DNA of 63,974 nt, filler included, from an uncultured bacterium (lineage in GTDB: Bacteria > Hinthialibacterota > Hinthialibacteria > Hinthialibacterales > Hinthialibacteraceae): NCBI GenBank assembly GCA_964449065.1. It is 5 parts of 5 records of this genome, joined end to end, with 100 filler letters (N's around TTAATTAATTAA, not from the genome) between each part and the next. Parts side by side here need not be neighbours in the genome. Positions count along the whole stretch, not along the records: positions 14,502 to 28,896 come from CAYVAZ010000117.1; 4 more parts are not named here. One strand, 5' to 3'. The notes under the pieces are model-generated. The model made no database searches, was not told the origin of the DNA, and worked only from the letters and a program-made list of their open reading frames with translations. Positions 1 to 63,974 of the stretch are shown piece by piece (the first letter of the stretch is position 1; every line of letters begins with the position of its first letter). Made by a program: the position numbers and the translations under genes.

Positions 1-1364
1 TCTTCAAACGCGCGCATCGATTCCTGTGTTTCCAAATCCCCGATATGCTGGCTGATGAAAATGTTCCTGCCCGCCGTTAGCGCGATGGTGTTCTTTAAGT
101 GTCCGCCCATAGCAACGACGGAAGGCAGTTCCTCTTTCCAATGCACCGGCATCGGCGCGTATCCCCTCGCCCGGCGAATGACCTGTTCTTCACCTTGAAA
201 GACGCGTACCACCGAATCATCCACATGCCGCACGATCCCGCGGTTGTGCACCAAAAAATAATCCGCGATGCCCTGCAAGCGATGGACGGCTTCGCGCTCA
301 TCGATACAAATCGGCTCATCCGAAAGATTCCCGCTGGTGGCAACCACCGGAAACCCCAAATACTGCATCAAGATATGATGCAGCGGCGTGTAGGGAAGCA
401 TCACACCCAAATCGGGGTTGTGACCCACAACAGATTGCGTGATGACAGCGAGCGAATAGATTTTTCGTTTTAGCAGCACAATTGGTGATTTGTACGACAG
501 CAGCAATTCTCTTTCTACTTCATTGACATGACACAACCGTTCCGCCCATTCCATGTTGGGCACCATAACGGCCAGCGGTTTTTCGTTCCGCTGCTTCCGG
601 TTTCGCAGCGATTGCACCGCCCGCTTATTTCGCGCATCCACCAAAAGGTGAAATCCGCCCAACCCTTTCACCGCCACAATAGAACCATGCTGAAGCAGCG
701 TGGATACTTCCAAGACCGCGTCATGATGGCTGGTAACGATCTTCCCATTTGCGTTCCACAACTCGATATGCGGACCGCACACCGGGCACGCGTTAGGCTG
801 CGCGTGAAAACGCCGGTTGGTGGGATCGTCATATTCGGATTGGCATTTCGGGCACATTTGAAACCGGTGCATGGATGTATGGCAGCGGTCATAGGGCAAA
901 TCGTGAAGAATCGAAAAGCGCGGACCGCAATTCGTGCAGTTGGTAAACGGATAGAGATACCGCCGGTTGGCTGGATCAAACACGTCCCGCAAACAATCCG
1001 GGCAGACCGCCAAATCCGGAAGAATAATGGAGGTCTTCTTCCCGTTAGGATTGCTGTCGCGAATCACGAAATGATTGCGGTGCTTTAAAACGCAGTCTTT
1101 CTGAAGCAAACGGTCTATGGATGCGATGGGTGGAAGATCCCGGTACAGCAACGTTATGAAGGATTCGATTTTCTCAGCGCGGCCTTCAATTTCAATGCAA
1201 ACCCCTTGCGGTGTATTGCTGATTTCCCCCGCCAACCCCAACTGCTGGGCAAGCCGGTAAACAAAGGGGCGAAACCCCACCCCTTGCACACAACCCTCTA
1301 TCTCGAGTTGGCGGCACATTTTGTTCTTCGAATGCGTTATGGAAATAGATTCTTCCGTTAGCAT
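1..1364 (-). CDS. hypF: Hydrogenase maturation carbamoyltransferase HypF (3' end runs off window)
   Basis: Absent from the ORF track because there is no stop in the window. Manual translation from ATG 1364 gives MLTEES...GCVQGVGFRPFVYRLA (acylphosphatase-like domain) and FTNCTNCGPRF...CPKCQSEYDDPTNRRFHAQPNACPVCGP (HypF zinc fingers). Lies directly downstream of hypA. Confidence 0.95.
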   Translation of the reverse strand, partial: MLTEESISITHSKNKMCRQLEIEGCVQGVGFRPFVYRLAQQLGLAGEISNTPQGVCIEIEGRAEKIESFITLLYRDLPPIASIDRLLQKDCVLKHRNHFVIRDSNPNGKKTSIILPDLAVCPDCLRDVFDPANRRYLYPFTNCTNCGPRFSILHDLPYDRCHTSMHRFQMCPKCQSEYDDPTNRRFHAQPNACPVCGPHIELWNANGKIVTSHHDAVLEVSTLLQHGSIVAVKGLGGFHLLVDARNKRAVQSLRNRKQRNEKPLAVMVPNMEWAERLCHVNEVERELLLSYKSPIVLLKRKIYSLAVITQSVVGHNPDLGVMLPYTPLHHILMQYLGFPVVATSGNLSDEPICIDEREAVHRLQGIADYFLVHNRGIVRHVDDSVVRVFQGEEQVIRRARGYAPMPVHWKEELPSVVAMGGHLKNTIALTAGRNIFISQHIGDLETQESMRAFE

Positions 1365-1379
1365 GAAGCGGTCTCTTTC

Positions 1380-1724
1380 TTAGGTTTTAATGTCTACCAG
1401 TTCCAATCCGTGATGCTCATCAATCAGAACCGAGTGCCCGCATTGCGGACATACATAATAGTGTCCCAACAAATCATCGGCATCCACGGTCTCTTCATAT
1501 CCGCACCCTTTGCATTTGTTGGTGATTACATGATCCTCAATCACCAGCTTGGCGTTTTGCAGCGGCGTATTCGGCGAAAGCATTTCATACGCCTGTTCCA
1601 ACGCCCCCTTCGAAAACGTACTGTCGCGCCGCAGCCGAAGTTCTTTCACTTCCTGCACACCTTGTTGACTCAACTGATCAGTGAGTTGATTCATCATTTG
1701 TTCTACGATGCCGTACTCGTGCAT
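1380..1724 (-). CDS. hypA: Hydrogenase nickel metallochaperone HypA
   Basis: Begins MHE, has two CxxC motifs (CKGC, CPQC), is 114 aa long, and has a GGAGG RBS before ATG 1724. Confidence 0.9.
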   Translation of the reverse strand: MHEYGIVEQMMNQLTDQLSQQGVQEVKELRLRRDSTFSKGALEQAYEMLSPNTPLQNAKLVIEDHVITNKCKGCGYEETVDADDLLGHYYVCPQCGHSVLIDEHHGLELVDIKT

Positions 1725-1972
1725 TGTCCTTTCCTCCAAATGGTATTGATAAATGAGAAATTCGATGAAAGTACTCATCATCATTAGATAGAATTGTAAC
1801 TATATCCGGATAAAAATCAATATAAATACCAAAATATCTATAATTATTTCTGTTATTTTTCATATTTTTTTCCGCGAAACCATTGAATTATCCCGGAAAA
1901 ACAGTTAATCTACTATATAGAGATATAATTGTAAATATATAGATATATATTTATCTAGGATGGAGGAGTACG

Positions 1973-2480
1973 ATGGTTCAATTGGCGGAACGACGGATTC
2001 GGTACGAAGCGGAACTCGATCATTCCTTCGCGAAAGAAATGACTGGTCGGATCGGGGACGAAAGCCTTCGGCATTGCATTCAGTGCGGCACGTGCAGTTC
2101 AACCTGCCCGGTGAGCCTGTATATGGATTACACCCCCCGGCGCATTGTCGCCATGACCCGTGAAGGGTTTAAAGACGATGTGCTAGGCGGCTGCCATTAC
2201 ATTAACGGCAATTACAAAGCCCTGCGCCGGTACAAGCTTTTAAAACGCGTGTTGGAGCAAATGGGCATTGAAGACAAACGGGTGCGTTTGGAATGGATCG
2301 CCGCGTCCGAAGGCGAAAAGGTGCAGCGGGTCATTAACGAGATGACCGAAGAGATCAAAGAACTCGGCCCGATGAAACTGCCGCCAACCGCGCGGTCGAG
2401 TTCGGCGAGTTCAGCCTGCAAGTTTTCAATGACATCGTGCTGAAGAATTCCAAATACGTCGAATGGATCACTTCCGACCT
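1973..2480 (+). pseudogene. Collapsed hdrC'-'mvhD-'mvhA-like remnant (heterodisulfide reductase/hydrogenase operon deletion fusion)
   Basis: An HdrC-like N-terminus (CIQCGTCSSTCP) is joined in frame to an MvhD-like C-terminus (GCHYINGNYKALRR...RVRLEWIAASEGEK). From 2383 another frame reads ANRAVEFGEFSLQVFNDIVLKNSKYVEWITSD, which resembles the middle of a group 3 NiFe hydrogenase large subunit. Confidence 0.7.
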
Positions 2481-2664
2481 TACCGATGTTGGAAATTCTT
2501 GTGAAAGAATAAGTGAAAAAGTGGTCGGAAAAAGATTCGTGTGTTGGTCAAGAATTATCGACTGTATGACTAAAGGATTAAATCAATCAAGATATAATAT
2601 GATCTTAATATCACTATTTATGGATTGATATTCCCCAGCATTTTCAACAATATGAATGTTGTTG

Positions 2665-2693
2665 GGAGGGCGAGGCTCCCGTCGAGCCGGAAG
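2665..2693 (+). repeat. REP-like element, family A (GGAGGGCGAGGCTCCyGyCGAGCCGGAAG)
   Basis: Near-identical copies at ~11067-11093 (reverse), ~30458-30489, 59689-59718 and 59941-60026 (reverse). Confidence 0.8.
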
Positions 2694-2761
2694 TTCAGTC
2701 GATCTCAATAAAGACGTATGTTTGCTAGGCATGATTAATCTATAAGCTGTAAAGGAGTATC

Positions 2762-3415
2762 ATGAACCAACCACTCGCTCAAGCGACCTCTCAGTGCTGC
2801 GGGCTTTTACCCGCGTACTCGTTTTATGGCGCTCCCGGCAGCGGCAAAGGGACCCAAGGTCTGATGGTGGCCGAACGCGAATCGTTTCTGCATCTCAGTA
2901 CCGGCGATATCCTCCGCCGCAAAATCGCCGAAGGTGACCCGACCGCGCTGGCGGTGAAAGACGCCATGATCAAAGGCGAATTGGTGGATGATTCCCTCGT
3001 CGGAAAAATGATCCACGATGAGTTGCAGGAAAAAATGAACGGCGAAGGAGTGCGCGGTGTCGTGCTCGATGGCTTTCCGCGCAATCTCAGCCAAGCCCAA
3101 ACGCTCATCCCCATGCTGGAAAGCATCAATACCTGCTTCGTCGGCATGCTGAATTTGGATGTGCCGGAAGACGAAATTTTCCGCCGCCTGATGGAGCGTG
3201 CCGTCATCGAACAGCGCGCGGATGACAACGAAGAATCCATCCGCAAACGCATTGCCGAATGGCGCAAAAACTATGATGACCTCAAAGCCTTCTTTTCCGA
3301 ACGTTTTCGCTTTTACAACGTCGATGGCGTTGGCGAACGGGAAGAAGTCTATGAGCGATTGACGAAAGCCATGCGCTTCACCTGCCGCAAAATCGCCGCT
3401 ACATCAGCCAATTAG
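2762..3415 (+). CDS. adk: Adenylate kinase (short-LID type)
   Basis: P-loop GAPGSGKGTQ, HLSTGDILR, LDGFPRN and RADDNEE motifs; AAGGAG RBS. Confidence 0.92.
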   Translation: MNQPLAQATSQCCGLLPAYSFYGAPGSGKGTQGLMVAERESFLHLSTGDILRRKIAEGDPTALAVKDAMIKGELVDDSLVGKMIHDELQEKMNGEGVRGVVLDGFPRNLSQAQTLIPMLESINTCFVGMLNLDVPEDEIFRRLMERAVIEQRADDNEESIRKRIAEWRKNYDDLKAFFSERFRFYNVDGVGEREEVYERLTKAMRFTCRKIAATSAN

Positions 3416-3596
3416 GGTCGTTTGTTCACGATGAAATGATGAGTCTGTATGTGCTATGCCAAGTTGCATAGTGTGAGCAGAGATGGTCCTGGTTTACCAA
3501 TCCAAACCAAAATTGATGTGGTTGACATGAGCAGGCTTTCGCGTGAGAGCGCGTCACAAGGCGCCATCAGAAAAAACACATCACGTTCCCTGCATT

Positions 3597-4742
3597 TCAA
3601 ACCCTCGGCATCATCAACGCCAACAGATCATCCAACGATGCCGCGGCATCCCATGCCGGATGTACCTGTTGAAAGACCGGTTCGGCCGACTCCAGCACCC
3701 GTTTCATTTCATGAACCGCCTGCCGGCAAAACTGCCACAAGGATGCCATATACAAACTGTCCACAGCCAGATCATGGCGGCGGGCATACAACAGCGCCTG
3801 CCGTGCCTGTTCATAGGCCTGCACCACATATCCCCGCGCCAGCAGCAGATTGATTTCAATCAAAGTCTGAAACTCCTGATGCATCCCGTCATGCCATGCA
3901 TCGCCTTCTTTTGCGGCCGGCTCAAATGAAGATTCGGATGAAATCTCTTCCAGCCAAATCACGCCGGATGTCCATTCCGGCTCCTGACTTGCATTCAACC
4001 GGTGAAGCACCCAAGCCACCCGTGAATTCTCTTCACTGTTTTGCCGGTACGGATTGAGTAGGGAAGCAAAATCAATCTCACAACTCCCTCTGTCGCTGGA
4101 TCGTAAGGTCGTCTCATGCAGCCACTCCGGCTGAGCGATCCCCCGCAAGGTAAGCCGGTATTGCGCCTGGGGCACCAATCCTTCCAGCAAAAACGGCTCC
4201 GCGTCCGGTTGGATGGCCGTGCAGAACAACGGGTTAAACACCGGCAGCGCCGATGATTCGATCCCCCGCCGTTTGGCCGAATACACAGGTTCTTGCATGG
4301 TATGCGCATCCCGCATGGCCGGGGCAGGAACCAATCCGCCCGCGATTTCGTGCAGCAGAGTCTGCATCGATGAAGAGGCCTGTCGGGCAATCGTTTTCGG
4401 GACGCGAACCGAATTCCACGCATGTTGAAGGTCCCGCAGCCAATAATGACTCAACTCCGGCTGTGCCCATTGCGCTAATACGGTTTGCCGTGCATCGATG
4501 GGTGAAGACGCGGCATTCCGGTTCACGATTGCATCAAACCACTTGCGTCTCGGTGCCTCACGAACGGCCGTGAGTTGCGCGGGTTCTACCCAGTTGCTCA
4601 CCGGTTCGGGTTGGCATTGGATATCCTCTATCATTCGGTTCGTCATTTCCCAAGCCTCCTTCGAAGCGGGCTGCGTATGCTGTCTGCGGGGTTCGTGTTT
4701 CATCGTCACATTTCCGTATTTTGATTTTTCATTTCGCATCAA
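3597..4742 (-). CDS. Hypothetical protein, candidate anti-sigma or partner of the upstream sigma-like gene
   Basis: 381-aa ORF 37 nt downstream of the sigma-like gene on the same strand; no recognised family motif. Confidence 0.55.
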   Translation of the reverse strand: MMRNEKSKYGNVTMKHEPRRQHTQPASKEAWEMTNRMIEDIQCQPEPVSNWVEPAQLTAVREAPRRKWFDAIVNRNAASSPIDARQTVLAQWAQPELSHYWLRDLQHAWNSVRVPKTIARQASSSMQTLLHEIAGGLVPAPAMRDAHTMQEPVYSAKRRGIESSALPVFNPLFCTAIQPDAEPFLLEGLVPQAQYRLTLRGIAQPEWLHETTLRSSDRGSCEIDFASLLNPYRQNSEENSRVAWVLHRLNASQEPEWTSGVIWLEEISSESSFEPAAKEGDAWHDGMHQEFQTLIEINLLLARGYVVQAYEQARQALLYARRHDLAVDSLYMASLWQFCRQAVHEMKRVLESAEPVFQQVHPAWDAAASLDDLLALMMPRV

Positions 4743-4779
4743 TAAAACCCATCTCTAGTCTCTAATCATAAAACTCGAA

Positions 4780-6366
4780 CTACGTGGCGAAGCCCATTTG
4801 CATTTGAATCAGCGATTTACACTGGTTCCACAAATAATCCACACTGCCGCGCGGTACATTGAGTTCGTTGCCGATGGTTTCATTCGTCAGCCCTTCCGAT
4901 TTGTAGCGGATGAGTTCCGCGCAGGGAATGCTGCGGCTTTTATAAGTCAAATATACCATGCTCATTGTATCCATCAGCTTGCGGTAATCCATTTCATCCT
5001 GCACGTTTTGCGAGGATGATTCCGCCATGCGTTCAATCGATTCGGGATCGACTTCCTGATATGCCTGATACAACCGTGTCGCATACCCGCAGGATGGGCA
5101 TTCCCAATGGGTTTCTGCGCTAAGTGTTTCACTGCATCCCACCGGGCACCGGGTAAAATCGACCCCGCAGTTGCGGCACTGCGTATCCGAAAACGACGAC
5201 CGCATCGAACCGCACTGCCAGCAGGCATAAGCCGTATGCGAATGCTTGCGGATCAAATCAATCAGCCGCTTTTTGGCTATATGCCGGATCGAGCGGTCAA
5301 ACCCCGCCTTTAACATCCATTCCGGCATTGTTCGTGTTGAACGGCTGGCAGTGACAATCACTTGGCCTTCCGCGTCCGATACCCAATCGTAAACATTCTC
5401 GATTCGCGCTTCATCCTGTACCTTGTTTTTTTCTCGTACGGGTATCGTAATCTTACCAAAAGTTTTCTCAAATTTGTTCCGGTGGCCGGATGAATACCAT
5501 TCGATCGGATCGTTTTTTTGGGAAAGCGAAATCACCGCGATCCGCTGATTGGGATACTCCAAGGCAATCCTTTTCCCGTCCTCCGAAAAAATCAGTATCA
5601 AAGGCGCTTCCTTTGCTTGCCCCTCTTCACTTGCCGCGCTCATATCCAACTGTGCCGTGCATTCCTGAGTTTCCGCGTCCCACACCATCAACTGATGATC
5701 GATTCGGTATCCGGCAATCTGATTGCGGTTTGGCGATAGGGCCGCCCGTAAAAAACCGCCCTTGCGCCGTCCCCGGGTTCCCAGAGGTGGAAACTCTCTA
5801 TGAGTACCGTCCGCCTTCCACAAATGAACCGATAGATCCGTCAAGCACATCACGGTTTCTTCCATCACCATACCCCACAGTTCATCGATCAGGGTATCCG
5901 GTTGGATGGACAACTGCTGCACCGAACCGCTATGGCGGTATACGATATTCTTCACGACTGATTCCATCCAACGGCAGTGCAGGTTGGCACCATAATTCAC
6001 CAAGAGGTTTTGGCTTGGTTCATGCGGCGAATAGATCATCTCGACCACTTTCGGGTCAAAAAAGACCGCTTGCACGTTCTCTTTCAACCACTGTTCCATG
6101 TCATTCGGTGCGGCAGACGCTTTGGGATGGCTGCGCTGCTGCAAAATCAGCCGTTTCAGTGTGCGTTGCGCCACCCCCTGCCACCAATCCGGACGCGCGG
6201 CATCAAACCAGGGCTGTTCGTGCAGGCGCGCAAGATAACGTTCAACAAACCGCTTCCACGTCTGCCCTTCCAAGGCACGGTCCGGCTCAAACAGCATCAC
6301 GTGTTCGTCTTTCATCTCAGACGGCATACCATCTCCCCCAGCCTGAACACCGTGTACAATGGTCAT
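4780..6366 (-). CDS. Atypical ECF sigma-70-like factor with WD40-like insertion and double zinc ribbon
   Basis: Sigma2.3/2.4-like FDRSIRHIAKKRLIDLIRK; C-terminal sigma4-like EGLTNETIGNELNVPRGSVDYLWNQCK; WD-like blades ALSPNRNQIA...LMVWDAET and IFSEDGKRIA; four Cys pairs (CWQC, CRNC, CPVGC, CPSC). Confidence 0.6.
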   Translation of the reverse strand: MTIVHGVQAGGDGMPSEMKDEHVMLFEPDRALEGQTWKRFVERYLARLHEQPWFDAARPDWWQGVAQRTLKRLILQQRSHPKASAAPNDMEQWLKENVQAVFFDPKVVEMIYSPHEPSQNLLVNYGANLHCRWMESVVKNIVYRHSGSVQQLSIQPDTLIDELWGMVMEETVMCLTDLSVHLWKADGTHREFPPLGTRGRRKGGFLRAALSPNRNQIAGYRIDHQLMVWDAETQECTAQLDMSAASEEGQAKEAPLILIFSEDGKRIALEYPNQRIAVISLSQKNDPIEWYSSGHRNKFEKTFGKITIPVREKNKVQDEARIENVYDWVSDAEGQVIVTASRSTRTMPEWMLKAGFDRSIRHIAKKRLIDLIRKHSHTAYACWQCGSMRSSFSDTQCRNCGVDFTRCPVGCSETLSAETHWECPSCGYATRLYQAYQEVDPESIERMAESSSQNVQDEMDYRKLMDTMSMVYLTYKSRSIPCAELIRYKSEGLTNETIGNELNVPRGSVDYLWNQCKSLIQMQMGFAT

Positions 6367-6499
6367 ATCGTTCCCATTTTGTGTTTGGCTAGTTTTTTTG
6401 CAGTCCCCCAGAAATAATGGCGGTCGGGGTTCTGTGTTTTATTTTTCTCTTATTATACTGTTACCATTCGTTTGATCATTGGCTGAAGAGGGTTGATTT

Positions 6500-7444
6500 A
6501 TGCTTTCGTATCTTTTTATAGTAATTGGGATTGTCTTGCTTTATTTTGGCGGCGAAATGTTAGTGAATCATGCCGCCAAATTGGCGCGGTTTTGGGGCAT
6601 CAGCCCAATGATCGTGGGGCTGACCGTCGTTGCCTTCGCCACTTCCAGCCCCGAACTGGCTGCCACTGTCGCCGCTTCGATTAAAGGAACCTCCGATGTT
6701 GCCATTGGCAATGTCATCGGCTCGAATATTGCCAATATCGGCCTTATTTTAGGAGCCGCGGCACTCATTTTTCCCATCTTCACGTCCATCAAGTTTATCG
6801 TGCGCGAAGGGATGTTTATGGTCGTGTCCAGCGGAATCGTCGCGCTTTTATGTCTCAACGGCCACCTGAACCGCATCGAAGGGCTTTCGTTTGTGGTGGT
6901 GCTTACCGCGTATGTGTGGTTTGTGATCAAAACCAGCAAGAATGAGAATGTTCCCGTAGCCATGTTGCAGGATGTTCCCGTTACGGTGGAAGGCTCCGTG
7001 TGGTATTCAGTGGTTATGGTGATAATCGGCATTGCACTCTTGGTCGCCGGGGCCGACCGCTTGGTGGAAGGCGCGGTCACCATCGCGCTGAGTTTCGGCA
7101 TTTCCGAACGGGTGATTGGTCTGACGATGGTCGCCTTTGGAACCAGCCTGCCCGAACTGGCCAGTTGCATCGTCGCTGCTTATAAGAAGGAATCCGACAT
7201 CATTTTGGGCAATGTCATCGGTTCAAACATCTTCAACGTCCTCTGCGTATTGGGAACCGCCGTGCTCATCCGCCCGCTGGATTTCAATGCGGGGAACATC
7301 CACATTGACCTGATTGTGATGATGGTTTTCAGCATCGCCATCCTCCCCTTTCTTACAACCGGCCTAAACCTCAGCCGCCGCGAAGGTATCCTGTTGGTTG
7401 GCGGCTATAGTGCATATATCGCCTATTTGTTCTATTCGCGTTAG
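6500..7444 (+). CDS. Calcium/sodium antiporter (YrbG/CaCA family)
   Basis: Two repeated motifs, GLTVVAFATSSPEL...GNVIGSNIAN and GLTMVAFGTSLPEL...GNVIGSNIFN; polytopic hydrophobic protein. Confidence 0.93.
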   Translation: MLSYLFIVIGIVLLYFGGEMLVNHAAKLARFWGISPMIVGLTVVAFATSSPELAATVAASIKGTSDVAIGNVIGSNIANIGLILGAAALIFPIFTSIKFIVREGMFMVVSSGIVALLCLNGHLNRIEGLSFVVVLTAYVWFVIKTSKNENVPVAMLQDVPVTVEGSVWYSVVMVIIGIALLVAGADRLVEGAVTIALSFGISERVIGLTMVAFGTSLPELASCIVAAYKKESDIILGNVIGSNIFNVLCVLGTAVLIRPLDFNAGNIHIDLIVMMVFSIAILPFLTTGLNLSRREGILLVGGYSAYIAYLFYSR

Positions 7445-7535
7445 GTTGTTTTCCTCACCACCCATCATGGCTTTATCCATTTCATCCAACCTACAGCGGC
7501 TTTATACATAAGAATTCAATTCCGCATCCATATCG

Positions 7536-9398
7536 TTACTCAACCGTCACACTCTTCGCTAGATTTCTCGGCTTATCCACATCGCAGCCGCGCAAAAGAG
7601 CCGTGTGGTAAGCCAGCAGTTGCAGGGGGATGACCGATAAGATTGGCTGCAGGAACTCGGCGGTATCGGGAATGTAGATCACATCATCCGCGTGATCTTG
7701 TATGGTCTCATCGCCTTCGGTGGCGATGGCAATCACCTTCCCCCCGCGCGCGCGGACTTCTTCGATGTTGCTCAATACTTTGTCATAAATCTCACTGCGC
7801 GGGATCAGAAATACGGAGGGCGTGTTCTCCTCTATCAGGGCGATCGGACCGTGCTTCATTTCGGCGGCGGGGTAGCCTTCGGCATGGATGTAACTCACTT
7901 CCTTGAGTTTTAACGCTCCTTCTAGCGCCACCGGATATTGATAAATCCGTCCAAGATACAGCATGTGGTTGCAGTGCGCATATTTCTGAGCGATGCGCTT
8001 GATTTCATCATCCTGCGGATAGATTTGTTGAATGCGTTCCGGCAGCTGCCGCAGGTGGTGGATGATCCTGCGGCCGTCCGGGAACGATAGGTGCCGCATC
8101 CGTCCCAAATACAACGCCAGCAATGCCAGCACGGTTACCTGCGCGGTAAACGCTTTGGTGGATGCCACGCCAATCTCTAATCCCGCATGAAGGTATATTC
8201 CCCCATCGGCTTCGCGGGCGATCGAACTGCCGACCACATTGCAGACCGCAAGGGTATGGTGGCCTTTGCGCTTTGCTTCTTTTAACGCGGCGAGCGTATC
8301 GGCGGTCTCGCCGGATTGCGTGAGCGCGATGAACAGCGTGCGGTTGTTCATGGGGGCGTTGCGGTAGCGAAACTCGCTGGCAAATTCCACTTCCACGGGT
8401 ACGCGGGCGAGTTCTTCGATGAGGTATTCTCCTACCAGCGCGGCGTGCCAGCTGGTGCCGCAACCCAGCAGCACGATGCGGTCTATGTTGATGAGATCTT
8501 TGGCTTCGATGTTCAAACCGCCGAAGTGGGCGCTGGCTTCATCCATATTAAACCGACCGCGCATGGCGTTGCGCACCGCTTCATCCTGTTCGCAAATTTC
8601 CTTGAGCATATAGTGCGGGTAATCGCCCAGTTCCACATCCTGCGCGTGAGATTCCAGCACCTGAATGTAGGGTTGGATCGGTCCCTGTTCGGGGTGAAAG
8701 AGATGAATGTCATCCGGCGTAATCAGGGCAATCTCATGATCGTTGAGGTAGACCAATTGATTGGAGTACGGTTGCAGCGCGTTGGCGTCACTGGCGATGA
8801 AGTGTTCGCCGTCTTCGGTAGCCAACACGAGGGGACTGCCGACACGGACGGCCGCGATCATAGCGGGATAATCCCGAAACACAATCGCCAGTCCAAACGC
8901 GCCTTTGAGCTTCTTTAACGCTTGAAAGAGAGTATCGGAAAATTGCTGATAGAATTCCGGATTTTTCTGATCGAAGGAATGCGGCAGGAAATGATAATCG
9001 ATCCAATGGGCAATCACTTCGGTGTCGGTATCGCTGACAAACGAATATCCCTCTTTTTCCAAGCGTGTGCGCAAATCACGGTAGTTTTCGATCACGCCAT
9101 TGTGGACAAGCGCGACGCGTTGATCTCCACCGAAGTGAGGATGGGCATTCGCTTTGGTCACGCTGCCATGCGTGGCCCAGCGGGTGTGGCCGATGCCTGC
9201 ATGACCCTCCAGCGAATGATGAGAGACCTTATCGGCAAGCGATTGAATCCGCCCCACCGATTTGCAGCACGCGATATCATGATCCTGCAAGACCGCGATG
9301 CCCGCGCTGTCATAGCCGCGGTATTCCAAGCGCCGCAATCCTTCCAGTAAAACAGTCTGCGCTTGGCGGTGACCGGTATACCCAACAATTCCACACAT
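7536..9398 (-). CDS. glmS: Glutamine-fructose-6-phosphate transaminase
   Basis: MCGIVG start at ATG 9398; LEYRGYDSAG, GHTRWATHG and QSGETADT motifs; ends PRNLAKSVTVE. Confidence 0.98.
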   Translation of the reverse strand: MCGIVGYTGHRQAQTVLLEGLRRLEYRGYDSAGIAVLQDHDIACCKSVGRIQSLADKVSHHSLEGHAGIGHTRWATHGSVTKANAHPHFGGDQRVALVHNGVIENYRDLRTRLEKEGYSFVSDTDTEVIAHWIDYHFLPHSFDQKNPEFYQQFSDTLFQALKKLKGAFGLAIVFRDYPAMIAAVRVGSPLVLATEDGEHFIASDANALQPYSNQLVYLNDHEIALITPDDIHLFHPEQGPIQPYIQVLESHAQDVELGDYPHYMLKEICEQDEAVRNAMRGRFNMDEASAHFGGLNIEAKDLINIDRIVLLGCGTSWHAALVGEYLIEELARVPVEVEFASEFRYRNAPMNNRTLFIALTQSGETADTLAALKEAKRKGHHTLAVCNVVGSSIAREADGGIYLHAGLEIGVASTKAFTAQVTVLALLALYLGRMRHLSFPDGRRIIHHLRQLPERIQQIYPQDDEIKRIAQKYAHCNHMLYLGRIYQYPVALEGALKLKEVSYIHAEGYPAAEMKHGPIALIEENTPSVFLIPRSEIYDKVLSNIEEVRARGGKVIAIATEGDETIQDHADDVIYIPDTAEFLQPILSVIPLQLLAYHTALLRGCDVDKPRNLAKSVTVE

Positions 9399-9632
9399 TG
9401 TGTTTACAACCTTACTATGATAGTAATACAATTTTTAATAATGTTTTCAGGTATCATACCGTCTGTTTCAATAAATCAAGATAAGGGATCTACCGGCCCA
9501 TTTTTTACGGACACCGTTTTTTGGAGCCAATGTATTTTGTTGAATTGAAGATGAATTGCATATAGGATGTATTTGAAATACGAATTGTATAATATTGTAA
9601 CCATAAGTACAGACTAAAGTTCTCATTGAAAA

Positions 9633-10031
9633 ATGATCTCTTATTCAGAGTTAACGGCAATTTCTACGGAACGAATTAAAGATGCTGAAATCCTATTGCA
9701 TGGGCGAAGATATGATGGGGCTGTATACTTATGTGGATATGCCGTTGAACTTTGGTTGAAAGCAAAAATATGCCAGACATTAAATTGGGCTGAATACCCA
9801 GAAACAAATCATGAATTTAAGAATTATCAAAGTTTTCGTACGCATGATTTGGAAGTTTTACTGCATTTGTCCGGGATCGAAAATATCGTCAGAAGTAAAA
9901 AATACAAAGTAGAATGGTCTATAGTAAAAAATTGGAATCCAAACATGCGATATAGTCCAAGGAATCAAGTGAATTATTCAGACACAAATGAAATGATCAA
10001 ATCCGCGAAAGTATTGGTGGCAATCCAATGA
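9633..10031 (+). CDS. HEPN domain protein
   Basis: DAEILL...RYDGAVYLCGYAVELWLKA, THDLEVLL and WNPNMRY match the HEPN pattern; lies in an AT-rich islet. Confidence 0.8.
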   Translation: MISYSELTAISTERIKDAEILLHGRRYDGAVYLCGYAVELWLKAKICQTLNWAEYPETNHEFKNYQSFRTHDLEVLLHLSGIENIVRSKKYKVEWSIVKNWNPNMRYSPRNQVNYSDTNEMIKSAKVLVAIQ

Positions 10032-10417
10032 TTAATATTGAAAAGTTTCAAAAAGCAGTTATTGAAATGGATCCTAAATTTGGACCGTTCGATTTATTTG
10101 CTCTTTTTTTAAGATCAAATGCACCAGGAGTATGGGATTTAGTCGTATCATCCCATTATTTAGAACAGGGAAAAATGAAAGGATTAAGTGAATTTGTTGA
10201 TGATTTGGATAAATTAATTGGTGAAGAAGAATTCGCTAAAATTTCCAGCATATACACGATGGAGCACGATAGTGAAGGGTTGCAAATCATCCTGCGCAAA
10301 GTGGGGAAAGTAGACGGTATTAAAGAAATACGTGATGAAAGATTCTACCAAGTAGAAGTGGAACGCGGGTATGTTCTCAAAGCCAATACGGATTTGCTGC
10401 AGGTGGAGAACGTGTAG
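10028..10417 (+). CDS. Hypothetical protein coupled to the HEPN gene (possible antitoxin)
   Basis: 4-nt overlap with the HEPN stop; FALFLR...WDLVVS segment; similar low GC. Confidence 0.65.
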   Translation: MINIEKFQKAVIEMDPKFGPFDLFALFLRSNAPGVWDLVVSSHYLEQGKMKGLSEFVDDLDKLIGEEEFAKISSIYTMEHDSEGLQIILRKVGKVDGIKEIRDERFYQVEVERGYVLKANTDLLQVENV

Positions 10418-10441
10418 GTATCACCACGTGGAGAATTCAAT

Positions 10442-10606
10442 ATGGAATACCGGGTAGTTTTGATTGAAAGCGAAGAGGGATTTTCCGTGAGATGTCCGGC
10501 TTTGAATGGATGTCATTCTCAGAGCAATCCAAAAAACGCATTTACGATGAGCTCAATCGCATCAGACGCCGGTTTCACAAAAAAAGAATTCAAAGAATTG
10601 TTATAA
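10442..10606 (+). pseudogene. hicB'-'hicA in-frame deletion fusion (toxin-antitoxin remnant)
   Basis: Manual translation gives MEYRVVLIESEEGFSVRCPALNGCHSQ (HicB-like N-terminus) followed by SNPKNAFTMSSIASDAGFTKKEFKELL (HicA-like C-terminus); 54 aa; GGAGA RBS. Confidence 0.7.
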
Positions 10607-11059
10607 ACTGATATTCACCACTTGCGGTTCCGGTTTCTTCTCATCCCCGCACGACTTTTTCTTGTTGGAGACACAGGCGCAGGCGCCGTTGGTTTTTTCG
10701 CAGGTGTTGCCGTCGCCTTTGGTCATGCAGCCGCCGCCTTCTCCGTCGCTGCCGCAGCCGCTTTTGCCGCGGCCTTTGTTGGGATTAAAGAGAATAAAGC
10801 CGGCATCGTCTTCTACTTCCACCCAATCGATAATGGATCCGGCGACATAATCCAAGCTGGTGATATCCGTATAAATCAGTTGCCCTTCATAATCAATGGC
10901 AACATCATCCGCGGCACGGAAGTCATCCAGGCCGATGAAGTATTTCAATCCGGCGCAATCGCCGCCCAGCACCGCTATGCGAAGAGCCGCGTGAGGACGG
11001 TTTTGGTCTGATTTGAGTCTTTTTATGATGGCGACCGATTTTTGGCTGAGTGTGATCAT
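10601..11059 (-). CDS. HesB/IscA-family Fe-S cluster assembly accessory protein with Cys/Gly-rich tail
   Basis: LRIAVLGGDCAGLKY, YVAGSIIDW and FNPN...SGCGS motifs. Confidence 0.85.
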   Translation of the reverse strand: MITLSQKSVAIIKRLKSDQNRPHAALRIAVLGGDCAGLKYFIGLDDFRAADDVAIDYEGQLIYTDITSLDYVAGSIIDWVEVEDDAGFILFNPNKGRGKSGCGSDGEGGGCMTKGDGNTCEKTNGACACVSNKKKSCGDEKKPEPQVVNISL

Positions 11060-11700
11060 ATCGTTTCGGCTCGGCTGGAGCCTTACCCTCCCATGGGGGT
11101 TATAAAAATCTTTGATGGGTTTTGCAACGACTTTTTCCCATTAGAGTGTTTATCATAGTGATTGTCATAGTGATTGTCAAAAGTATGTTCTGAGTACAAA
11201 TCATGTCGTCACGCACCGGCTGGAAGCCAACGCTTCCTAAAAAAACATACTTTGGAAAGCCCTTTCTAATAGATGGTAATGGATTGAAATAAAAAAGAAA
11301 GGGAATCTTTTCAAATCGCATTTCTTTGCTACACAGGATTGTGAACGATTTACTTTTGATTTAACTGTTGGTTTGGCCAAGTTCCCAAGCGGGAACATTG
11401 GCACCGTTGCATTTGAACTCAACCCTCAATGCAGGACCGCCGAAAACGGCAACGGCATCTTTTTCGCCATTAATTTACCCCGGGCTGCACAATCCTATTC
11501 CGTAGTGTAAACGATTTATTGTACACGCAACCATACGGTTTAATTGAATTGTTCTGCCCGTTCGGCTTGGCTGCCATTGGAACTCACTCAGATTATTTTT
11601 CTTAAACCAATGGCATCGGCTTCTGGAGATTGAATCTCTAGCCAAGGCAAACATTCTGTGCGAAGGTAAGGTGATTTCTAAACTATTGGGTAATGATAAA

Positions 11701-13446
11701 ATGAATACTGGAAAACATTTTCTGTGGATGTTCTTTCTAACTAGCATTCTGATCCAACTTTCGTATTCGCGGCAATCGGCTGATTTCCTTTTCCGCAACG
11801 GCAAAGTCATCACCGTTGATGAAGTCTTCAGCGTCCAACAAGCAGTGGCCATACAAGACAACCGCATTCTTGCCGTTGGATCCAATAAAGAGGTTCAATC
11901 CTACAAGAATGGCCGCACCAAGGTGATCGATTTGCAAGGCAAAACTGTCATGCCGGGTTTGATCGATTCCCACGTCCATGCGGCGGCGGCATCGGCCATT
12001 GAGTTCGATCATACCGTGCCGGAAATGGATTCCATCAGCGATGTGCGGGATTACATCCGCAGCCGCGCCCAAGCGCTGCCTGATGGCGAGTGGATTTGGA
12101 TCGCCCAAGTGTTTTTGACCCGGTTAAAAGAAGGGCGCTACCCCACCAAGGCCGAACTCGATGAAGCCGCCCCCAATCACCCCGTTGTGTTCCGTACCGG
12201 GCCGGATGCATCGGTCAATTCTCTCGCGCTTGAACGCAGCGGAATCGGCAAAGGCTGGGAAGTGGATGACGGCGGCCCCGGCTATATCGAAACCGACCCC
12301 CAAACCGGTGAACCCACCGGAATCCTGCGTGGCTGCACACGCTATCTGAACTACAAATCCCCGCTGAAAGAACCAACAAAACAAGACCGCATTGCACTGA
12401 TGAAACAATTAATGGCCGATTACAACAGCGTCGGCATCACCGGCATCGCCGAACGAAACTCCAACCAAAATCACATCGAAATGTACCGTGTCCTGCGCGA
12501 TACCGGCGATTTGACCACCCGCGTCTATCTATCACTGGGCGTAAACACCATTGCCCCGGATGAACAATTGCAAAAGCAAATCGAAAGTGTAACCGAATTG
12601 CCGGAATACAAATCCGGCGAATGGTTCAACATCCGGGCGATTAAAGTGTTTATGGACGGCGGTATGCTGACCGGCAGCGCCTATATGACCAAACCGTGGG
12701 GCGTGAGTGAGTTTTACAACATCCAAGACCCTGCATACCGCGGCATCCGCAATATCCCCGAAGACAAATGGAACGTCATCGTGGAAGCCTGCATGAAGAA
12801 CGATGTTCAACTCACCGCGCATTGTGTGGGAGACGGGGCGGTACACGCCTTCATCGACGGATGCAAGGAAGTAAAAGACCAATATCCCATCCGTGAACGC
12901 CGCCCGGTCATTTGCCATTGCAACTTTATGACGCCATCGGCTATTGAACAAATGGCCGAACTCGGCATCAACGCCGATTTGCAGCCTGCCTGGCTTTATT
13001 TGGATTCCCGCACGCTCTTACAGCAATTCGGCTATGAGCGCATGGCCTGGTTTCAGCCGCTGCGTTCGCTCTTCGAACGGGGAGTCATCGCGGGGGGCGG
13101 CTCCGATCACATGCAAAAGATCGGGGCGGACCGCTCCATTAACTTTTACAATCCCTGGAAAGGCATGTGGGTGGCCATGACCCGCAACGCCAAATGGACG
13201 GATACCATTGTGCGCGAAGAACACGCTCTTTCGCGCATAGAAGCCATCCGCTTCTATACCATCAACAACGCCTACCTGCTTTTTGCCGAAGACGAACGCG
13301 GCTCACTCGAACCGGGCAAACTCGCTGACTTTATCGTTTTGGATAAAGACATTTTAACCTGCCCGCTGGATGACATCCCAAACATGAAAGTGCTACAAAC
13401 ATACGTGGATGGGAAAATCGTTTACAATAGGGAAGGCAGGGGGTAG
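11701..13446 (+). CDS. Secreted amidohydrolase (YtcJ-like, amidohydrolase_3)
   Basis: Signal-like N-terminus; PGLIDSHVH, KVFMDG, HCVGDGA, GGSDH and GSLEPGKLADF motifs. Confidence 0.92.
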   Translation: MNTGKHFLWMFFLTSILIQLSYSRQSADFLFRNGKVITVDEVFSVQQAVAIQDNRILAVGSNKEVQSYKNGRTKVIDLQGKTVMPGLIDSHVHAAAASAIEFDHTVPEMDSISDVRDYIRSRAQALPDGEWIWIAQVFLTRLKEGRYPTKAELDEAAPNHPVVFRTGPDASVNSLALERSGIGKGWEVDDGGPGYIETDPQTGEPTGILRGCTRYLNYKSPLKEPTKQDRIALMKQLMADYNSVGITGIAERNSNQNHIEMYRVLRDTGDLTTRVYLSLGVNTIAPDEQLQKQIESVTELPEYKSGEWFNIRAIKVFMDGGMLTGSAYMTKPWGVSEFYNIQDPAYRGIRNIPEDKWNVIVEACMKNDVQLTAHCVGDGAVHAFIDGCKEVKDQYPIRERRPVICHCNFMTPSAIEQMAELGINADLQPAWLYLDSRTLLQQFGYERMAWFQPLRSLFERGVIAGGGSDHMQKIGADRSINFYNPWKGMWVAMTRNAKWTDTIVREEHALSRIEAIRFYTINNAYLLFAEDERGSLEPGKLADFIVLDKDILTCPLDDIPNMKVLQTYVDGKIVYNREGRG

Positions 13447-13763
13447 AGATGAGGGATTGGAGATTAGTGAATCATCGGTAATAAAGCGGATAAACATATA
13501 CGCGCACAAATAGCAAAGATGTGATTCTTTTTATTCGCCTGCATTCGCGGTTAAGAATAATTTGCATAACATACGTTTATGAATGTCTTGAAAATTACGG
13601 TCTGGATGGTCTATTTAAAGAAGGCAAGCATCCGTTTATGATTACAACTGAAATACGAATCGCGACACCGAATCCACATCAATCGGATATCCGTATGGAT
13701 CTTCTTTCAAGAAATTTAACACAAACCTATATGACCAAAGACAAGTGGTTGCAAGAGTGACAA

Positions 13764-14401
13764 ATGATGCCGCGTAGTTTGGTTTTTATTTCGCTTATAC
13801 TGTATACGATTCCGTTCGCGTTCTCTCAAACGCTTGATTACAGCCAAGCCATTGAAAACGCCCGCGCGGCGGAAGCACGCTATAACTATGCCGGCGCGTT
13901 AAAATGGTACAAAACCGCATGGGAAATTGACCCATCGAATGTTGATGTGCTGGTTTCCATCTCCAAACAACTCACCGGACTCGAACGCCTGGATGAAGCG
14001 CGCGATACCTTTATACGAGTCTTGGAAATCGAGCCTCACCACGCGGAAGCCCATACCTTCCTCGCCATCTATTACGAAAAGTTTGCGGATCAATTTGATC
14101 TGGCCGAACGGCATTACCTCGCCGCTATCGAGTCGGATAAGGATTATGCACGCCCCCGAAAACTGTTGTGTCAATTGCTGATTCAATTACGAAAGTTGGA
14201 TGAAGCGAAGGATCAGGCAAACGCCTTGATCAACAAATTCCCTCAGCAGTATGAAGGGTATGCCTATCTAGGAAGCATTCATTTAAAACAAGGAAATATC
14301 ACCGCAGCTATAGCCCAGCTGAAACAAGCCGTATCCCTCGCGCGAAACGAGCCGGAACCCTACCGATGGCTGGGCCAAGCGCTCGCCCGTGACGGCAAAC
14401 G
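13764..14401 (+). CDS. TPR-repeat protein with signal peptide (truncated by contig end)
   Basis: Repeated A..Y..A...DP/EP..A helices; ORF runs into the N linker. Confidence 0.85.
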
Positions 14402-14501
14402 NNNNNNNNNNNNNNNNNNNNNNNNNNNNNNNNNNNNNNNNNNNNTTAATTAATTAANNNNNNNNNNNNNNNNNNNNNNNNNNNNNNNNNNNNNNNNNNN
14501 N
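14402..14501. other. Artificial contig linker (N44-TTAATTAATTAA-N44)
   Basis: Six-frame-stop spacer, repeated identically at 28897, 43380 and 57756. Confidence 0.99.
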
Positions 14502-14507
14502 AAACAC

Positions 14508-14556
14508 TGGCGGTCCGAGGAGGATTCGAACCCCCGACCCCTTGATTCGTAGTCAA
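14508..14556 (-). tRNA. 3' fragment of tRNA-Arg(ACG); att core of the integrative element, not a complete tRNA
   Basis: The minus strand reads TTGA-CTACGAA-TCAAG-GGGTC-GGGGG-TTCGAAT-CCTCC-TCGGACC-G-CCA (anticodon arm, T arm, acceptor 3' strand, CCA). No D arm or 5' acceptor strand lies upstream. It is ~180 nt from the integrase. Confidence 0.88.
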
Positions 14557-14660
14557 TTCCAGCGGGTTTCTCGCAACCACGCTACACCTCTCGCAATCTC
14601 TATAAACACATGGTTTTATTGACATTATAAGACCGGCGCGCTTTCATGCTCTTCTCGCGG

Positions 14661-14714
14661 GCTCACCCGATTTCGCGCTTTTCTGCTTACCCCGTGCTTA
14701 CCCACCGCTTACCC
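14661..14714 (+). repeat. GCTTACCC x3 at 11-bp period plus a GCTCACCC variant; candidate integrase arm-binding sites
   Basis: Copies at 14685, 14696 and 14707, variant at 14661; located between the att core and the integrase start. Confidence 0.65.
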
Positions 14715-14734
14715 GAACATGAAACGGCCTCACC

Positions 14735-15940
14735 ATGCCCCGCCAGAAACTCACCAAATCCGTCGTCGATCGCCTCGCGCCGGCCGAGCACGAAATCGTG
14801 GTCTGGGACAGCGCTCTTCCGGGCTTTGGTGTGCGGCTGAAACCCAACGGCGCGAAGAGCTACGTCGTCCAGTATCGCAATCGCGAGACAGGTGCCTCGC
14901 GCCGCAAGACCATCGGCCAGAGCGGGCCGCTCATGACCTTCCATCAGGCGCGCGAACAGGCACGCCTTGTCCTCGCCGCAGCGCTCACTGGCGGCGACCC
15001 GGTTGATGAGGCGAGGATGCGGCGCAAGGCGCCAACAGTGTCTGACCTCGCCGCAGACTACCTCGAGAAGCACGCCCATGCGAAGAAGCGCCCCGCCTGC
15101 GCGGCAGCCGATGAAGGCATGCTCCGGCTTCACATCCTGCCGCGCATCGGCAAGCAGAAAGTCGATGATGTGAGCCCGCGCGACATCCATGCGATCCATG
15201 TTGCCATGAAGGCCACACCGCATAATGCCAACCGCGTCCTCTCCCTGCTCTCGAAGATGTTCAATCTTGCAATCCGCTGGGGCTGGCGCGCAGACAATCC
15301 AGCTACTGGCATCACACGCTATCATGAAGAGCCGCGCGACCGCTGGCTATCGAGGGACGAGCTTGCCCGCCTGCTTGCCGCCCTCGATGAACATCCTCAT
15401 CAGCTCGCTGCAAACGCCATCCGATTCCAGCTTCTCACCGGCGCGCGCATCGGCGAGGTGCTCAAGGCCGAATGGAAGGACATCGACGTCGAGCGCGGCG
15501 TCTGGCGCAAGCCTTCCCACCACACCAAACAGAAGCGCACCGAACACCTGCCGCTCTCGCGCCCGGCCCTCACCCTTGTCTTGGCAATGCGCGAGGAGGC
15601 CGGCGCCGAGCCCTTCCTCTTTCCGGGCGATGCACCGGACAAGCCGCTTCAGAACCTCAAACGCTTCTGGAAATCGGTGACGAAACTGGCCGAGCTCAGA
15701 GATTACCGGATCCACGACAACCGCCACACCCACGCCTCGCACCTGGTCTCCAGCGGCCTCAGCCTCGAAATCGTCGGTCGCCTGCTGGGACACACCAACC
15801 CCGCCACGACACGGCGCTATGCACATCTGGCAGATGATCCTCTCAGAGCGGCTGCGGATCGATTTGGGGAGCTAGTCGCAGCAGCGCCTGACGCATCATC
15901 GTCCAACTCATCTGACGAAAAAGGGGCCACCCGTAGGTGA
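14735..15940 (+). CDS. int: Tyrosine recombinase/integrase (P4-like, arm-binding N-terminal domain)
   Basis: WDSALPGFGVRL arm domain; catalytic-type motifs TGARIGE, HHTK, HDNRHTHAS and LLGHT...TTRRYAH. Confidence 0.96.
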   Translation: MPRQKLTKSVVDRLAPAEHEIVVWDSALPGFGVRLKPNGAKSYVVQYRNRETGASRRKTIGQSGPLMTFHQAREQARLVLAAALTGGDPVDEARMRRKAPTVSDLAADYLEKHAHAKKRPACAAADEGMLRLHILPRIGKQKVDDVSPRDIHAIHVAMKATPHNANRVLSLLSKMFNLAIRWGWRADNPATGITRYHEEPRDRWLSRDELARLLAALDEHPHQLAANAIRFQLLTGARIGEVLKAEWKDIDVERGVWRKPSHHTKQKRTEHLPLSRPALTLVLAMREEAGAEPFLFPGDAPDKPLQNLKRFWKSVTKLAELRDYRIHDNRHTHASHLVSSGLSLEIVGRLLGHTNPATTRRYAHLADDPLRAAADRFGELVAAAPDASSSNSSDEKGATRR

Positions 15941-16013
15941 CCCCCGCATTTCGTGGACCTTCCAAAGGAAGTCCTTGTTAACGGAAAGTCCGACTTTTCC
16001 AGAGTGCTAGAAA
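15918..16013 (-). ncRNA. tracrRNA
   Basis: Minus-strand anti-repeat TAGCACTCTGGAAAAGTCGGACTTTCCGTTAAC (16009-15977) pairs with the minus-strand repeat. It is followed by AAGG, a hairpin (GGACTTCC...GAAGGTCC) and a terminator GGGGTCACC-TACG-GGTGGCCCC-TTTTT. The 5' end is approximate. Confidence 0.9.
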
Positions 16014-16122
16014 TGCCTAGATACGTTGTGCGCTTTCGATTGATTTGTAAATACCACTCGGCGCATCTTTGGCTTGCGCGTCCCCACAATTGTTTTCTAG
16101 CATCTCCTAAAGGGAGACGAGC

Positions 16123-19100
16123 ATGCGTTACAGGCTGGGAATTGATCTGGGCACGAATTCGATCGGTTGGGCCGCAATCCAGCTTTCTGACGAACTTCAA
16201 CCGAGGCAGTTGATGGATCTAGGCGTGCGGATTTTTTCCGACGCGCGCAATCCAAAGGACAAGGCTTCAAATGCGGCAAAGCGCCGAGAGCCAAGAGGAA
16301 TGCGCCGAAATAGGGATCGGCGAATTCAGCGCAGCGAGCGGCTCATGAATGCGCTGATCCGGGCAGGATTGATGCCGGGCGCCCAATTGGAGCGAAAGGC
16401 GCTGGAAGAGTTGGACCCATGGGTCCTGCGGGCGCAGGGGCTGGAGACCCGTTTGAGCCCCGGCGAAATCGCACGGGCGATTCTCCACCTCAGCCTGCGC
16501 AGGGGCTTCAAGTCCAATCGCAAAACGGATGGTGATGAGGATGGCGCCGTTTACGCTGCGATCGAAGCAGCGCGAATGAGAATGGCCTCAGCCAGCGCAA
16601 GGACACTTGGTGAACTCTACGGACGCCCCAGAATTGAGGCACGCGAGCAGAATAAGAATGCCTCGAAGGGCAAGGGAAAGCCCATGCCGCAGGCGCGGGT
16701 GAAACCTCGCAGCGAAGGCAGCAAGCTCTCCTATGACTACTACCCCGAAAGGGCGATGATCCTTGATGAGTTCGATCAGATCTGGGCGGCGCAGGCACCG
16801 TTCCACGCGGAGATCATGACCGAGGAATCGCGTCAACAAATCAGGGGCATAATTGAACACCAGCGGCCCCTGAAACCCCAACGTGCAGGAAAATGCTCTT
16901 TCCTGCCTCACCTGCCCCGCGCACCAAAAGCCTTGCCAAGCGCTCAATATGCCCGTGTCCTTCAGGAGGTGAACAATCTCAGGGTGGGCGCAGTAGGCGA
17001 AAATGATCGCGTACTCACGCCAGACGAACGGGGTCGCCTCATTCAGTTTTTGATGTTGCCAAGTTCGAAGACGGCGCGACGCACATTCAAGGCAATACGG
17101 AGGCTCATTAACCTTCCTGACTCGCAAGTCTTCAATCTTGAAAGTCGCAAGCGGGACCATCTCGTAGGTGACGAAACAGCCGGCCGCCTTTCACAGCAAG
17201 ATGCCTGGGGACCGGACTGGCTTTCCATCGAACGATCGCTTCAGGACGAAATCGTCCTGAAACTTCTTGATACCGAGCAGCGCAAAGACATTGTTCGATG
17301 GCTTAGCGAACGACATGGCTTGGACAAGTCCCGTACTGAAGCTGTCGCAAACGTTCGGCTGAGCGACAGACACAGCCGACTTTCGGCTGAAGCCCTGGCA
17401 CAGATCATTCCACGCATGGAAAACGGCATGCGCTACGATGAGGCGGCAACCGACGCATTCAGAGACCATCGCGCGCTGGGCGATGGCGAAATTCATGACG
17501 AAGCTTTGCCTTATTATGGCGAGGTGCTGTCGCGCCATACAGCCTTTGAGAAAGACCCGCCCGAAACCGGCGAAGACACCCGCAACGCTGAAGAAAGGTA
17601 TGGCCGCGTCGCCAACCCGACGGTGCATGTTGCTCTGAACGAGCTGCGAAAGGTCATCAATGACCTGATCCGGCGATGGGGTCCGCCCAGCGAAGTGGTG
17701 CTGGAACTTGCCCGTGACTTGCCGCTGTCCAGTAAGGGCTTGAGCGAATTAGAAAAAACACAAAAAGAAAATCAGACGAAAAACGAGGCCCGCCACAGAG
17801 AGCTGGAAACCCTAAAAGTCTCCGACACCTATGAAAACCGTCTGAAACTGAGGCTCTACGAAGAGGCATTGGAATGTTTCGGTGGGACGGCACAATGCGT
17901 GTTCTCGGGCACGCCAATCTCACTCACCTCGCTTTTCACCGCCTATATCGAGATAGAGCACATCCTGCCGCTTTCACGGACTTGGGACGACAGCTTTGCC
18001 AACAAGGTGCTCTCGACCCGCGCAGCGAACGGCCTCAAGAAGAACAACACACCCTTTGAAGCTTTCGGAAAAGAACAAGATCCATTCGACTGGGAAGAAA
18101 TCAGTCAGCGCGCAAAGGACCTGCCGAGAAACAAGTCTTGGCGCTTTGCGCCTGACGCCATGGAGAAATGGGAAGAGCGCGGCGGTGACTTCCTGGCCCG
18201 CCAGCTCAACGACACGCGGTATATTTCGCGGCTGGGGAAAACCTTTGTCGAAGCCCTGTTTGGCGGCGAGGGCAGCAAGGGCCAGGATCGCCGGGTCTGG
18301 GTTGTGCCGGGCCGCCTCACCGCCGATCTCCGTCACTATGCGGGTTTCAATTCGCTGAGTGGTTTCACCGATACCAATCAGAAAGACCGCACGGACCATC
18401 GTCACCATGCTGTCGATGCGCTTGTTGTCGCTCTGACGGATCAATCCATGCTGAAGCGTGCCGCTGATCTCGCCAAGCGTGAGGACAGGGTGGCACACTA
18501 TGAAATCATGCAGGCCATGGCTGAGCCGCTCAAACGCTATCGCCGTTCAGCCGAGGATCGTTTGGCAAAACTGATCGTTTCACACAAGCCAGACCACGGC
18601 TTTCAATCGGGCATGCATAATGACACCGCCTACGGAGTAACCGGCCAGACAGACGAAAAGCGCCAGCCAATCCTTGTCACACGCAAACCACTTGAATCGC
18701 TGAAGCCGGAAAACTTGGTGAACATAGTCGATCCTGAGCTACGGCGACAGTTCGCATACGCCACTGCAGGGCTGAGCGACAATGCCTTTAAGGAAGCGTT
18801 GAGCCGCGCGGGCAGGTCGATGACCCCGCCGGTTTATAAGGTGCGGCTGACGACGCCCATGAAGCCGACGAGTTTCGTCACAATTCGCCATGGCCCGGAC
18901 GGGCGACATGCCAAGGCTTACAAGACAGACGGCAATTATTGCTATGACATCTTTATGGGCAAGAAAGGGAATTGGGATGGCGAGGTCATCACCACCTACG
19001 AGGCATACCAGCGTGCGCAGCAAGACCCCGACTGGTGGCGAAAGTTGGAAAGGTCAGACGGTGCCCCGCTAATCATGCGCATCCGCAAGGGCGATATGCT

Positions 19101-19317
19101 TGGAGTTGATGATGATGAAAAGCGGACGGTCGTCGTTGTCTACAAGTTCTCCAAAGGCAAGGTGAATATGGCGGACCACCATGAAGCGAATGCATCGGCT
19201 CGCATTCGGGCCGGAGAGCTTCAGGGATACCAGATGTCGCCGTCATCTTTGCAAAACGCAAATGCTGTTCGTCTCAGCGTAAGCCCTACCGGAACGGTCA
19301 GACGTCACAAGGTATGA
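16123..19317 (+). CDS. cas9: Type II-C CRISPR endonuclease Cas9 (1064 aa)
   Basis: RuvC-I LGIDLGTNSIGWA, Arg-rich bridge helix, RRGFKSNRK, RuvC-II VVLELARD, HNH IEHILPLSRTWDDSFANKV, RQLNDTRY, RuvC-III HHAVDA; no csn2 or cas4 in the locus. Confidence 0.98.
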   Translation: MRYRLGIDLGTNSIGWAAIQLSDELQPRQLMDLGVRIFSDARNPKDKASNAAKRREPRGMRRNRDRRIQRSERLMNALIRAGLMPGAQLERKALEELDPWVLRAQGLETRLSPGEIARAILHLSLRRGFKSNRKTDGDEDGAVYAAIEAARMRMASASARTLGELYGRPRIEAREQNKNASKGKGKPMPQARVKPRSEGSKLSYDYYPERAMILDEFDQIWAAQAPFHAEIMTEESRQQIRGIIEHQRPLKPQRAGKCSFLPHLPRAPKALPSAQYARVLQEVNNLRVGAVGENDRVLTPDERGRLIQFLMLPSSKTARRTFKAIRRLINLPDSQVFNLESRKRDHLVGDETAGRLSQQDAWGPDWLSIERSLQDEIVLKLLDTEQRKDIVRWLSERHGLDKSRTEAVANVRLSDRHSRLSAEALAQIIPRMENGMRYDEAATDAFRDHRALGDGEIHDEALPYYGEVLSRHTAFEKDPPETGEDTRNAEERYGRVANPTVHVALNELRKVINDLIRRWGPPSEVVLELARDLPLSSKGLSELEKTQKENQTKNEARHRELETLKVSDTYENRLKLRLYEEALECFGGTAQCVFSGTPISLTSLFTAYIEIEHILPLSRTWDDSFANKVLSTRAANGLKKNNTPFEAFGKEQDPFDWEEISQRAKDLPRNKSWRFAPDAMEKWEERGGDFLARQLNDTRYISRLGKTFVEALFGGEGSKGQDRRVWVVPGRLTADLRHYAGFNSLSGFTDTNQKDRTDHRHHAVDALVVALTDQSMLKRAADLAKREDRVAHYEIMQAMAEPLKRYRRSAEDRLAKLIVSHKPDHGFQSGMHNDTAYGVTGQTDEKRQPILVTRKPLESLKPENLVNIVDPELRRQFAYATAGLSDNAFKEALSRAGRSMTPPVYKVRLTTPMKPTSFVTIRHGPDGRHAKAYKTDGNYCYDIFMGKKGNWDGEVITTYEAYQRAQQDPDWWRKLERSDGAPLIMRIRKGDMLGVDDDEKRTVVVVYKFSKGKVNMADHHEANASARIRAGELQGYQMSPSSLQNANAVRLSVSPTGTVRRHKV

Positions 19318-19351
19318 GTTTTGCAGCTTCACCGTTTCGTAAGGTGGGGAC

Positions 19352-20281
19352 ATGCAGAATCGGATCGTTGAAATCGCCAGTGACGACGTGCACCTCTCAC
19401 TTTCGCGGGGATTCTTGAAACTGTCGCGTCAAGGGGTCGAGCTCGGCCGCGTTCCGATCCCGGATATTGCTGCGGTCCTTGTACGCGGTTATGGCGCGTC
19501 CGTTTCTTTGAACATGGCCGCGCGCCTCGCTAGCGAGAACATCCCGGTCATTCTGTGCGGCGCAAACCAGCTGCCCGCGTCAATCGTCTGGCCGCTGGAC
19601 GGTCATCATGCGCAGGGCCGCATCATGCAGGCGCAAAGTGTCCTCAGCCGCCCAAAACAGAAACGGCTTTGGCAGTCACTTGTCCAAGCAAAGATCAAGG
19701 CGCAGGCATGGGTGCTTGAGGCGGAAGACCGATCCGCCAAAGACCTGCGCCTGATGGCGCGGCAGGTCCGATCGGGTGACCCAGACAATATCGAAGCACG
19801 AGCAGCACGCGCCTACTGGAACCGTTTGATGGCACCGCTCGATGATGAATTCAGGCGTGACAGCGCGGCGGGCGGACTGAACGCCTGGCTGAACTACGGC
19901 TATGCAGTGCTTCGCGCCGGCACAGCGCGCGCCATCGTTTCTGCGGGCTTGCATCCGAGCCTATCGCTTCACCATGAGAGCCGCGGGGAAGCCTTGCGCC
20001 TGTCCTCCGACGTCATGGAGCCCTTCAGGCCATATGTGGATCTTGCTGTTGTCCGGCAGGCCAGCAACACGTCCGAGGCGCCGGGCGAACTCGACCCGGC
20101 ATCGAAAGCGGCCATTATCTCTGTCCTGAATCTCGACCTGCAAACGGTGCATGGCGTCAGTCCGGTGCAGACTTGCCTGAACCGGCTATGTCAGAGCCTC
20201 GCTGGCATATGCCTTGGAGAAGCCCGTCAACTCGACCTGCCGAGCGGCCTGGTCTTTGCAACAAAGGAGGCCGTCGAGTGA
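19352..20281 (+). CDS. cas1: Type II CRISPR-associated Cas1
   Basis: SGDPDNIEARAARAYW, NAWLNYGYAVLRA, GLHPSL and DVMEPFRPYVD motifs. Confidence 0.97.
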   Translation: MQNRIVEIASDDVHLSLSRGFLKLSRQGVELGRVPIPDIAAVLVRGYGASVSLNMAARLASENIPVILCGANQLPASIVWPLDGHHAQGRIMQAQSVLSRPKQKRLWQSLVQAKIKAQAWVLEAEDRSAKDLRLMARQVRSGDPDNIEARAARAYWNRLMAPLDDEFRRDSAAGGLNAWLNYGYAVLRAGTARAIVSAGLHPSLSLHHESRGEALRLSSDVMEPFRPYVDLAVVRQASNTSEAPGELDPASKAAIISVLNLDLQTVHGVSPVQTCLNRLCQSLAGICLGEARQLDLPSGLVFATKEAVE

Positions 20282-20619
20282 GAACGCTATCTCACCTGTC
20301 AGCCTATCAGCACATGTGGATTATGGTCCTCTTTGATCTGCCAACCACGACAAAAGAAGAGCGGGCAGCCTACACGCATTTCCGCGACTTCCTGCTCGAT
20401 CATAGCTTTGTCATGTCGCAATTTTCTGTCTATCTGCGACATGTGTCTGGCCGTGCGGAAGCTGCCCCCCTGATCGAACGTGTCAGTAAGGCTGTGCCAC
20501 CGGAAGGACGCGTCGATATTCTGCAATTCACCGACCGGCAGTATCGCGATATCGTCAGTTTACGCGGTCGTCGGCGACGCGATTCGCGGGAAAATCCCGC
20601 TCAACTGGTCTTGTTTTAG
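20278..20619 (+). CDS. cas2: CRISPR-associated Cas2
   Basis: GTG start overlapping the cas1 stop, with an AAGGAGG RBS; MWIMVLFDLP, FRDFLLDHSFVMSQFSVY, TDRQY, and a QLVLF end. Confidence 0.96.
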   Translation: MRTLSHLSAYQHMWIMVLFDLPTTTKEERAAYTHFRDFLLDHSFVMSQFSVYLRHVSGRAEAAPLIERVSKAVPPEGRVDILQFTDRQYRDIVSLRGRRRRDSRENPAQLVLF

Positions 20620-20622
20620 AAG

Positions 20623-20685
20623 GAGGCAGGCGATTTTCAGACGGACAGAAATCCGATTTCTTCTGTCTTTTCAATCGCCTGCCTC
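20623..20685. terminator. Long hairpin between cas2 and the array (candidate terminator or structured leader)
   Basis: Perfect 13-bp inverted repeat GAGGCAGGCGATT/AATCGCCTGCCTC enclosing GACAGAA/TTCTGTC. Confidence 0.6.
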
Positions 20686-20692
20686 TGTTCCG

Positions 20693-23266
20693 GTTATAGC
20701 ACTCTGGAAAAGCCGGACCAACCGCAACGGGGTCGTGATGATGGCGCGGGGCCTGTCGTTATAGCACTCTGGAAAAGCCGGACCAACCGCAACCAAGATC
20801 TGGGAGCCGGCTTGCGGGCCGGGGTTATAGCACTCTGGAAAAGCCGGACCAACCGCAACGGGCCTGGTCTTTGGTCTCCGGCCTGCTCGGTTATAGCACT
20901 CTGGAAAAGCCGGACCAACCGCAACCCGGCCGCCTCGCGAGCCTCGAACAGCTGCGTTATAGCACTCTGGAAAAGCCGGACCAACCGCAACTGTGTTTGG
21001 CAACCGTCCCCATGATGCCGAGTTATAGCACTCTGGAAAAGCCGGACCAACCGCAACGACAATCTCCCTGACAGCCCGGCTCATCGGGTTATAGCACTCT
21101 GGAAAAGCCGGACCAACCGCAACACGCAATCCGGCGCGGGCCCAGACAGAAAGTTATAGCACTCTGGAAAAGCCGGACCAACCGCAACTCCGAAAGCAGC
21201 GCCGGCCAATATAGCGGCGTTATAGCACTCTGGAAAAGCCGGACCAACCGCAACTGCCACTGGCCGGCTCATACACCGCGCTCTGTTATAGCACTCTGGA
21301 AAAGCCGGACCAACCGCAACGCCCGCCTGCGCAATCCACATCACGTCGCCGTTATAGCACTCTGGAAAAGCCGGACCAACCGCAACTGTGGCTGCCAGCG
21401 ATATAGCAGTATGGGCGTTATAGCACTCTGGAAAAGCCGGACCAACCGCAACTGAGTCCGACGTTTGGTAGCGGACAGGCTGTTATAGCACTCTGGAAAA
21501 GCCGGACCAACCGCAACTTGTGCCATGCCATCACATGCCCGTCAATGTTATAGCACTCTGGAAAAGCCGGACCAACCGCAACTGGGAGCAACTGGGGTCG
21601 TCGGCAGCCAATGTTATAGCACTCTGGAAAAGCCGGACCAACCGCAACTCCAGCCCAGGTAGGATTGTACGCGCTGTCGTTATAGCACTCTGGAAAAGCC
21701 GGACCAACCGCAACTCCAGCCCAGGCGCGATTGTACGCGCTGTTGTTATAGCACTCTGGAAAAGCCGGACCAACCGCAACCGAATGGCGACTAGATAGCC
21801 CTGCGGAATTGTTATAGCACTCTGGAAAAGCCGGACCAACCGCAACGCGGCAGAGATTGAGGGAGTGGCGGTGTGAGTTATAGCACTCTGGAAAAGCCGG
21901 ACCAACCGCAACAACTGCATTTGCCGAAGCCGCGTTGCACTAGTTATAGCACTCTGGAAAAGCCGGACCAACCGCAACTTGTGCCATGCCATCACATGCC
22001 CGTCAACGTTATAGCACTCTGGAAAAGCCGGACCAACCGCAACACTGAATAAGAGGAAAAGAAATGACCCTGTGTTATAGCACTCTGGAAAAGCCGGACC
22101 AACCGCAACCTTGAACGGGCCTTCCTCGAACCTGTAGACGTTATAGCACTCTGGAAAAGCCGGACCAACCGCAACCAACTGGAAGCGTTGGGCATCCAGC
22201 CGGCGTTATAGCACTCTGGAAAAGCCGGACCAACCGCAACTTGTGCCATGCCATCACATGCCCGTCAACGTTATAGCACTCTGGAAAAGCCGGACCAACC
22301 GCAACGGAAACTCGCGCAGCTCACCGATGCGCGCAGTTATAGCACTCTGGAAAAGCCGGACCAACCGCAACTGAGTGGTCGCAGCTCCGCCCAATACAAG
22401 GTTATAGCACTCTGGAAAAGCCGGACCAACCGCAACCGCCCGGACGCAACACCCGATCATCGCCTCGTTATAGCACTCTGGAAAAGCCGGACCAACCGCA
22501 ACTGGGGGTTACATGAATGCACAAGGGCTGTTGTTATAGCACTCTGGAAAAGCCGGACCAACCGCAACCGCCCGCCTTGACACCCGCCAGCGAATAGCGT
22601 TATAGCACTCTGGAAAAGCCGGACCAACCGCAACGGCATCACCATTGACGTTACGGGCCGGCGCGTTATAGCACTCTGGAAAAGCCGGACCAACCGCAAC
22701 GGAAACTCGCGCAGCTCANNNNNNNNNNNNNNNNNNNNNNNNNNNNNNNNNNNNNNNNNNNNNNNNNNNNNNNNNNNNNNNNNNNNNNNNNNNNNNNNNN
22801 NNNNNNNNNNNNNNNNNNCAGCTCCGCCCAATACAAGGTTATAGCACTCTGGAAAAGCCGGACCAACCGCAACGAACGCCCGCCGTATATTTTGCCCAGG
22901 CCGTTATAGCACTCTGGAAAAGCCGGACCAACCGCAACTCACACACCGAATGCCCTCCCAATGCCTGCGTTATAGCACTCTGGAAAAGCCGGACCAACCG
23001 CAACTCAATCGATCCCGAAGCCTTTGATACAGCGTTATAGCACTCTGGAAAAGCCGGACCAACCGCAACGCGAGGGTGTCAGGGCCCAGCCCGTCATCAG
23101 TTATAGCACTCTGGAAAAGCCGGACCAACCGCAACCCGTCAGGCCGCTGAACGATGTGCCCAGATGTTATAGCACTCTGGAAAAGCCGGACCAACCGCAA
23201 CGCAGACGTCCGACGATGCGCTGACCGGAGGTTATAGCACTCTGGAAGAGCCGGACCAACCGTCCC
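20693..23266 (-). CRISPR. Type II-C CRISPR array: 36-bp repeat GTTGCGGTTGGTCCGGCTTTTCCAGAGTGCTATAAC (minus strand), 38 visible repeats, 29-30 nt spacers
   Basis: Counted 31 repeats before and 7 after a 100-N gap (22719-22818). The terminal repeat at 23231-23266, distal to cas2, is degenerate. Orientation is inferred from tracrRNA pairing and the TGCTATAAC extended -10-like box. Confidence 0.99.
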
Positions 23267-23268
23267 CC

Positions 23269-23517
23269 TCAAACCTCCTCCCTCAACACCCGCATCGCCT
23301 TGAGCAGCGCGGCGATCTCCCGCCGGCGCTCCATCGCCTCGCTTGAATACATTCCATGCTTCAGCGCGCGCCTATTCCCGGCCGGCGCCCCTGGGGACTT
23401 TCCGCCGTGCATCCGGCAGCGTCCATTGGCCATCGCCGGGGATCGGCAGGCCGTCCCGGCCCGCGTCTGCGCCCCGCAACGGGGGCTCAGATGCATCGCC
23501 AGCCTGTTGCCTTGCAT
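23269..23517 (-). CDS. HGGxSTG-domain protein (terminase small subunit-like)
   Basis: RCGAQTRAGTACRSPAMANGRCRMHGGKSPGAPAGNRRALKHG; 82 aa from ATG 23517. Confidence 0.82.
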   Translation of the reverse strand: MQGNRLAMHLSPRCGAQTRAGTACRSPAMANGRCRMHGGKSPGAPAGNRRALKHGMYSSEAMERRREIAALLKAMRVLREEV

Positions 23518-24061
23518 GGGGTTGTTCCTCCATTTTCGTCTCTGCCCCTCCCCCCTGCCGGCCCGATCCGGCCTCGACAGACCCGACAACCGCCTGCCCG
23601 CCGGAATGCACATGCACATGCTCGACGGTGACCTTCTGCTGGCCCTTGCCGCGATGGCGGTTCAGCGCCTCCAGCAGGGTCACCCAGGTCCGCGACAGCT
23701 TGTTCGCCTGGGAAAGATTTTCCTTGCGCCCCTCGAATGTCTGGTCGCCGATCATGCCTCTGCGATAGCACTCCATGGCCGCGCTGTGGGCCGCAATCAT
23801 TTGCGTCGCCATCATCGCTTCAAGCGGATCACGAGGTGAGATATCCATAAGGCCACAAAGAGCCGCGGTCATCAGCTCGGTCTTCTTGTCGTCCTCGGCA
23901 TGCTTGAGCCAGAGCGCCTGAGCCACCTGGTCGGTGATCATCTTGTTCCAGTTATCGGATTGAGATCCGCCGAACGCCTTCAACTTGCCCTTCCGGTCGG
24001 CCGGGTTATCGGGCCTCACCTCAACGGTCTCCTTGCCCTGTCCGGATTTACGCTTGCTCAT
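23372..24061 (-). CDS. Conserved hypothetical protein of alphaproteobacterial integrative/satellite elements
   Basis: PRDPLEAMMATQM and LEALNRHRGKGQQKVTVEHVHVHSGGQAVVG motifs; GGGAG RBS; overlaps the HGGxSTG ORF. Confidence 0.8.
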   Translation of the reverse strand: MSKRKSGQGKETVEVRPDNPADRKGKLKAFGGSQSDNWNKMITDQVAQALWLKHAEDDKKTELMTAALCGLMDISPRDPLEAMMATQMIAAHSAAMECYRRGMIGDQTFEGRKENLSQANKLSRTWVTLLEALNRHRGKGQQKVTVEHVHVHSGGQAVVGSVEAGSGRQGGGAETKMEEQPHARQQAGDASEPPLRGADAGRDGLPIPGDGQWTLPDARRKVPRGAGRE

Positions 24062-24088
24062 TGCACTTGCTCCCTTACCGTCACCCGC

Positions 24089-25963
24089 TCAGTGCGCACC
24101 CGGACCATCCTGCCAGGCGCCATTCATGTTCCCGTGGCCCTCAGCGTGGGGAAAATTTGCGTCCGCATCGTCCGCTGCGTCCGCGTCTGGCGTCCCTGAA
24201 GGCCCCGCAGCATTCCCGCGTGCGGACGATGCGGACGCAGCGGACGCAAAATCGCCATCCTCGGCCCCGTGATGGAAACCCGCCCCGCGCGCAATCGAGA
24301 TGACCCGCCGCCGCTTCCGGCCTTCCTTGAAGCGGGCGACAGGAATCCCGATCGCCGCCAGAGCCGGCTCGATGCGGGCGAGGCGCTGGGACAGGGCGCG
24401 TGGACTGGCCGGCAGACGCTCCTCGCCGGACAGGCGGCCCGCCGCCCGGTCTCGCAGGATTCGCAACAGGTCCTTCGCCGTGCCCTGCCAGGCCTCAAGA
24501 TCCGCCATGAGTTCGGCGATCGCGCTGCCAAGGCCATCGGCCTCGACCATGTCCTCGCTCGCCTCGTGCCGGTTGGCCTCATAGGCTGCGAGAAACCTGC
24601 CAGCCTCGGCAAAGGTCGCCTCGCGCGCCAGCGAGGCCAGCGCAAAATCGGCCATGCGCGGCAAGCGGTCGATCTGCACCTCACCCGCCTGCTTCAGGCC
24701 CAGCACAAGCCCGTCCAGCAGCGCACCGAACAGGGCCGGGCGGTCCGCCTCGAAGGCAGCCGAGAGCTCGGCCTCCGTCCGCCGCCTTTCATCAGGAATG
24801 GTCTCCAGTCGCAGGAAGAGCGACCGGTCGGCAAGGTCTGCGCGCGTCACCATCGTTTCGATCCCGTTGAGAATGACCGGCCGCATGGCCTCGATCACTG
24901 TCTCGTCCTTGTCGGTATAGAGCTTGCGCTTGGCATGCCCGCCCCCGGTGGACACTCGGCAGAGCGAGTCTGACAGCCAGTTGGGCAGGGTCGAAACATT
25001 GTCGAAAGACAGCAGCCAGCCATTGGCGGCAGAAACATAAAGATCGCCTTCCTCGCGCGGCAGCGGCCTGAGCATGGACCTGTTCGGATCGATCAGGCTG
25101 CGCACAAGCCTGCAGAAGCTGGACTTTGCCGAGCCCTGTCCGCCATGCACGACCAGGACAGGATAAGGACCTGTTCCGGTCAGGGCAGCGAGCATCCAGG
25201 CGCAGAGCAGGATGAAGCCCGCCTCATCGGCGATGTTGAGATGGCTCTTCAACATGGCAAGCGAGCCGCCGGGCTCCGGGCGCGGCAGGGCCAGCATGCC
25301 GGATGCGCGCCGGAACCGCACGGGCGAACGCGCGACCACCCGCCAGCCCCACGCGTCGACCTCGGCCGCTTCCCAGGCGTCATTGCAAAGGTCCACATAA
25401 AGCCGGCCTTCATGGACGGCGCAGCGAAGATAAGTCGCCTCTTCTTCACCCTCATGGATTGCGCGCGCCTCGATCAGGTTGACCGCCGCCCTCAGCGCCT
25501 CCGAATTTGGCGCTCCGCCCGTCTCCTCAAAATACCGCGCGCGCAGCCAGCGCGCAAAGCCTTCGCTCATCACAGCCCAGGTCTCGCAATGGCCACCCTT
25601 CTCGATCTCTGCAAAGGCCTCACAATCACGGGTGTGGAAAAGCCGTGCCTCATTGGCAAAACCCGCAAGAACGTCGGCCTGTCCAGGTGCCTCGTCCGGC
25701 GAGCCCGCAAGGGTACGCAGCGCCCGGTCAAGCTCACCCATCAGGCAACCGGTGGACTTCAACCGGTTGCGAAGCCGCTGGAAGGCGGGCAGGTCGTCGG
25801 CCTTGAGCCGGGCCAGCGCCTCCAGAACCTCAGCCTCGAAGGGCGCGCCGACATCCTCGTGCGTCCGCTCGACCAAACCGTCCAGCGGATCGGCAATGGC
25901 CTCAGCGGCTTCGATCGCATCGAGGATCGGGTTCGGTGCCTCGCTGGCGGTCTCCTCGCTCAT
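24089..25963 (-). CDS. P-loop ATPase/helicase of the replication module
   Basis: Walker A GGQGSAKS, Walker B-like LLSFDNVS, RKLYTDKDE and DLADRS motifs; ATGA coupling to the primase gene. Confidence 0.85.
   Translation of the reverse strand: MSEETASEAPNPILDAIEAAEAIADPLDGLVERTHEDVGAPFEAEVLEALARLKADDLPAFQRLRNRLKSTGCLMGELDRALRTLAGSPDEAPGQADVLAGFANEARLFHTRDCEAFAEIEKGGHCETWAVMSEGFARWLRARYFEETGGAPNSEALRAAVNLIEARAIHEGEEEATYLRCAVHEGRLYVDLCNDAWEAAEVDAWGWRVVARSPVRFRRASGMLALPRPEPGGSLAMLKSHLNIADEAGFILLCAWMLAALTGTGPYPVLVVHGGQGSAKSSFCRLVRSLIDPNRSMLRPLPREEGDLYVSAANGWLLSFDNVSTLPNWLSDSLCRVSTGGGHAKRKLYTDKDETVIEAMRPVILNGIETMVTRADLADRSLFLRLETIPDERRRTEAELSAAFEADRPALFGALLDGLVLGLKQAGEVQIDRLPRMADFALASLAREATFAEAGRFLAAYEANRHEASEDMVEADGLGSAIAELMADLEAWQGTAKDLLRILRDRAAGRLSGEERLPASPRALSQRLARIEPALAAIGIPVARFKEGRKRRRVISIARGAGFHHGAEDGDFASAASASSARGNAAGPSGTPDADAADDADANFPHAEGHGNMNGAWQDGPGAH
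24156..24250. repeat. Inverted iteron cluster (CGTCCGC x3 facing GCGGACG x3); candidate replication origin
   Basis: Left copies at 24160/24169/24178 and right copies at 24222/24231/24240, each set with a 9-bp period, inside the low-complexity 3' end of the helicase gene. Confidence 0.7.
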
Positions 25964-26856
25964 ATCGCACTGGCCTCATCGCAAGGCGCGCGGCCCAGCA
26001 ACATGTCGTTGAAATCCAGACCCTCAGGTGGCCGGGCGATCCGCACGGTCCGCCCCTGCCGCATCCAGCGCAAGGCGCAGTCGCGGGCCGCCGCCTCTCC
26101 GGCATCATCGCCATCGGCCAGAACGATCACGTCCCGGACCGCCTCGGGAAGTTCGAGCGAGCGCATCCCGGACGTCGAGAGCGCTGCCCAGGCAGGAAGA
26201 CCGCTCACCTGCATGGCTGAGAGGCACGTCTCGATCCCCTCGCCAACCATCAGCACCTCACTCGGCTCTGCAAGGCGCACCGCCCCGCCACGGCAGGGCC
26301 CGAGCATCATCTTTGCTGGCTTGACTGGCGCCTTGCCGGCTTCGTCGCGGGCAAGGAAGGTCCGGTGGATCGCCAGCGGCGCGCCGTTCTGCCCGTGTGT
26401 CACAAGCGCCACCATGCCCGGCCAGGTCCCGCCCGTCTTGTGTTTCAGGCCTGCATGAAAACGCAGCACCGGCTGGCGCGGCAGCGACAGGCCGCGCGCG
26501 GCGAGATAAGTCTCGACAGGCGTGCCGCCGGGCGGCCGACCAGCCTCCCAGACCGAGAGGGCATAAGCGCTGCGCTCGTCATCCTTCCGATCCGTCGGCT
26601 CAGGCTTTGCAGAACCACGGCGAACGCCGGGCCGGCGCGCCCCGCCAGCATCAGCCCATAAGCCCCGCGACCGCAGCGCGGCGATTACAGCCCGCTGCTC
26701 GCAACCGGCGTGGCAATGCACGAGGACGCGCGCGCCCCTGTCCGTGATCGAAAGGCTCGGGCGCCTGTCCTCATGCGCCGGGCAGCAGGCCACCCAGCCC
26801 GCCCCGCTGCGCTGCCCGCCAAGGGCGCGCGCGATCCACTCAGCGGGCGCAGTCAT
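25960..26856 (-). CDS. Zn-finger plus Toprim DNA primase
   Basis: CCPAHEDRRPSLSI, YLAARGL, IHRTFL, VGEGIETCLS, LADGDDAG and DFND motifs; likely start ATG 26856. Confidence 0.9.
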   Translation of the reverse strand: MTAPAEWIARALGGQRSGAGWVACCPAHEDRRPSLSITDRGARVLVHCHAGCEQRAVIAALRSRGLWADAGGARRPGVRRGSAKPEPTDRKDDERSAYALSVWEAGRPPGGTPVETYLAARGLSLPRQPVLRFHAGLKHKTGGTWPGMVALVTHGQNGAPLAIHRTFLARDEAGKAPVKPAKMMLGPCRGGAVRLAEPSEVLMVGEGIETCLSAMQVSGLPAWAALSTSGMRSLELPEAVRDVIVLADGDDAGEAAARDCALRWMRQGRTVRIARPPEGLDFNDMLLGRAPCDEASAI

Positions 26857-27055
26857 CTGCGGCTCCCATCGGCAGCGGCCCGTTCGTGTTCTGGTGCAGG
26901 CGCTCGGCCTCGAACGCCTCCACATCGGCAAGGCGATACACCACCCGCCCGCCAAGCTTCAGGTATTTCGGCCCGCGCCCTTGCCAGCGCCACTGCTCCA
27001 GCGTGCGCTCGGAAATGCCCCAGCGCGCGGCCAGCGTCTTCTGTCTCAGATTCAT
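26840..27055 (-). CDS. Excisionase/AlpA-like HTH DNA-binding protein
   Basis: LAARWGISERTLEQWRWQGRGPKYLKLGGRVVYRLADVEAFE. Confidence 0.9.
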   Translation of the reverse strand: MNLRQKTLAARWGISERTLEQWRWQGRGPKYLKLGGRVVYRLADVEAFEAERLHQNTNGPLPMGAADDCAR

Positions 27056-27421
27056 GTCTCTCGCGTCCTGCGTGACACGCCCTGCCCACATGCATTGCGC
27101 TTGATCACGACGGACATCTTCGCGGTTCTGTCCGCGCAAGTCTGTGTTCAGTCACGAAGAAAGCTGTGACGTTGGGACTGGTAAATCATCAATGAATTCA
27201 GCGGCCGAATGCGCGGTCCGTGACAGGCCCGCCAAGTCTTGTGACATCTTGTCGGGCGCGCGAGGCAGAAGACGGCGGAAATGGGAGCAGTGCAAGCTGA
27301 TGGAAGATGTTCGGCTCGCGGGATGATCCCGCTGTCAGCAATGGGCGCAAAAGGAGCCATAAGGAATCCGGCCTGGCAGGAGCATTGAGGCGTGATCGAA
27401 TGGCAACTGAAGGCGGAATTC

Positions 27422-27895
27422 ATGCCATTCGGTGCAGCGAGCGGGACGTGGATCTCTTGGAACAGGGGCAAGCGGGTTGGCCAGAAATCGCCGTTGAAGC
27501 CGCAAGAGGTTTGGGCGATCCGGGTCCGTCTTGAGACCGCTGAAAAACGCCGCGACCTGACGCTGTTCAATCTGGCGATCGACAGCAAGCTGAGAGGCTG
27601 CGATCTCGTTTCACTTCGGGTCGCCGACGTGCGAACAGGCGGAGACATCCGCAGCTGCTCGAAAGTGCTCCAGAGCAAGACGGGCAGCGCCGTTCAGTTC
27701 GAAATCACCAGGCAGACGCGCGAAGCCATCGCCGCCTGGTGCGCGGCGAAAGATCTGCGGCCCCACGACTGGCTGTTCCCGAGCCGGAAGGACCTGAACC
27801 GACATCTGTCAACGCGCCAATATGCCTGTCTTGTCGAGGATTGGATCGCGTCGATCGGGCTGGCGCCAACACCCCAACGCGGGTTCGAGCTGTGA
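27422..27895 (+). pseudogene. C-terminally truncated small tyrosine recombinase
   Basis: WNRGKRVGQKSPLKP...FNLAIDSKLRGCDLV...QSKTG are present, but the ORF ends after IGLAP and lacks the HxxR, H and catalytic Tyr motifs. Confidence 0.8.
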
Positions 27896-28031
27896 GTTGC
27901 GGGTTGCCAGCGACGGACTGTGCATGGTTCGGGATGCCGTGCGAATGCGCTCGAAATCGTGCGCCAGTTGCGAAGACGTCCGGACCATAGCGTGCTCCGA
28001 AACTAAGTTGTAAGGCGCATGCGGGCGTGGA

Positions 28032-28613
28032 TCACTGGCCGGAGCGCTGGCCGAGGGCCGTTGCGGTGCTCAGCCAGGCGGCGCGAGCCTTGTGCGTTGA
28101 TGATCGCACGGGGCCGAAGTGCGTGACCCGTACCGGCTTTATGCCGCAGAAATCGAGCGTCCGCTTGTTCATTATGCGATCACCGGCGCCACCAAACATC
28201 CATTTGTAAATGAACGGGGGGGTGTCCATCGTGACGATCAATTCGCCCGTTCGCCCCGTCAAAAGGCGATCCCAGCCGTTTCCCTTGGCGTGGTACCTGA
28301 ACGCGACCCCCGGCAGCAGGACCCGCTCAAGCGCGGACTTGAACGGCCCCGGCGCACCGCCCCACCAATTGGGATAGACCAGCGCCACGTGATCCGCCCA
28401 CAGGATCGAGCCCTGGAGATGGTGCAGATCAGGTTCGAGCGGCTTGTCGGCTCCATAGGGGGGCGTCACGGGATCGAAGCTCAACTCATCCAATCGAATG
28501 CTGCGAATCTCACAATTTGCGCCCGTGGCACCGGTCGCGTATGCGCTCGCCAATCCTTCGCACAGCGATCCCGACCGGGGATGCCCGAGCAGGATAAGAA
28601 CTTTTCTCGACAT
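28032..28613 (-). CDS. NAD(P)H-dependent quinone oxidoreductase (flavodoxin-2 fold)
   Basis: LILLGHP...SLC, WADH...YPNWWGG and TMDTP motifs. Confidence 0.92.
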   Translation of the reverse strand: MSRKVLILLGHPRSGSLCEGLASAYATGATGANCEIRSIRLDELSFDPVTPPYGADKPLEPDLHHLQGSILWADHVALVYPNWWGGAPGPFKSALERVLLPGVAFRYHAKGNGWDRLLTGRTGELIVTMDTPPFIYKWMFGGAGDRIMNKRTLDFCGIKPVRVTHFGPVRSSTHKARAAWLSTATALGQRSGQ

Positions 28614-28632
28614 CTCTCACTCCTTCCATTAA

Positions 28633-28676
28633 TGTGACCGCTGGTCACAAGATAGGGCATGTTACCGTTGGTCACA
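28633..28676. promoter_or_regulatory. Two palindromic TetR-type operators (TGTGACC-N3-GGTCACA)
   Basis: Perfect palindrome at 28633-28649 and a one-mismatch copy at 28660-28676, at the junction of the divergent oxidoreductase and TetR genes. Confidence 0.75.
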
Positions 28677-28896
28677 AGAGGTAAAAATACTGCACCCCGC
28701 AAGAAATCTGCCGGCGACTATCGCCATGGCGACCTGCGCAATGCCCTGCTTGATGCCGCCGGAGAACTGGTCAGCGCGCGCGGTGGACCTGAGTTTTCAA
28801 TGCGCGAGATCGCAGAACGGGTCGGTGTGCGCCATCCGGCGGCCTATCGCCATTTCGAGTCCAAGGAGGCGATAGTCTCGTCACTTGCGGGGCGGG
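28659..28896 (+). CDS. TetR/AcrR family regulator (truncated by contig end)
   Basis: YRHGDLRNALLDAA...FSMREIAERVGVRHPAAYRHFESKE. Confidence 0.92.
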
Positions 28897-28996
28897 NNNN
28901 NNNNNNNNNNNNNNNNNNNNNNNNNNNNNNNNNNNNNNNNTTAATTAATTAANNNNNNNNNNNNNNNNNNNNNNNNNNNNNNNNNNNNNNNNNNNN
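28897..28996. other. Artificial contig linker
   Basis: N44-TTAATTAATTAA-N44. Confidence 0.99.
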
Positions 28997-28997
28997 C

Positions 28998-29924
28998 CGC
29001 CTGATTGATCAAATCAAACAAATCGCGCCCTCCAAAGCCACGGTCTTAATTACCGGCGAAACCGGAACGGGAAAAGAACTGGTCGCGCGTGCCATCCATA
29101 ACCTAAGCCCCAGAAAAGATCATCTCTTCTTGCCGATCCACTGCGCCGCCTTCTCTGAAAACCTGCTCGAAAGCGAACTCTTCGGCCACGAACGAGGCGC
29201 CTTCACCGGTGCGGTCAAACAGCGCAAAGGGCGTTTTGAAATGGCCGATAAAGGAACGCTGTTTTTGGATGAAGTGAGTGAGATTGATCTGTCGATCCAA
29301 GTGAAGTTATTGCGTGTATTGCAGGAACGTCAATTTGAACGTGTTGGTTCCACTGAAGTTATTGAAGTTGATATCCGCTTGATCGCCGCCACCAACACCA
29401 GTCTGCCCGAAATGGTGGAAGAAGGCAAATTCCGTGAGGATTTATACTACCGTTTAAAAGTCGTTTCGCTGGAAGTGCCGCCTTTGCGCAAACGCTTGGA
29501 TGACATCCCTCTATTGGTCGATACGTTCGTCCGCCGCTTCTGCCTGGAAAACGGCCGCGAACCGATGGCTGTTTCCCCCGCAGTCATCCAACTTTTTCAA
29601 CACTACGATTGGCCTGGAAACATCCGCGAATTGCAAGGCGTGATTGAAAGTATGGTCATCCTGGCATCAGACAAAACACTAGACATGGAAAATGTCCCCT
29701 ACGAAATCCGAATGAAATGCAATCCTGACCAAGTTCCGCTTAACACGGGAGATGCCACCCTCGCGGAAATCGAAAAACGCGTGATTCTCCAAACGCTCGA
29801 GAAATACAACGGCAACCGCACTCAAACCGCCGAAGCTCTTGGGATCGGCCGCCGCACTCTTATTCGTAAACTCCACGAATACGGCGTCTCCAAAGAAAAA
29901 GATGCCGATGCGGAATCCGACTAA
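28998..29924 (+). CDS. Sigma-54-dependent transcriptional activator (5' truncated)
   Basis: GETGTGKE, ESELFGHERGAFTGA, LFLDE, FREDLYYRL, WPGNIREL and a Fis-type HTH; the frame is open from the contig start. Confidence 0.96.
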   Translation, partial: RLIDQIKQIAPSKATVLITGETGTGKELVARAIHNLSPRKDHLFLPIHCAAFSENLLESELFGHERGAFTGAVKQRKGRFEMADKGTLFLDEVSEIDLSIQVKLLRVLQERQFERVGSTEVIEVDIRLIAATNTSLPEMVEEGKFREDLYYRLKVVSLEVPPLRKRLDDIPLLVDTFVRRFCLENGREPMAVSPAVIQLFQHYDWPGNIRELQGVIESMVILASDKTLDMENVPYEIRMKCNPDQVPLNTGDATLAEIEKRVILQTLEKYNGNRTQTAEALGIGRRTLIRKLHEYGVSKEKDADAESD

Positions 29925-30082
29925 AGCGACTCAGAGTTGCATAGACGGAAGCTGTCGTTGTCCCCCCATTGATTAAGGAGGGGGGGATCAAAGACGATCT
30001 CTTTCTATCCACGCAAACCTGAATTGCTCTGAAATTCGTGTAGTTTTTGCAGAAAAAAAATGAAAAATTTCAAAAAAAGTTC

Positions 30083-30111
30083 TTGACTCACAATCGCATT
30101 GATATTACATT
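30083..30111 (+). promoter_or_regulatory. Sigma-70-like promoter TTGACT-N17-TACATT with AT-rich UP region
   Basis: Close match to consensus, with A-tracts upstream. Confidence 0.7.
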
Positions 30112-30143
30112 GTGTGTAACCCGGAAAGGAGGTGGTCTATACC

Positions 30144-30218
30144 ATGATATATGACTGTATGAGTTTTAAGAAAGTTTGTTGTACAAGGGTAGGTGACTGC
30201 GGAGGTGCTTCGGGTTAA
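30144..30218 (+). CDS. 24-aa Cys-rich small ORF (MIYDCMSFKKVCCTRVGDCGGASG) within a structured transcript
   Basis: Perfect AAAGGAGGTG SD 9 nt before the ATG; has its own promoter and terminator. Confidence 0.5.
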   Translation: MIYDCMSFKKVCCTRVGDCGGASG

Positions 30219-30316
30219 GCTGATCCGAACTCTTTACCTACATAAGGTGACTCCTTTGGATTGGCAGTTGATTTTATCAGTTGTATCCGCATCTCCAAAC
30301 CAAACAGTACACCGTC

Positions 30317-30350
30317 AAGAAGGCGATCAAGCAATTGGTCGCCTTCTTTT
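30317..30350 (+). terminator. Intrinsic terminator
   Basis: AAGAAGGCGATCAA-GCAA-TTGGTCGCCTTCTT followed by a T tract. Confidence 0.8.
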
Positions 30351-30587
30351 ATACTGCGGCTGGTATTTATATCTGCTAGAGCGTTTCAGAGTTGAGTAGC
30401 CGGATAGCATCGGTTTCCAGCCGGTAAAAGAATGTGCACGATAACAAGCGCATCTCTGGGAGGGCGAGGCTCCTGCCGAGCCGGAAGCGCTGTTCGATTG
30501 AATCAGAACATATAACCCCTACATGGAGACCGAACATATCTTGAGGCAACGCCCCGGAAAAACGGTACACTTGTTACATTCCGCTCG

Positions 30588-31628
30588 TTACTCGTCACTC
30601 GTCACTGCATTTAAACGTTCCAGCATCTTCACAACCGTATCCTTCACCTCATCCACTCCTATCTCCGTCATACATTTGTGATGACCCAACGGGCACTCCC
30701 GTTTCAAACATGGAGCGCAATCCACACGCTTGTTGATTAAGGTATGCCCTTTGCCAAGAGGAGCGGTATCGGTGGGATTTGTCGGCCCAATCATCGCAAT
30801 GACTTGTGTTCCTACCGCGCTTGCTGTATGCATCATTCCGGAATCATTGCACAGCATTACATCACACCGTTTCGCCAAAGCAAACGCATCCCGAAGAGAA
30901 GTGCCGCCGGCAAGAGCGATGCTTTTTTTCCCAATGGCTTTATGCACTTCATTCACAACATCGAATTCTTTCTTACTTCCAAAAAGAAGAACCATAGCGC
31001 CAAACTCTTCCACACACCAACGCCCCACTTCCGCGTAGCGTTCCGGCAGCCAGCGCTTTGCTGTTCCAAATGCCGCCCCCACTGCCATGCCAATGATCGG
31101 CTTTGACGGATCAATCCGGTTGGTATCTATAAATTGTTGCGCGCGTGTTTTTTCGTTATCGGATAGATAAATCTTGGGGGGAAGTGAGTGCGGCACTTCA
31201 CCGTTCAGTAAATAATAATACCGCTGCGACTGATGCACGGCTTCCTGGGGCGGTTTTTTGGTGTGATGAAGAAAAAGACGATTGAAGCCTTGCGGATACG
31301 CTGTCCGTTGATACACATTACCCAACCGAAATAGCAGAGCCGACGAGAACGACCTCGTCAACAAATATCCTCGATCATACCGCTGTTTCTGTAACCGGGC
31401 GGCAATCGATACCATTCCCCCAAATCCTTGATGGATACCATCCCGGTCGTACACCATTAATTCTATATTGGTATAGGGAGAGTGTTGAAAAACGGAAACG
31501 GTTAAAGGCAAGCCAAACAGAACAATTTTATCATCCCGATGCTTGGTAATATAATCCCAAACCGCCGGGGAGGCCATCACGGCATCACCCAGCCAGTTCG
31601 GTAATCGAATGATGATTTTTTGTCCCAT
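30588..31628 (-). CDS. waaF: LPS heptosyltransferase II (GT9)
   Basis: RLPNWLGDAVM, GAAFGTAKRW, NDSGMMH and CAPCLKRECPLGHHKCM motifs; start ATG 31628. Confidence 0.9.
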   Translation of the reverse strand: MGQKIIIRLPNWLGDAVMASPAVWDYITKHRDDKIVLFGLPLTVSVFQHSPYTNIELMVYDRDGIHQGFGGMVSIAARLQKQRYDRGYLLTRSFSSALLFRLGNVYQRTAYPQGFNRLFLHHTKKPPQEAVHQSQRYYYLLNGEVPHSLPPKIYLSDNEKTRAQQFIDTNRIDPSKPIIGMAVGAAFGTAKRWLPERYAEVGRWCVEEFGAMVLLFGSKKEFDVVNEVHKAIGKKSIALAGGTSLRDAFALAKRCDVMLCNDSGMMHTASAVGTQVIAMIGPTNPTDTAPLGKGHTLINKRVDCAPCLKRECPLGHHKCMTEIGVDEVKDTVVKMLERLNAVTSDE

Positions 31629-31653
31629 ACGTGCATATACAATTTTGGGCGGG

Positions 31654-33180
31654 TTATTCGCCGGATGAGGCAGGAATGGTAAAACGCAATGGCTCGCCGG
31701 TTTCACTGAATTCCAAGGCTTCATTCACCGCTTGAATTTCGAACAGAAATGTAGTTCCACGTTCTAAGACTGAAAATCCGGTAAAAAATGTGAGACCGTT
31801 CGTAAATCCCTGTAACACCGGGTCTACTTCACCTTCAATACGAATGGTATAAAAATAATCAAACGCTCCCTCCACCGGTGCGAACGAAAATTGCGTGTTA
31901 AACAATTCCGCGAATAAACAGGCTGAATCATCCAATTCAACATCGAATGGGGGGATAACAATATTCTGCGTGAAACCGGTATCTTGGCATTGGCTGAATT
32001 GCCCGATTTCCATGATTGGACGGATGATTTCACTCCAAGCCGGAGCGGGTGGTACGGGGCTTTCCGTCTGAAAGTTGTTTCGATACGTTTCCAAATCCAA
32101 GAAGTCAATAAACCCATCTTGGTTAAAATCCGCGCCGGCTATAAAACTCGGATCCCCGTTGAAGGTATTGAACGATTGTATAAACAAACGGGTGTCCCCG
32201 GCATCTTCATTGCCGTCGCCGTTGAAATCCAATGAAATCACTCCGAAATTCGGCGTAGGCGTCACTTGGCGTGTTGGGTCTATGACAAACTGCGCGTTCA
32301 CAATGTCACTCAATCTTCCATCGGGGGTTTTCGCCCGCAAAAACACATCATACGTACCGTCTTGCGTTAAAGAAGACAAACTGAACTCCGTCTCTTCCAA
32401 AAAACGCATGGATACGATTTCTTGCCCAAACTGTGATATAACAATAAATTCGTAGAAGAATTCACCTTCCGGAAACTGAGGTTTTTCCCATGTAATTTTA
32501 AAATTGGCCAACTCGGCAAAGCCAATTACATCATTCGGAAAAAAATGAATGTTTCCCGGTTTGCCAATCGCGCCCTCCGGTACTGCTGTGGGCGGTACCG
32601 CAAAGGTGCCGAAACGGGAAGCAAGAGTGAGCAAATCGTCTTGGTTGACATGGCCGTCCAAATTAAAATCCGCGGCAAACGAGTCAAACAGATCCCGCTT
32701 CCAATTCGCCGCCAACAAATAAAGATCGGGTTTATCAATCGAGGATGATCTATTTATATCTCCGCTGGGTGGTAAGGGGCCGGGACCGGGGGTTGGACGA
32801 AGGCCGGTGTTATTAATCTGGAAGGGAATTTCCCCCGAGGTACGGGACCCATCCGGTGTGCGAATCAGCCAGGAATAATCTCCCGGCAAAAATCGTCCCC
32901 GAAATGTATCCGCCAAAAAATGAGGAGAGTCTTGCACGGGGATCTCTAAAAATGTCAATTGCGAGATCGGATTGGTCGGATTGCGGAATTCAATGACATA
33001 GTTATCGGCATTGGCCGGGTCTTCCCACTGAAAGCCCATACCGCCTGACATTAGATCCAACAGCGTTAGCGTTTGATTGGCCTGTGGAAAAACGGGAACA
33101 ATATCCTGCGTTTGCCCTTTCAGAGAGACCAGAGAACTACACATTCCAATAAGAACCAAAGATTTAAAGAAATGGCTCAT
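31654..33180 (-). CDS. Secreted protein with dockerin/EF-hand-like Ca-binding repeats
   Basis: Signal-like N-terminus; DINRSSSIDKPDL, DFNLDGHVNQDDL, DFNGDGNEDAGD and DFNQDGFIDFLDL repeats; PTP linkers. Confidence 0.75.
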   Translation of the reverse strand: MSHFFKSLVLIGMCSSLVSLKGQTQDIVPVFPQANQTLTLLDLMSGGMGFQWEDPANADNYVIEFRNPTNPISQLTFLEIPVQDSPHFLADTFRGRFLPGDYSWLIRTPDGSRTSGEIPFQINNTGLRPTPGPGPLPPSGDINRSSSIDKPDLYLLAANWKRDLFDSFAADFNLDGHVNQDDLLTLASRFGTFAVPPTAVPEGAIGKPGNIHFFPNDVIGFAELANFKITWEKPQFPEGEFFYEFIVISQFGQEIVSMRFLEETEFSLSSLTQDGTYDVFLRAKTPDGRLSDIVNAQFVIDPTRQVTPTPNFGVISLDFNGDGNEDAGDTRLFIQSFNTFNGDPSFIAGADFNQDGFIDFLDLETYRNNFQTESPVPPAPAWSEIIRPIMEIGQFSQCQDTGFTQNIVIPPFDVELDDSACLFAELFNTQFSFAPVEGAFDYFYTIRIEGEVDPVLQGFTNGLTFFTGFSVLERGTTFLFEIQAVNEALEFSETGEPLRFTIPASSGE

Positions 33181-33315
33181 GGGGGGTACGGCTCCTTCTT
33201 ATACCGATTCTATAAAGTTGTCTAACTAGTATTTACTGAGTCGGGACAGTCCCCGTGGCTGCCCGCGGTGCGGTCAGCGGGTGAATAGTTGGAAACTTAC
33301 AATAGTTTCATCAAT

Positions 33316-34020
33316 CTACTGCGCGACTATCAGTGAATCAATCATTCGATCAAACGCGGGCTTCCATTGTTCCACCGTGGCTTGTGGGCCGGTCAGTTTG
33401 ATGTGCCAAGGTCCACCCGGTCCTTCCACAACGGCCGCCAACATGCGGTAATCGGATTTATTCACCGTTTGCGCCATCATCATCGGCCCGACAGAGGCAC
33501 TATAATCACCGCTTACATCCAAGGTATAAACCGTAAGCGGCCCCAATTCGTTTTGCGACATTTTCGGTTCCGCACCGGCAGGCTGCTTGAATTGGCCAAC
33601 CCAGCGATCTAGGTTCATCTTTGCCGAACCGCCAATTCCTTGAAACAGCACCAACTCGCCGCCTTCCGGGTCTCCTTCCGCTGCCGGAACACTGAACTGA
33701 GCGGCACGCATCGAACTGGAGGGCGGAGCGCTTTGCCATTCCGGTGCAATGGTAAAGGCTAACCCGCCCGCTTTTGCGGTAGTCCCTTCTACCTCAACAC
33801 CAGAAGAAGCGCCGGCTGGCTGTTCCCGCACCTGCATTGCTTGTCTGTCGTTTCCAATGGGAGGATGGCCTTGCGGCAAGGATTGCTCTTGTGAGCCGCT
33901 ATCCGCAACGGAAGGTTGGGAAGGGGATGAGGTTTCAGACTTATCCACCAGTTGCCCCGAATCGTTTGAACAAGATACACAAAAAGAACTGAAAAGTATG
34001 AAAATCAATAAATATTTCAT
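33316..34020 (-). CDS. Putative lipoprotein, conserved hypothetical
   Basis: Lipobox-like VSC; LPQGHPPI, SSMRAAQF and NLDRWVGQF segments. Confidence 0.75.
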   Translation of the reverse strand: MKYLLIFILFSSFCVSCSNDSGQLVDKSETSSPSQPSVADSGSQEQSLPQGHPPIGNDRQAMQVREQPAGASSGVEVEGTTAKAGGLAFTIAPEWQSAPPSSSMRAAQFSVPAAEGDPEGGELVLFQGIGGSAKMNLDRWVGQFKQPAGAEPKMSQNELGPLTVYTLDVSGDYSASVGPMMMAQTVNKSDYRMLAAVVEGPGGPWHIKLTGPQATVEQWKPAFDRMIDSLIVAQ

Positions 34021-34190
34021 ATAGACATCCTTATAAAAAATGGTTTGATTGATTTAGAGAACGTTTCAAAACTCAACCGTACAATCAATTGGAAGTTAAT
34101 AGTAAATTAAAAATTTACAACCCGTTTAGCCAAACCCATTATAGCCAAATTTTCAAGATTTGTCAGATTAGTATTTCTTATTCGTATTTC

Positions 34191-34368
34191 GTAATAGGTC
34201 AGCCGTTTGAAGAGATATTTCCCCTCTCAAGACTGGGAGGGGTTAGGGGAGGGTTGATTCGATTTTTTGAGAAAACGCCTTAACCCCCTCCTAACCTCCC
34301 CCATTGCATTGGGGGAGGAAAAAAGTAAATCAAACCAATTTTTTTACTTCATACCGCTGACCTTTTAC
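34191..34368. mobile_element. MITE-like element, family B (~178 bp)
   Basis: TIR GTAATAGGTCAGCCG...CCGCTGACCTTTTAC with internal CCTCCCC/GGGGAGG hairpins; an inverted homologous copy lies at 51033-51207. Confidence 0.75.
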
Positions 34369-34400
34369 TGTATTTCTTATTTGTTTTGAAAGTGAGACAT

Positions 34401-35828
<1,428 letters not shown>

Positions 35829-35900
35829 GTTGAAATCTGTCCCTAAACAAAAGAATGTAAATCTATATAAACAAGATAGTTAATTGTATAGGTGTAGATG

Positions 35901-36242
35901 CTATTCACGCAACCATTTCTTGATCACATTTGCTGCCATATCGGGTGAATCGATAGCATAATCGCGGATTTTTTCATTCATTTTGTTTGTGCGTTGCGCT
36001 TGTATGGGAATATTTTCCGGATTATTTAGGTCAACCAAACCTAATTCTCTCATGGTCATCTCGTTTTTCTTGATGGTCAGCTTGATGGAATTGGTTGTCT
36101 CAAAAGAAATATCATCATCATAACGTTTGAAGAGGCGGGGTTTAAAGTCTGTCCAGGCAAAATAAAAACCCACCATTAAGAGAGCGAAAAGAAAAAATAG
36201 AGGTATTAAAGAATACAATGTTGATTCAAACATACAATTCAC
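35901..36242 (-). CDS. Small single-TM hypothetical protein with FliF C-terminus-like tail
   Basis: N-terminal TM helix; ends KIRDYAIDSPDMAANVIKKWLRE. Confidence 0.6.
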   Translation of the reverse strand: MNCMFESTLYSLIPLFFLFALLMVGFYFAWTDFKPRLFKRYDDDISFETTNSIKLTIKKNEMTMRELGLVDLNNPENIPIQAQRTNKMNEKIRDYAIDSPDMAANVIKKWLRE

Positions 36243-36336
36243 ATAGCGGTTAGGTTTTTGTTAATCATATTGTAACCCTATTGTTTTGAATTAAAAGGAG
36301 TTTTTCTGATAATACATCAAGAATTACACCAACCAA

Positions 36337-37047
36337 CTACACCAAAACTTGTTCTTCGGGAATTTCGTCTCCCTGTTCCAAATGCATTTGCTTGCGTAGA
36401 TACCATACCCCAAGATAGATGAAGGGAGTATCCACCAACGCCACAACTACCTTAAACAAAAAACCGTTCACCACCAACCCCAAGAACCGTTCCCATGCAA
36501 TTACACCGAAAAAACATAGCAAAAGAATAACAGTAAATGTATCCAAAAACTGTGAACATACGGTCGAGGCGTTGTTCCGCAGCCATAAAAATTTCCCGTG
36601 GGTCAGCCGTTTCCAAAAATGAAAAAGGCGAATATCAACAAACTGGGCCGATAAATAAGCACACATCGATGCAAACACAGCCGCCGGAGACATACCAAAC
36701 ACAAGGGTAAATGTTTCGCTATCCACTGGAGACCAAGCGGTCTCTGGAACCGCTTGCGCGACCAATATCACCAGGATCATAAACAAACTGGCGATGAAAC
36801 CAGCAACAACCAATTGATTGGCCCGGCGAATCCCATATATTTCCGATACGATATCGGTAACCAAAAAGGTAATAGGGTAGGGCAGAATCCCCACGGATAC
36901 CTCAAATGTATAATCCAATACCGTCCAACTGAAAAACTTTTGAAAGATCAGATTTCCAATTATAAGAGAAGAAATAAAAATGGCAGCACATACCAGATAC
37001 ACCCGTTCCCGAAAGAGCAATGCCCGATACGACTTAGCGTCATCCAT
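36337..37047 (-). CDS. Queuosine precursor transporter (YhhQ/Vut_1)
   Basis: YPITFLVTDIVSEIYG, ASMCAYLSAQFVD, LWLRNNASTVCSQFLDT and DTPFIY motifs. Confidence 0.93.
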   Translation of the reverse strand: MDDAKSYRALLFRERVYLVCAAIFISSLIIGNLIFQKFFSWTVLDYTFEVSVGILPYPITFLVTDIVSEIYGIRRANQLVVAGFIASLFMILVILVAQAVPETAWSPVDSETFTLVFGMSPAAVFASMCAYLSAQFVDIRLFHFWKRLTHGKFLWLRNNASTVCSQFLDTFTVILLLCFFGVIAWERFLGLVVNGFLFKVVVALVDTPFIYLGVWYLRKQMHLEQGDEIPEEQVLV

Positions 37048-37260
37048 TCAAAAATCCTTGTATAAAATCCGTTTGTTTAAACTTTGTGTAACCGGATTGG
37101 AGTGAAGCAGGAATTGTAGCGGGAAATAAAACAGAATGAATGTAATATCAAGAAAAGGTTAAATGTACGCGCGGGACGAATCTTTTTAGGAAAAATACGA
37201 TGACAAAAAACACCAGGGTTCCATATATCGTTTTACCATGTTGTAAGAGAGCGCTCTTGT

Positions 37261-38466
37261 TCACCGGCTAAAAATAATGTGCCCGCCCTTTATCGTTAGT
37301 TCAACATGCAAATCGGGGCTTAGCACAACCACATCGGCGTCTTTCCCGACCGCCAAAATCCCGCGGCGGTATTTCCATTCCAACACCCGCGCGGCATTCA
37401 AACTCGCCATCTGTGCCGCCTGCGTTAACGTGGCTCCGGCATACTTGATCATCGTGCGCAAGGCTTTATCCATCGTTAGCGTGCTGCCGGCAAGCGTGTC
37501 CGGTTTCTCCGCTAAATACGCTCTTCCACGGCGGACCAGAACCCGCTGCCCGCTAAAGGTATGTTCTCCATCCGGTTTCCCAGCCGCTTCAATCGCGTCT
37601 GTAACCAGAATGATCTTATCGAAACTTTTTACTTTAAACAGCAGCTGCAGGGCTGCCGGGTGGGTATGAATCGAATCCGCAATCACCTGCACAAACAATT
37701 CATCCCGCAGTAAGGATCCACCCAACACCCCCGGTTTGCGGTGGTGCATTTGCGGCATGACGTTAAAGATATGCGTGACGCCATCCAGCCCGTTATCAAT
37801 CGCCTCGGACAGAATTTCGTAATCCGCGTTGGAATGGCCAATACAAAGATGTATGGATGGGGTTCCTTCACTGGGATTGGATGCCGCCAAGGATGCTTCC
37901 CTCAAGATCTCCATTGCTCCCGGAACTTCCGGCGCGATGGTCATCACCCGCATCCATTTCCCGGTGGCTTCCAGGATTTGATGGAATTTCTCCACACACG
38001 GCTTCCACATATTTTCCGGGCGGATTGCGCCGTGCATTTCCGGGTTAATAAACGGTCCCTCCGAATGAATGCCTTCTAATATCTTGTTCGCCCCTTTGTT
38101 CTCCAGGTAGGAACGAATGCGTTTGACGGCTGCCATGTATTCATCAAAGGGAAGCGCGTAGATGGTCGCCAGCAGAGAAGTAGTCCCCCGGCTGGCGTAA
38201 AAATCACAAATTCGATCAATTGCTTCCGGGTCTTCTTCAACAAACACATGTCCCATCCCGCCGTTGTTATGCAAATCGATAAAGCCCGGCAGGACAAAAT
38301 TCCCTTCCAAATCAACAACATTCGCGCCTTCCGGAATCGAGATATCATCCGGGTTGCCCATTTGCGCGATTTTGCCGTTTTCCAATACCAATGTGCAGTC
38401 TTCTTGCCGGCGGTAAGGCGTAATCGCAATCGCGTTCTTTAATACAAGTGGGTGAGGTCGGTTCAT
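37261..38466 (-). CDS. nagA: N-acetylglucosamine-6-phosphate deacetylase
   Basis: PGFIDLH, HSEGPFIN, GHSNA, THIFNVM, LVTDA and LAGSTLTM motifs. Confidence 0.95.
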   Translation of the reverse strand: MNRPHPLVLKNAIAITPYRRQEDCTLVLENGKIAQMGNPDDISIPEGANVVDLEGNFVLPGFIDLHNNGGMGHVFVEEDPEAIDRICDFYASRGTTSLLATIYALPFDEYMAAVKRIRSYLENKGANKILEGIHSEGPFINPEMHGAIRPENMWKPCVEKFHQILEATGKWMRVMTIAPEVPGAMEILREASLAASNPSEGTPSIHLCIGHSNADYEILSEAIDNGLDGVTHIFNVMPQMHHRKPGVLGGSLLRDELFVQVIADSIHTHPAALQLLFKVKSFDKIILVTDAIEAAGKPDGEHTFSGQRVLVRRGRAYLAEKPDTLAGSTLTMDKALRTMIKYAGATLTQAAQMASLNAARVLEWKYRRGILAVGKDADVVVLSPDLHVELTIKGGHIIFSR

Positions 38467-38757
38467 GGAACTACCTTATCGATTTTTGGTTTATCGGAAT
38501 TTAGAAGATTATCCGAAATCGCCCCATTCGTTAAGGTGGATTCTTTCTTTTTACAAATTTATAATGAATCGGCTATTATGCGGGTTGAATCAATCCCTAA
38601 CGAATAAAAGAAACAATGTAGCTTATAGCGTTTTTGTTTGTTCTGATTGCTTATCTATGTGGTATTGTGATTCCACTTTATTTGATCATTGGTCATTTTT
38701 ACCGGTCGGTCATCCTTGGAGAAAGTGCCGGTCGAAACCATCATGAAGATCAGTAAT

Positions 38758-40632
38758 CTATTCTTTTAATGTTAACACTGGACTATACATCCTTCGATGG
38801 CTGCGCTTCCACCAATTGCCGGTTTCCGCTTTTTCTTCCGCTATGGTGAATTCATAATCATACACTACCGCGCGAGTATATTTTGGCGGCGTATCCGCAA
38901 ACGGATTCTCCTTCATCAGCGCAATCACATCTTCCTCTCCCTCCATCAGTTTGCCCATAAATTGCAGCAGCCAGCGGTTGCGCTCATAACTGCCTAACGC
39001 GGCAAACCACATTTGCCAATCCAGCCGCGGCATGTGAGGGCCGGTAAACTCCGGCGCTTCATCCAACCGCACCGGCTTATACTTAAAAATATACGGCTTC
39101 CATTCCTCCCCATCTAAACTGCCTTCTACTATAATCTCAGGACGTGTCGTTGTCATCACCGCAAACAATCCATAGGTGTTGATGGATCGAAACGCTTGAT
39201 TGATTTGAAATAAGGGCGCGATACGCTCCGGCGGCGGATACCGCAAAATCTGCTGGGAAAACACCAAAACACTCAGAAACAAATAAACCAGACAAACCGG
39301 AACCACAACCCACTTACGCAATGTCACGATCATTGAATGCGGCACAGGCTTCTGAATTTGCGGTAAAAACGCAAAGGGAAGAACAGTCCTCCATTGATTG
39401 TCATTTATCAAATTCAGACAAAGCACGATAGTAAGAAAATTGAAAAAGCCGTAATTTCCTGTGCATAAAATAAGTATCTGTAACCCCACAAGCCCCCAAA
39501 ACGCGGTGAGCCGTCCCCAACCCCGCAGCAAAATCAAAAACGGCAGCGCCAGTTCAATACCAAACATTATCAGCACACATGCCGCCTGACACCATTCCGG
39601 CAAATGATGCGCGTACCAACTCGTCCAGGTCGGGATCGGCTGCGTGAAATAATGAAAATTCAGCGCGGTCAGATTTTGCCACGTCACATCATCGCTGGCC
39701 AACTTGACAAACCCCGATCCATACATCAGCCGGAACAACAGCCAATACAGCATCCAGCGTACCAGCAAGGGCGGTTCACTCAATTTGGATAGTGACGGCA
39801 GAAACCGCACCGGCGCATAAAACACCGCCAGCAGCCCCGTTTCCAATAGAAGAATATCCCACTGAAAAGAAAGAAAGGTTTGATCCCCATTGATTATAGA
39901 AAGATACAAGACCCAGTTGATCAGCAAAAACAGGGCAGGGCACACCCCCACAAATACAAAAATAGACGAAACCATCCCGCCTATGCAAAAAGATTGAATC
40001 ACGGCATCCGAGCTGTTCAACAATAATAGGGTAGGGAACTGGTACCACGCACTCTCTCCCAGCTGATCATTCACCGCTTTCATTAAATCCGCGGCAGGCG
40101 TTATACCGTTACTTCCAATTAACCCTTTCCACTGTAAAGTCACCGAAAGAAAGGCGAAGAAATAAACCAAAGCCAACCCGCGCAGAAACAAAAACCGCGA
40201 TAGTTTGTATGAAACAAACCGTTCATCTTTCCCCATAAAGATATTCATCAACTGAGAAAAGAGTTGGCGGTTGCGCGCTACAAAGCCATAAAAATGTTCC
40301 GCGAGCCAGGCGAATAGCGGGACATGTAAAGACATCCACAAAAGCAGGCTGGATGACTTCGGATATGCCAGCGAGCGGAACACCGCTTCCGCCCCGTCAT
40401 ACACACTGCCGTCTGTCGTAATGAAGTGAACCGCTTTGCGAAACCGAACTTCCGGTATCTCGGTAAAACGTTCTTTCGCGGTTTGGTACGGTTCATAGTC
40501 CAGCAAATCCCTGGTTTGCCGCTGCCACCGGGTCACCCACCGCTTGCAAAACCCGCACTGACCGTCATAAATCAATAACGGTTTATCCGCTGGTGCTTTG
40601 GATACTGTAAGTTTTATGCGTTCGTTGTTCAT
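38758..40632 (-). CDS. DCC1-like thiol-disulfide oxidoreductase fused to lipase maturation factor family membrane protein
   Basis: N-terminal YDGQCGFC; LMF motifs FQWDILLLETG, HYFTQPIP, TGNYGFFN and PHMPRLDWQMWFA. Confidence 0.92.
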   Translation of the reverse strand: MNNERIKLTVSKAPADKPLLIYDGQCGFCKRWVTRWQRQTRDLLDYEPYQTAKERFTEIPEVRFRKAVHFITTDGSVYDGAEAVFRSLAYPKSSSLLLWMSLHVPLFAWLAEHFYGFVARNRQLFSQLMNIFMGKDERFVSYKLSRFLFLRGLALVYFFAFLSVTLQWKGLIGSNGITPAADLMKAVNDQLGESAWYQFPTLLLLNSSDAVIQSFCIGGMVSSIFVFVGVCPALFLLINWVLYLSIINGDQTFLSFQWDILLLETGLLAVFYAPVRFLPSLSKLSEPPLLVRWMLYWLLFRLMYGSGFVKLASDDVTWQNLTALNFHYFTQPIPTWTSWYAHHLPEWCQAACVLIMFGIELALPFLILLRGWGRLTAFWGLVGLQILILCTGNYGFFNFLTIVLCLNLINDNQWRTVLPFAFLPQIQKPVPHSMIVTLRKWVVVPVCLVYLFLSVLVFSQQILRYPPPERIAPLFQINQAFRSINTYGLFAVMTTTRPEIIVEGSLDGEEWKPYIFKYKPVRLDEAPEFTGPHMPRLDWQMWFAALGSYERNRWLLQFMGKLMEGEEDVIALMKENPFADTPPKYTRAVVYDYEFTIAEEKAETGNWWKRSHRRMYSPVLTLKE

Positions 40633-40769
40633 GAATAAGATTGTATTTCAAATAAGGATAAGATCGAACATGTTATCCTCCGATTATAACGGACAGAAGG
40701 TAAATTTCATTCATACTTCAAATGAAAAAGGCTAGACTAATAGAAAACTTGATTGAGGGTTGGTTGAAT

Positions 40770-41390
40770 ATGAATGTCTTCATCTACGGTGCGGGCGGCC
40801 ATGCCAAAGTCATTATCGATATCCTTGAACAAGCAGGCTTGCGCGCCTGCGTTGTGCTGGATGACGATCAAGAACTGGATGGCCGTACACTGTTGGGCTA
40901 TCCTGTGCGCCATACAGTTCACGTGTTTGATTCTTTGATTGATGAGGGAATCCGCAATGGCATTGTTGCCATCGGTGACAACCGCATCCGCCAAAGGCAG
41001 GCCGAATCGCTTGAAGCCAAAGGGTTCGGGTTAATCACCGCCATCCATCCTTCCGCCGTGGTATCCAAACACGCGCAAATCCAAGCCGGAACGGTCATCA
41101 CGGCAAACGCGGTCGTGAATCCCGGCTGCCAAATCGGCAAGAATGTCATCATCAACACCGGCAGCGTTATCGATCACGACTGCATTCTTCACGACGCGGT
41201 CCACATCACACCGGGCGTTACTCTAAGCGGAAACGTAACGGTTGGCGAACGCGCTATGATCGGCACCGGCAGCAGCGTAAAAAACAACGTGACCATCGGC
41301 AGCGACACCGTCATCGGCGCCGGGGCCGCCGTCATCAGTGATATCCCCAAACAAGTCAAAGCCTTTGGCGTCCCCGCCAAAGTCATCTAG
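40770..41390 (+). CDS. Sugar N/O-acetyltransferase (PglD/NeuD family)
   Basis: IYGAGGHAKV, AIGDNRIR, IHPSA, hexapeptide repeats and GVPAK. Confidence 0.93.
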   Translation: MNVFIYGAGGHAKVIIDILEQAGLRACVVLDDDQELDGRTLLGYPVRHTVHVFDSLIDEGIRNGIVAIGDNRIRQRQAESLEAKGFGLITAIHPSAVVSKHAQIQAGTVITANAVVNPGCQIGKNVIINTGSVIDHDCILHDAVHITPGVTLSGNVTVGERAMIGTGSSVKNNVTIGSDTVIGAGAAVISDIPKQVKAFGVPAKVI

Positions 41391-43379
41391 CGTGAGTTTA
41401 CGAGTTAGCAAAATATGATTTTGTAAGATGTTGGAATATAGGGGGTTAGGCATACCATAACCTCCTCCCTAACTGTCAAGAAATCTCTTCATTTCGAAGA
41501 GATCAAAGAGCCGTTTTTGGATTTCATCCTGCTTTGAAATAACCGATTGAGTTGGTTTCCCGTTTTGGGATTTCTTGAATACATTGATGATTTCCCGTAT
41601 CCCGAATAATTTTTCATGCAGCAGATTCATCGATATAGAAAGGTTTGCATGGCGGACTTTTCTCATCACCAACGAACGAAGAAGCAGCGCGAGGGAACAA
41701 TACAAGGCATGAGCGCGAATCATCGGATCGGTCCAGTGGAACATCGGCCACCACGTTCCTATGTTGCGGTCTTTCATTTGCTTGAATAGATCCTCAATAC
41801 CATATTGACTGCGATACGTTAAAATAATCTCCTCGGTTGACCAGTCATGATTATCGGTAATGAGGATATTCTTCCCGAGATAGGTATCATTCAGTTCGGC
41901 TTGCACCTTGCTGTTGACCCAATAACTCAACCGGGGAATTCCATCCGGGACGGTTACCGTGGTTTCCATCAGCCGCTTCATGTATTGTCCTTTGAGAATC
42001 GTGGAGACCTGATTCTTCACGGAGGCGGCAGTCGGCGCTTTTCCTTTTGTCACCCTGCCCGACCGCCGGTCTTCGAGTTTGAGGGAAAGTTCATGCAGCC
42101 GGTCAAGGCATTTATTGAGTTCATTGTGGAGGGACTGCACTTGCGCTGTGTAGAGATTATTATTGAAGGTAACCACAACGGTCATGTCCTTTCCATAGAT
42201 GGATTTCCGGCATCGAAACGCCTTGACCGGATCGAGCCGGGGGTCTTCGAGTGGAGCCAAGCGTGCATCCTGATTCGAGATCAAGGCCAGGTCTTTGTGG
42301 TCATCCACCTTTACGGACCCGACAAAATGATAGCCGGACCAGTCAGCAAATGCGTTCAGATTGCTCTTGGAGTTGTTGCCTTTGTCAAAAACGATCGTGA
42401 TCCCTTCCCGAGCCGGGCGGAAATCCGCAAACGCGCGAGCGAATTTTTCCATCACCAGTCCGAACTCCTTGGAATCATGGCGGTTGCCCTCAAACACATC
42501 GAAATAAAGGGGAATATGATCCTTTCGGGTACAGAACAGCGCATAATTGACTTGCCGAAGATTGGTGCGTCCCTGCTTGTTTTTTCCGCGCTTGGCCAAC
42601 GAGCACCGCGTATTGAACGAACCGATGAACGAGTAAAAATTGGTCCCGTCAAATGAAACACACGACAAGTCAATCTGTTCGCGCGTCAAAACGGAGCGAA
42701 TGAGTTTCAACCAAGCCTGTTCAATCCGTTCGGAATCGAGAGAGGACAGGTTATCCCAAAACCGTTGGGAACTGAGGGTTTCTTTGTTGATCTTCGGAAA
42801 CAAGCGTAAAAGAATCGTGTCCTGAAACCAATGCCACATCGAATGCTTGCTTACGGGTTGAATCGCGCGGTTCATTGCAGCCAGGGTGAGATAGGTTCCG
42901 ATACTCAATCCCTGCTGCCGCTTCGGGAGGATGTCATCCAGGATAGGAATCATCCGGCAGTGCTCAGCCATATGCCAGTAGGCTGCCGGAGCCCCGAGTT
43001 GAAAGATTTCGGCATGCAATGGTTTCTCTCTTTCTCCGGTCATGGCGGTCATAATTTTCTTCAAAGAACCCAAGTATTTCTGCCATTTTCGGTGTGGTTT
43101 TCCATCTTTCCATTCACTTTCTTCTGCATAGTAATAGGTGTTGCCCTTAATCTGTTTCTGAGTGATATAGGCCATGGTTAGAATCTCCCCTATGGTTCTG
43201 CAGCGATCTATAGTTAGGGAGTATGAAACGAGGAGTAGATTTTGTCAAGGCTATATTATACTACATGATATATAGTTTTTGTGGATGTAAAAGTTAGGGA
43301 GTAGGATGCGGCGCATATAAGCACTTGAGAATAAAGACTTTAAGAACATCAATTGGGGATAAGTCGTAAACTCACGCTA
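41388..43379 (-). mobile_element. IS1634-family insertion sequence (appears complete)
   Basis: 20-bp TIRs TAGCGTGAGTTTACGA(G/C)TTA at 41388-41407 and 43360-43379 (19/20 match), flanking a 568-aa transposase. Confidence 0.88.
41469..43175 (-). CDS. IS1634-family DDE transposase
   Basis: FDGTNFYS, RGKNKQGR, VFDKGN and YRSQYGIEDLFKQMK motifs. Confidence 0.9.
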   Translation of the reverse strand: MAYITQKQIKGNTYYYAEESEWKDGKPHRKWQKYLGSLKKIMTAMTGEREKPLHAEIFQLGAPAAYWHMAEHCRMIPILDDILPKRQQGLSIGTYLTLAAMNRAIQPVSKHSMWHWFQDTILLRLFPKINKETLSSQRFWDNLSSLDSERIEQAWLKLIRSVLTREQIDLSCVSFDGTNFYSFIGSFNTRCSLAKRGKNKQGRTNLRQVNYALFCTRKDHIPLYFDVFEGNRHDSKEFGLVMEKFARAFADFRPAREGITIVFDKGNNSKSNLNAFADWSGYHFVGSVKVDDHKDLALISNQDARLAPLEDPRLDPVKAFRCRKSIYGKDMTVVVTFNNNLYTAQVQSLHNELNKCLDRLHELSLKLEDRRSGRVTKGKAPTAASVKNQVSTILKGQYMKRLMETTVTVPDGIPRLSYWVNSKVQAELNDTYLGKNILITDNHDWSTEEIILTYRSQYGIEDLFKQMKDRNIGTWWPMFHWTDPMIRAHALYCSLALLLRSLVMRKVRHANLSISMNLLHEKLFGIREIINVFKKSQNGKPTQSVISKQDEIQKRLFDLFEMKRFLDS

Positions 43380-43479
43380 NNNNNNNNNNNNNNNNNNNNN
43401 NNNNNNNNNNNNNNNNNNNNNNNTTAATTAATTAANNNNNNNNNNNNNNNNNNNNNNNNNNNNNNNNNNNNNNNNNNNN
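43380..43479. other. Artificial contig linker
   Basis: N44-TTAATTAATTAA-N44. Confidence 0.99.
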
Positions 43480-43542
43480 CCCCTTAACAAGGGGGGAAAC
43501 AACGGATAGCCAGCCGTCATTTTTTGATTGACAGAGTACTAG
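43480..43542. repeat. Partial MITE, family C (contig starts inside it)
   Basis: Near-identical to ~62074-62136: CCCCTTAACAAGGGGGG...CCAGCCGTCATTTTTTGATTG...TACTAG. Confidence 0.8.
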
Positions 43543-43620
43543 GTGAGATCATTCATGGTTTAATGCTTATTCATGAAGTCATGCAAACTGATGAAATGAA
43601 AAATCATCTCGAATAGATTT

Positions 43621-43650
43621 AAAAAGCCCCTCCAAACGAAGGGGCTTTTT
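43621..43650. terminator. Intrinsic terminator downstream of nrdJ
   Basis: AAAAAGCCCCT...AGGGGCTTTTT. Confidence 0.85.
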
Positions 43651-43676
43651 AAAGAATCACTCATGACTACAACCAC

Positions 43677-46532
43677 TTACGAACACCCGCTCGTCGCCCC
43701 GCAGTTGCAGCATTTATAGCACGCACCGTTGCGCACCATAATCGTGCTGCAAACATGGCAGGCCGGCGCGTCATCCTGCGACACAAACGTCATCTGCACC
43801 GAATCATCCGCCACCGCACTGTTGCCATCGCTATGGCCGTTGCCGTTTCCATTTGTGTTGTGACCGTTTCCGTTCGATTCACCATTTGTTTTCTTCACGA
43901 TTTTCGGGGTGTTTTCTTTAAAATGGATCCCCAACTCTTTGCCCTGTTCCGCCGTCATAAAGCGGGAGGCCAGCCAGCGGAAAATGTAATCCAATATCGA
44001 TTTCGCGAATGGAATCTCTTTATTATCCGTCATTCCAGAGGGCTCAAACCGGGTGTGTGAAAACTTCTTCACCAACACTTCAATCGGCACACCATATTGC
44101 AATGCCAGTGATATCGCAGTCGCAAAGCCGTCAACCAAACCGGAAACCACGCTGCCTTCTTTCGCCATTGTCAAGAAGATTTCACCGGGTTGTCCGTCTT
44201 CATACAAACCAACGGTGATATAGCCTTCATGGCCGCCCACGTTAAATTTATGGGTGATCGCTTGGCGCTCATCCGATAGACGTTTGCGGTATGGTTTGGG
44301 CTCAATGTTGGCGTCTTCTAATATTTTTGCCGCTGCTACCTGCTTTTTCTCCGTCTTGCCTGTGTTTAACGGCTGAGAGCGCTTGCAGCCGTCGCGGTAG
44401 ATGGCCAATGCTTTTAATCCCAATTTCCAGGATGTCAGGTAGGCGTTTTCCACATCTTCAACCGTTGCGCTGTTCGGCATATTCACGGTTTTTGAAATCG
44501 CCCCGGAAATAAACGGCTGCACCGCCGCCATCATCTTGATGTGTCCCATATAATGAATAGAACGTTTTCCGTTCTGCGGGCGAAACGCGCAGTCAAACAC
44601 CGGCAGATCTTCATCCCGCAAATGCGGTGCGCCTTCAATCGTGTCGTTCTGATCGATATAGGTAATAATGTCTTTGCATTCTACCGGAGAATATCCTAAT
44701 TTCTGCAACGCTGTTGGTACGGTGTTGTTCACGATTTTAAGAACACCGCCGCCAACCAAGTTTTTGTACTTCACCAAAGCAATGTCCGGCTCAATACCGG
44801 TGGTGTCGCAATCCATCATAAATCCAATGGTTCCTGTCGGCGCAATGACTGTCACTTGCGCGTTGCGGTACCCGTATTGTTCGCCGGCTTCTACCGCGTT
44901 GTCCCAAGCACGGGTGGTTGCAATGCGCAGCGCTTCCGGAATCGCACCGCTATCGATTTTGTACGATTCATCCCGGTGCATCTTCATGACGTTGATCATA
45001 GGCTCGCGGTTGGCTGCAAACCCTTCAAAGGGTCCCATTTCTTTCGCAATCCGGGCGCTCTGTAAATTCGCGTGGCCGGACATCAAGGAAGAAATACACG
45101 CGGCATACGCTCTGCCTTCATCGCTGTTATACGGCAAGCCGTTGGCCATCAACAACGCGCCTAAGTTCGCGTAACCCAAACCAAGCGTGCGGTATATATG
45201 GCTCTTTTGATCAATCTTTTCGGTAGGATAACTCGCGTTATCCACCAACATTTCCTGCGCGGATATGGAGATCTCAACCGAATGCTCGAACCCTTCAACA
45301 TCAAACACTTGCGATTCCGCATCGTAATATTTCATCAGGTTTAATGAGGCAAGATTGCAGGCGGTGTCATCCAAGAACATATATTCCGAGCACGGATTGG
45401 ATGCATTAATACGGCCGGAATTCGGGCAGGTGTGCCAGCGGTTAATGGTGGAATCAAACTGCACTCCCGGATCGCCGCACTGATGAGCGCTTTCCGCCAT
45501 TTTGCGCAACAGTTGTTTCGCTTTATAGGTTTCATAAATATCTCCACCCATGACGTACCGGGTGTGCCAATCGGCATCATTCTCTACGGCATCCATAAAA
45601 TCGTCTGTCACCCGAACGCTGTGGTTCGCGTTTTGGAAGAAGATAGAACTATAGGCTTCACCGTTGAACGAACCGTCATAACCCGCATCAATCAATGTCC
45701 ACGCTTTGCGTTCTTCTTTCGATTTGCATTCGATAAATTCCACAATATCGGGATGGTCAACGTTTAAGATCACCATCTTCGCGGCACGGCGGGTTTTTCC
45801 GCCCGATTTAATCACGCCGGCAAACGCGTCATACCCTTTCATGAACGAAACCGGGCCGGATGCGGTTCCGCCGCCGCCCAATTGTTCTTTCGACGAACGG
45901 ATCGGCGATAAATTGCTGCCGGTGCCGGACCCGAACTTAAACAACATCCCTTCGGTTTTGGCCAATTCTAAAATCGAAGGCATCGTGTCTTCAACCGAAT
46001 TGATAAAACAGGCAGAACATTGCGGCTCTTTTTCAACGCCCACGTTAAACCACACCGGGCTGTTAAAAGCCAAATGCTGATGCAGCAGCAAATAGGTCAA
46101 CTCATCATGAAACGTATCGCGGTCTTCCGGTGAAGCGAAATACTGCTGCCGCTCTCCCCAAGATGTAATCGTATCCGCAACACGGGCAATCAACTGGCGT
46201 ACGCTGAACTCTCTTTGTGTCGTGCCCAATGTTCCCCGAAAATACTTCGAAACCACAACATTGGTTGCCAACTGTGACCATGTTTTTGGAATCTCAACTC
46301 CCTTTTGTTCAAATACAATTTCTCCATCGCTCCCGCTGATGACGGCATCACGGGTTTCCCATTCCACGGTCGAAAACACATTTTCACCGGGTTTGGTGTA
46401 TTTTCGCTGAAAACGCAGACCTTTTTGGGCGGTTCCCATACCGCTTTCTTCCTTTACGGTTTTCCCGAACGCCTTTTCTTCAACCCAGGCGCTTTTTACT
46501 CCTTCAATTCGGTTCGAATCTAAAATAGCCAT
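43677..46532 (-). CDS. nrdJ: Vitamin B12-dependent (class II) ribonucleotide reductase
   Basis: FNSPVWFN, PQCSACFI, TRRAAKM, SNPCSEY, APTGTI and GAISKTVN motifs; TSCPD-like domain; ends CCNCGATSGCS. Confidence 0.97.
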   Translation of the reverse strand: MAILDSNRIEGVKSAWVEEKAFGKTVKEESGMGTAQKGLRFQRKYTKPGENVFSTVEWETRDAVISGSDGEIVFEQKGVEIPKTWSQLATNVVVSKYFRGTLGTTQREFSVRQLIARVADTITSWGERQQYFASPEDRDTFHDELTYLLLHQHLAFNSPVWFNVGVEKEPQCSACFINSVEDTMPSILELAKTEGMLFKFGSGTGSNLSPIRSSKEQLGGGGTASGPVSFMKGYDAFAGVIKSGGKTRRAAKMVILNVDHPDIVEFIECKSKEERKAWTLIDAGYDGSFNGEAYSSIFFQNANHSVRVTDDFMDAVENDADWHTRYVMGGDIYETYKAKQLLRKMAESAHQCGDPGVQFDSTINRWHTCPNSGRINASNPCSEYMFLDDTACNLASLNLMKYYDAESQVFDVEGFEHSVEISISAQEMLVDNASYPTEKIDQKSHIYRTLGLGYANLGALLMANGLPYNSDEGRAYAACISSLMSGHANLQSARIAKEMGPFEGFAANREPMINVMKMHRDESYKIDSGAIPEALRIATTRAWDNAVEAGEQYGYRNAQVTVIAPTGTIGFMMDCDTTGIEPDIALVKYKNLVGGGVLKIVNNTVPTALQKLGYSPVECKDIITYIDQNDTIEGAPHLRDEDLPVFDCAFRPQNGKRSIHYMGHIKMMAAVQPFISGAISKTVNMPNSATVEDVENAYLTSWKLGLKALAIYRDGCKRSQPLNTGKTEKKQVAAAKILEDANIEPKPYRKRLSDERQAITHKFNVGGHEGYITVGLYEDGQPGEIFLTMAKEGSVVSGLVDGFATAISLALQYGVPIEVLVKKFSHTRFEPSGMTDNKEIPFAKSILDYIFRWLASRFMTAEQGKELGIHFKENTPKIVKKTNGESNGNGHNTNGNGNGHSDGNSAVADDSVQMTFVSQDDAPACHVCSTIMVRNGACYKCCNCGATSGCS

Positions 46533-46631
46533 ACTACTTACCCCTCGATTATGATTAGATTTTAGTTGCCCCTCACAGTTCATCATTATCGTAACCAATA
46601 AACCAATACTTAAGAAATTAGTTTAATTTTT

Positions 46632-46678
46632 ACGCTACCTGTAGTGGCGAAGAACACATTACACCCAATATATTGTGA
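46632..46678. promoter_or_regulatory. Tandem NrdR boxes at the nrdJ promoter
   Basis: ACCCAATATATTGTGA (46663-46678) and ACGCTACCTGTAGTGG (46632-46647), 31 bp apart, match acaCwAtATaTwGtg. The first box sits in the spacer of a minus-strand TTGACT-N17-TAATGT promoter. Confidence 0.8.
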
Positions 46679-46910
46679 AGTCAAGCTATTATTTTGCTTT
46701 CGTTAAATCGGTATAATACTGAACTTCTGTTTATCATTATAGTACAATATTCAATGATATCAAGAATATTTTTCGTTTTTGGTTAACCTGATTCCAAAAA
46801 ATGCTATCAAAAAAGTTTAAAAAAATATTTATCTTTATCGTTATTTCTTCCGGTTTTAACTTATAATCTCCTGAAAGGGAAACAAAATCTCTTGATCAAA
46901 TACCAAGGAA

Positions 46911-47687
46911 ATGAAAATGCCCCCCAATCGCGCGCAATTTCACTTTGAGCATGGTCTCAACTTTATTCAAAAGGGTGACTACGAAAAAGCGTCAACCTAT
47001 TTTAAAGAAGCGATCCTGGAAGAGCCGCAATTTCACGAAGCCTTATACAATCTTGCCTGCTGCCAAGCCATGGTCGGAGATAAAGACAATGCCCTTATCT
47101 ATCTCTCCCGGGCTATCAATTTAAACATGCATTGCATTGATTGGGCAAAAGAAGACAAAGAGTTTCATTCCATTAAAGACGACCCGCTTTTTCAAAAATT
47201 AGTGAATCCGCAAGATGATATCTCTCCTTCAGAGGAAACCGAATTCACTCCCAGCGAGTTCCCGCAAGCGGATGAAGTACCGGTCAACCAAGAAAATGCA
47301 ACAAGTAGAGAAGACAGGAAAGAAGTCCATGCGGATAAAGAAGACATGCCCAACCTCACCGATGAAAAAGACATCATCGAAGATTTACCCCCTTGCTCTA
47401 ATTGCGGTGGAATCCTGCATACCGATAAACGCACGCATTCATCTCCAAAGCAACTTTCCCTTATTTTGGCCGCTGGAATCGGTTTATGCTTTTTAATGTA
47501 CTTTACCATCTTTGGTATTCTTGGTTTCGCGGTCATCGCCTTTGGATTGTATTCACTCACCCAAATCGATACGGTATGGGTGTGCAACAGCTGTGGTCTG
47601 GCAGGAGAAGAATGTGGACAACCAAAAGAAACCATGAAAAGCAAACACGCCGATAATCTCAAAGAACTGGCCGCCGACAAAAAATAA
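46911..47687 (+). CDS. TPR protein with C-terminal CxxC-TM-TM-CxxC domain
   Basis: TPR helices (ALYNLACC...AKEDKEF), an acidic linker, and CSNC/CNSC flanking two TM helices. Confidence 0.8.
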   Translation: MKMPPNRAQFHFEHGLNFIQKGDYEKASTYFKEAILEEPQFHEALYNLACCQAMVGDKDNALIYLSRAINLNMHCIDWAKEDKEFHSIKDDPLFQKLVNPQDDISPSEETEFTPSEFPQADEVPVNQENATSREDRKEVHADKEDMPNLTDEKDIIEDLPPCSNCGGILHTDKRTHSSPKQLSLILAAGIGLCFLMYFTIFGILGFAVIAFGLYSLTQIDTVWVCNSCGLAGEECGQPKETMKSKHADNLKELAADKK

Positions 47688-47825
47688 TACTACAAAATAC
47701 TCCTCGCTCACTCATTGTTCCTATTTCGCTCTATCCTCCCAAGCTTTTTTGAGAATCCGAGTCTGGAAGCCGATGCTCCTCACACTATTGAAGCGAAGAT
47801 TCTTAAACGGAGATTCTTAATTGTA

Positions 47826-47856
47826 AAAGGCGAGTGTCAAAGAGACACTCGCCTTT
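47826..47856. terminator. Bidirectional terminator between convergent genes
   Basis: AAAGGCGAGTGTC-AAAGA-GACACTCGCCTTT. Confidence 0.8.
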
Positions 47857-47880
47857 CGAGGGAGAGGGAGGAAGATCGCG

Positions 47881-49014
47881 TTAATTCTTATTGAACTGCA
47901 AATCGCTAATCGCTTTTGCTGAGTTCCGGTTGATCAACCGCTGGGGAACCACAATATCACTGCTTTCGATCTGGCGGTCCGGATTCAGCAGTTTCCATAG
48001 GGTCCGGATCACTGTATCTACGTATTCCGCATGGCACAAGGATACCGTGGTTAACCGGGGGCTGGAAAACTGACTGGCGATTTGATCTCCATTGCCGGCT
48101 ACCGAAATTTCATCCGGAATACGGAACCCTAAGGATTGCAAGCAGCGCGCCATATCCAACACCGTGCAATCATCGTAACCAACGATTGCGGTTGGGGCAT
48201 CCGGCCGTTTAAAGCGGTTTTCAATCTGCTGCGAATGGACATGCCATTCCTGCATCAACGATGGCTTGAACACCAACCGGTCTGGATCCCACATATTTCG
48301 TTGCTTCATGTAATCTTTGTAGGCGCTCCAGCGGTCGGCAAGGGAACCGATCACACCGGCATTTGCCGTAGGACCGGCATAGGCGATCCGCTCGTGTCCC
48401 AAACTATGAAGATGTTCCAATACTTTTGTCATTCCTCCATAGTGGTCACTGCGGATGCAAACAGAAAGCGGCCCGGGGCTTTCATCGATTTTTTCACAAA
48501 CAATCGTAGGAATTCCATTGCGGTTAAACAGCGATGCCACACCAATGTGTGTCTTGGATGGAACAGGTGACCAAATTAGTGCATCAACTGGCTGTTCAAG
48601 AAGAAACCGCGCGTAATCCATTTCGGTATCAATGTTGTCCGGGCAAAACATGGATAGGATTTTAAAATTATGCTCAAAGGCTTCTTCATACAATTCCCGC
48701 GCGAGTTCCATGGCATACGAATTGGATGAGGGAAATAAGAATCCGATCACATGGGTTTTTTCGGTTTGGTTTTGTACCGGCAACCGGTGGCTGACTGTCG
48801 TGCCGCTGCCCTGGCGTGATACCAGCCAGCCCTGACGTTCCAGCTCGGCAATGGCCCTAGTGACTGTACTCAAACTCAAGCCGTATTCCTTCATCATTTG
48901 ACTGCGTGTCGGAATGATTTTTCCCGGCTTGAGTTCTTGGTCAACGATTTGATCTTTGATCTTCTTCATTAGTTTCGCGTACTTCGGCATGTGGGCTAAC
49001 TCTAAATCATTCAT
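47881..49014 (-). CDS. GntR-HTH/LacI-type sensor transcriptional regulator (AraR-like)
   Basis: PKY...LSLSTVTRAIAELERQGWLVSRQGSGT, followed by a LacI-type domain (HLHSLGHERIAY, IPDEISVAG, PRLTTV). Confidence 0.9.
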   Translation of the reverse strand: MNDLELAHMPKYAKLMKKIKDQIVDQELKPGKIIPTRSQMMKEYGLSLSTVTRAIAELERQGWLVSRQGSGTTVSHRLPVQNQTEKTHVIGFLFPSSNSYAMELARELYEEAFEHNFKILSMFCPDNIDTEMDYARFLLEQPVDALIWSPVPSKTHIGVASLFNRNGIPTIVCEKIDESPGPLSVCIRSDHYGGMTKVLEHLHSLGHERIAYAGPTANAGVIGSLADRWSAYKDYMKQRNMWDPDRLVFKPSLMQEWHVHSQQIENRFKRPDAPTAIVGYDDCTVLDMARCLQSLGFRIPDEISVAGNGDQIASQFSSPRLTTVSLCHAEYVDTVIRTLWKLLNPDRQIESSDIVVPQRLINRNSAKAISDLQFNKN

Positions 49015-49392
49015 ATCCAACCTCTTTTTTTTTACGATTTGTTGTAGATTCTTTATTATTAATCTACAATTGTTTAATTTATGTTTCAAAATGAAACCTA
49101 TTATTCTGATATTTGAATCAAAGCAAAAACAATACCATAATACTTAATCAATAGACTATTTTGAAAGATTTCTCTTACATTACATACGATTAATAATCGG
49201 GTTGCGTTTGGTTTAAATTTAAAATTACTAACACAATATATTTCGCAATCCACTGTAAGGTGACTAAAATGATCGATAAATTGCTTACAAATTGAATTGT
49301 GTAAGAGATCAGGAAGGTATCACAACGAAACAAAACTGTCCAAAATGGAGGAAAAAAATGGACTTTTTACAAAAAAAGAATTCTTCCGGGGG

Positions 49393-49932
49393 TCACAATA
49401 GTAAGACGGAAACAAAAAAGTAGACAATCATACCCAGCAATCCAAGCAGCAACACCGCGATCAAGATTTTATGCAATACAGGCATACTGGTGTCATATTG
49501 AAGGCTATCGGTCGGAAAAGCTTCTTCCCATAGTTCTTCTTTTTCCGGATCTTTTTCCCGCGGCAATTTGGGATTCAATTCATACTCATTCGGCTTTGCA
49601 TTGACATCTTGTTGCGGTTCGGCTTTTTGAGACCGCCGTTCTTCTGCCTGTGCCTTACGAATCAAACGCTGTTCCGGAGGTTTTTTTGCGGTGTAATTGT
49701 TTAAACCGCCGATCATAAGTTGGGATTTTTCATGATTGGGGTTAAACCGCAGCGCCATTTCATAATAATATTTGGCGTATTCATATTCATTCATCGAACT
49801 GTAGCACAACCCGATAAAGAAATGCACATCCGGGTTTTCTTTGTCGTTTTCATACGCCAGAGAAAGTGCTTCTAATGCTTCTTCATGCTGCCCGTTTTTC
49901 GCGAGTTCTCTTCCTTTTTCTAAATAATCCAT
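49393..49932 (-). CDS. TPR protein with C-terminal membrane anchor
   Basis: Two N-terminal TPRs and a hydrophobic C-terminus. Confidence 0.8.
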   Translation of the reverse strand: MDYLEKGRELAKNGQHEEALEALSLAYENDKENPDVHFFIGLCYSSMNEYEYAKYYYEMALRFNPNHEKSQLMIGGLNNYTAKKPPEQRLIRKAQAEERRSQKAEPQQDVNAKPNEYELNPKLPREKDPEKEELWEEAFPTDSLQYDTSMPVLHKILIAVLLLGLLGMIVYFFVSVLLL

Positions 49933-50008
49933 GTTTCCATTCCCGCCATAAATACTGCGAATCGAATTGCACTTCATTTTACGGAGCAAGATAATTATAC
50001 GAAGAGTT

Positions 50009-50992
50009 TCAAGAATTCCAAATGTCTTGATTCACTAAATTGGGCGGCTTTTTTCCCTCAAAATACGCGATCAAATTTTCCGCCGCGATCATCCCCATTT
50101 TGGCACGGGTTTCAAATGTCGCACTGCCCAAATGAGGGACCAATACGGCGTTATTCATTTTCATCAATTCCGGATGCACTTCTGGCTCGTGCTCATACAC
50201 ATCCAAGCCGGCCCCCCAAATCCAACCTTCTTTTAACGCTGTGACCAATGCATTTTCATCCACAATCGGACCCCGGGACGTATTGACTAATACAGCATGG
50301 TTTTGCATCATCTTGAGTTGGTTTTCACCGATGAAATGTTGTGTCTGGTTTGTTAACGGTAAATGGATGGTTACAAAATCGCTGTGCGTTAACAGATTTT
50401 CCAGTTCAACTTGTTCAATTTCATAGGGATATTTTTCTTCCACATCTTGGGCTTGATCGCGGTTGGTATATAAAATTTTCATTCGAAACGCCGCCGCGCG
50501 CTCGGTTACGGCTCTCCCGATCCTGCCCATGCCAATCACACCCAAGGTTCGTTCCGTTACATCTTGACCCAAGAAGAACAACGGCCCCCAACCCTCAAAT
50601 TTCCCGGCGCGTAAAAATTTGTCTGAATCAACAATCCGCCGTGCGGTAGAGAGGATTAAAGACCAAGCCAAATCGGCCGTGGCATCGGTTAACACTCCCG
50701 GTGTGTTGGTGATTGCGATGCCGCGTTTGGTGGCTTCATGCACATCAATGTTGTTAAACCCCACGGCATAGTTTGCAAAAATTTTGGCGCGGTTTGCTTG
50801 GTTAAATACTTCCGCATCAATCGTTTCGGTCAAAATGCACAAGATTCCATCGCGGTCTTTTACACGTTTCAGCAATTCTTCGCGGGGAATGACTTGGTCT
50901 TTCGGATACACTTCCACATCAATCCCCGCCTCTATCAGAAGGTCTATCGCGGTTTGCGGTATTTGCCGTGTTACATAAATTCTAGCAGACAT
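50009..50992 (-). CDS. D-glycerate dehydrogenase/glyoxylate reductase (D-2-hydroxyacid dehydrogenase)
   Basis: AVGFNNID, TNTPGVLT, GMGRIG, NTSRGPIVDE, LDVYEHEP and PHLGSAT motifs. Confidence 0.95.
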   Translation of the reverse strand: MSARIYVTRQIPQTAIDLLIEAGIDVEVYPKDQVIPREELLKRVKDRDGILCILTETIDAEVFNQANRAKIFANYAVGFNNIDVHEATKRGIAITNTPGVLTDATADLAWSLILSTARRIVDSDKFLRAGKFEGWGPLFFLGQDVTERTLGVIGMGRIGRAVTERAAAFRMKILYTNRDQAQDVEEKYPYEIEQVELENLLTHSDFVTIHLPLTNQTQHFIGENQLKMMQNHAVLVNTSRGPIVDENALVTALKEGWIWGAGLDVYEHEPEVHPELMKMNNAVLVPHLGSATFETRAKMGMIAAENLIAYFEGKKPPNLVNQDIWNS

Positions 50993-51032
50993 TCCATTCT
51001 CCTGTTTTTAATTTTCTAATACTGTATGGATT

Positions 51033-51207
51033 GTAACAGGTCAGCGATATGAAGTGCATATTCAATAAATCGAATCGATTTTCTCATTCCTCCCCCAATA
51101 CAATGGGGGAGGCTAGGTGGGGGTTAAACGCTCAGTGCTTCAAACCCTCCCCTAACCCCTCCCACCTTTGGAAGGGGAAATTTCTCTTCAAGCGGCTTAC
51201 CTATTAC
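51033..51207. mobile_element. MITE-like element, family B (inverted copy)
   Basis: TIR GTAACAGGTCAGCG...CGGCTTACCTATTAC; homologous to 34191-34368. Confidence 0.75.
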
Positions 51208-51331
51208 AAATATAGAAGAAGCAACATATTTTCGTTTTCTTTGAAATTCTGTAAAATCTAGAATTTTAGGACAATATTTATGCGCGCTTGGCGAGTTACA
51301 CCCACTGAATATCAAAAGGGTAAACCGAATT

Positions 51332-52342
51332 TTAATTAGATCTTTGATCAACCCGGTATAGACTACTTCTTTTCTTAGAGGATTTGATGATGGCCTTGCA
51401 GTAGTTTTTCATTTCCGCCGCGAGCTCTGTCATGATTAAATACGAATCCAATTGGCGGTTTGCATTCGTAACCACACCAATCGTAACGGTCATTATGGGA
51501 AACTGGGTTTCTTCGCCTTGCCGGTTTTTGGAAACGATACATCCTTTTTTCATATCCTCTTCATCGTATTGAAAGGGAATCAGGGTATCAAAACTTTCTA
51601 GAATGTATCGGCATGCTTCATCAATATTGTTGGGTTGAATAATGATGACAAAGTCATCCCCGCCGATGTGGCCGACAAAATCGCCGGGTTCACAATAGGC
51701 CCCAACCACTTCATTTAAGATGTTGGCGAGCAGCTTGATCACCACATCGCCGCGGTTATACCCGTATTTATCATTAAACGCTTTAAACTCAACAATATCC
51801 ACATAACACATAGCCGTGGGGATATTATTATCCAACCGTATCGTGGTTTGTTCTTCTACATAAGTGGTACCCGGCAAACCGGTTAGCGGATTGGAAATTT
51901 GCAGCCGTATATTGCGCCGCGTACAGTTTCGAATTCGCGATGCCAATAGTTCCGGTATAATCGGCTTGGTAATAAAATCTTCCGCTCCTGCTTCCAAGCA
52001 GCGAATTTCGGTGTCAACATCACGCTTCCCTATGATGATGATAATTGGCATTGTGTAGGTGATGGGATTAAATTTTAACAATTCGGTCAACTTGATGGCA
52101 TCCTCTTGTAAGGTATCAACATCAAGCAGCAACACATTCGGTATCTGATAAATGATCTGTTCCCGCAATCCCTCTATTGTTGAATACTTTTCTATCACAT
52201 AGCCCAAATTGCGAAGAAAATTCAGAAAAATTGATTCGCCATTTTGCATGCCCACAGCAATAAGCGTTTGGGTTTGCTCTAAGGCAAGGATGCTCTTTTT
52301 TTCATCATCATAGGGATGGCCATTTCCTTGTTGCGTATCCAA
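51332..52342 (-). CDS. Response regulator-GGDEF protein
   Basis: REC domain (LLLD, GAEDFITKP) plus NPLTGLPG, FKAFNDKYG and HIGGDDF. Confidence 0.92.
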   Translation of the reverse strand: MDTQQGNGHPYDDEKKSILALEQTQTLIAVGMQNGESIFLNFLRNLGYVIEKYSTIEGLREQIIYQIPNVLLLDVDTLQEDAIKLTELLKFNPITYTMPIIIIIGKRDVDTEIRCLEAGAEDFITKPIIPELLASRIRNCTRRNIRLQISNPLTGLPGTTYVEEQTTIRLDNNIPTAMCYVDIVEFKAFNDKYGYNRGDVVIKLLANILNEVVGAYCEPGDFVGHIGGDDFVIIIQPNNIDEACRYILESFDTLIPFQYDEEDMKKGCIVSKNRQGEETQFPIMTVTIGVVTNANRQLDSYLIMTELAAEMKNYCKAIIKSSKKRSSLYRVDQRSN

Positions 52343-52425
52343 TGAAATACCTCATAAATGAAAAATCGACATCGTATTATTTCTGTATAGGGTACTTCAT
52401 TTTGAATCGATTTACCAGTGAATCC

Positions 52426-55400
52426 TTAGGGAAATTTCACTTTTAATATACGGTGATTGTTACTATCTGCAATGTATATATTATTTTGCGCATCGACTGC
52501 TATGCCTTTTGGTGCATTCATTCCACCGTTGGCGAAAGCTCTTCCACCACCCACAGTTACATTGTTTCCATTGCGGTTAAACCGGTAGACGGAATTGGTA
52601 GTCGAATCGGTTACATAAATATTGCCTTGCCGGTCTAAAGCAACATACGGCTCGATCCAATTCACGGCACCGGGCACCTCGGCTTTCCAGCCGATGATCT
52701 GATATTGCTTTACCATTTGTCCCGTTTGCGTAAACGAAACCACCCGTTTGTTTTCCACATCACAAATGTAAAGCAAACCTGCCGGCCCCATTGTCACACC
52801 CACCGGCTCACGCACAGCTGCTTTCGCAACCGTTCCCCCAAAATTCCCCGTTTCATCAAACCAAATCACTTGGTGATTTCCGGTGTCGGAAACATACAGC
52901 CGGTTGTTTGGCGCGGCATGAAGACCCCGCGGCGCGAAAAATTGCTGCACACCGGCACGCAGAATCGGTTCCAAAGGTTTTCCATCCGGATCGTATACAT
53001 TGATGCGACCGAAATTTCTGTACCAGGTATCGGTCGCGTAGATCTTCCCATCCGGCGCCACGCTGATACCGCCGTTGGGCCCTTCATAATTGCTGAGCGA
53101 AAATTCTCCAGGCCCTTCACCGGGGCCGCCGATCGTTTGCAGATGATCCAGGTTTTGATCAAATACTTGAATGCGGCAGTTCACCCCATCCAATACATAA
53201 ATCTTGCTGCCATCCGGTGAAACCGCCACTCCGCGGGGTTTATTAAACTGCCCCGGCCCGGTTCCCAAAGAACCGGCTTGATCCAGCACCACAAGCGGCC
53301 GGGGAGGCTGCTCAAATCCGGGAGGCGCTTCTGGTTTTTCCAACGGCTTGATCAATGGCGTTCTTCGGTATAAATCGAATTGCTTGCTTCCGGGCTGCAA
53401 GTTGCCCCACATATCCCGGTGCAGAATATAACGCATTAATGCGTCAAGCGCGTCACTGACTTTTCTTCCCTGTGTTTTAAAGTAAGTGAAAGGCAGTTCG
53501 CTTTGCCCATAGGGCCACCAAACCTGATGGTTATAGCGGCGAACCGTGTAGTCTCCCTTTGCCCACAACTCCAAACGGTCACGCTGATCAACTTGCGCTA
53601 TCAAAAATGGAATATCTTTCGGCGGCATTGAACCGTTAAGATCGCCTACATAGGCGGTTAAATAATTTCGAAAATACCACGAATACGGCCACGATGCTTC
53701 TCCTTGCAGGGCGGCAATCTGCTTTCTCGGATTGGGCGGCATATAGTCTGAACCCAACCGCTCCGCCGCTTCTTCAATTTCATCCACCACCATATTGGTC
53801 ATGTGCCCGGTTTGGGTGTACACCATCAACTCGCGCGGGTCATCGGCATTATAGAAATTCAAAACGATACTGGTGCGTGCCGCATACACGGCAAAAAGAG
53901 CAACAATGAAAATCAACGCGTATTTTCCAAAATTGAAGCGAACTTGCTTCCATGTATCCCCTAGAAACACACCCGCCAGCAAACAAAGCGGCAGCGCTTG
54001 ATGCACCAGCAGCCACGGCACTTTTTCTTCCAGCATCCCATATATCAAGATTGAAAAGATTGACCAATAGATCAGAAAAATACGAAATCCATCCGGCTGG
54101 TAGGATTTCGAAGTTAACGCTTGATTCGCGGTATCTTCAATATTTCGTAATAGCGGTAAGAGGTTATACAAAATGTGTTTGAGTAAAAACAAACCAATCA
54201 CTACACAGATAGCTATAAACCAAATCAACACTACACCCATCGTGTTGTCTACGTGATACCACGCAACCGCGCCGAACGCATAAACCGAAGCGGCAAACGC
54301 GATCAAAAATAAAACAAAGTTAAATAGCCTCAGCCCATGAAAGGTATATACAAAAAACGCCAGGATCGAAACAATGATAGGAAGCGTTTCGTAAATGGAT
54401 AAGCGCGGTAAATAATAGGTCGGCGGCCCGGGGATGCGCGGATCCCCCTGCTGTCCCATCCAATAGATCAAATAATCAATCACTCCGTCATGCATCCCCC
54501 GGTCATTGGCTCCCAGAGTGGTGAACAATACCGAATATACAATCAATATGACTAACAGGCTTAACAGCACAGGCAGGTTGTGCCGTGCCATTTGCTGGAA
54601 CCATGCCGCGTTTTCTTCCAGCGCCCTCCCGAACCGTTTTTGAATGAATGTAAATCCCCAAAAACTCAATACAACCAACGCAAGCAACGCGAATAACCAA
54701 ATATACAAGGCGGATGAATGCGTCTCAACAAAGTGGCTCCAGGCTTGGTGCAAGAATTGAATTTCTAAATCTTTTCCGGGAGGGCGTACTTCGGTTAGTT
54801 TTTGTTTGAAGTCGGGGGTATGGGTTCCGTAATAGACATAGGTAAACGCGAATACCGAATACAAGCCATACAGTGTTAAGATTTTAGTGAACGGCAGCCG
54901 GTCGGCAAACACATCATTCACCGCCCGCGGCCTCATTTCAGAGGGATAACTGAAGATGTGATAGATTCCATAAAAAACCATAAACGAACCAAAGAAAAAT
55001 CCATACATATACGAATTTTCTTTGATGGTATACATCAACACCAAAAAGAAACTCATCCACACCAAATCACTGGTTTTCTTCGAGCGCAGGTATTCCAGGG
55101 CAAAGACAATAATGCCCATCGCGGCGGTACCCATATAGATATCATTGCGGGCAAAGCGCGAAAAATATGTCAACACCGGAGACAGAGCGACAAACAGCAT
55201 TACAAAGAAAACACCGGATGTGCCGATCCAGGGGCGAAGCCGCCACACAAAATACAGCATCAAAATCCCGGCAAACGCAAAGGGAAGGCGGGCGCTGAAA
55301 TCGGAGTCGCCAAACAATAGAAAATGCAGCGCCCCAAAATGATACAAAAACGGACCGTGATAAACCGGATTATAGGAATAGGATGCTAAATCGCCTTTAT

Positions 55401-55557
55401 ACACCTTCCACGAATAATAGGCATGGATGGATTCATCGTGATGAAAGGCCATGAAATCCAAATTGAAGACACGCAAAAAGATGCCGAATAAAACAATGGC
55501 AAGAATCGCCAATCCATATTTTGTTAATGTAATTGTCTGGTTTGATTGTGAATCCAT
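52426..55557 (-). CDS. TIGR03663/Agl23-like GT-C membrane protein fused to an NHL-repeat beta-propeller
   Basis: FHHDESIH, YNPVYHGP, YFSRFARND, EKVPWLLVH and VYTQT motifs; C-terminal NHL repeats (GQFNKPRGVAV, YVSDTGNHQV, YIADSNNHRI). Confidence 0.85.
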   Translation of the reverse strand: MDSQSNQTITLTKYGLAILAIVLFGIFLRVFNLDFMAFHHDESIHAYYSWKVYKGDLASYSYNPVYHGPFLYHFGALHFLLFGDSDFSARLPFAFAGILMLYFVWRLRPWIGTSGVFFVMLFVALSPVLTYFSRFARNDIYMGTAAMGIIVFALEYLRSKKTSDLVWMSFFLVLMYTIKENSYMYGFFFGSFMVFYGIYHIFSYPSEMRPRAVNDVFADRLPFTKILTLYGLYSVFAFTYVYYGTHTPDFKQKLTEVRPPGKDLEIQFLHQAWSHFVETHSSALYIWLFALLALVVLSFWGFTFIQKRFGRALEENAAWFQQMARHNLPVLLSLLVILIVYSVLFTTLGANDRGMHDGVIDYLIYWMGQQGDPRIPGPPTYYLPRLSIYETLPIIVSILAFFVYTFHGLRLFNFVLFLIAFAASVYAFGAVAWYHVDNTMGVVLIWFIAICVVIGLFLLKHILYNLLPLLRNIEDTANQALTSKSYQPDGFRIFLIYWSIFSILIYGMLEEKVPWLLVHQALPLCLLAGVFLGDTWKQVRFNFGKYALIFIVALFAVYAARTSIVLNFYNADDPRELMVYTQTGHMTNMVVDEIEEAAERLGSDYMPPNPRKQIAALQGEASWPYSWYFRNYLTAYVGDLNGSMPPKDIPFLIAQVDQRDRLELWAKGDYTVRRYNHQVWWPYGQSELPFTYFKTQGRKVSDALDALMRYILHRDMWGNLQPGSKQFDLYRRTPLIKPLEKPEAPPGFEQPPRPLVVLDQAGSLGTGPGQFNKPRGVAVSPDGSKIYVLDGVNCRIQVFDQNLDHLQTIGGPGEGPGEFSLSNYEGPNGGISVAPDGKIYATDTWYRNFGRINVYDPDGKPLEPILRAGVQQFFAPRGLHAAPNNRLYVSDTGNHQVIWFDETGNFGGTVAKAAVREPVGVTMGPAGLLYICDVENKRVVSFTQTGQMVKQYQIIGWKAEVPGAVNWIEPYVALDRQGNIYVTDSTTNSVYRFNRNGNNVTVGGGRAFANGGMNAPKGIAVDAQNNIYIADSNNHRILKVKFP

Positions 55558-55656
55558 TTTGGTTTTTATTCTCCCATATATCAGACATTCAGAATTATTC
55601 GTGATCAATCGGTTTATCCACGTATTCGAACTCTTTCCAACTTTTATTTTTTACTG

Positions 55657-55834
55657 CTATTGGATTTCCCTGCACGATTCAAGCATATCCCATACATACG
55701 CAATATCTTCATCATTACACGGCATGAATCAGCCTCCGGGTATTCATGATTTCACGCCTTCGGTATGGGTTACGGATAGAATCAGCTTCCAACATATCCC
55801 ACAAATATGCGCCATCATCTTTTTTATGCGGCAT
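55657..55834 (-). pseudogene. Collapsed HepT/DUF86-MNT-HepT remnants
   Basis: 55834-55715 reads MPHKKDDGAYLWDMLEA (DUF86-like N-terminus) fused to SIRNPYRRREIMNTRRLIHAV (MNT-like C-terminus). 55725-55657 reads MPCNDEDIAYVWDMLESCREIQ* (a second DUF86-like N-terminus). Confidence 0.72.
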
Positions 55835-56126
55835 AAATCAATCTCCGTGTTCGGGCGATATCATAGCGAATAAATGGATTCTTTACTCCTTGCACGGAAA
55901 CCAGATCGATTTTCCGGCCAAAGATTTCCTCTAATTCTTCAATCATCTCCATCCATTCGTACAAACCTATACCGGAATATTCCATTTTTTTAATCAAGAC
56001 ATCCACATCGCTATCCGGACCAAAATCCTCACACAGCACGGAACCGAACAGATAAAACTCCTTCACCCGCCATTTCTCACAAAAGGCTTGGATTTGATCC
56101 ATTTCCAGCGCGATTCGGGGTTCCAT
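55824..56126 (-). CDS. Minimal nucleotidyltransferase (MntA-type antitoxin)
   Basis: LFGSVLCEDFGPDSDVDVL, LEEIFGRKIDLV and KNPF motifs. Confidence 0.92.
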   Translation of the reverse strand: MEPRIALEMDQIQAFCEKWRVKEFYLFGSVLCEDFGPDSDVDVLIKKMEYSGIGLYEWMEMIEELEEIFGRKIDLVSVQGVKNPFIRYDIARTRRLIYAA

Positions 56127-56435
56127 AATTGTATGTTGTTTCCATTTGAAAAATAAAGGAATTGTATGGCAGTTTTAAGCAATGTGAAGTTTTAACGAAA
56201 ACAATCCCGCATCCCCATACCAATGGAAACTATATCGTCTGTTGCTTACTTTGTCATCATTTATTTCCCATTTTCCCATGCATGTTGAAACATCCATAAC
56301 ATATTGAATATACAAGCGATACGGTTAAATCTTCATTCAGTCCTCAAACGTTTATGGCGTATTTCTGCCCAATCCCAATAACCAGTAGAGAAATAGAAGA
56401 AAAATTAAATTGCCGCAATAGAAAGGAACACCTTT

Positions 56436-57755
56436 ATGTTAGGGAAGATCATGCAGTGGCTGCAAGACACAGATCCATCCACAAATCAATCAACCAAAAA
56501 CCGGATTCATGCTACCCCTACCCGTTCTCAGTCTGTCGTTTGGGCTGCCTCTCATCTTCCTCCCTCTCCCCGTTCAAAGCCCCACTTTAATGTGGGGCTC
56601 TCTCTTTTTCATCCGCAAAGTGATGTCATCGAACCGGAAGGCCTGGATCCCCGCGTTCTGTTTCAAACCTACCGCGAGCTGCGTGACTGCGTGCCCGATG
56701 TATCCGCGGGAATCTGGGCGTGGGTTCGGCTCTGTTCAACCCCGCAGCATTACAACTTGGCCAATGGCAGTGAAAGCCAGCAGCACGATGCCCGCCACAT
56801 TTTGCGCGATTTAGACCGCCGCATCCTCACCAATCAATATGAACGCGAAAAGGGTATCGATGGGCTTGTGCAAAACTTTTTCCTTTCCGTCTTCACTTAC
56901 GGCGCCTTCGCCGGCGAAGTGATTGTCGATCATCAACGCAAACAAATTGAAAACTTTATCGTCATCGACCCGGCAACCGTCCGGTTTAAGGTTCAAAAGG
57001 GAACAAGAGAGCTGGTACCTTATCAACTGCTTGAAGACGGCAATTTGGTCAAACTCAATCCGTCATCCTTCTTCTATTACGGCTTGGATACCGACGGGTT
57101 AAACCCTTATGGAAGATCTCCCCTCTCTTCTCTCCCCCTGATCGCTCAAATTCAAGAAGAGTTGATCAATGATATGGCCAAAGCGCAGCACAATGCCGGA
57201 TACCCCACCATTCATTTCAAAGTAGAAACTCCTGAACAAGAACGCGGAGAGGCGCCCAACCAATATCAGGAGCGAATTTCTGCACGGATCAACCAAGTTC
57301 GCTCTGAAGTCGAACAAAGAAACGCGGACAGCAATTTGGTTACGTTTGACAATATGGAAGTCAGTTACATCGGGCCCAGCGGACATCACTACCAATGGTC
57401 GGAAAGCATTCAAGCCGTCAGCGAGCAGGTGATATCCGCGCTGCATCTGGCGCCCTTCATGATCGGCCGAAACTGGGGCACCACCGAATCGTGGGGAACC
57501 GCTCAATATCAACTATTAACCAACAACGCGCGCTCCGTGCAAGAGGGAGCCAAACGCTTGGCCGAATGGCTGCGCAACCTGGAATTGATCCTGCATGGAT
57601 CGCCCTGCTGTGTCACCCATCATTTTCTTCCGCATCATCATTTGGATTCAGACAGCCGCGCAAAAGCGTTCAAAACCGGTTCCGAAACCATTGTCAATCT
57701 CATGGAGAAAAATCTAATCGATGAAGATTCCGCCAGAGGGAAAATCGAAACGCTA
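56436..57755 (+). CDS. Phage portal-like protein (truncated by contig end)
   Basis: GAFAGEVI, IDPATVRF, NPYGRSPL and ISALHLAPFMIG segments follow the portal-family pattern; size is typical. Confidence 0.7.
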
Positions 57756-57855
57756 NNNNNNNNNNNNNNNNNNNNNNNNNNNNNNNNNNNNNNNNNNNNT
57801 TAATTAATTAANNNNNNNNNNNNNNNNNNNNNNNNNNNNNNNNNNNNNNNNNNNN
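57756..57855. other. Artificial contig linker
   Basis: N44-TTAATTAATTAA-N44. Confidence 0.99.
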
Positions 57856-58173
57856 GTTCGATTGGATTCAGGCATACACCCGCTTTGATATGAAGCGTAA
57901 TCATCGTTTTAAGAGTGTTGAGCCCACTCTACAGTTTCATTTTCCCGTATGGTTGCGTGAACGATCACTCACTTTTTCTATGCGGCTTGGTATCATCCAT
58001 CATTTCTTTGTTGTCAGACTTCTAAGATTGGGGGCAGGCGTTTTCTCACAAAGTCTGACCAACCCTCCCTAACCCTACCAGATTTTGGAGGGGGATTTTT
58101 TTTCAAACGGATGCTCTATTACAATAACTAGGCGCCCGGTTGAGCGCTTGTTCGTTCAGGGTATTCATTCGGA

Positions 58174-59622
58174 TTAAGCAAGCAAATCTTCAATCGGTTC
58201 GCCCTCGCCGTCTTTGGTGACGTAGAAGGGGCGTTCTTCGGTGATGTAATAGGTATCCGCCGGGATGCCCAGCGCCTTGTAGATGGTGGCGTACACATCG
58301 ATCAACTTCTCTGGCTTTTCGATGGGCTTCATCGGGTGTTCCTCAGCGGTGGCGCCGTGGATGTAGCCCTGCTTAAAGCCGCCGCCGAAGAAGAGCATGT
58401 TCGAGCAGCTGCTGAAGTGGCCGTGATGGCCATACATGCTGATGTCATTAATAATCAGGTCATCGCCGGTGGCGTCTTCTTTAAAGCCGAACTCTTCCGT
58501 ACCCGCTTTGGGTTTATCCGCTATCGTACGGCCGAATTCGGTCATGATCACAACCAGCGTGCGTTCCAAAAGGCCGCGTTCATCCAGGTCTTTGATCAAG
58601 GTGCCGATGGGGCTGTCGATCTGTTTTTTCATATCGACCATGCGCTGTTGGGCGTTTTCGTGCATGTCAAAGCCTTTAAACGGCGCGTATTGGTATTCGA
58701 CTTCGATAAAGCGCGCGCCTTCTTCGACCAGCCGTCTTGCCAGCAAACAGCCCAAACCGAAGCGGTGGCCTTTGTCGTATTTCTTTATGGTATCTTCGCT
58801 TTCTTCTTCCAAATCAAACGCGCGTTTGACGGGTGAATCCATCATGGCGCGGGCTTCTTCCATGACAGTCATATAGTCTTTAACCTTGTTGGCTTCGCGC
58901 AATTCTTCGCGGGTCATGCCGCTGATGGCTTCGAGATAACTTTGGCGGCGGTCCAAGCGGTCCATCTTCATACCGGCAACCGCGTTGAGAGTGGGCATGC
59001 CCTCGCTCGGTTCGGGAATCATGAAGGGGGCGTATTTCACGCCCAAAAAGCCGGGGCCTTGGTAGTTGGCGATAAACTGCATTTCTTGATCGCTGGTATT
59101 GATGTCGCGGCCGATATCGATGTAGGCGGGCACAAACTCATGACGCCGTCCAAGAGAACGCGCCACCATCGAGCCCATCGACGGCACCTGCACGCCCGCG
59201 GGGAACTCATAACTCGTCATCTGATAATGCTGCGCTTTGAGATGGATGGCGCCGAATTTGGTGTCGGATACCAAGGTGCGCAGGATGGCGCCTTTGTCCA
59301 TCACGCCGGCGATGGTTTCAAGCCCTTCGCCGAGAAAAATGCCGTCGGCCGCGGTGGGGATGGTTTCGCAGGTGGAGAAAATCTCACTGCCTTTCATGCC
59401 TTTGCGGTAGGGGGTGTAGGGTTTGGGGTCCCAAGTATCATTCTGCGCGATGCCGCCGGGCAGCCAGATCAGAATCATGGAATCGGCTTTGGGATCAACC
59501 GGCTTTTTCAGGCCTTCACCGCCCAGCATCCCCCATGCTTGTGTACCCACAGAGACGGCCCCCGCCGCCAATGCGGATTGCTTTAAAAAGTCTCTTCGGT
59601 TTGTATTTTTAGGAGAATTCAT
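58174..59622 (-). CDS. DUF1501 domain protein (Tat signal)
   Basis: NRRDFLK, IWLPGGIAQNDTWDPKP, GCLLARRLVEEGARFIEV and EFGRT motifs. Confidence 0.92.
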   Translation of the reverse strand: MNSPKNTNRRDFLKQSALAAGAVSVGTQAWGMLGGEGLKKPVDPKADSMILIWLPGGIAQNDTWDPKPYTPYRKGMKGSEIFSTCETIPTAADGIFLGEGLETIAGVMDKGAILRTLVSDTKFGAIHLKAQHYQMTSYEFPAGVQVPSMGSMVARSLGRRHEFVPAYIDIGRDINTSDQEMQFIANYQGPGFLGVKYAPFMIPEPSEGMPTLNAVAGMKMDRLDRRQSYLEAISGMTREELREANKVKDYMTVMEEARAMMDSPVKRAFDLEEESEDTIKKYDKGHRFGLGCLLARRLVEEGARFIEVEYQYAPFKGFDMHENAQQRMVDMKKQIDSPIGTLIKDLDERGLLERTLVVIMTEFGRTIADKPKAGTEEFGFKEDATGDDLIINDISMYGHHGHFSSCSNMLFFGGGFKQGYIHGATAEEHPMKPIEKPEKLIDVYATIYKALGIPADTYYITEERPFYVTKDGEGEPIEDLLA

Positions 59623-59666
59623 GTTGTTTACCTCCCTTTTTGTTAATATCTATTCAAAAAATAATA

Positions 59667-60085
59667 CGTCCTAAGCTAATCAAACTGTGCTTCCGGCTCG
59701 GCGGGAGCCTCGCCCTCCNNNNNNNNNNATAGAGGACATAAATGAAATTAGTCAATCCGGCGGAATATCCACAGGCGTACTCTTATTCCTTCTCTTGGTG
59801 GCGGATGTATTTCTTCCTACACCCTCAACCGTGGTGATGACCTATGCAGGATCACTCTATGGCTGGTTTGTTGGAGGGGTGCTAGGGGTAGCAGGGACGT
59901 TTGGTTCCACCCTGCTCGCGTCCTAAGCTAATCAAACTGTGCTTCCGGCTCGGCGGGAGCCTCGCCCTCCAAAACCTGGCCCGGCGGGAGCCTCGCCCTC
60001 CAAAACCTGGCTCGGCGGGAGCCTCGTATTCCCCAGTCTTGCTTGCGCGAGTGGTGGGCTACGCTTCGCTTTGAGCCCACCCTAC
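59667..60085. repeat. REP cluster: 52-bp direct duplication around a TVP38/VTT-like gene fragment, tandem family-A REPs and a GTAG-type REP
   Basis: 59667-59718 is identical to 59919-59970; 31-bp tandem units continue to 60026; the reverse strand reads GTAGGGTGGGCTCAAAGCGAAGCGTAGCCCACC at 60053-60085; 10-N gap at 59719. Confidence 0.75.
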
Positions 60086-60101
60086 ATTAATCACTTTACG
60101 G

Positions 60102-61832
60102 TTACCTTATGTATTGAAATTCTGGCGATACCGCGAGTGACCATAAAATATCCGACCATTCTTTCTCATCGATATCCGGGCCGAAGAATTTGAGTGTGAA
60201 TTTCAGTTCGTCCTCACTGGGTGGTCTTGAATACATGCTCATAAATACGGTTTCGACCGCTTTTTCCGCGTCTTCAATCCCGGCCAAATGCTCTTGAATG
60301 TCGGCTTCGTAGACCATTTCGTACAGGTCAGGGCCGTTGATGAGTTCCAACGCTTGCAGCACCGCCACATCATCCGAGCGCAGGGTTTGGATCTCATTCC
60401 GTGTGGCCGGGCGTCCCAACGCGAGGGTTAATGCCGTTGTCGTCTCATCAAAGCTGATGCGCTTATCCAGTTCACCCAATGCCAGATTGAGTGAGTCCAA
60501 ATATTGCTCAGCCGTCAGTTTGCGCAATTGCGGCGACCGGAAGGCGCGCGGGTAATCCGAGCCGTCTTCATAGCGGTCGGCCAACTCTTCATCGTACTGC
60601 AACTGATAGGTGTTGGAATTCATGATCAGGCGGATCATGTGTTTAATGTCGTATCCGTTGGCGGCGAACTCGTATGCCATCCAATCCAGCAGTTCGGGAT
60701 GAGACGGCGGGATATCCTGGCGGAAATTATCGACCGGCTCGACCAGCCCCAAGCCGATGTAGCGTTTCCATAAGCGGTTGACGAATGCCCGGGCAAAGCG
60801 CGGATTGGCCGGGTCAACCAAGAAGCGGGTAACTTCACTGAGGCGGCCTTTTAATGAATCCAAGTTATCCGGATTCGCTTCGCCGCTGTTGAAGATGTAG
60901 GCGGGTTTCACGTAAACGCCTTGGGGTTCTTCACAGCGGATGATCTCTAAATTTTCTTCCGAAAAGAAGCTGGCAAATTGGAAAAAGCGTTTTTGTGTCC
61001 AGTTAAAGTTTAAGAAATCATCATGGCAGGACGCGCATTTCATTTTGGTGCCCAAGAACACCTGCCCGATGTTGGCGGCGGTTAGCAGTGAATCCTGATG
61101 GGTTTCGGATTTCACGAATCCGCCGCGGTATTTGACCGCGGTTGGATCGATTAACTGCGCGGTGAAGACATCATACGGCTTGTTCTCTTTAAAGGATTCA
61201 TAAATATACTTGCGGAAATTGGCGCGGGTGCCGACACCGCCCTGGTGCTTGCCGTTGCTGGCGAGGGCGTCTTCCCAAAACTGCACCCAATGCGCGGCAT
61301 AGTCTTCATCTTGCGCCAGCACTGTGTCGATCAGCTTTGCCCGTTTGGTTTTGGAATCATCTTCGATGAATGCTTCGACCTCTGTGGCTGCGGGGATGAT
61401 GCCGGTGATATCGAGATAGACGCGGCGGATGAAGGTGTAATCGCTGCAAACTTCCGGGGCATCCTCTTCATCCCACTTTGCCATGACGAAGCGGTCTATG
61501 GGGTTGGATATCTCTTCGGATGGGGCATCGGGAATGCTGGGTTTCTCTAGCGTTTGCATACGTTCCATGCGCCAGCGTGCCATTTGGGCGAGGTAGGCTT
61601 GATACGAGGCTTCTTCCGCCTTGCCGGCAAATTGTTCGGCCTGCTTGGAAGCTTCGATTGCCTGTTGGGCCGCTTTGGCTGCATCGCGCGCGGCTTTCTT
61701 CGCCGCTTCCGCTGCTGCTGCCGATTTCTCAACCGCGGTGTTTTCTTTCTTCTTTAATTCATCCAGTGTTTCTGAATATGCCGGTGAGAGGAATAAAACG
61801 CTTAGTAGTAAGATGATTTTCCAATGATACAT
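60102..61832 (-). CDS. DUF1549/DUF1553 (PSD1-type) protein
   Basis: NPIDRFV, FIRRVYLDITGIIP, CASCHD, FVNRLWK...GLGLVEPVD, PPSHPELLDWMA and SPEFQY motifs. Confidence 0.93.
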   Translation of the reverse strand: MYHWKIILLLSVLFLSPAYSETLDELKKKENTAVEKSAAAAEAAKKAARDAAKAAQQAIEASKQAEQFAGKAEEASYQAYLAQMARWRMERMQTLEKPSIPDAPSEEISNPIDRFVMAKWDEEDAPEVCSDYTFIRRVYLDITGIIPAATEVEAFIEDDSKTKRAKLIDTVLAQDEDYAAHWVQFWEDALASNGKHQGGVGTRANFRKYIYESFKENKPYDVFTAQLIDPTAVKYRGGFVKSETHQDSLLTAANIGQVFLGTKMKCASCHDDFLNFNWTQKRFFQFASFFSEENLEIIRCEEPQGVYVKPAYIFNSGEANPDNLDSLKGRLSEVTRFLVDPANPRFARAFVNRLWKRYIGLGLVEPVDNFRQDIPPSHPELLDWMAYEFAANGYDIKHMIRLIMNSNTYQLQYDEELADRYEDGSDYPRAFRSPQLRKLTAEQYLDSLNLALGELDKRISFDETTTALTLALGRPATRNEIQTLRSDDVAVLQALELINGPDLYEMVYEADIQEHLAGIEDAEKAVETVFMSMYSRPPSEDELKFTLKFFGPDIDEKEWSDILWSLAVSPEFQYIR

Positions 61833-62026
61833 AACTGTTCCCTGCTCTAACGATCGGTTTGGCTGTTAGAAAAAATCGATGATTCAACACAAAGTGTACA
61901 TCTCCAAATTGGGTTATGTGTTCTTTATTAAATTATAACGTATTTTTCCCGGAAAAAAAATGGAATCGGGGCACATTTCGGTGTGCCCTTGAATCCACCG
62001 AAAAACAAATCCAACATAAAACGGTT

Positions 62027-62135
62027 TAGTACAGTGTCAACGATTTATTGACGGGTATCGATCCCCCCTAGCCCCCCTTAACAAGGGGGGGAACAACGGA
62101 AATCCAGCCGTCATTTTTTGATTGTCACAATACTA
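62027..62135. mobile_element. MITE, family C (~109 bp, TA-bounded)
   Basis: Imperfect ~28-bp TIRs (TAGTACAGTGTCAACGATTTATTGACGG and reverse TAGTATTGTGACAATCAAAAAATGACGG) around a CCCCCTT/AAGGGGG hairpin; second copy at 43480. Confidence 0.72.
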
Positions 62136-63512
62136 GTAAACAGACCATTGGTCCACGCTGACAAAGGTTTCGAAATCATCGGTGAAGATGACGTCGCCGG
62201 CTTCGTTGCGGATTTCAACGTTATCAAATGCCGATACTTCACCCGAAACCGTGCTGCCTCCCAAGCCGGCAAAGCCGTCTAAGCGGTCTTCCACTCCGGG
62301 AAATTCCCATGGCAGCATTTCGATTGCGCTGTCCGGGTTGTCTCGCTCGGTAAAGGTGCCGTCAACAACAAAACCGTCCGAGCGGAAATCGAAGGTGTAC
62401 CAGGTTCCGACATCCCACGGGATGGAGTTGTCATCCAAATTCGCCCAAGCAGTGAAGTCATTCAAGAATTCAACCGTATTGATGTTGTCATGAAACAGCA
62501 TCATGATGCCGCGCGCTTCACCTGGTCCGCGGTCGCTGGGTTCTCTTCCCCCACCACGGCCTTCCGGCTGAATATGGAGCCCGACACCGGAGCGGCTGAA
62601 GTCGGCATTGGCGCCAGGAATAAACAATTCATCATGCCAGGACAGCATTTGCACATCGGCTTTGATGGAAGCGCCGCCGACAATTTCTTGATTGAACCAC
62701 ACTTTTTTGGGATCCAGCCGGCTGGTGGCGATGCAGAACAGCACGCCATCGTTCACCACCCAATAGCCGCCTTCCCCCCAGGCCCAGTCATCGCTCAGGC
62801 CGACGGTTTGGGGAATTTGTTCAAGATCGCCTTCAAAATCATCGGAGAATACGGTTTGGCCGTTTACGATGACTTCAAAGTTATCGAAAACCGCGACTTC
62901 CCCCTGCACGTTAGGCCCGGTGATACCCGCGAAGCCTTCGGGGCGGTCGGAAAATTCCCACGGGTCGAGAGTGATGGTGTTGTCCGGATTCTCAACCTGC
63001 GTTACGGTACCGCTGACCGTGTTTCCTTCCACGGAGAGTTCCATGGTATACATCACACCCTTTTCCCAAGCGAATTCGCCGTCGTTGGTGTTGGCCCAGG
63101 CGCGGAAATCGTTGAGGTACTCAACGGTGTTTAAATCTTCATGAAACAGCAGGTTTACCCCACGGTCTTGGCCGTCTGTTTCTTGCGGGGCCAATCGCAC
63201 GGCAACGCCGCCGCGGCTAAGGTCTTCGCCGTCAAACCAGGATTCCATGCGCACATCGCACCGGACGGTGTAATCCGTGCCGAAATCCTGATTGATCCAC
63301 GCGTGAAGCGGATCGGTGTTGCCATCGATATTGGCGACATACAATACCCGGTTGCCGCGCAAATCGTTGCCGAAAAACTCGACTTCATCCGCGACTACAT
63401 ACACCCCGTTTCCGGTCACCCAATCCGAACTGAGGCTGTAATGGAACTGCGCCCAACCGGATAATGGGAACATCAAAACTGCTGCGAAAACCCCTATACA
63501 AATTTTCTTCAT
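62133..63512 (-). CDS. Secreted acidic protein with two tandem ConA/DUF1080-like beta-sandwich repeats
   Basis: Signal peptide from ATG 63512 (GGAGGAG RBS); internal duplication (RGVNLLFHEDLNTVEYLNDF / RGIMMLFHDNINTVEFLNDF; FDNFEV..FSDDFE / FDNVEI..FTDDFE). Confidence 0.75.
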   Translation of the reverse strand: MKKICIGVFAAVLMFPLSGWAQFHYSLSSDWVTGNGVYVVADEVEFFGNDLRGNRVLYVANIDGNTDPLHAWINQDFGTDYTVRCDVRMESWFDGEDLSRGGVAVRLAPQETDGQDRGVNLLFHEDLNTVEYLNDFRAWANTNDGEFAWEKGVMYTMELSVEGNTVSGTVTQVENPDNTITLDPWEFSDRPEGFAGITGPNVQGEVAVFDNFEVIVNGQTVFSDDFEGDLEQIPQTVGLSDDWAWGEGGYWVVNDGVLFCIATSRLDPKKVWFNQEIVGGASIKADVQMLSWHDELFIPGANADFSRSGVGLHIQPEGRGGGREPSDRGPGEARGIMMLFHDNINTVEFLNDFTAWANLDDNSIPWDVGTWYTFDFRSDGFVVDGTFTERDNPDSAIEMLPWEFPGVEDRLDGFAGLGGSTVSGEVSAFDNVEIRNEAGDVIFTDDFETFVSVDQWSVY

Positions 63513-63974
63513 ATTGCTCCTCCAAAATAAATTAAGCGGTAAACCGCATAAACCCCAAAGGCAAATCGTATGGCAGATCTGTCTCGTGAAACAAGAATTA
63601 CGTAAAAAGAAGAATCTGTGAATATGTTTCGGACAAGAATCGATATTTTTCGGTGTTTTGTCAAGGGAGTAGAAAATGGGGGGGGCTGTTATCACTCTTC
63701 GTAAAAAGAGAATGTTCCAGAAAAGGAATGGGGTGGAAGGGAACTGACAGCCTATAATTTTCCCTAGCCCAATGTAATTACGTTAAGGATCGTTCTTATA
63801 CCAATTCAATTTAGGATTGGTAAGTATGACAACCCTTTTCTTACATCCTGTTGGGGTGTATTCAATTCAGATTTGTGGGTAAACCTCAGCAAGTTGGAAA
63901 AAAGGTTTTTGCGGGCTGGAAGTCTGTACCACATTTTTTAACCGCGAATGCACGCGAATAACAGCGGGAGTATT

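Follow-up and report, generated by a model that had tools for sequence, protein, structure and literature searches.

A complete CRISPR-Cas9 system lies between an integrase gene and a block of replication genes in this stretch of metagenomic DNA, which raises the question whether adaptive immunity is carried here as cargo of a mobile element, and of which kind. The original prediction had described a phage-satellite-like integrative element with Cas9 immunity as its cargo. The window is the whole stretch of 63,974 nucleotides that was analysed. It consists of several contigs joined by N/TTAATTAATTAA linkers, and all coordinates are positions along this joined window, not along single records. 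The contig of the element lies between the linkers at 14402-14501 and 28897-28996, is 14.4 kb long and has a GC content of 60%, which makes it an outlier of its metagenome bin (47.5% GC). Protein families were called by profile searches with Pfam, NCBIfam, PHROGs and PADLOC.

Gene content of the contig

At the left end of the contig we found the 3' part of a tRNA-Arg(ACG), from anticodon stem to acceptor end (14508-14556, minus strand). This displaced att-type fragment, which had been predicted, gives a 38/46 alignment with positions 30-75 of a tRNA-Arg(ACG). ARAGORN detected no whole tRNA in the window and Rfam none at the fragment, and community contigs extend past 14556 as D-arm sequence, being whole tRNAs, at high depth. 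The fragment sits at a contig end because the window is a contig chain with the linker at 14402-14501. Its 5' side faces the island and, because of this orientation, everything to its right should lie inside the island. A search for a second att copy and an intact tRNA-Arg, as the original prediction had suggested, found neither on the contig or in the bin; therefore, the limits of the element stay undefined, and it may be decayed or immobile. Adjacent to the fragment lies the gene for a tyrosine integrase of 401 aa (14735-15940, plus strand) with arm-binding, SAM-like and catalytic domains (PF00589, PF13356, PF22022; phrog_1, E 3.9e-76), in whose translation the motifs R, HxxR and Y are readable.

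The integrase gene meets a tracrRNA candidate on the minus strand (15918-16012), which comprises an anti-repeat of 25 nt (15988-16012) that is 92% complementary to every repeat, a terminator hairpin (15923-15944) and a U-run ending at 15918. It folds with -51.8 kcal/mol (z-score -5.84) and matched no Rfam family. The cas genes follow on the plus strand and encode Cas9 (1064 aa, 16123-19317; TIGR01865 over the full model, E 1.7e-182; Pfam domains HNH_4, RuvC_III and Cas9_a), whose best homologs are 66-75% identical, a Cas1 of the type II (NMENI) class (19352-20281; TIGR03639, E 1.2e-63; PADLOC Cas1_II, E 6.3e-92) and Cas2 (20314-20619; TIGR01573; PADLOC Cas2_II, E 1.4e-38). The CRISPR array (20693-23266, minus strand) contains 38 repeats of 36 nt, separated by spacers of 29-30 nt, and its terminal repeat (23231-23266) is degenerate with 4 mismatches. 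Altogether 36 spacers are readable, 35 of them distinct, with a mean GC of 0.62; mapping them, a check that had been proposed, yielded no protospacer in the spacer searches. The crRNAs are likely encoded on the minus strand, because the tracrRNA lies on that strand. Neisseria-type II-C systems consist of cas9-cas1-cas2 without a fourth cas gene, and have a Cas9 of about 1,060 aa, 36-nt repeats and a crRNA strand opposite to the cas genes, all of which the window shares. The repeats of N. meningitidis hold an embedded extended -10 box, which the repeat end TGCTATAAC resembles, suggesting a putative promoter. In contrast to the Neisseria type, the tracrRNA is located upstream of cas9 here and has its terminator in common with the integrase gene.

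Beyond the array, the core genes are all encoded on the minus strand. An HGGxSTG zinc-ribbon protein of about 80 aa (23269-23520; NF041373, E 4.9e-11, 42.2 bits versus a cut-off of 29) is overlapped, in another frame, by the last ~50 codons of the gene for a conserved hypothetical protein of 229 aa (23372-24061). The latter had no Pfam, NCBIfam, PHROG or PADLOC match and fell into unnamed Atlas clusters only, and copies that are 53-61% identical occur in about 20 relatives. A P-loop ATPase of 624 aa (24089-25963) had no Pfam, NCBIfam, PHROG or PDB sequence match. It is probably a D5-like (superfamily 3) replicative helicase, judging from best Foldseek matches to the ASFV PrimPol helicase, poxvirus D5/E5 and NrS-1, with probabilities of 0.9-1.0 but TM scores of only 0.2-0.37 for a model of pLDDT 60, and it is 32% identical to a 'DNA helicase/primase' of phage Zeta1847. 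A DNA primase with CHC2 zinc finger, DUF7146 and Toprim domains (25960-26955; PF23639, E 2.6e-32; PF13362, E 4.2e-21; phrog_510 DNA primase, E 1.9e-41) and an AlpA/excisionase-type HTH protein of 71 aa (26840-27055; PF12728 HTH_17, E 1.3e-8; phrog_66 'excisionase and transcriptional regulator', E 1.2e-8) complete this block. Hence, the gene inventory of the original prediction, from int to HTH, was recovered with every part in its place.

The cassette is indeed fitted as tightly as had been described: the tracr terminator hairpin includes the int stop codon (15938-15940), and the last repeat stops 2 nt short of the HGGxSTG stop codon (23269-23271). The cas block is also less GC-rich than the backbone, as had been estimated by eye (57.2% versus 66.8%, with 63.4% for int), and this difference supports the view that it is foreign cargo on the backbone.

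To the right of the core, the contig contains only a truncated second tyrosine recombinase gene (27392-27895, plus strand; PF00589 profile positions 6-124 of 172, the C-terminal catalytic part missing), a flavodoxin-like NAD(P)H oxidoreductase gene (28032-28613, minus strand; PF02525) and a TetR-family gene that begins at 28659 (plus strand; TetR-type NCBIfam matches) and is cut by the contig end at 28896.

Cargo slots of related elements

Homologs of the ATPase are numerous, with 5229 at E<=0.001 among 8000 scored candidates. On genome contigs, 568 of 601 candidate stretches encode a relative, and the best 80 of these 568 were analysed. Family members reside in high-GC Alphaproteobacteria and in other lineages from soils and mats. 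An HGGxSTG match was present at 23 loci, and the 17 with at least 3 kb downstream formed the cargo-slot sample. Immediately behind the HGGxSTG gene, 15 of these 17 close relatives carry defence genes in the slot, namely type I restriction-modification (12/17), Hma, an HKD+Snf2 candidate and type I-C CRISPR-Cas (1/17 each), and 2/17 have nothing recognisable there. Comparison of homologous elements at the cargo site, as the original prediction had recommended, thus revealed a variable slot. In relatives L018, L031 and L047 a large serine recombinase closes the cargo.

CRISPR-Cas systems were found downstream of the core in two of the best 80 relatives. In L079, a 47-kb island with a type I-C system is bounded by a perfect 51-bp tRNA-Thr direct repeat (6563-6613 and 53675-53725). 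Its order is tRNA-Thr 3' fragment, int, prim, ATPase, hypothetical, HGGxSTG, cas3c-cas8c-cas7-cas4-cas1-cas2, 77 repeats and intact tRNA-Thr, so that it shares with the window a tRNA fragment adjoining int; the ATPase, hypothetical and HGGxSTG proteins are 45%, 56% and 69% identical to those of the window. The second relative, L068, carries int, HTH_17, ATPase (44% identical), array, cas2, cas1 and cas9, with IS3 copies flanking the Cas9 system, and this order equals that of the window with the segment after int inverted. Cas genes like those of the window occur in 0 of 80 genome loci and 0 of 57 viral loci within the fetched flanks, and genes of the element are absent from the vicinity of the 22 other alphaproteobacterial Cas9 loci examined; both findings weigh against the island reading. 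The arrangement in the window is real, and an uncommon version of a known type.

The two convergent backbone halves of the original prediction are present in the window, where int lies on the cargo side, far from the core and convergent with it. However, this is not the usual layout of the family, in which int adjoins the HTH-primase module on the same strand or the element terminates in a large serine recombinase. Where relatives encode a tyrosine integrase, the order is int-HTH-prim on one strand, and in the closest int homologs int is likewise followed by an HTH gene, which counts against the island reading. No repeats that could account for an inversion were found.

Satellites and other known carriers

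Several features connect the HGGxSTG protein to phage terminases. It matches terS phrog_1889 (E 3.8e-7), and its domain forms the N-terminus of the gene immediately 5' of terL in Pasteurella phage Pm86 and three Ralstonia phages (Hyacinthe, Raharianne, Albius), with 48% identity to the N-terminus in Pm86 and 35% in the Ralstonia phages. Such an orphan TerS-N-domain-like gene would fit a satellite. Furthermore, L154, a distant relative with a 36% identical ATPase, is an element of 15.6 kb and has the cfPICI-like layout int-prim-ATPase-portal-capsid-terS-terL. No helper phage, packaging or second att site was found for the element. Contigs of public runs gave no evidence of excision, circles or packaging; in the circle-junction check the sole joint, on one contig of run X1, leads from 27600 to 27802 and skips 201 nt inside the multi-copy recombinase segment. 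The phage-satellite nature of the element is unproven, and what might favour it is the TerS-like gene and L154 only. Of the predicted satellite-like element with Cas9 cargo, the part that is supported is the cargo of an integrative element, based on the family core, the defence genes in 15/17 slots, two CRISPR-bearing relatives and the orientation of the tRNA fragment.

PICIs have the layout int-alpA-pri-rep on one strand, from which the order of the element differs. As far as the available text of PMC10085698 describes PICIs and cfPICIs, they have in common with the element an integrase, an AlpA-type HTH protein, a pri-rep module, a small-terminase-like gene, a size of ~13 kb and defence cargo. 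The element differs in having an ~80-aa TerS N-domain only, no capsid genes and one att site found. The full cfPICI-like capsid and terminase set is seen in the distant relative L154. Tycheposons and related tRNA-targeting, cargo-carrying replicative islands (Hackl et al., bioRxiv 10.1101/2020.12.28.424599), in the portion of that work available to us, resemble the window and its family in a tyrosine or large serine recombinase, partial tRNA flanks, an excisionase-type regulator, a primase/helicase module and a separate cargo module, and also in the occurrence of both PICI-like and cargo-bearing forms with common genes for integration and replication and in degenerate integrase fragments within the islands. 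Compared by layout, the present family differs by its DUF7146-Toprim primase, unnamed D5-like ATPase and HGGxSTG protein, by the hosts named above and by defence cargo in place of nutrient uptake; CRISPR or restriction has 0 occurrences in the tycheposon main text as available.

The original prediction had regarded the combination as unfamiliar. CRISPR-Cas on integrative elements is already described, in the accessible parts of the sources, for the PAPI-1 type I-C and PAGI-1 type I-F hotspots (PMC12629846) and for CampyICE1, a 70-129 kb ICE with a type II-C Cas9 and without cas1 or cas2 (PMC8743540). In these cases as in the window, a mobile element integrated in the chromosome bears CRISPR-Cas cargo at a hotspot, and CampyICE1 shares the type II-C Cas9. 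What differs is the carrier, which is a large conjugative or PAPI-type island in the described cases and here a small primase-helicase element without conjugation genes, as well as the completeness of the system, which in contrast to CampyICE1 includes acquisition genes and a 38-repeat array.

Competing readings and the proposed island

We put a probability of roughly 0.6 on the reading that the contig is the integrase-proximal part of a tRNA-Arg genomic island on a replicative element family, with CRISPR-Cas9 in its cargo slot. Alternatively, and in our judgement unlikely, the CRISPR-Cas9 locus could belong to the host or to an older island and be sandwiched between two unrelated mobile-element remnants, the integrase with the tRNA-Arg fragment on the left and a decayed primase-helicase element without own recombinase and regulatory genes on the right. 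Such a sandwich would agree with the position and orientation of int, unlike those in relatives, with a cas GC content that differs from both flanks, with the missing right-hand att site and with the frequency of type II-C loci in the alphaproteobacterial class (47/401 sampled genomes). The XRE, M78-peptidase and DUF5659 genes found 5' of the core in the closest relatives are moreover absent and replaced by the truncated multi-copy recombinase fragment, which also speaks against the island. However, no housekeeping gene or spare DNA separates the parts, the gaps being 2 nt and an overlapping terminator, and the tRNA fragment, by its polarity, assigns all DNA on its right to the island; the slot is occupied by defence cargo in most relatives examined, including CRISPR-Cas in L079, and L068 matches the gene set and order apart from the inversion. 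It is quite improbable that the contig is part of a larger prophage, capsid-forming satellite or conjugative element with structural or transfer genes beyond its ends. In favour of it, both contig ends are cut, L154 continues 3' of the ATPase with genes for portal, capsid and terminase, relatives of the ATPase also occur in 40-65-kb IMG/VR contigs, and the L079 island reaches 47 kb. Yet no capsid, tail, relaxase or T4SS families were seen after the core in the 17 close relatives examined, where housekeeping genes mark the end of the element within about 5-12 kb, and the tRNA fragment sets the left end of the island, with only the three genes named above on the right.

An assembly artefact, in which two genomes or strains with the same CRISPR repeat were joined via the array and its scaffold gap or via a multi-copy segment at the right, appears very unlikely. 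The two halves of the element are connected only via the array, which contains a gap of 100 N (22719-22818) and has an interior without coverage by public contigs, a further point against the island reading; the segment 27320-27860 (~540 bp), in which the recombinase fragment lies, is multi-copy in the community (depth 41-115 versus about 5; loose ends at 27319 and 27861) with many different flanks, and the contig is the GC outlier of its bin. Nevertheless, both junctions where misassembly had been suspected as a refutation (15940 and 23267) are bridged by exact contigs of public runs, from int over tracr to cas9 (14892-17030) and from the last repeats to HGGxSTG (23166-23605). Depth is ~5-7 on both halves in two public runs, the partial spacers flanking the gap repeat a consecutive spacer pair from the left half of the array, and a run from another study contains int, cas9 and parts of the core, ~90-96% identical and at a similar depth.

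The tRNA-Arg island that we favour would have inserted at a tRNA-Arg gene and would be built on a self-replicating integrative element from a very large, mostly alphaproteobacterial family. An alphaproteobacterial origin, as in the original prediction, is plausible for the element itself. Its contig deviates in GC from the bin, which belongs to another lineage. The family core consists of the AlpA-like HTH protein, Toprim primase, probable D5-like helicase, conserved hypothetical and HGGxSTG TerS-N-domain-like protein. A variable cargo slot follows the HGGxSTG gene directly, and one end of the element carries a site-specific recombinase. This slot, holding mostly type I restriction-modification in relatives, would be filled here by the complete type II-C set of tracrRNA, cas9, cas1, cas2 and array. 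Integrase and HTH protein may excise the element, primase and helicase could replicate the excised circle, and the cas system would protect host and island and move with the island, spacer memory included. It is conceivable, if somewhat doubtful, that the HGGxSTG protein redirects the terminase of a helper phage, leading to satellite-type transfer. Since a Cas9 system occupies a slot that usually holds restriction enzymes, islands of this type may transfer entire adaptive immune systems from one bacterium to another. As cargo, complete adaptive immunity may spread among bacteria on small, widespread, self-replicating islands that carry their own integrase.

The CRISPR-Cas9 cassette and its contig

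The window consists of separate contigs joined by linkers (runs of N around TTAATTAATTAA at 14402-14501, 28897-28996, 43380-43479 and 57756-57855 in 63,974 bases), so genes left of 14402 or right of 28996 are not neighbours of the finding. The finding itself lies on a contig of its own (C117, CAYVAZ010000117.1; window 14503-28896, 14,395 bp). One island end is marked by a tRNA-Arg fragment and an intact integrase gene. The replication core lies 7.3 kb away. A complete type II-C system fills this interval exactly, in the place that other immune systems take in relatives. All parts listed in the original prediction, from the tRNA fragment through int, tracr, cas genes and array to the HGGxSTG and HTH genes, were recovered.

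Cas9 (16123-19317) matches TIGR01865 over its full length (E 1.7e-182) and has both nuclease domains expected of type II-C, HNH (HNH_4) and RuvC (RuvC_III). Strong family matches identify a type II Cas1 of the NMENI class (19352-20281) and Cas2 (20314-20619). Only about 70 nt separate cas2 from the first repeat and the contig holds no further cas family, leaving the type II-C set of cas1 and cas2 without csn2 or cas4. The array (20693-23266) comprises 38 repeats of 36 nt, the last with 4 mismatches. On the minus strand, a tracrRNA is predicted from an anti-repeat at 15988-16012 (25 nt, 92% complementary) to the end of a U-run at 15918, with a fold z-score of -5.84; Rfam returned neither a tRNA nor a tracrRNA match on 14503-16200. 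The anti-repeat followed by a terminator hairpin and the repeat-spacer array agree with a type II-C system. The junctions are as tight as had been claimed: the int stop codon (15938-15940) lies inside the putative tracr terminator hairpin, and the last repeat stops 2 nt short of the HGGxSTG stop codon (23269-23271). The lower GC content of the cas genes could also be confirmed (57.2% in the cas block against 66.8% in the backbone), with int at 63.4%.

A misassembly at 15940 or 23267 had been named as one point at which the prediction might fail. We placed contigs, not reads, of four public metagenome runs (X1-X4) on the stretch. In X1, an exact contig of 2,139 nt covers int, tracr and cas9 (14892-17030), and another of 440 nt runs from the last repeats into the HGGxSTG gene (23166-23605); the two bridge both outer junctions. 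X2 bridges 15745-16422. Depth is about 5-7 for both halves in X1 and X2, and X4, from another study, has pieces of int, cas9 and the core that are about 90-96% identical and similarly deep. The exact contigs and matching depth show that both outer junctions are real. Linkage of the halves through the array is likely; the array interior had zero cover in all four runs. A cas-less variant in X3 (another study), with int and core, without cas9-cas2 and with different sequence left of 23289, was set aside as too weak, being known from contigs only at a depth of about 3.

Inside the array, a 100-N scaffold gap (22719-22818) is flanked by partial spacers that are identical to two consecutive spacers at 22306-22400. 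One spacer is present as an exact duplicate and a third copy with one change, in the last base (21518-21546, 22044-22073, 22241-22269), and the adjacent spacers 21715-21744 and 21781-21810 are variants of a single protospacer. The identity at the gap flanks and the spacer copies point to array variants or a duplication beyond the assembler, and spacer duplication is probably the cause of the gap. The repeated and variant spacers suggest either that a single target gave rise to spacers more than once or that the array underwent duplication. Spacer GC averages 62%, a value more in keeping with invaders of a high-GC host than with those of a bin at 47.5% GC. Mapping of the spacers, proposed as a check, brought up no protospacer: 36 spacers, of which 35 are distinct, had no match of at least 20 nt in all fetched loci and the bin, nothing in the phage collection and only two chance-level matches (E 0.6) in the plasmid collection, while two spacer patterns gave 0 matches in IMG/VR.

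The bin comprises 515 contigs (5.22 Mb, 47.5% GC, 86.7% complete, 2.8% contaminated). With 60.5% GC, C117 is among the 17 bin contigs above 56%, and the true host may be other than the bin's organism. A segment of about 540 bp (27320-27860), spanning most of a truncated tyrosine-recombinase gene beside the HTH gene, has 8-25 times the depth of the flanking sequence in the four mat metagenomes; its depth, many variants and differing flanks indicate a multi-copy or multi-host mobile gene fragment. Another bin contig, C382, terminates in a 53-nt match to this segment, and a join running through it could be wrong. On the neighbouring contig C116 (window 9633-10417), and unrelated to the finding, a 129-aa ORF without family match follows and overlaps a HEPN-domain gene; the two may form a HEPN/MNT-type toxin-antitoxin pair.

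The 3' part of a tRNA-Arg(ACG) at 14508-14556 (alignment 38/46 with tRNA positions 30-75) adjoins the complete int gene (14735-15940, plus strand), and the partner end is absent from the contig. No D-arm resemblance was found upstream of the fragment, and neither ARAGORN nor Rfam called a whole tRNA. Microbial-mat contigs matching 14508-14556 continue from 14556 as the rest of the tRNA, at much higher depth. A second att and a matching tRNA-Arg, for which the original prediction suggested looking beyond the contig, were absent from contig and bin. A repeat search of the contig found no second att, the fragment had only its self-match in BLAST against the whole bin, and the tRNA-Arg(ACG) that the bin itself has on contig C198 differs from it in sequence. 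The 49-nt fragment pattern was also absent from five alphaproteobacterial genomes at up to 3 mismatches. Likewise, the suggested look for circle junctions, made on contigs of the public runs, revealed no circular or excised form.

The element family and its cargo slot

Among 8000 scored candidates, 5229 are homologs of the 624-aa ATPase at E<=0.001, the best about 50% identical (Reyranella, Acidiphilium, Aurantimonas, Nitratireductor, Salipiger, Nitrosomonas). A one-genome-per-species scan gave 568 stretches coding for a relative. The best 80 (L001-L080) are mostly from Alphaproteobacteria and also from bins labelled Binatia, Bryobacterales, Myxococcota, Phycisphaerales, Latescibacterota and Terriglobia; a more distant family member occurs in 4 of the 18 genomes of the bin's own family. 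In these best 80 of 568 loci, a tblastn search with the proteins of the window (E<=1e-5) detected the primase in 61, the HGGxSTG gene in 22, the hypothetical gene in 21, and cas9, cas1 or cas2 in none. A common family layout is tRNA, int, HTH, primase and ATPase on one strand (L002, L041, L052, L079, L080), the L080 element sitting at a tmRNA gene. The analysis brings out a very large element family: its ATPase has over 5,000 homologs, and relatives occur in Alphaproteobacteria, Binatia, Latescibacterota and further lineages. In the literature searched we found no name for this primase/D5-like-helicase/HGGxSTG island family and no mention of the HGGxSTG marker.

The position directly after the HGGxSTG gene, here called the slot, was examined in 17 of the 23 loci with an HGGxSTG match at E<=0.01, namely those that have 3 kb or more of sequence beyond the gene; the six others are L008 and L014 (too little downstream DNA), L051 (a 2.5-kb contig), L054 (fragments), and L041 and L080 (different order). 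Type I restriction-modification genes occupy the slot in 12 of the 17 (L004, L007, L013, L015, L017, L018, L019, L031, L032, L038, L053 and, in pieces, L047). An Hma system is found in L048, an HKD+Snf2 candidate in L058, type I-C CRISPR-Cas in L079, and nothing recognisable in L009 and L046. Slot content varies among the 17 relatives, giving the combination of replication genes and variable cargo module seen in tycheposon-like islands. Accompanying cargo genes in relatives include PIN, Fic, PLD-nuclease, HepT, FRG and DUF3800. In L018, L031 and L047 the cargo ends at a large serine recombinase, and extension of L018 and L031 revealed housekeeping genes after it; in L019 and L032, transporter-type genes follow the restriction-modification genes, with no recombinase within the locus.

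We conclude that the element family has a fixed defence-cargo slot. In the comparison with homologous elements, called for in the original prediction, relatives carry defence cargo in the slot, and 0 of the 80 has cas9, cas1 or cas2 like those of the window. The reading of the cas locus as cargo is supported by the other immune systems in the relatives' slot, with the lack of a second att site as a point against. XRE, M78-peptidase and DUF5659 genes lie upstream of the core in most of six annotated relatives, and their absence from the window core is a point against. No window-type integrase was found near L015, L017, L018, L031 and L053, and a search by exact 13-mers gave no att repeats of at least 19 nt around 22 relatives.

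CRISPR-Cas is present in two relatives. L079, the chromosome of a Latescibacterota bin extended by 40 kb, starts with a tRNA-Thr 3' fragment, int (32% identical), primase, ATPase (45%), hypothetical (56%) and HGGxSTG gene (69%). Four small ORFs follow, then cas3c, cas8c, cas7, cas4, cas1 (split) and cas2 with 77 repeats, and thereafter ParA, IS66 pieces, a KAP NTPase, Vsr with a C5 methylase, a UvrD-nuclease and an intact tRNA-Thr. This 47-kb island is bounded by a perfect 51-bp direct repeat (6563-6613 and 53675-53725) and shows in full the partial-tRNA flank of tRNA-targeting recombinase islands. Its tRNA fragment adjoins int with the 5' side inward, the same topology as in the window. In L068, a Rhodospirillaceae bin, int, HTH_17, ATPase (44%), a 38-nt tandem repeat and small ORFs are followed by an IS3 copy, a 31-repeat array, cas2, cas1, cas9 (26% identical to the window Cas9), a second IS3 copy and housekeeping genes; this is the window order if everything after int is inverted. 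The tandem repeat (L068 12663-12941; 38 nt x 7.4) is iteron-like, lies directly after the ATPase gene and may be a replication origin; no equivalent was seen in the window. The flanking of Cas9-cas1-cas2-array by two IS3-family copies (L068 16800-19471, locus L191 7713-9064) would be a composite-transposon-like route of CRISPR-Cas into such an island.

Of 401 genomes sampled from the class, 47 have a Cas9. Twenty-two Cas9 loci besides that of the window, 20 of them the best matches from these genomes, encode proteins 33-64% identical to the window Cas9, and none has the element's genes in its fetched flanks. The only close Cas9 relative with context is L085 (64% identical), on a metagenome contig of 8.7 kb. 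Directly upstream (1203-4695) lie a Replic_Relax gene and a gene whose protein gave a weak coupling-protein-like match, which places this Cas9 lineage also beside a second kind of mobile element.

Core proteins and likeness to known elements

The minus-strand core encodes the HGGxSTG protein (NF041373), a 229-aa hypothetical protein, a 624-aa P-loop protein, a DUF7146/Toprim primase and an HTH_17 protein. The primase assignment is clear. The 624-aa ATPase has no sequence match in Pfam, NCBIfam, PHROG, PADLOC or PDB. Its AlphaFold model, built from 20 sequences, is mediocre (pLDDT 60), with a poor P-loop part. The best Foldseek matches are all D5-type superfamily-3 helicases (ASFV PrimPol, poxvirus D5/E5, phage NrS-1), at a probability of 0.9-1.0 and TM scores of only 0.2-0.37, and identity is 32% to a Microbacterium phage gene that carries a helicase/primase annotation. 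Together, the modelled fold and the phage gene make a replicative helicase likely.

Against small-terminase models the HGGxSTG protein gave weak matches. Its phage homologs correspond to the N-terminal ~70 residues of proteins of 185-197 aa whose genes directly precede terL (48% identity in Pasteurella phage Pm86; 35% in Ralstonia phages Hyacinthe, Raharianne and Albius). Since the match is confined to these N-terminal ~70 aa, the island protein looks like a lone small-terminase N-terminal domain, which we infer to be the DNA-recognition part. The HGGxSTG domain is now tied by position to phage small terminases, and the link is directly testable. The 229-aa protein matched only unnamed Atlas clusters. 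Its gene overlaps the HGGxSTG gene by about 145 nt in a different frame (window 23372-23520), and the overlap is retained in about 20 relatives (e.g. L007 12991-13133); L041 and L080 differ in having the two genes apart from each other and in reversed order.

Comparison with PICI satellites has two sides. An integrase, an AlpA-type regulator and a pri-rep module are present, the helicase fold assignment being weak, and the HGGxSTG protein, with its weak terS match over the N-terminal ~70 aa, is a candidate for packaging redirection. On the other hand, canonical PICIs keep int-alpA-pri-rep co-directional between attL and attR, whereas the window has a single att-type fragment, and int converges on the core, with 11 kb between it and the HTH gene. 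The PICI-type gene order cited in the original prediction is not that of the window. The closest int homologs have an HTH gene directly after int, unlike the window, and this counts against the proposed element. No inverted repeats were found at the putative inversion breakpoints, and 27056-27319 has no homology with int-HTH spacers of relatives. The claimed absence of capsid, tail, relaxase and secretion (T4SS) genes proved correct for these families on the contig, which carries no virion genes. A satellite-like element is a reasonable hypothesis, for which the canonical order and the second att were not found; 57 IMG/VR relatives contain neither the HGGxSTG nor the hypothetical gene.

Capsid-forming PICIs encode their own portal, protease/capsid, adaptor, HNH, terS and terL, which are absent from the window and its close relatives. 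A distant relative, L154 (a 15.6-kb IMG/VR contig of 15,558 bp, 64% GC, ATPase 36% identical), has such a layout: int, primase, ATPase, portal, protease/capsid, adaptor, HNH, terS, terL. In contrast to an ICE, no relaxase, coupling protein or type IV secretion genes were found on the contig, which is cut at its ends. Tycheposons, in the available part of their description, share with the family tyrosine or large serine recombinases, partial tRNAs and primase/helicase genes, and likewise occur in cargo-carrying and PICI-like forms; CRISPR and restriction do not appear in the available main text of the preprint (Hackl et al., 10.1101/2020.12.28.424599).

CRISPR-Cas as cargo of integrated elements is already in print. 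Hotspots of PAPI-1 and PAGI-1 carry type I-C and type I-F systems, respectively, as such cargo (PMC12629846), and a Cas9-only type II-C system lies on the 70-129 kb CampyICE1 (PMC8743540). For satellites and marine VEIMEs, restriction-modification and abortive-infection cargo is described (PMC10085698, PMC9618062); in the passages available from these two papers CRISPR occurs in background or reference lists only, and their supplements may list cargo.

Proposed mechanism and meaning

From the gene content we propose that int and the HTH_17 protein would excise and integrate the element and that primase and helicase would replicate it. The cas system would defend host and island and travel with them. 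The TerS-like protein might divert the packaging motor of a helper phage, which is the weakest step. In the full reading, the family would be a phage-satellite lineage whose slot after the TerS-like gene exchanges whole immune systems, with complete adaptive CRISPR-Cas in the window, L068 and L079, and helper particles would move Cas9, acquisition genes and spacer memory as a single packaged unit of about 13 kb. We consider this reading unlikely as a whole, at roughly one chance in five.

The finding, a complete Cas9 system carried by a small primase-helicase island that is non-conjugative and belongs to a large family, is an uncommon form of a type already known. If the cas locus truly rides the element, complete adaptive immunity and its spacer record would move as a small integrative unit free of conjugation genes, which would go some way towards accounting for the patchy occurrence of type II-C systems in Alphaproteobacteria.
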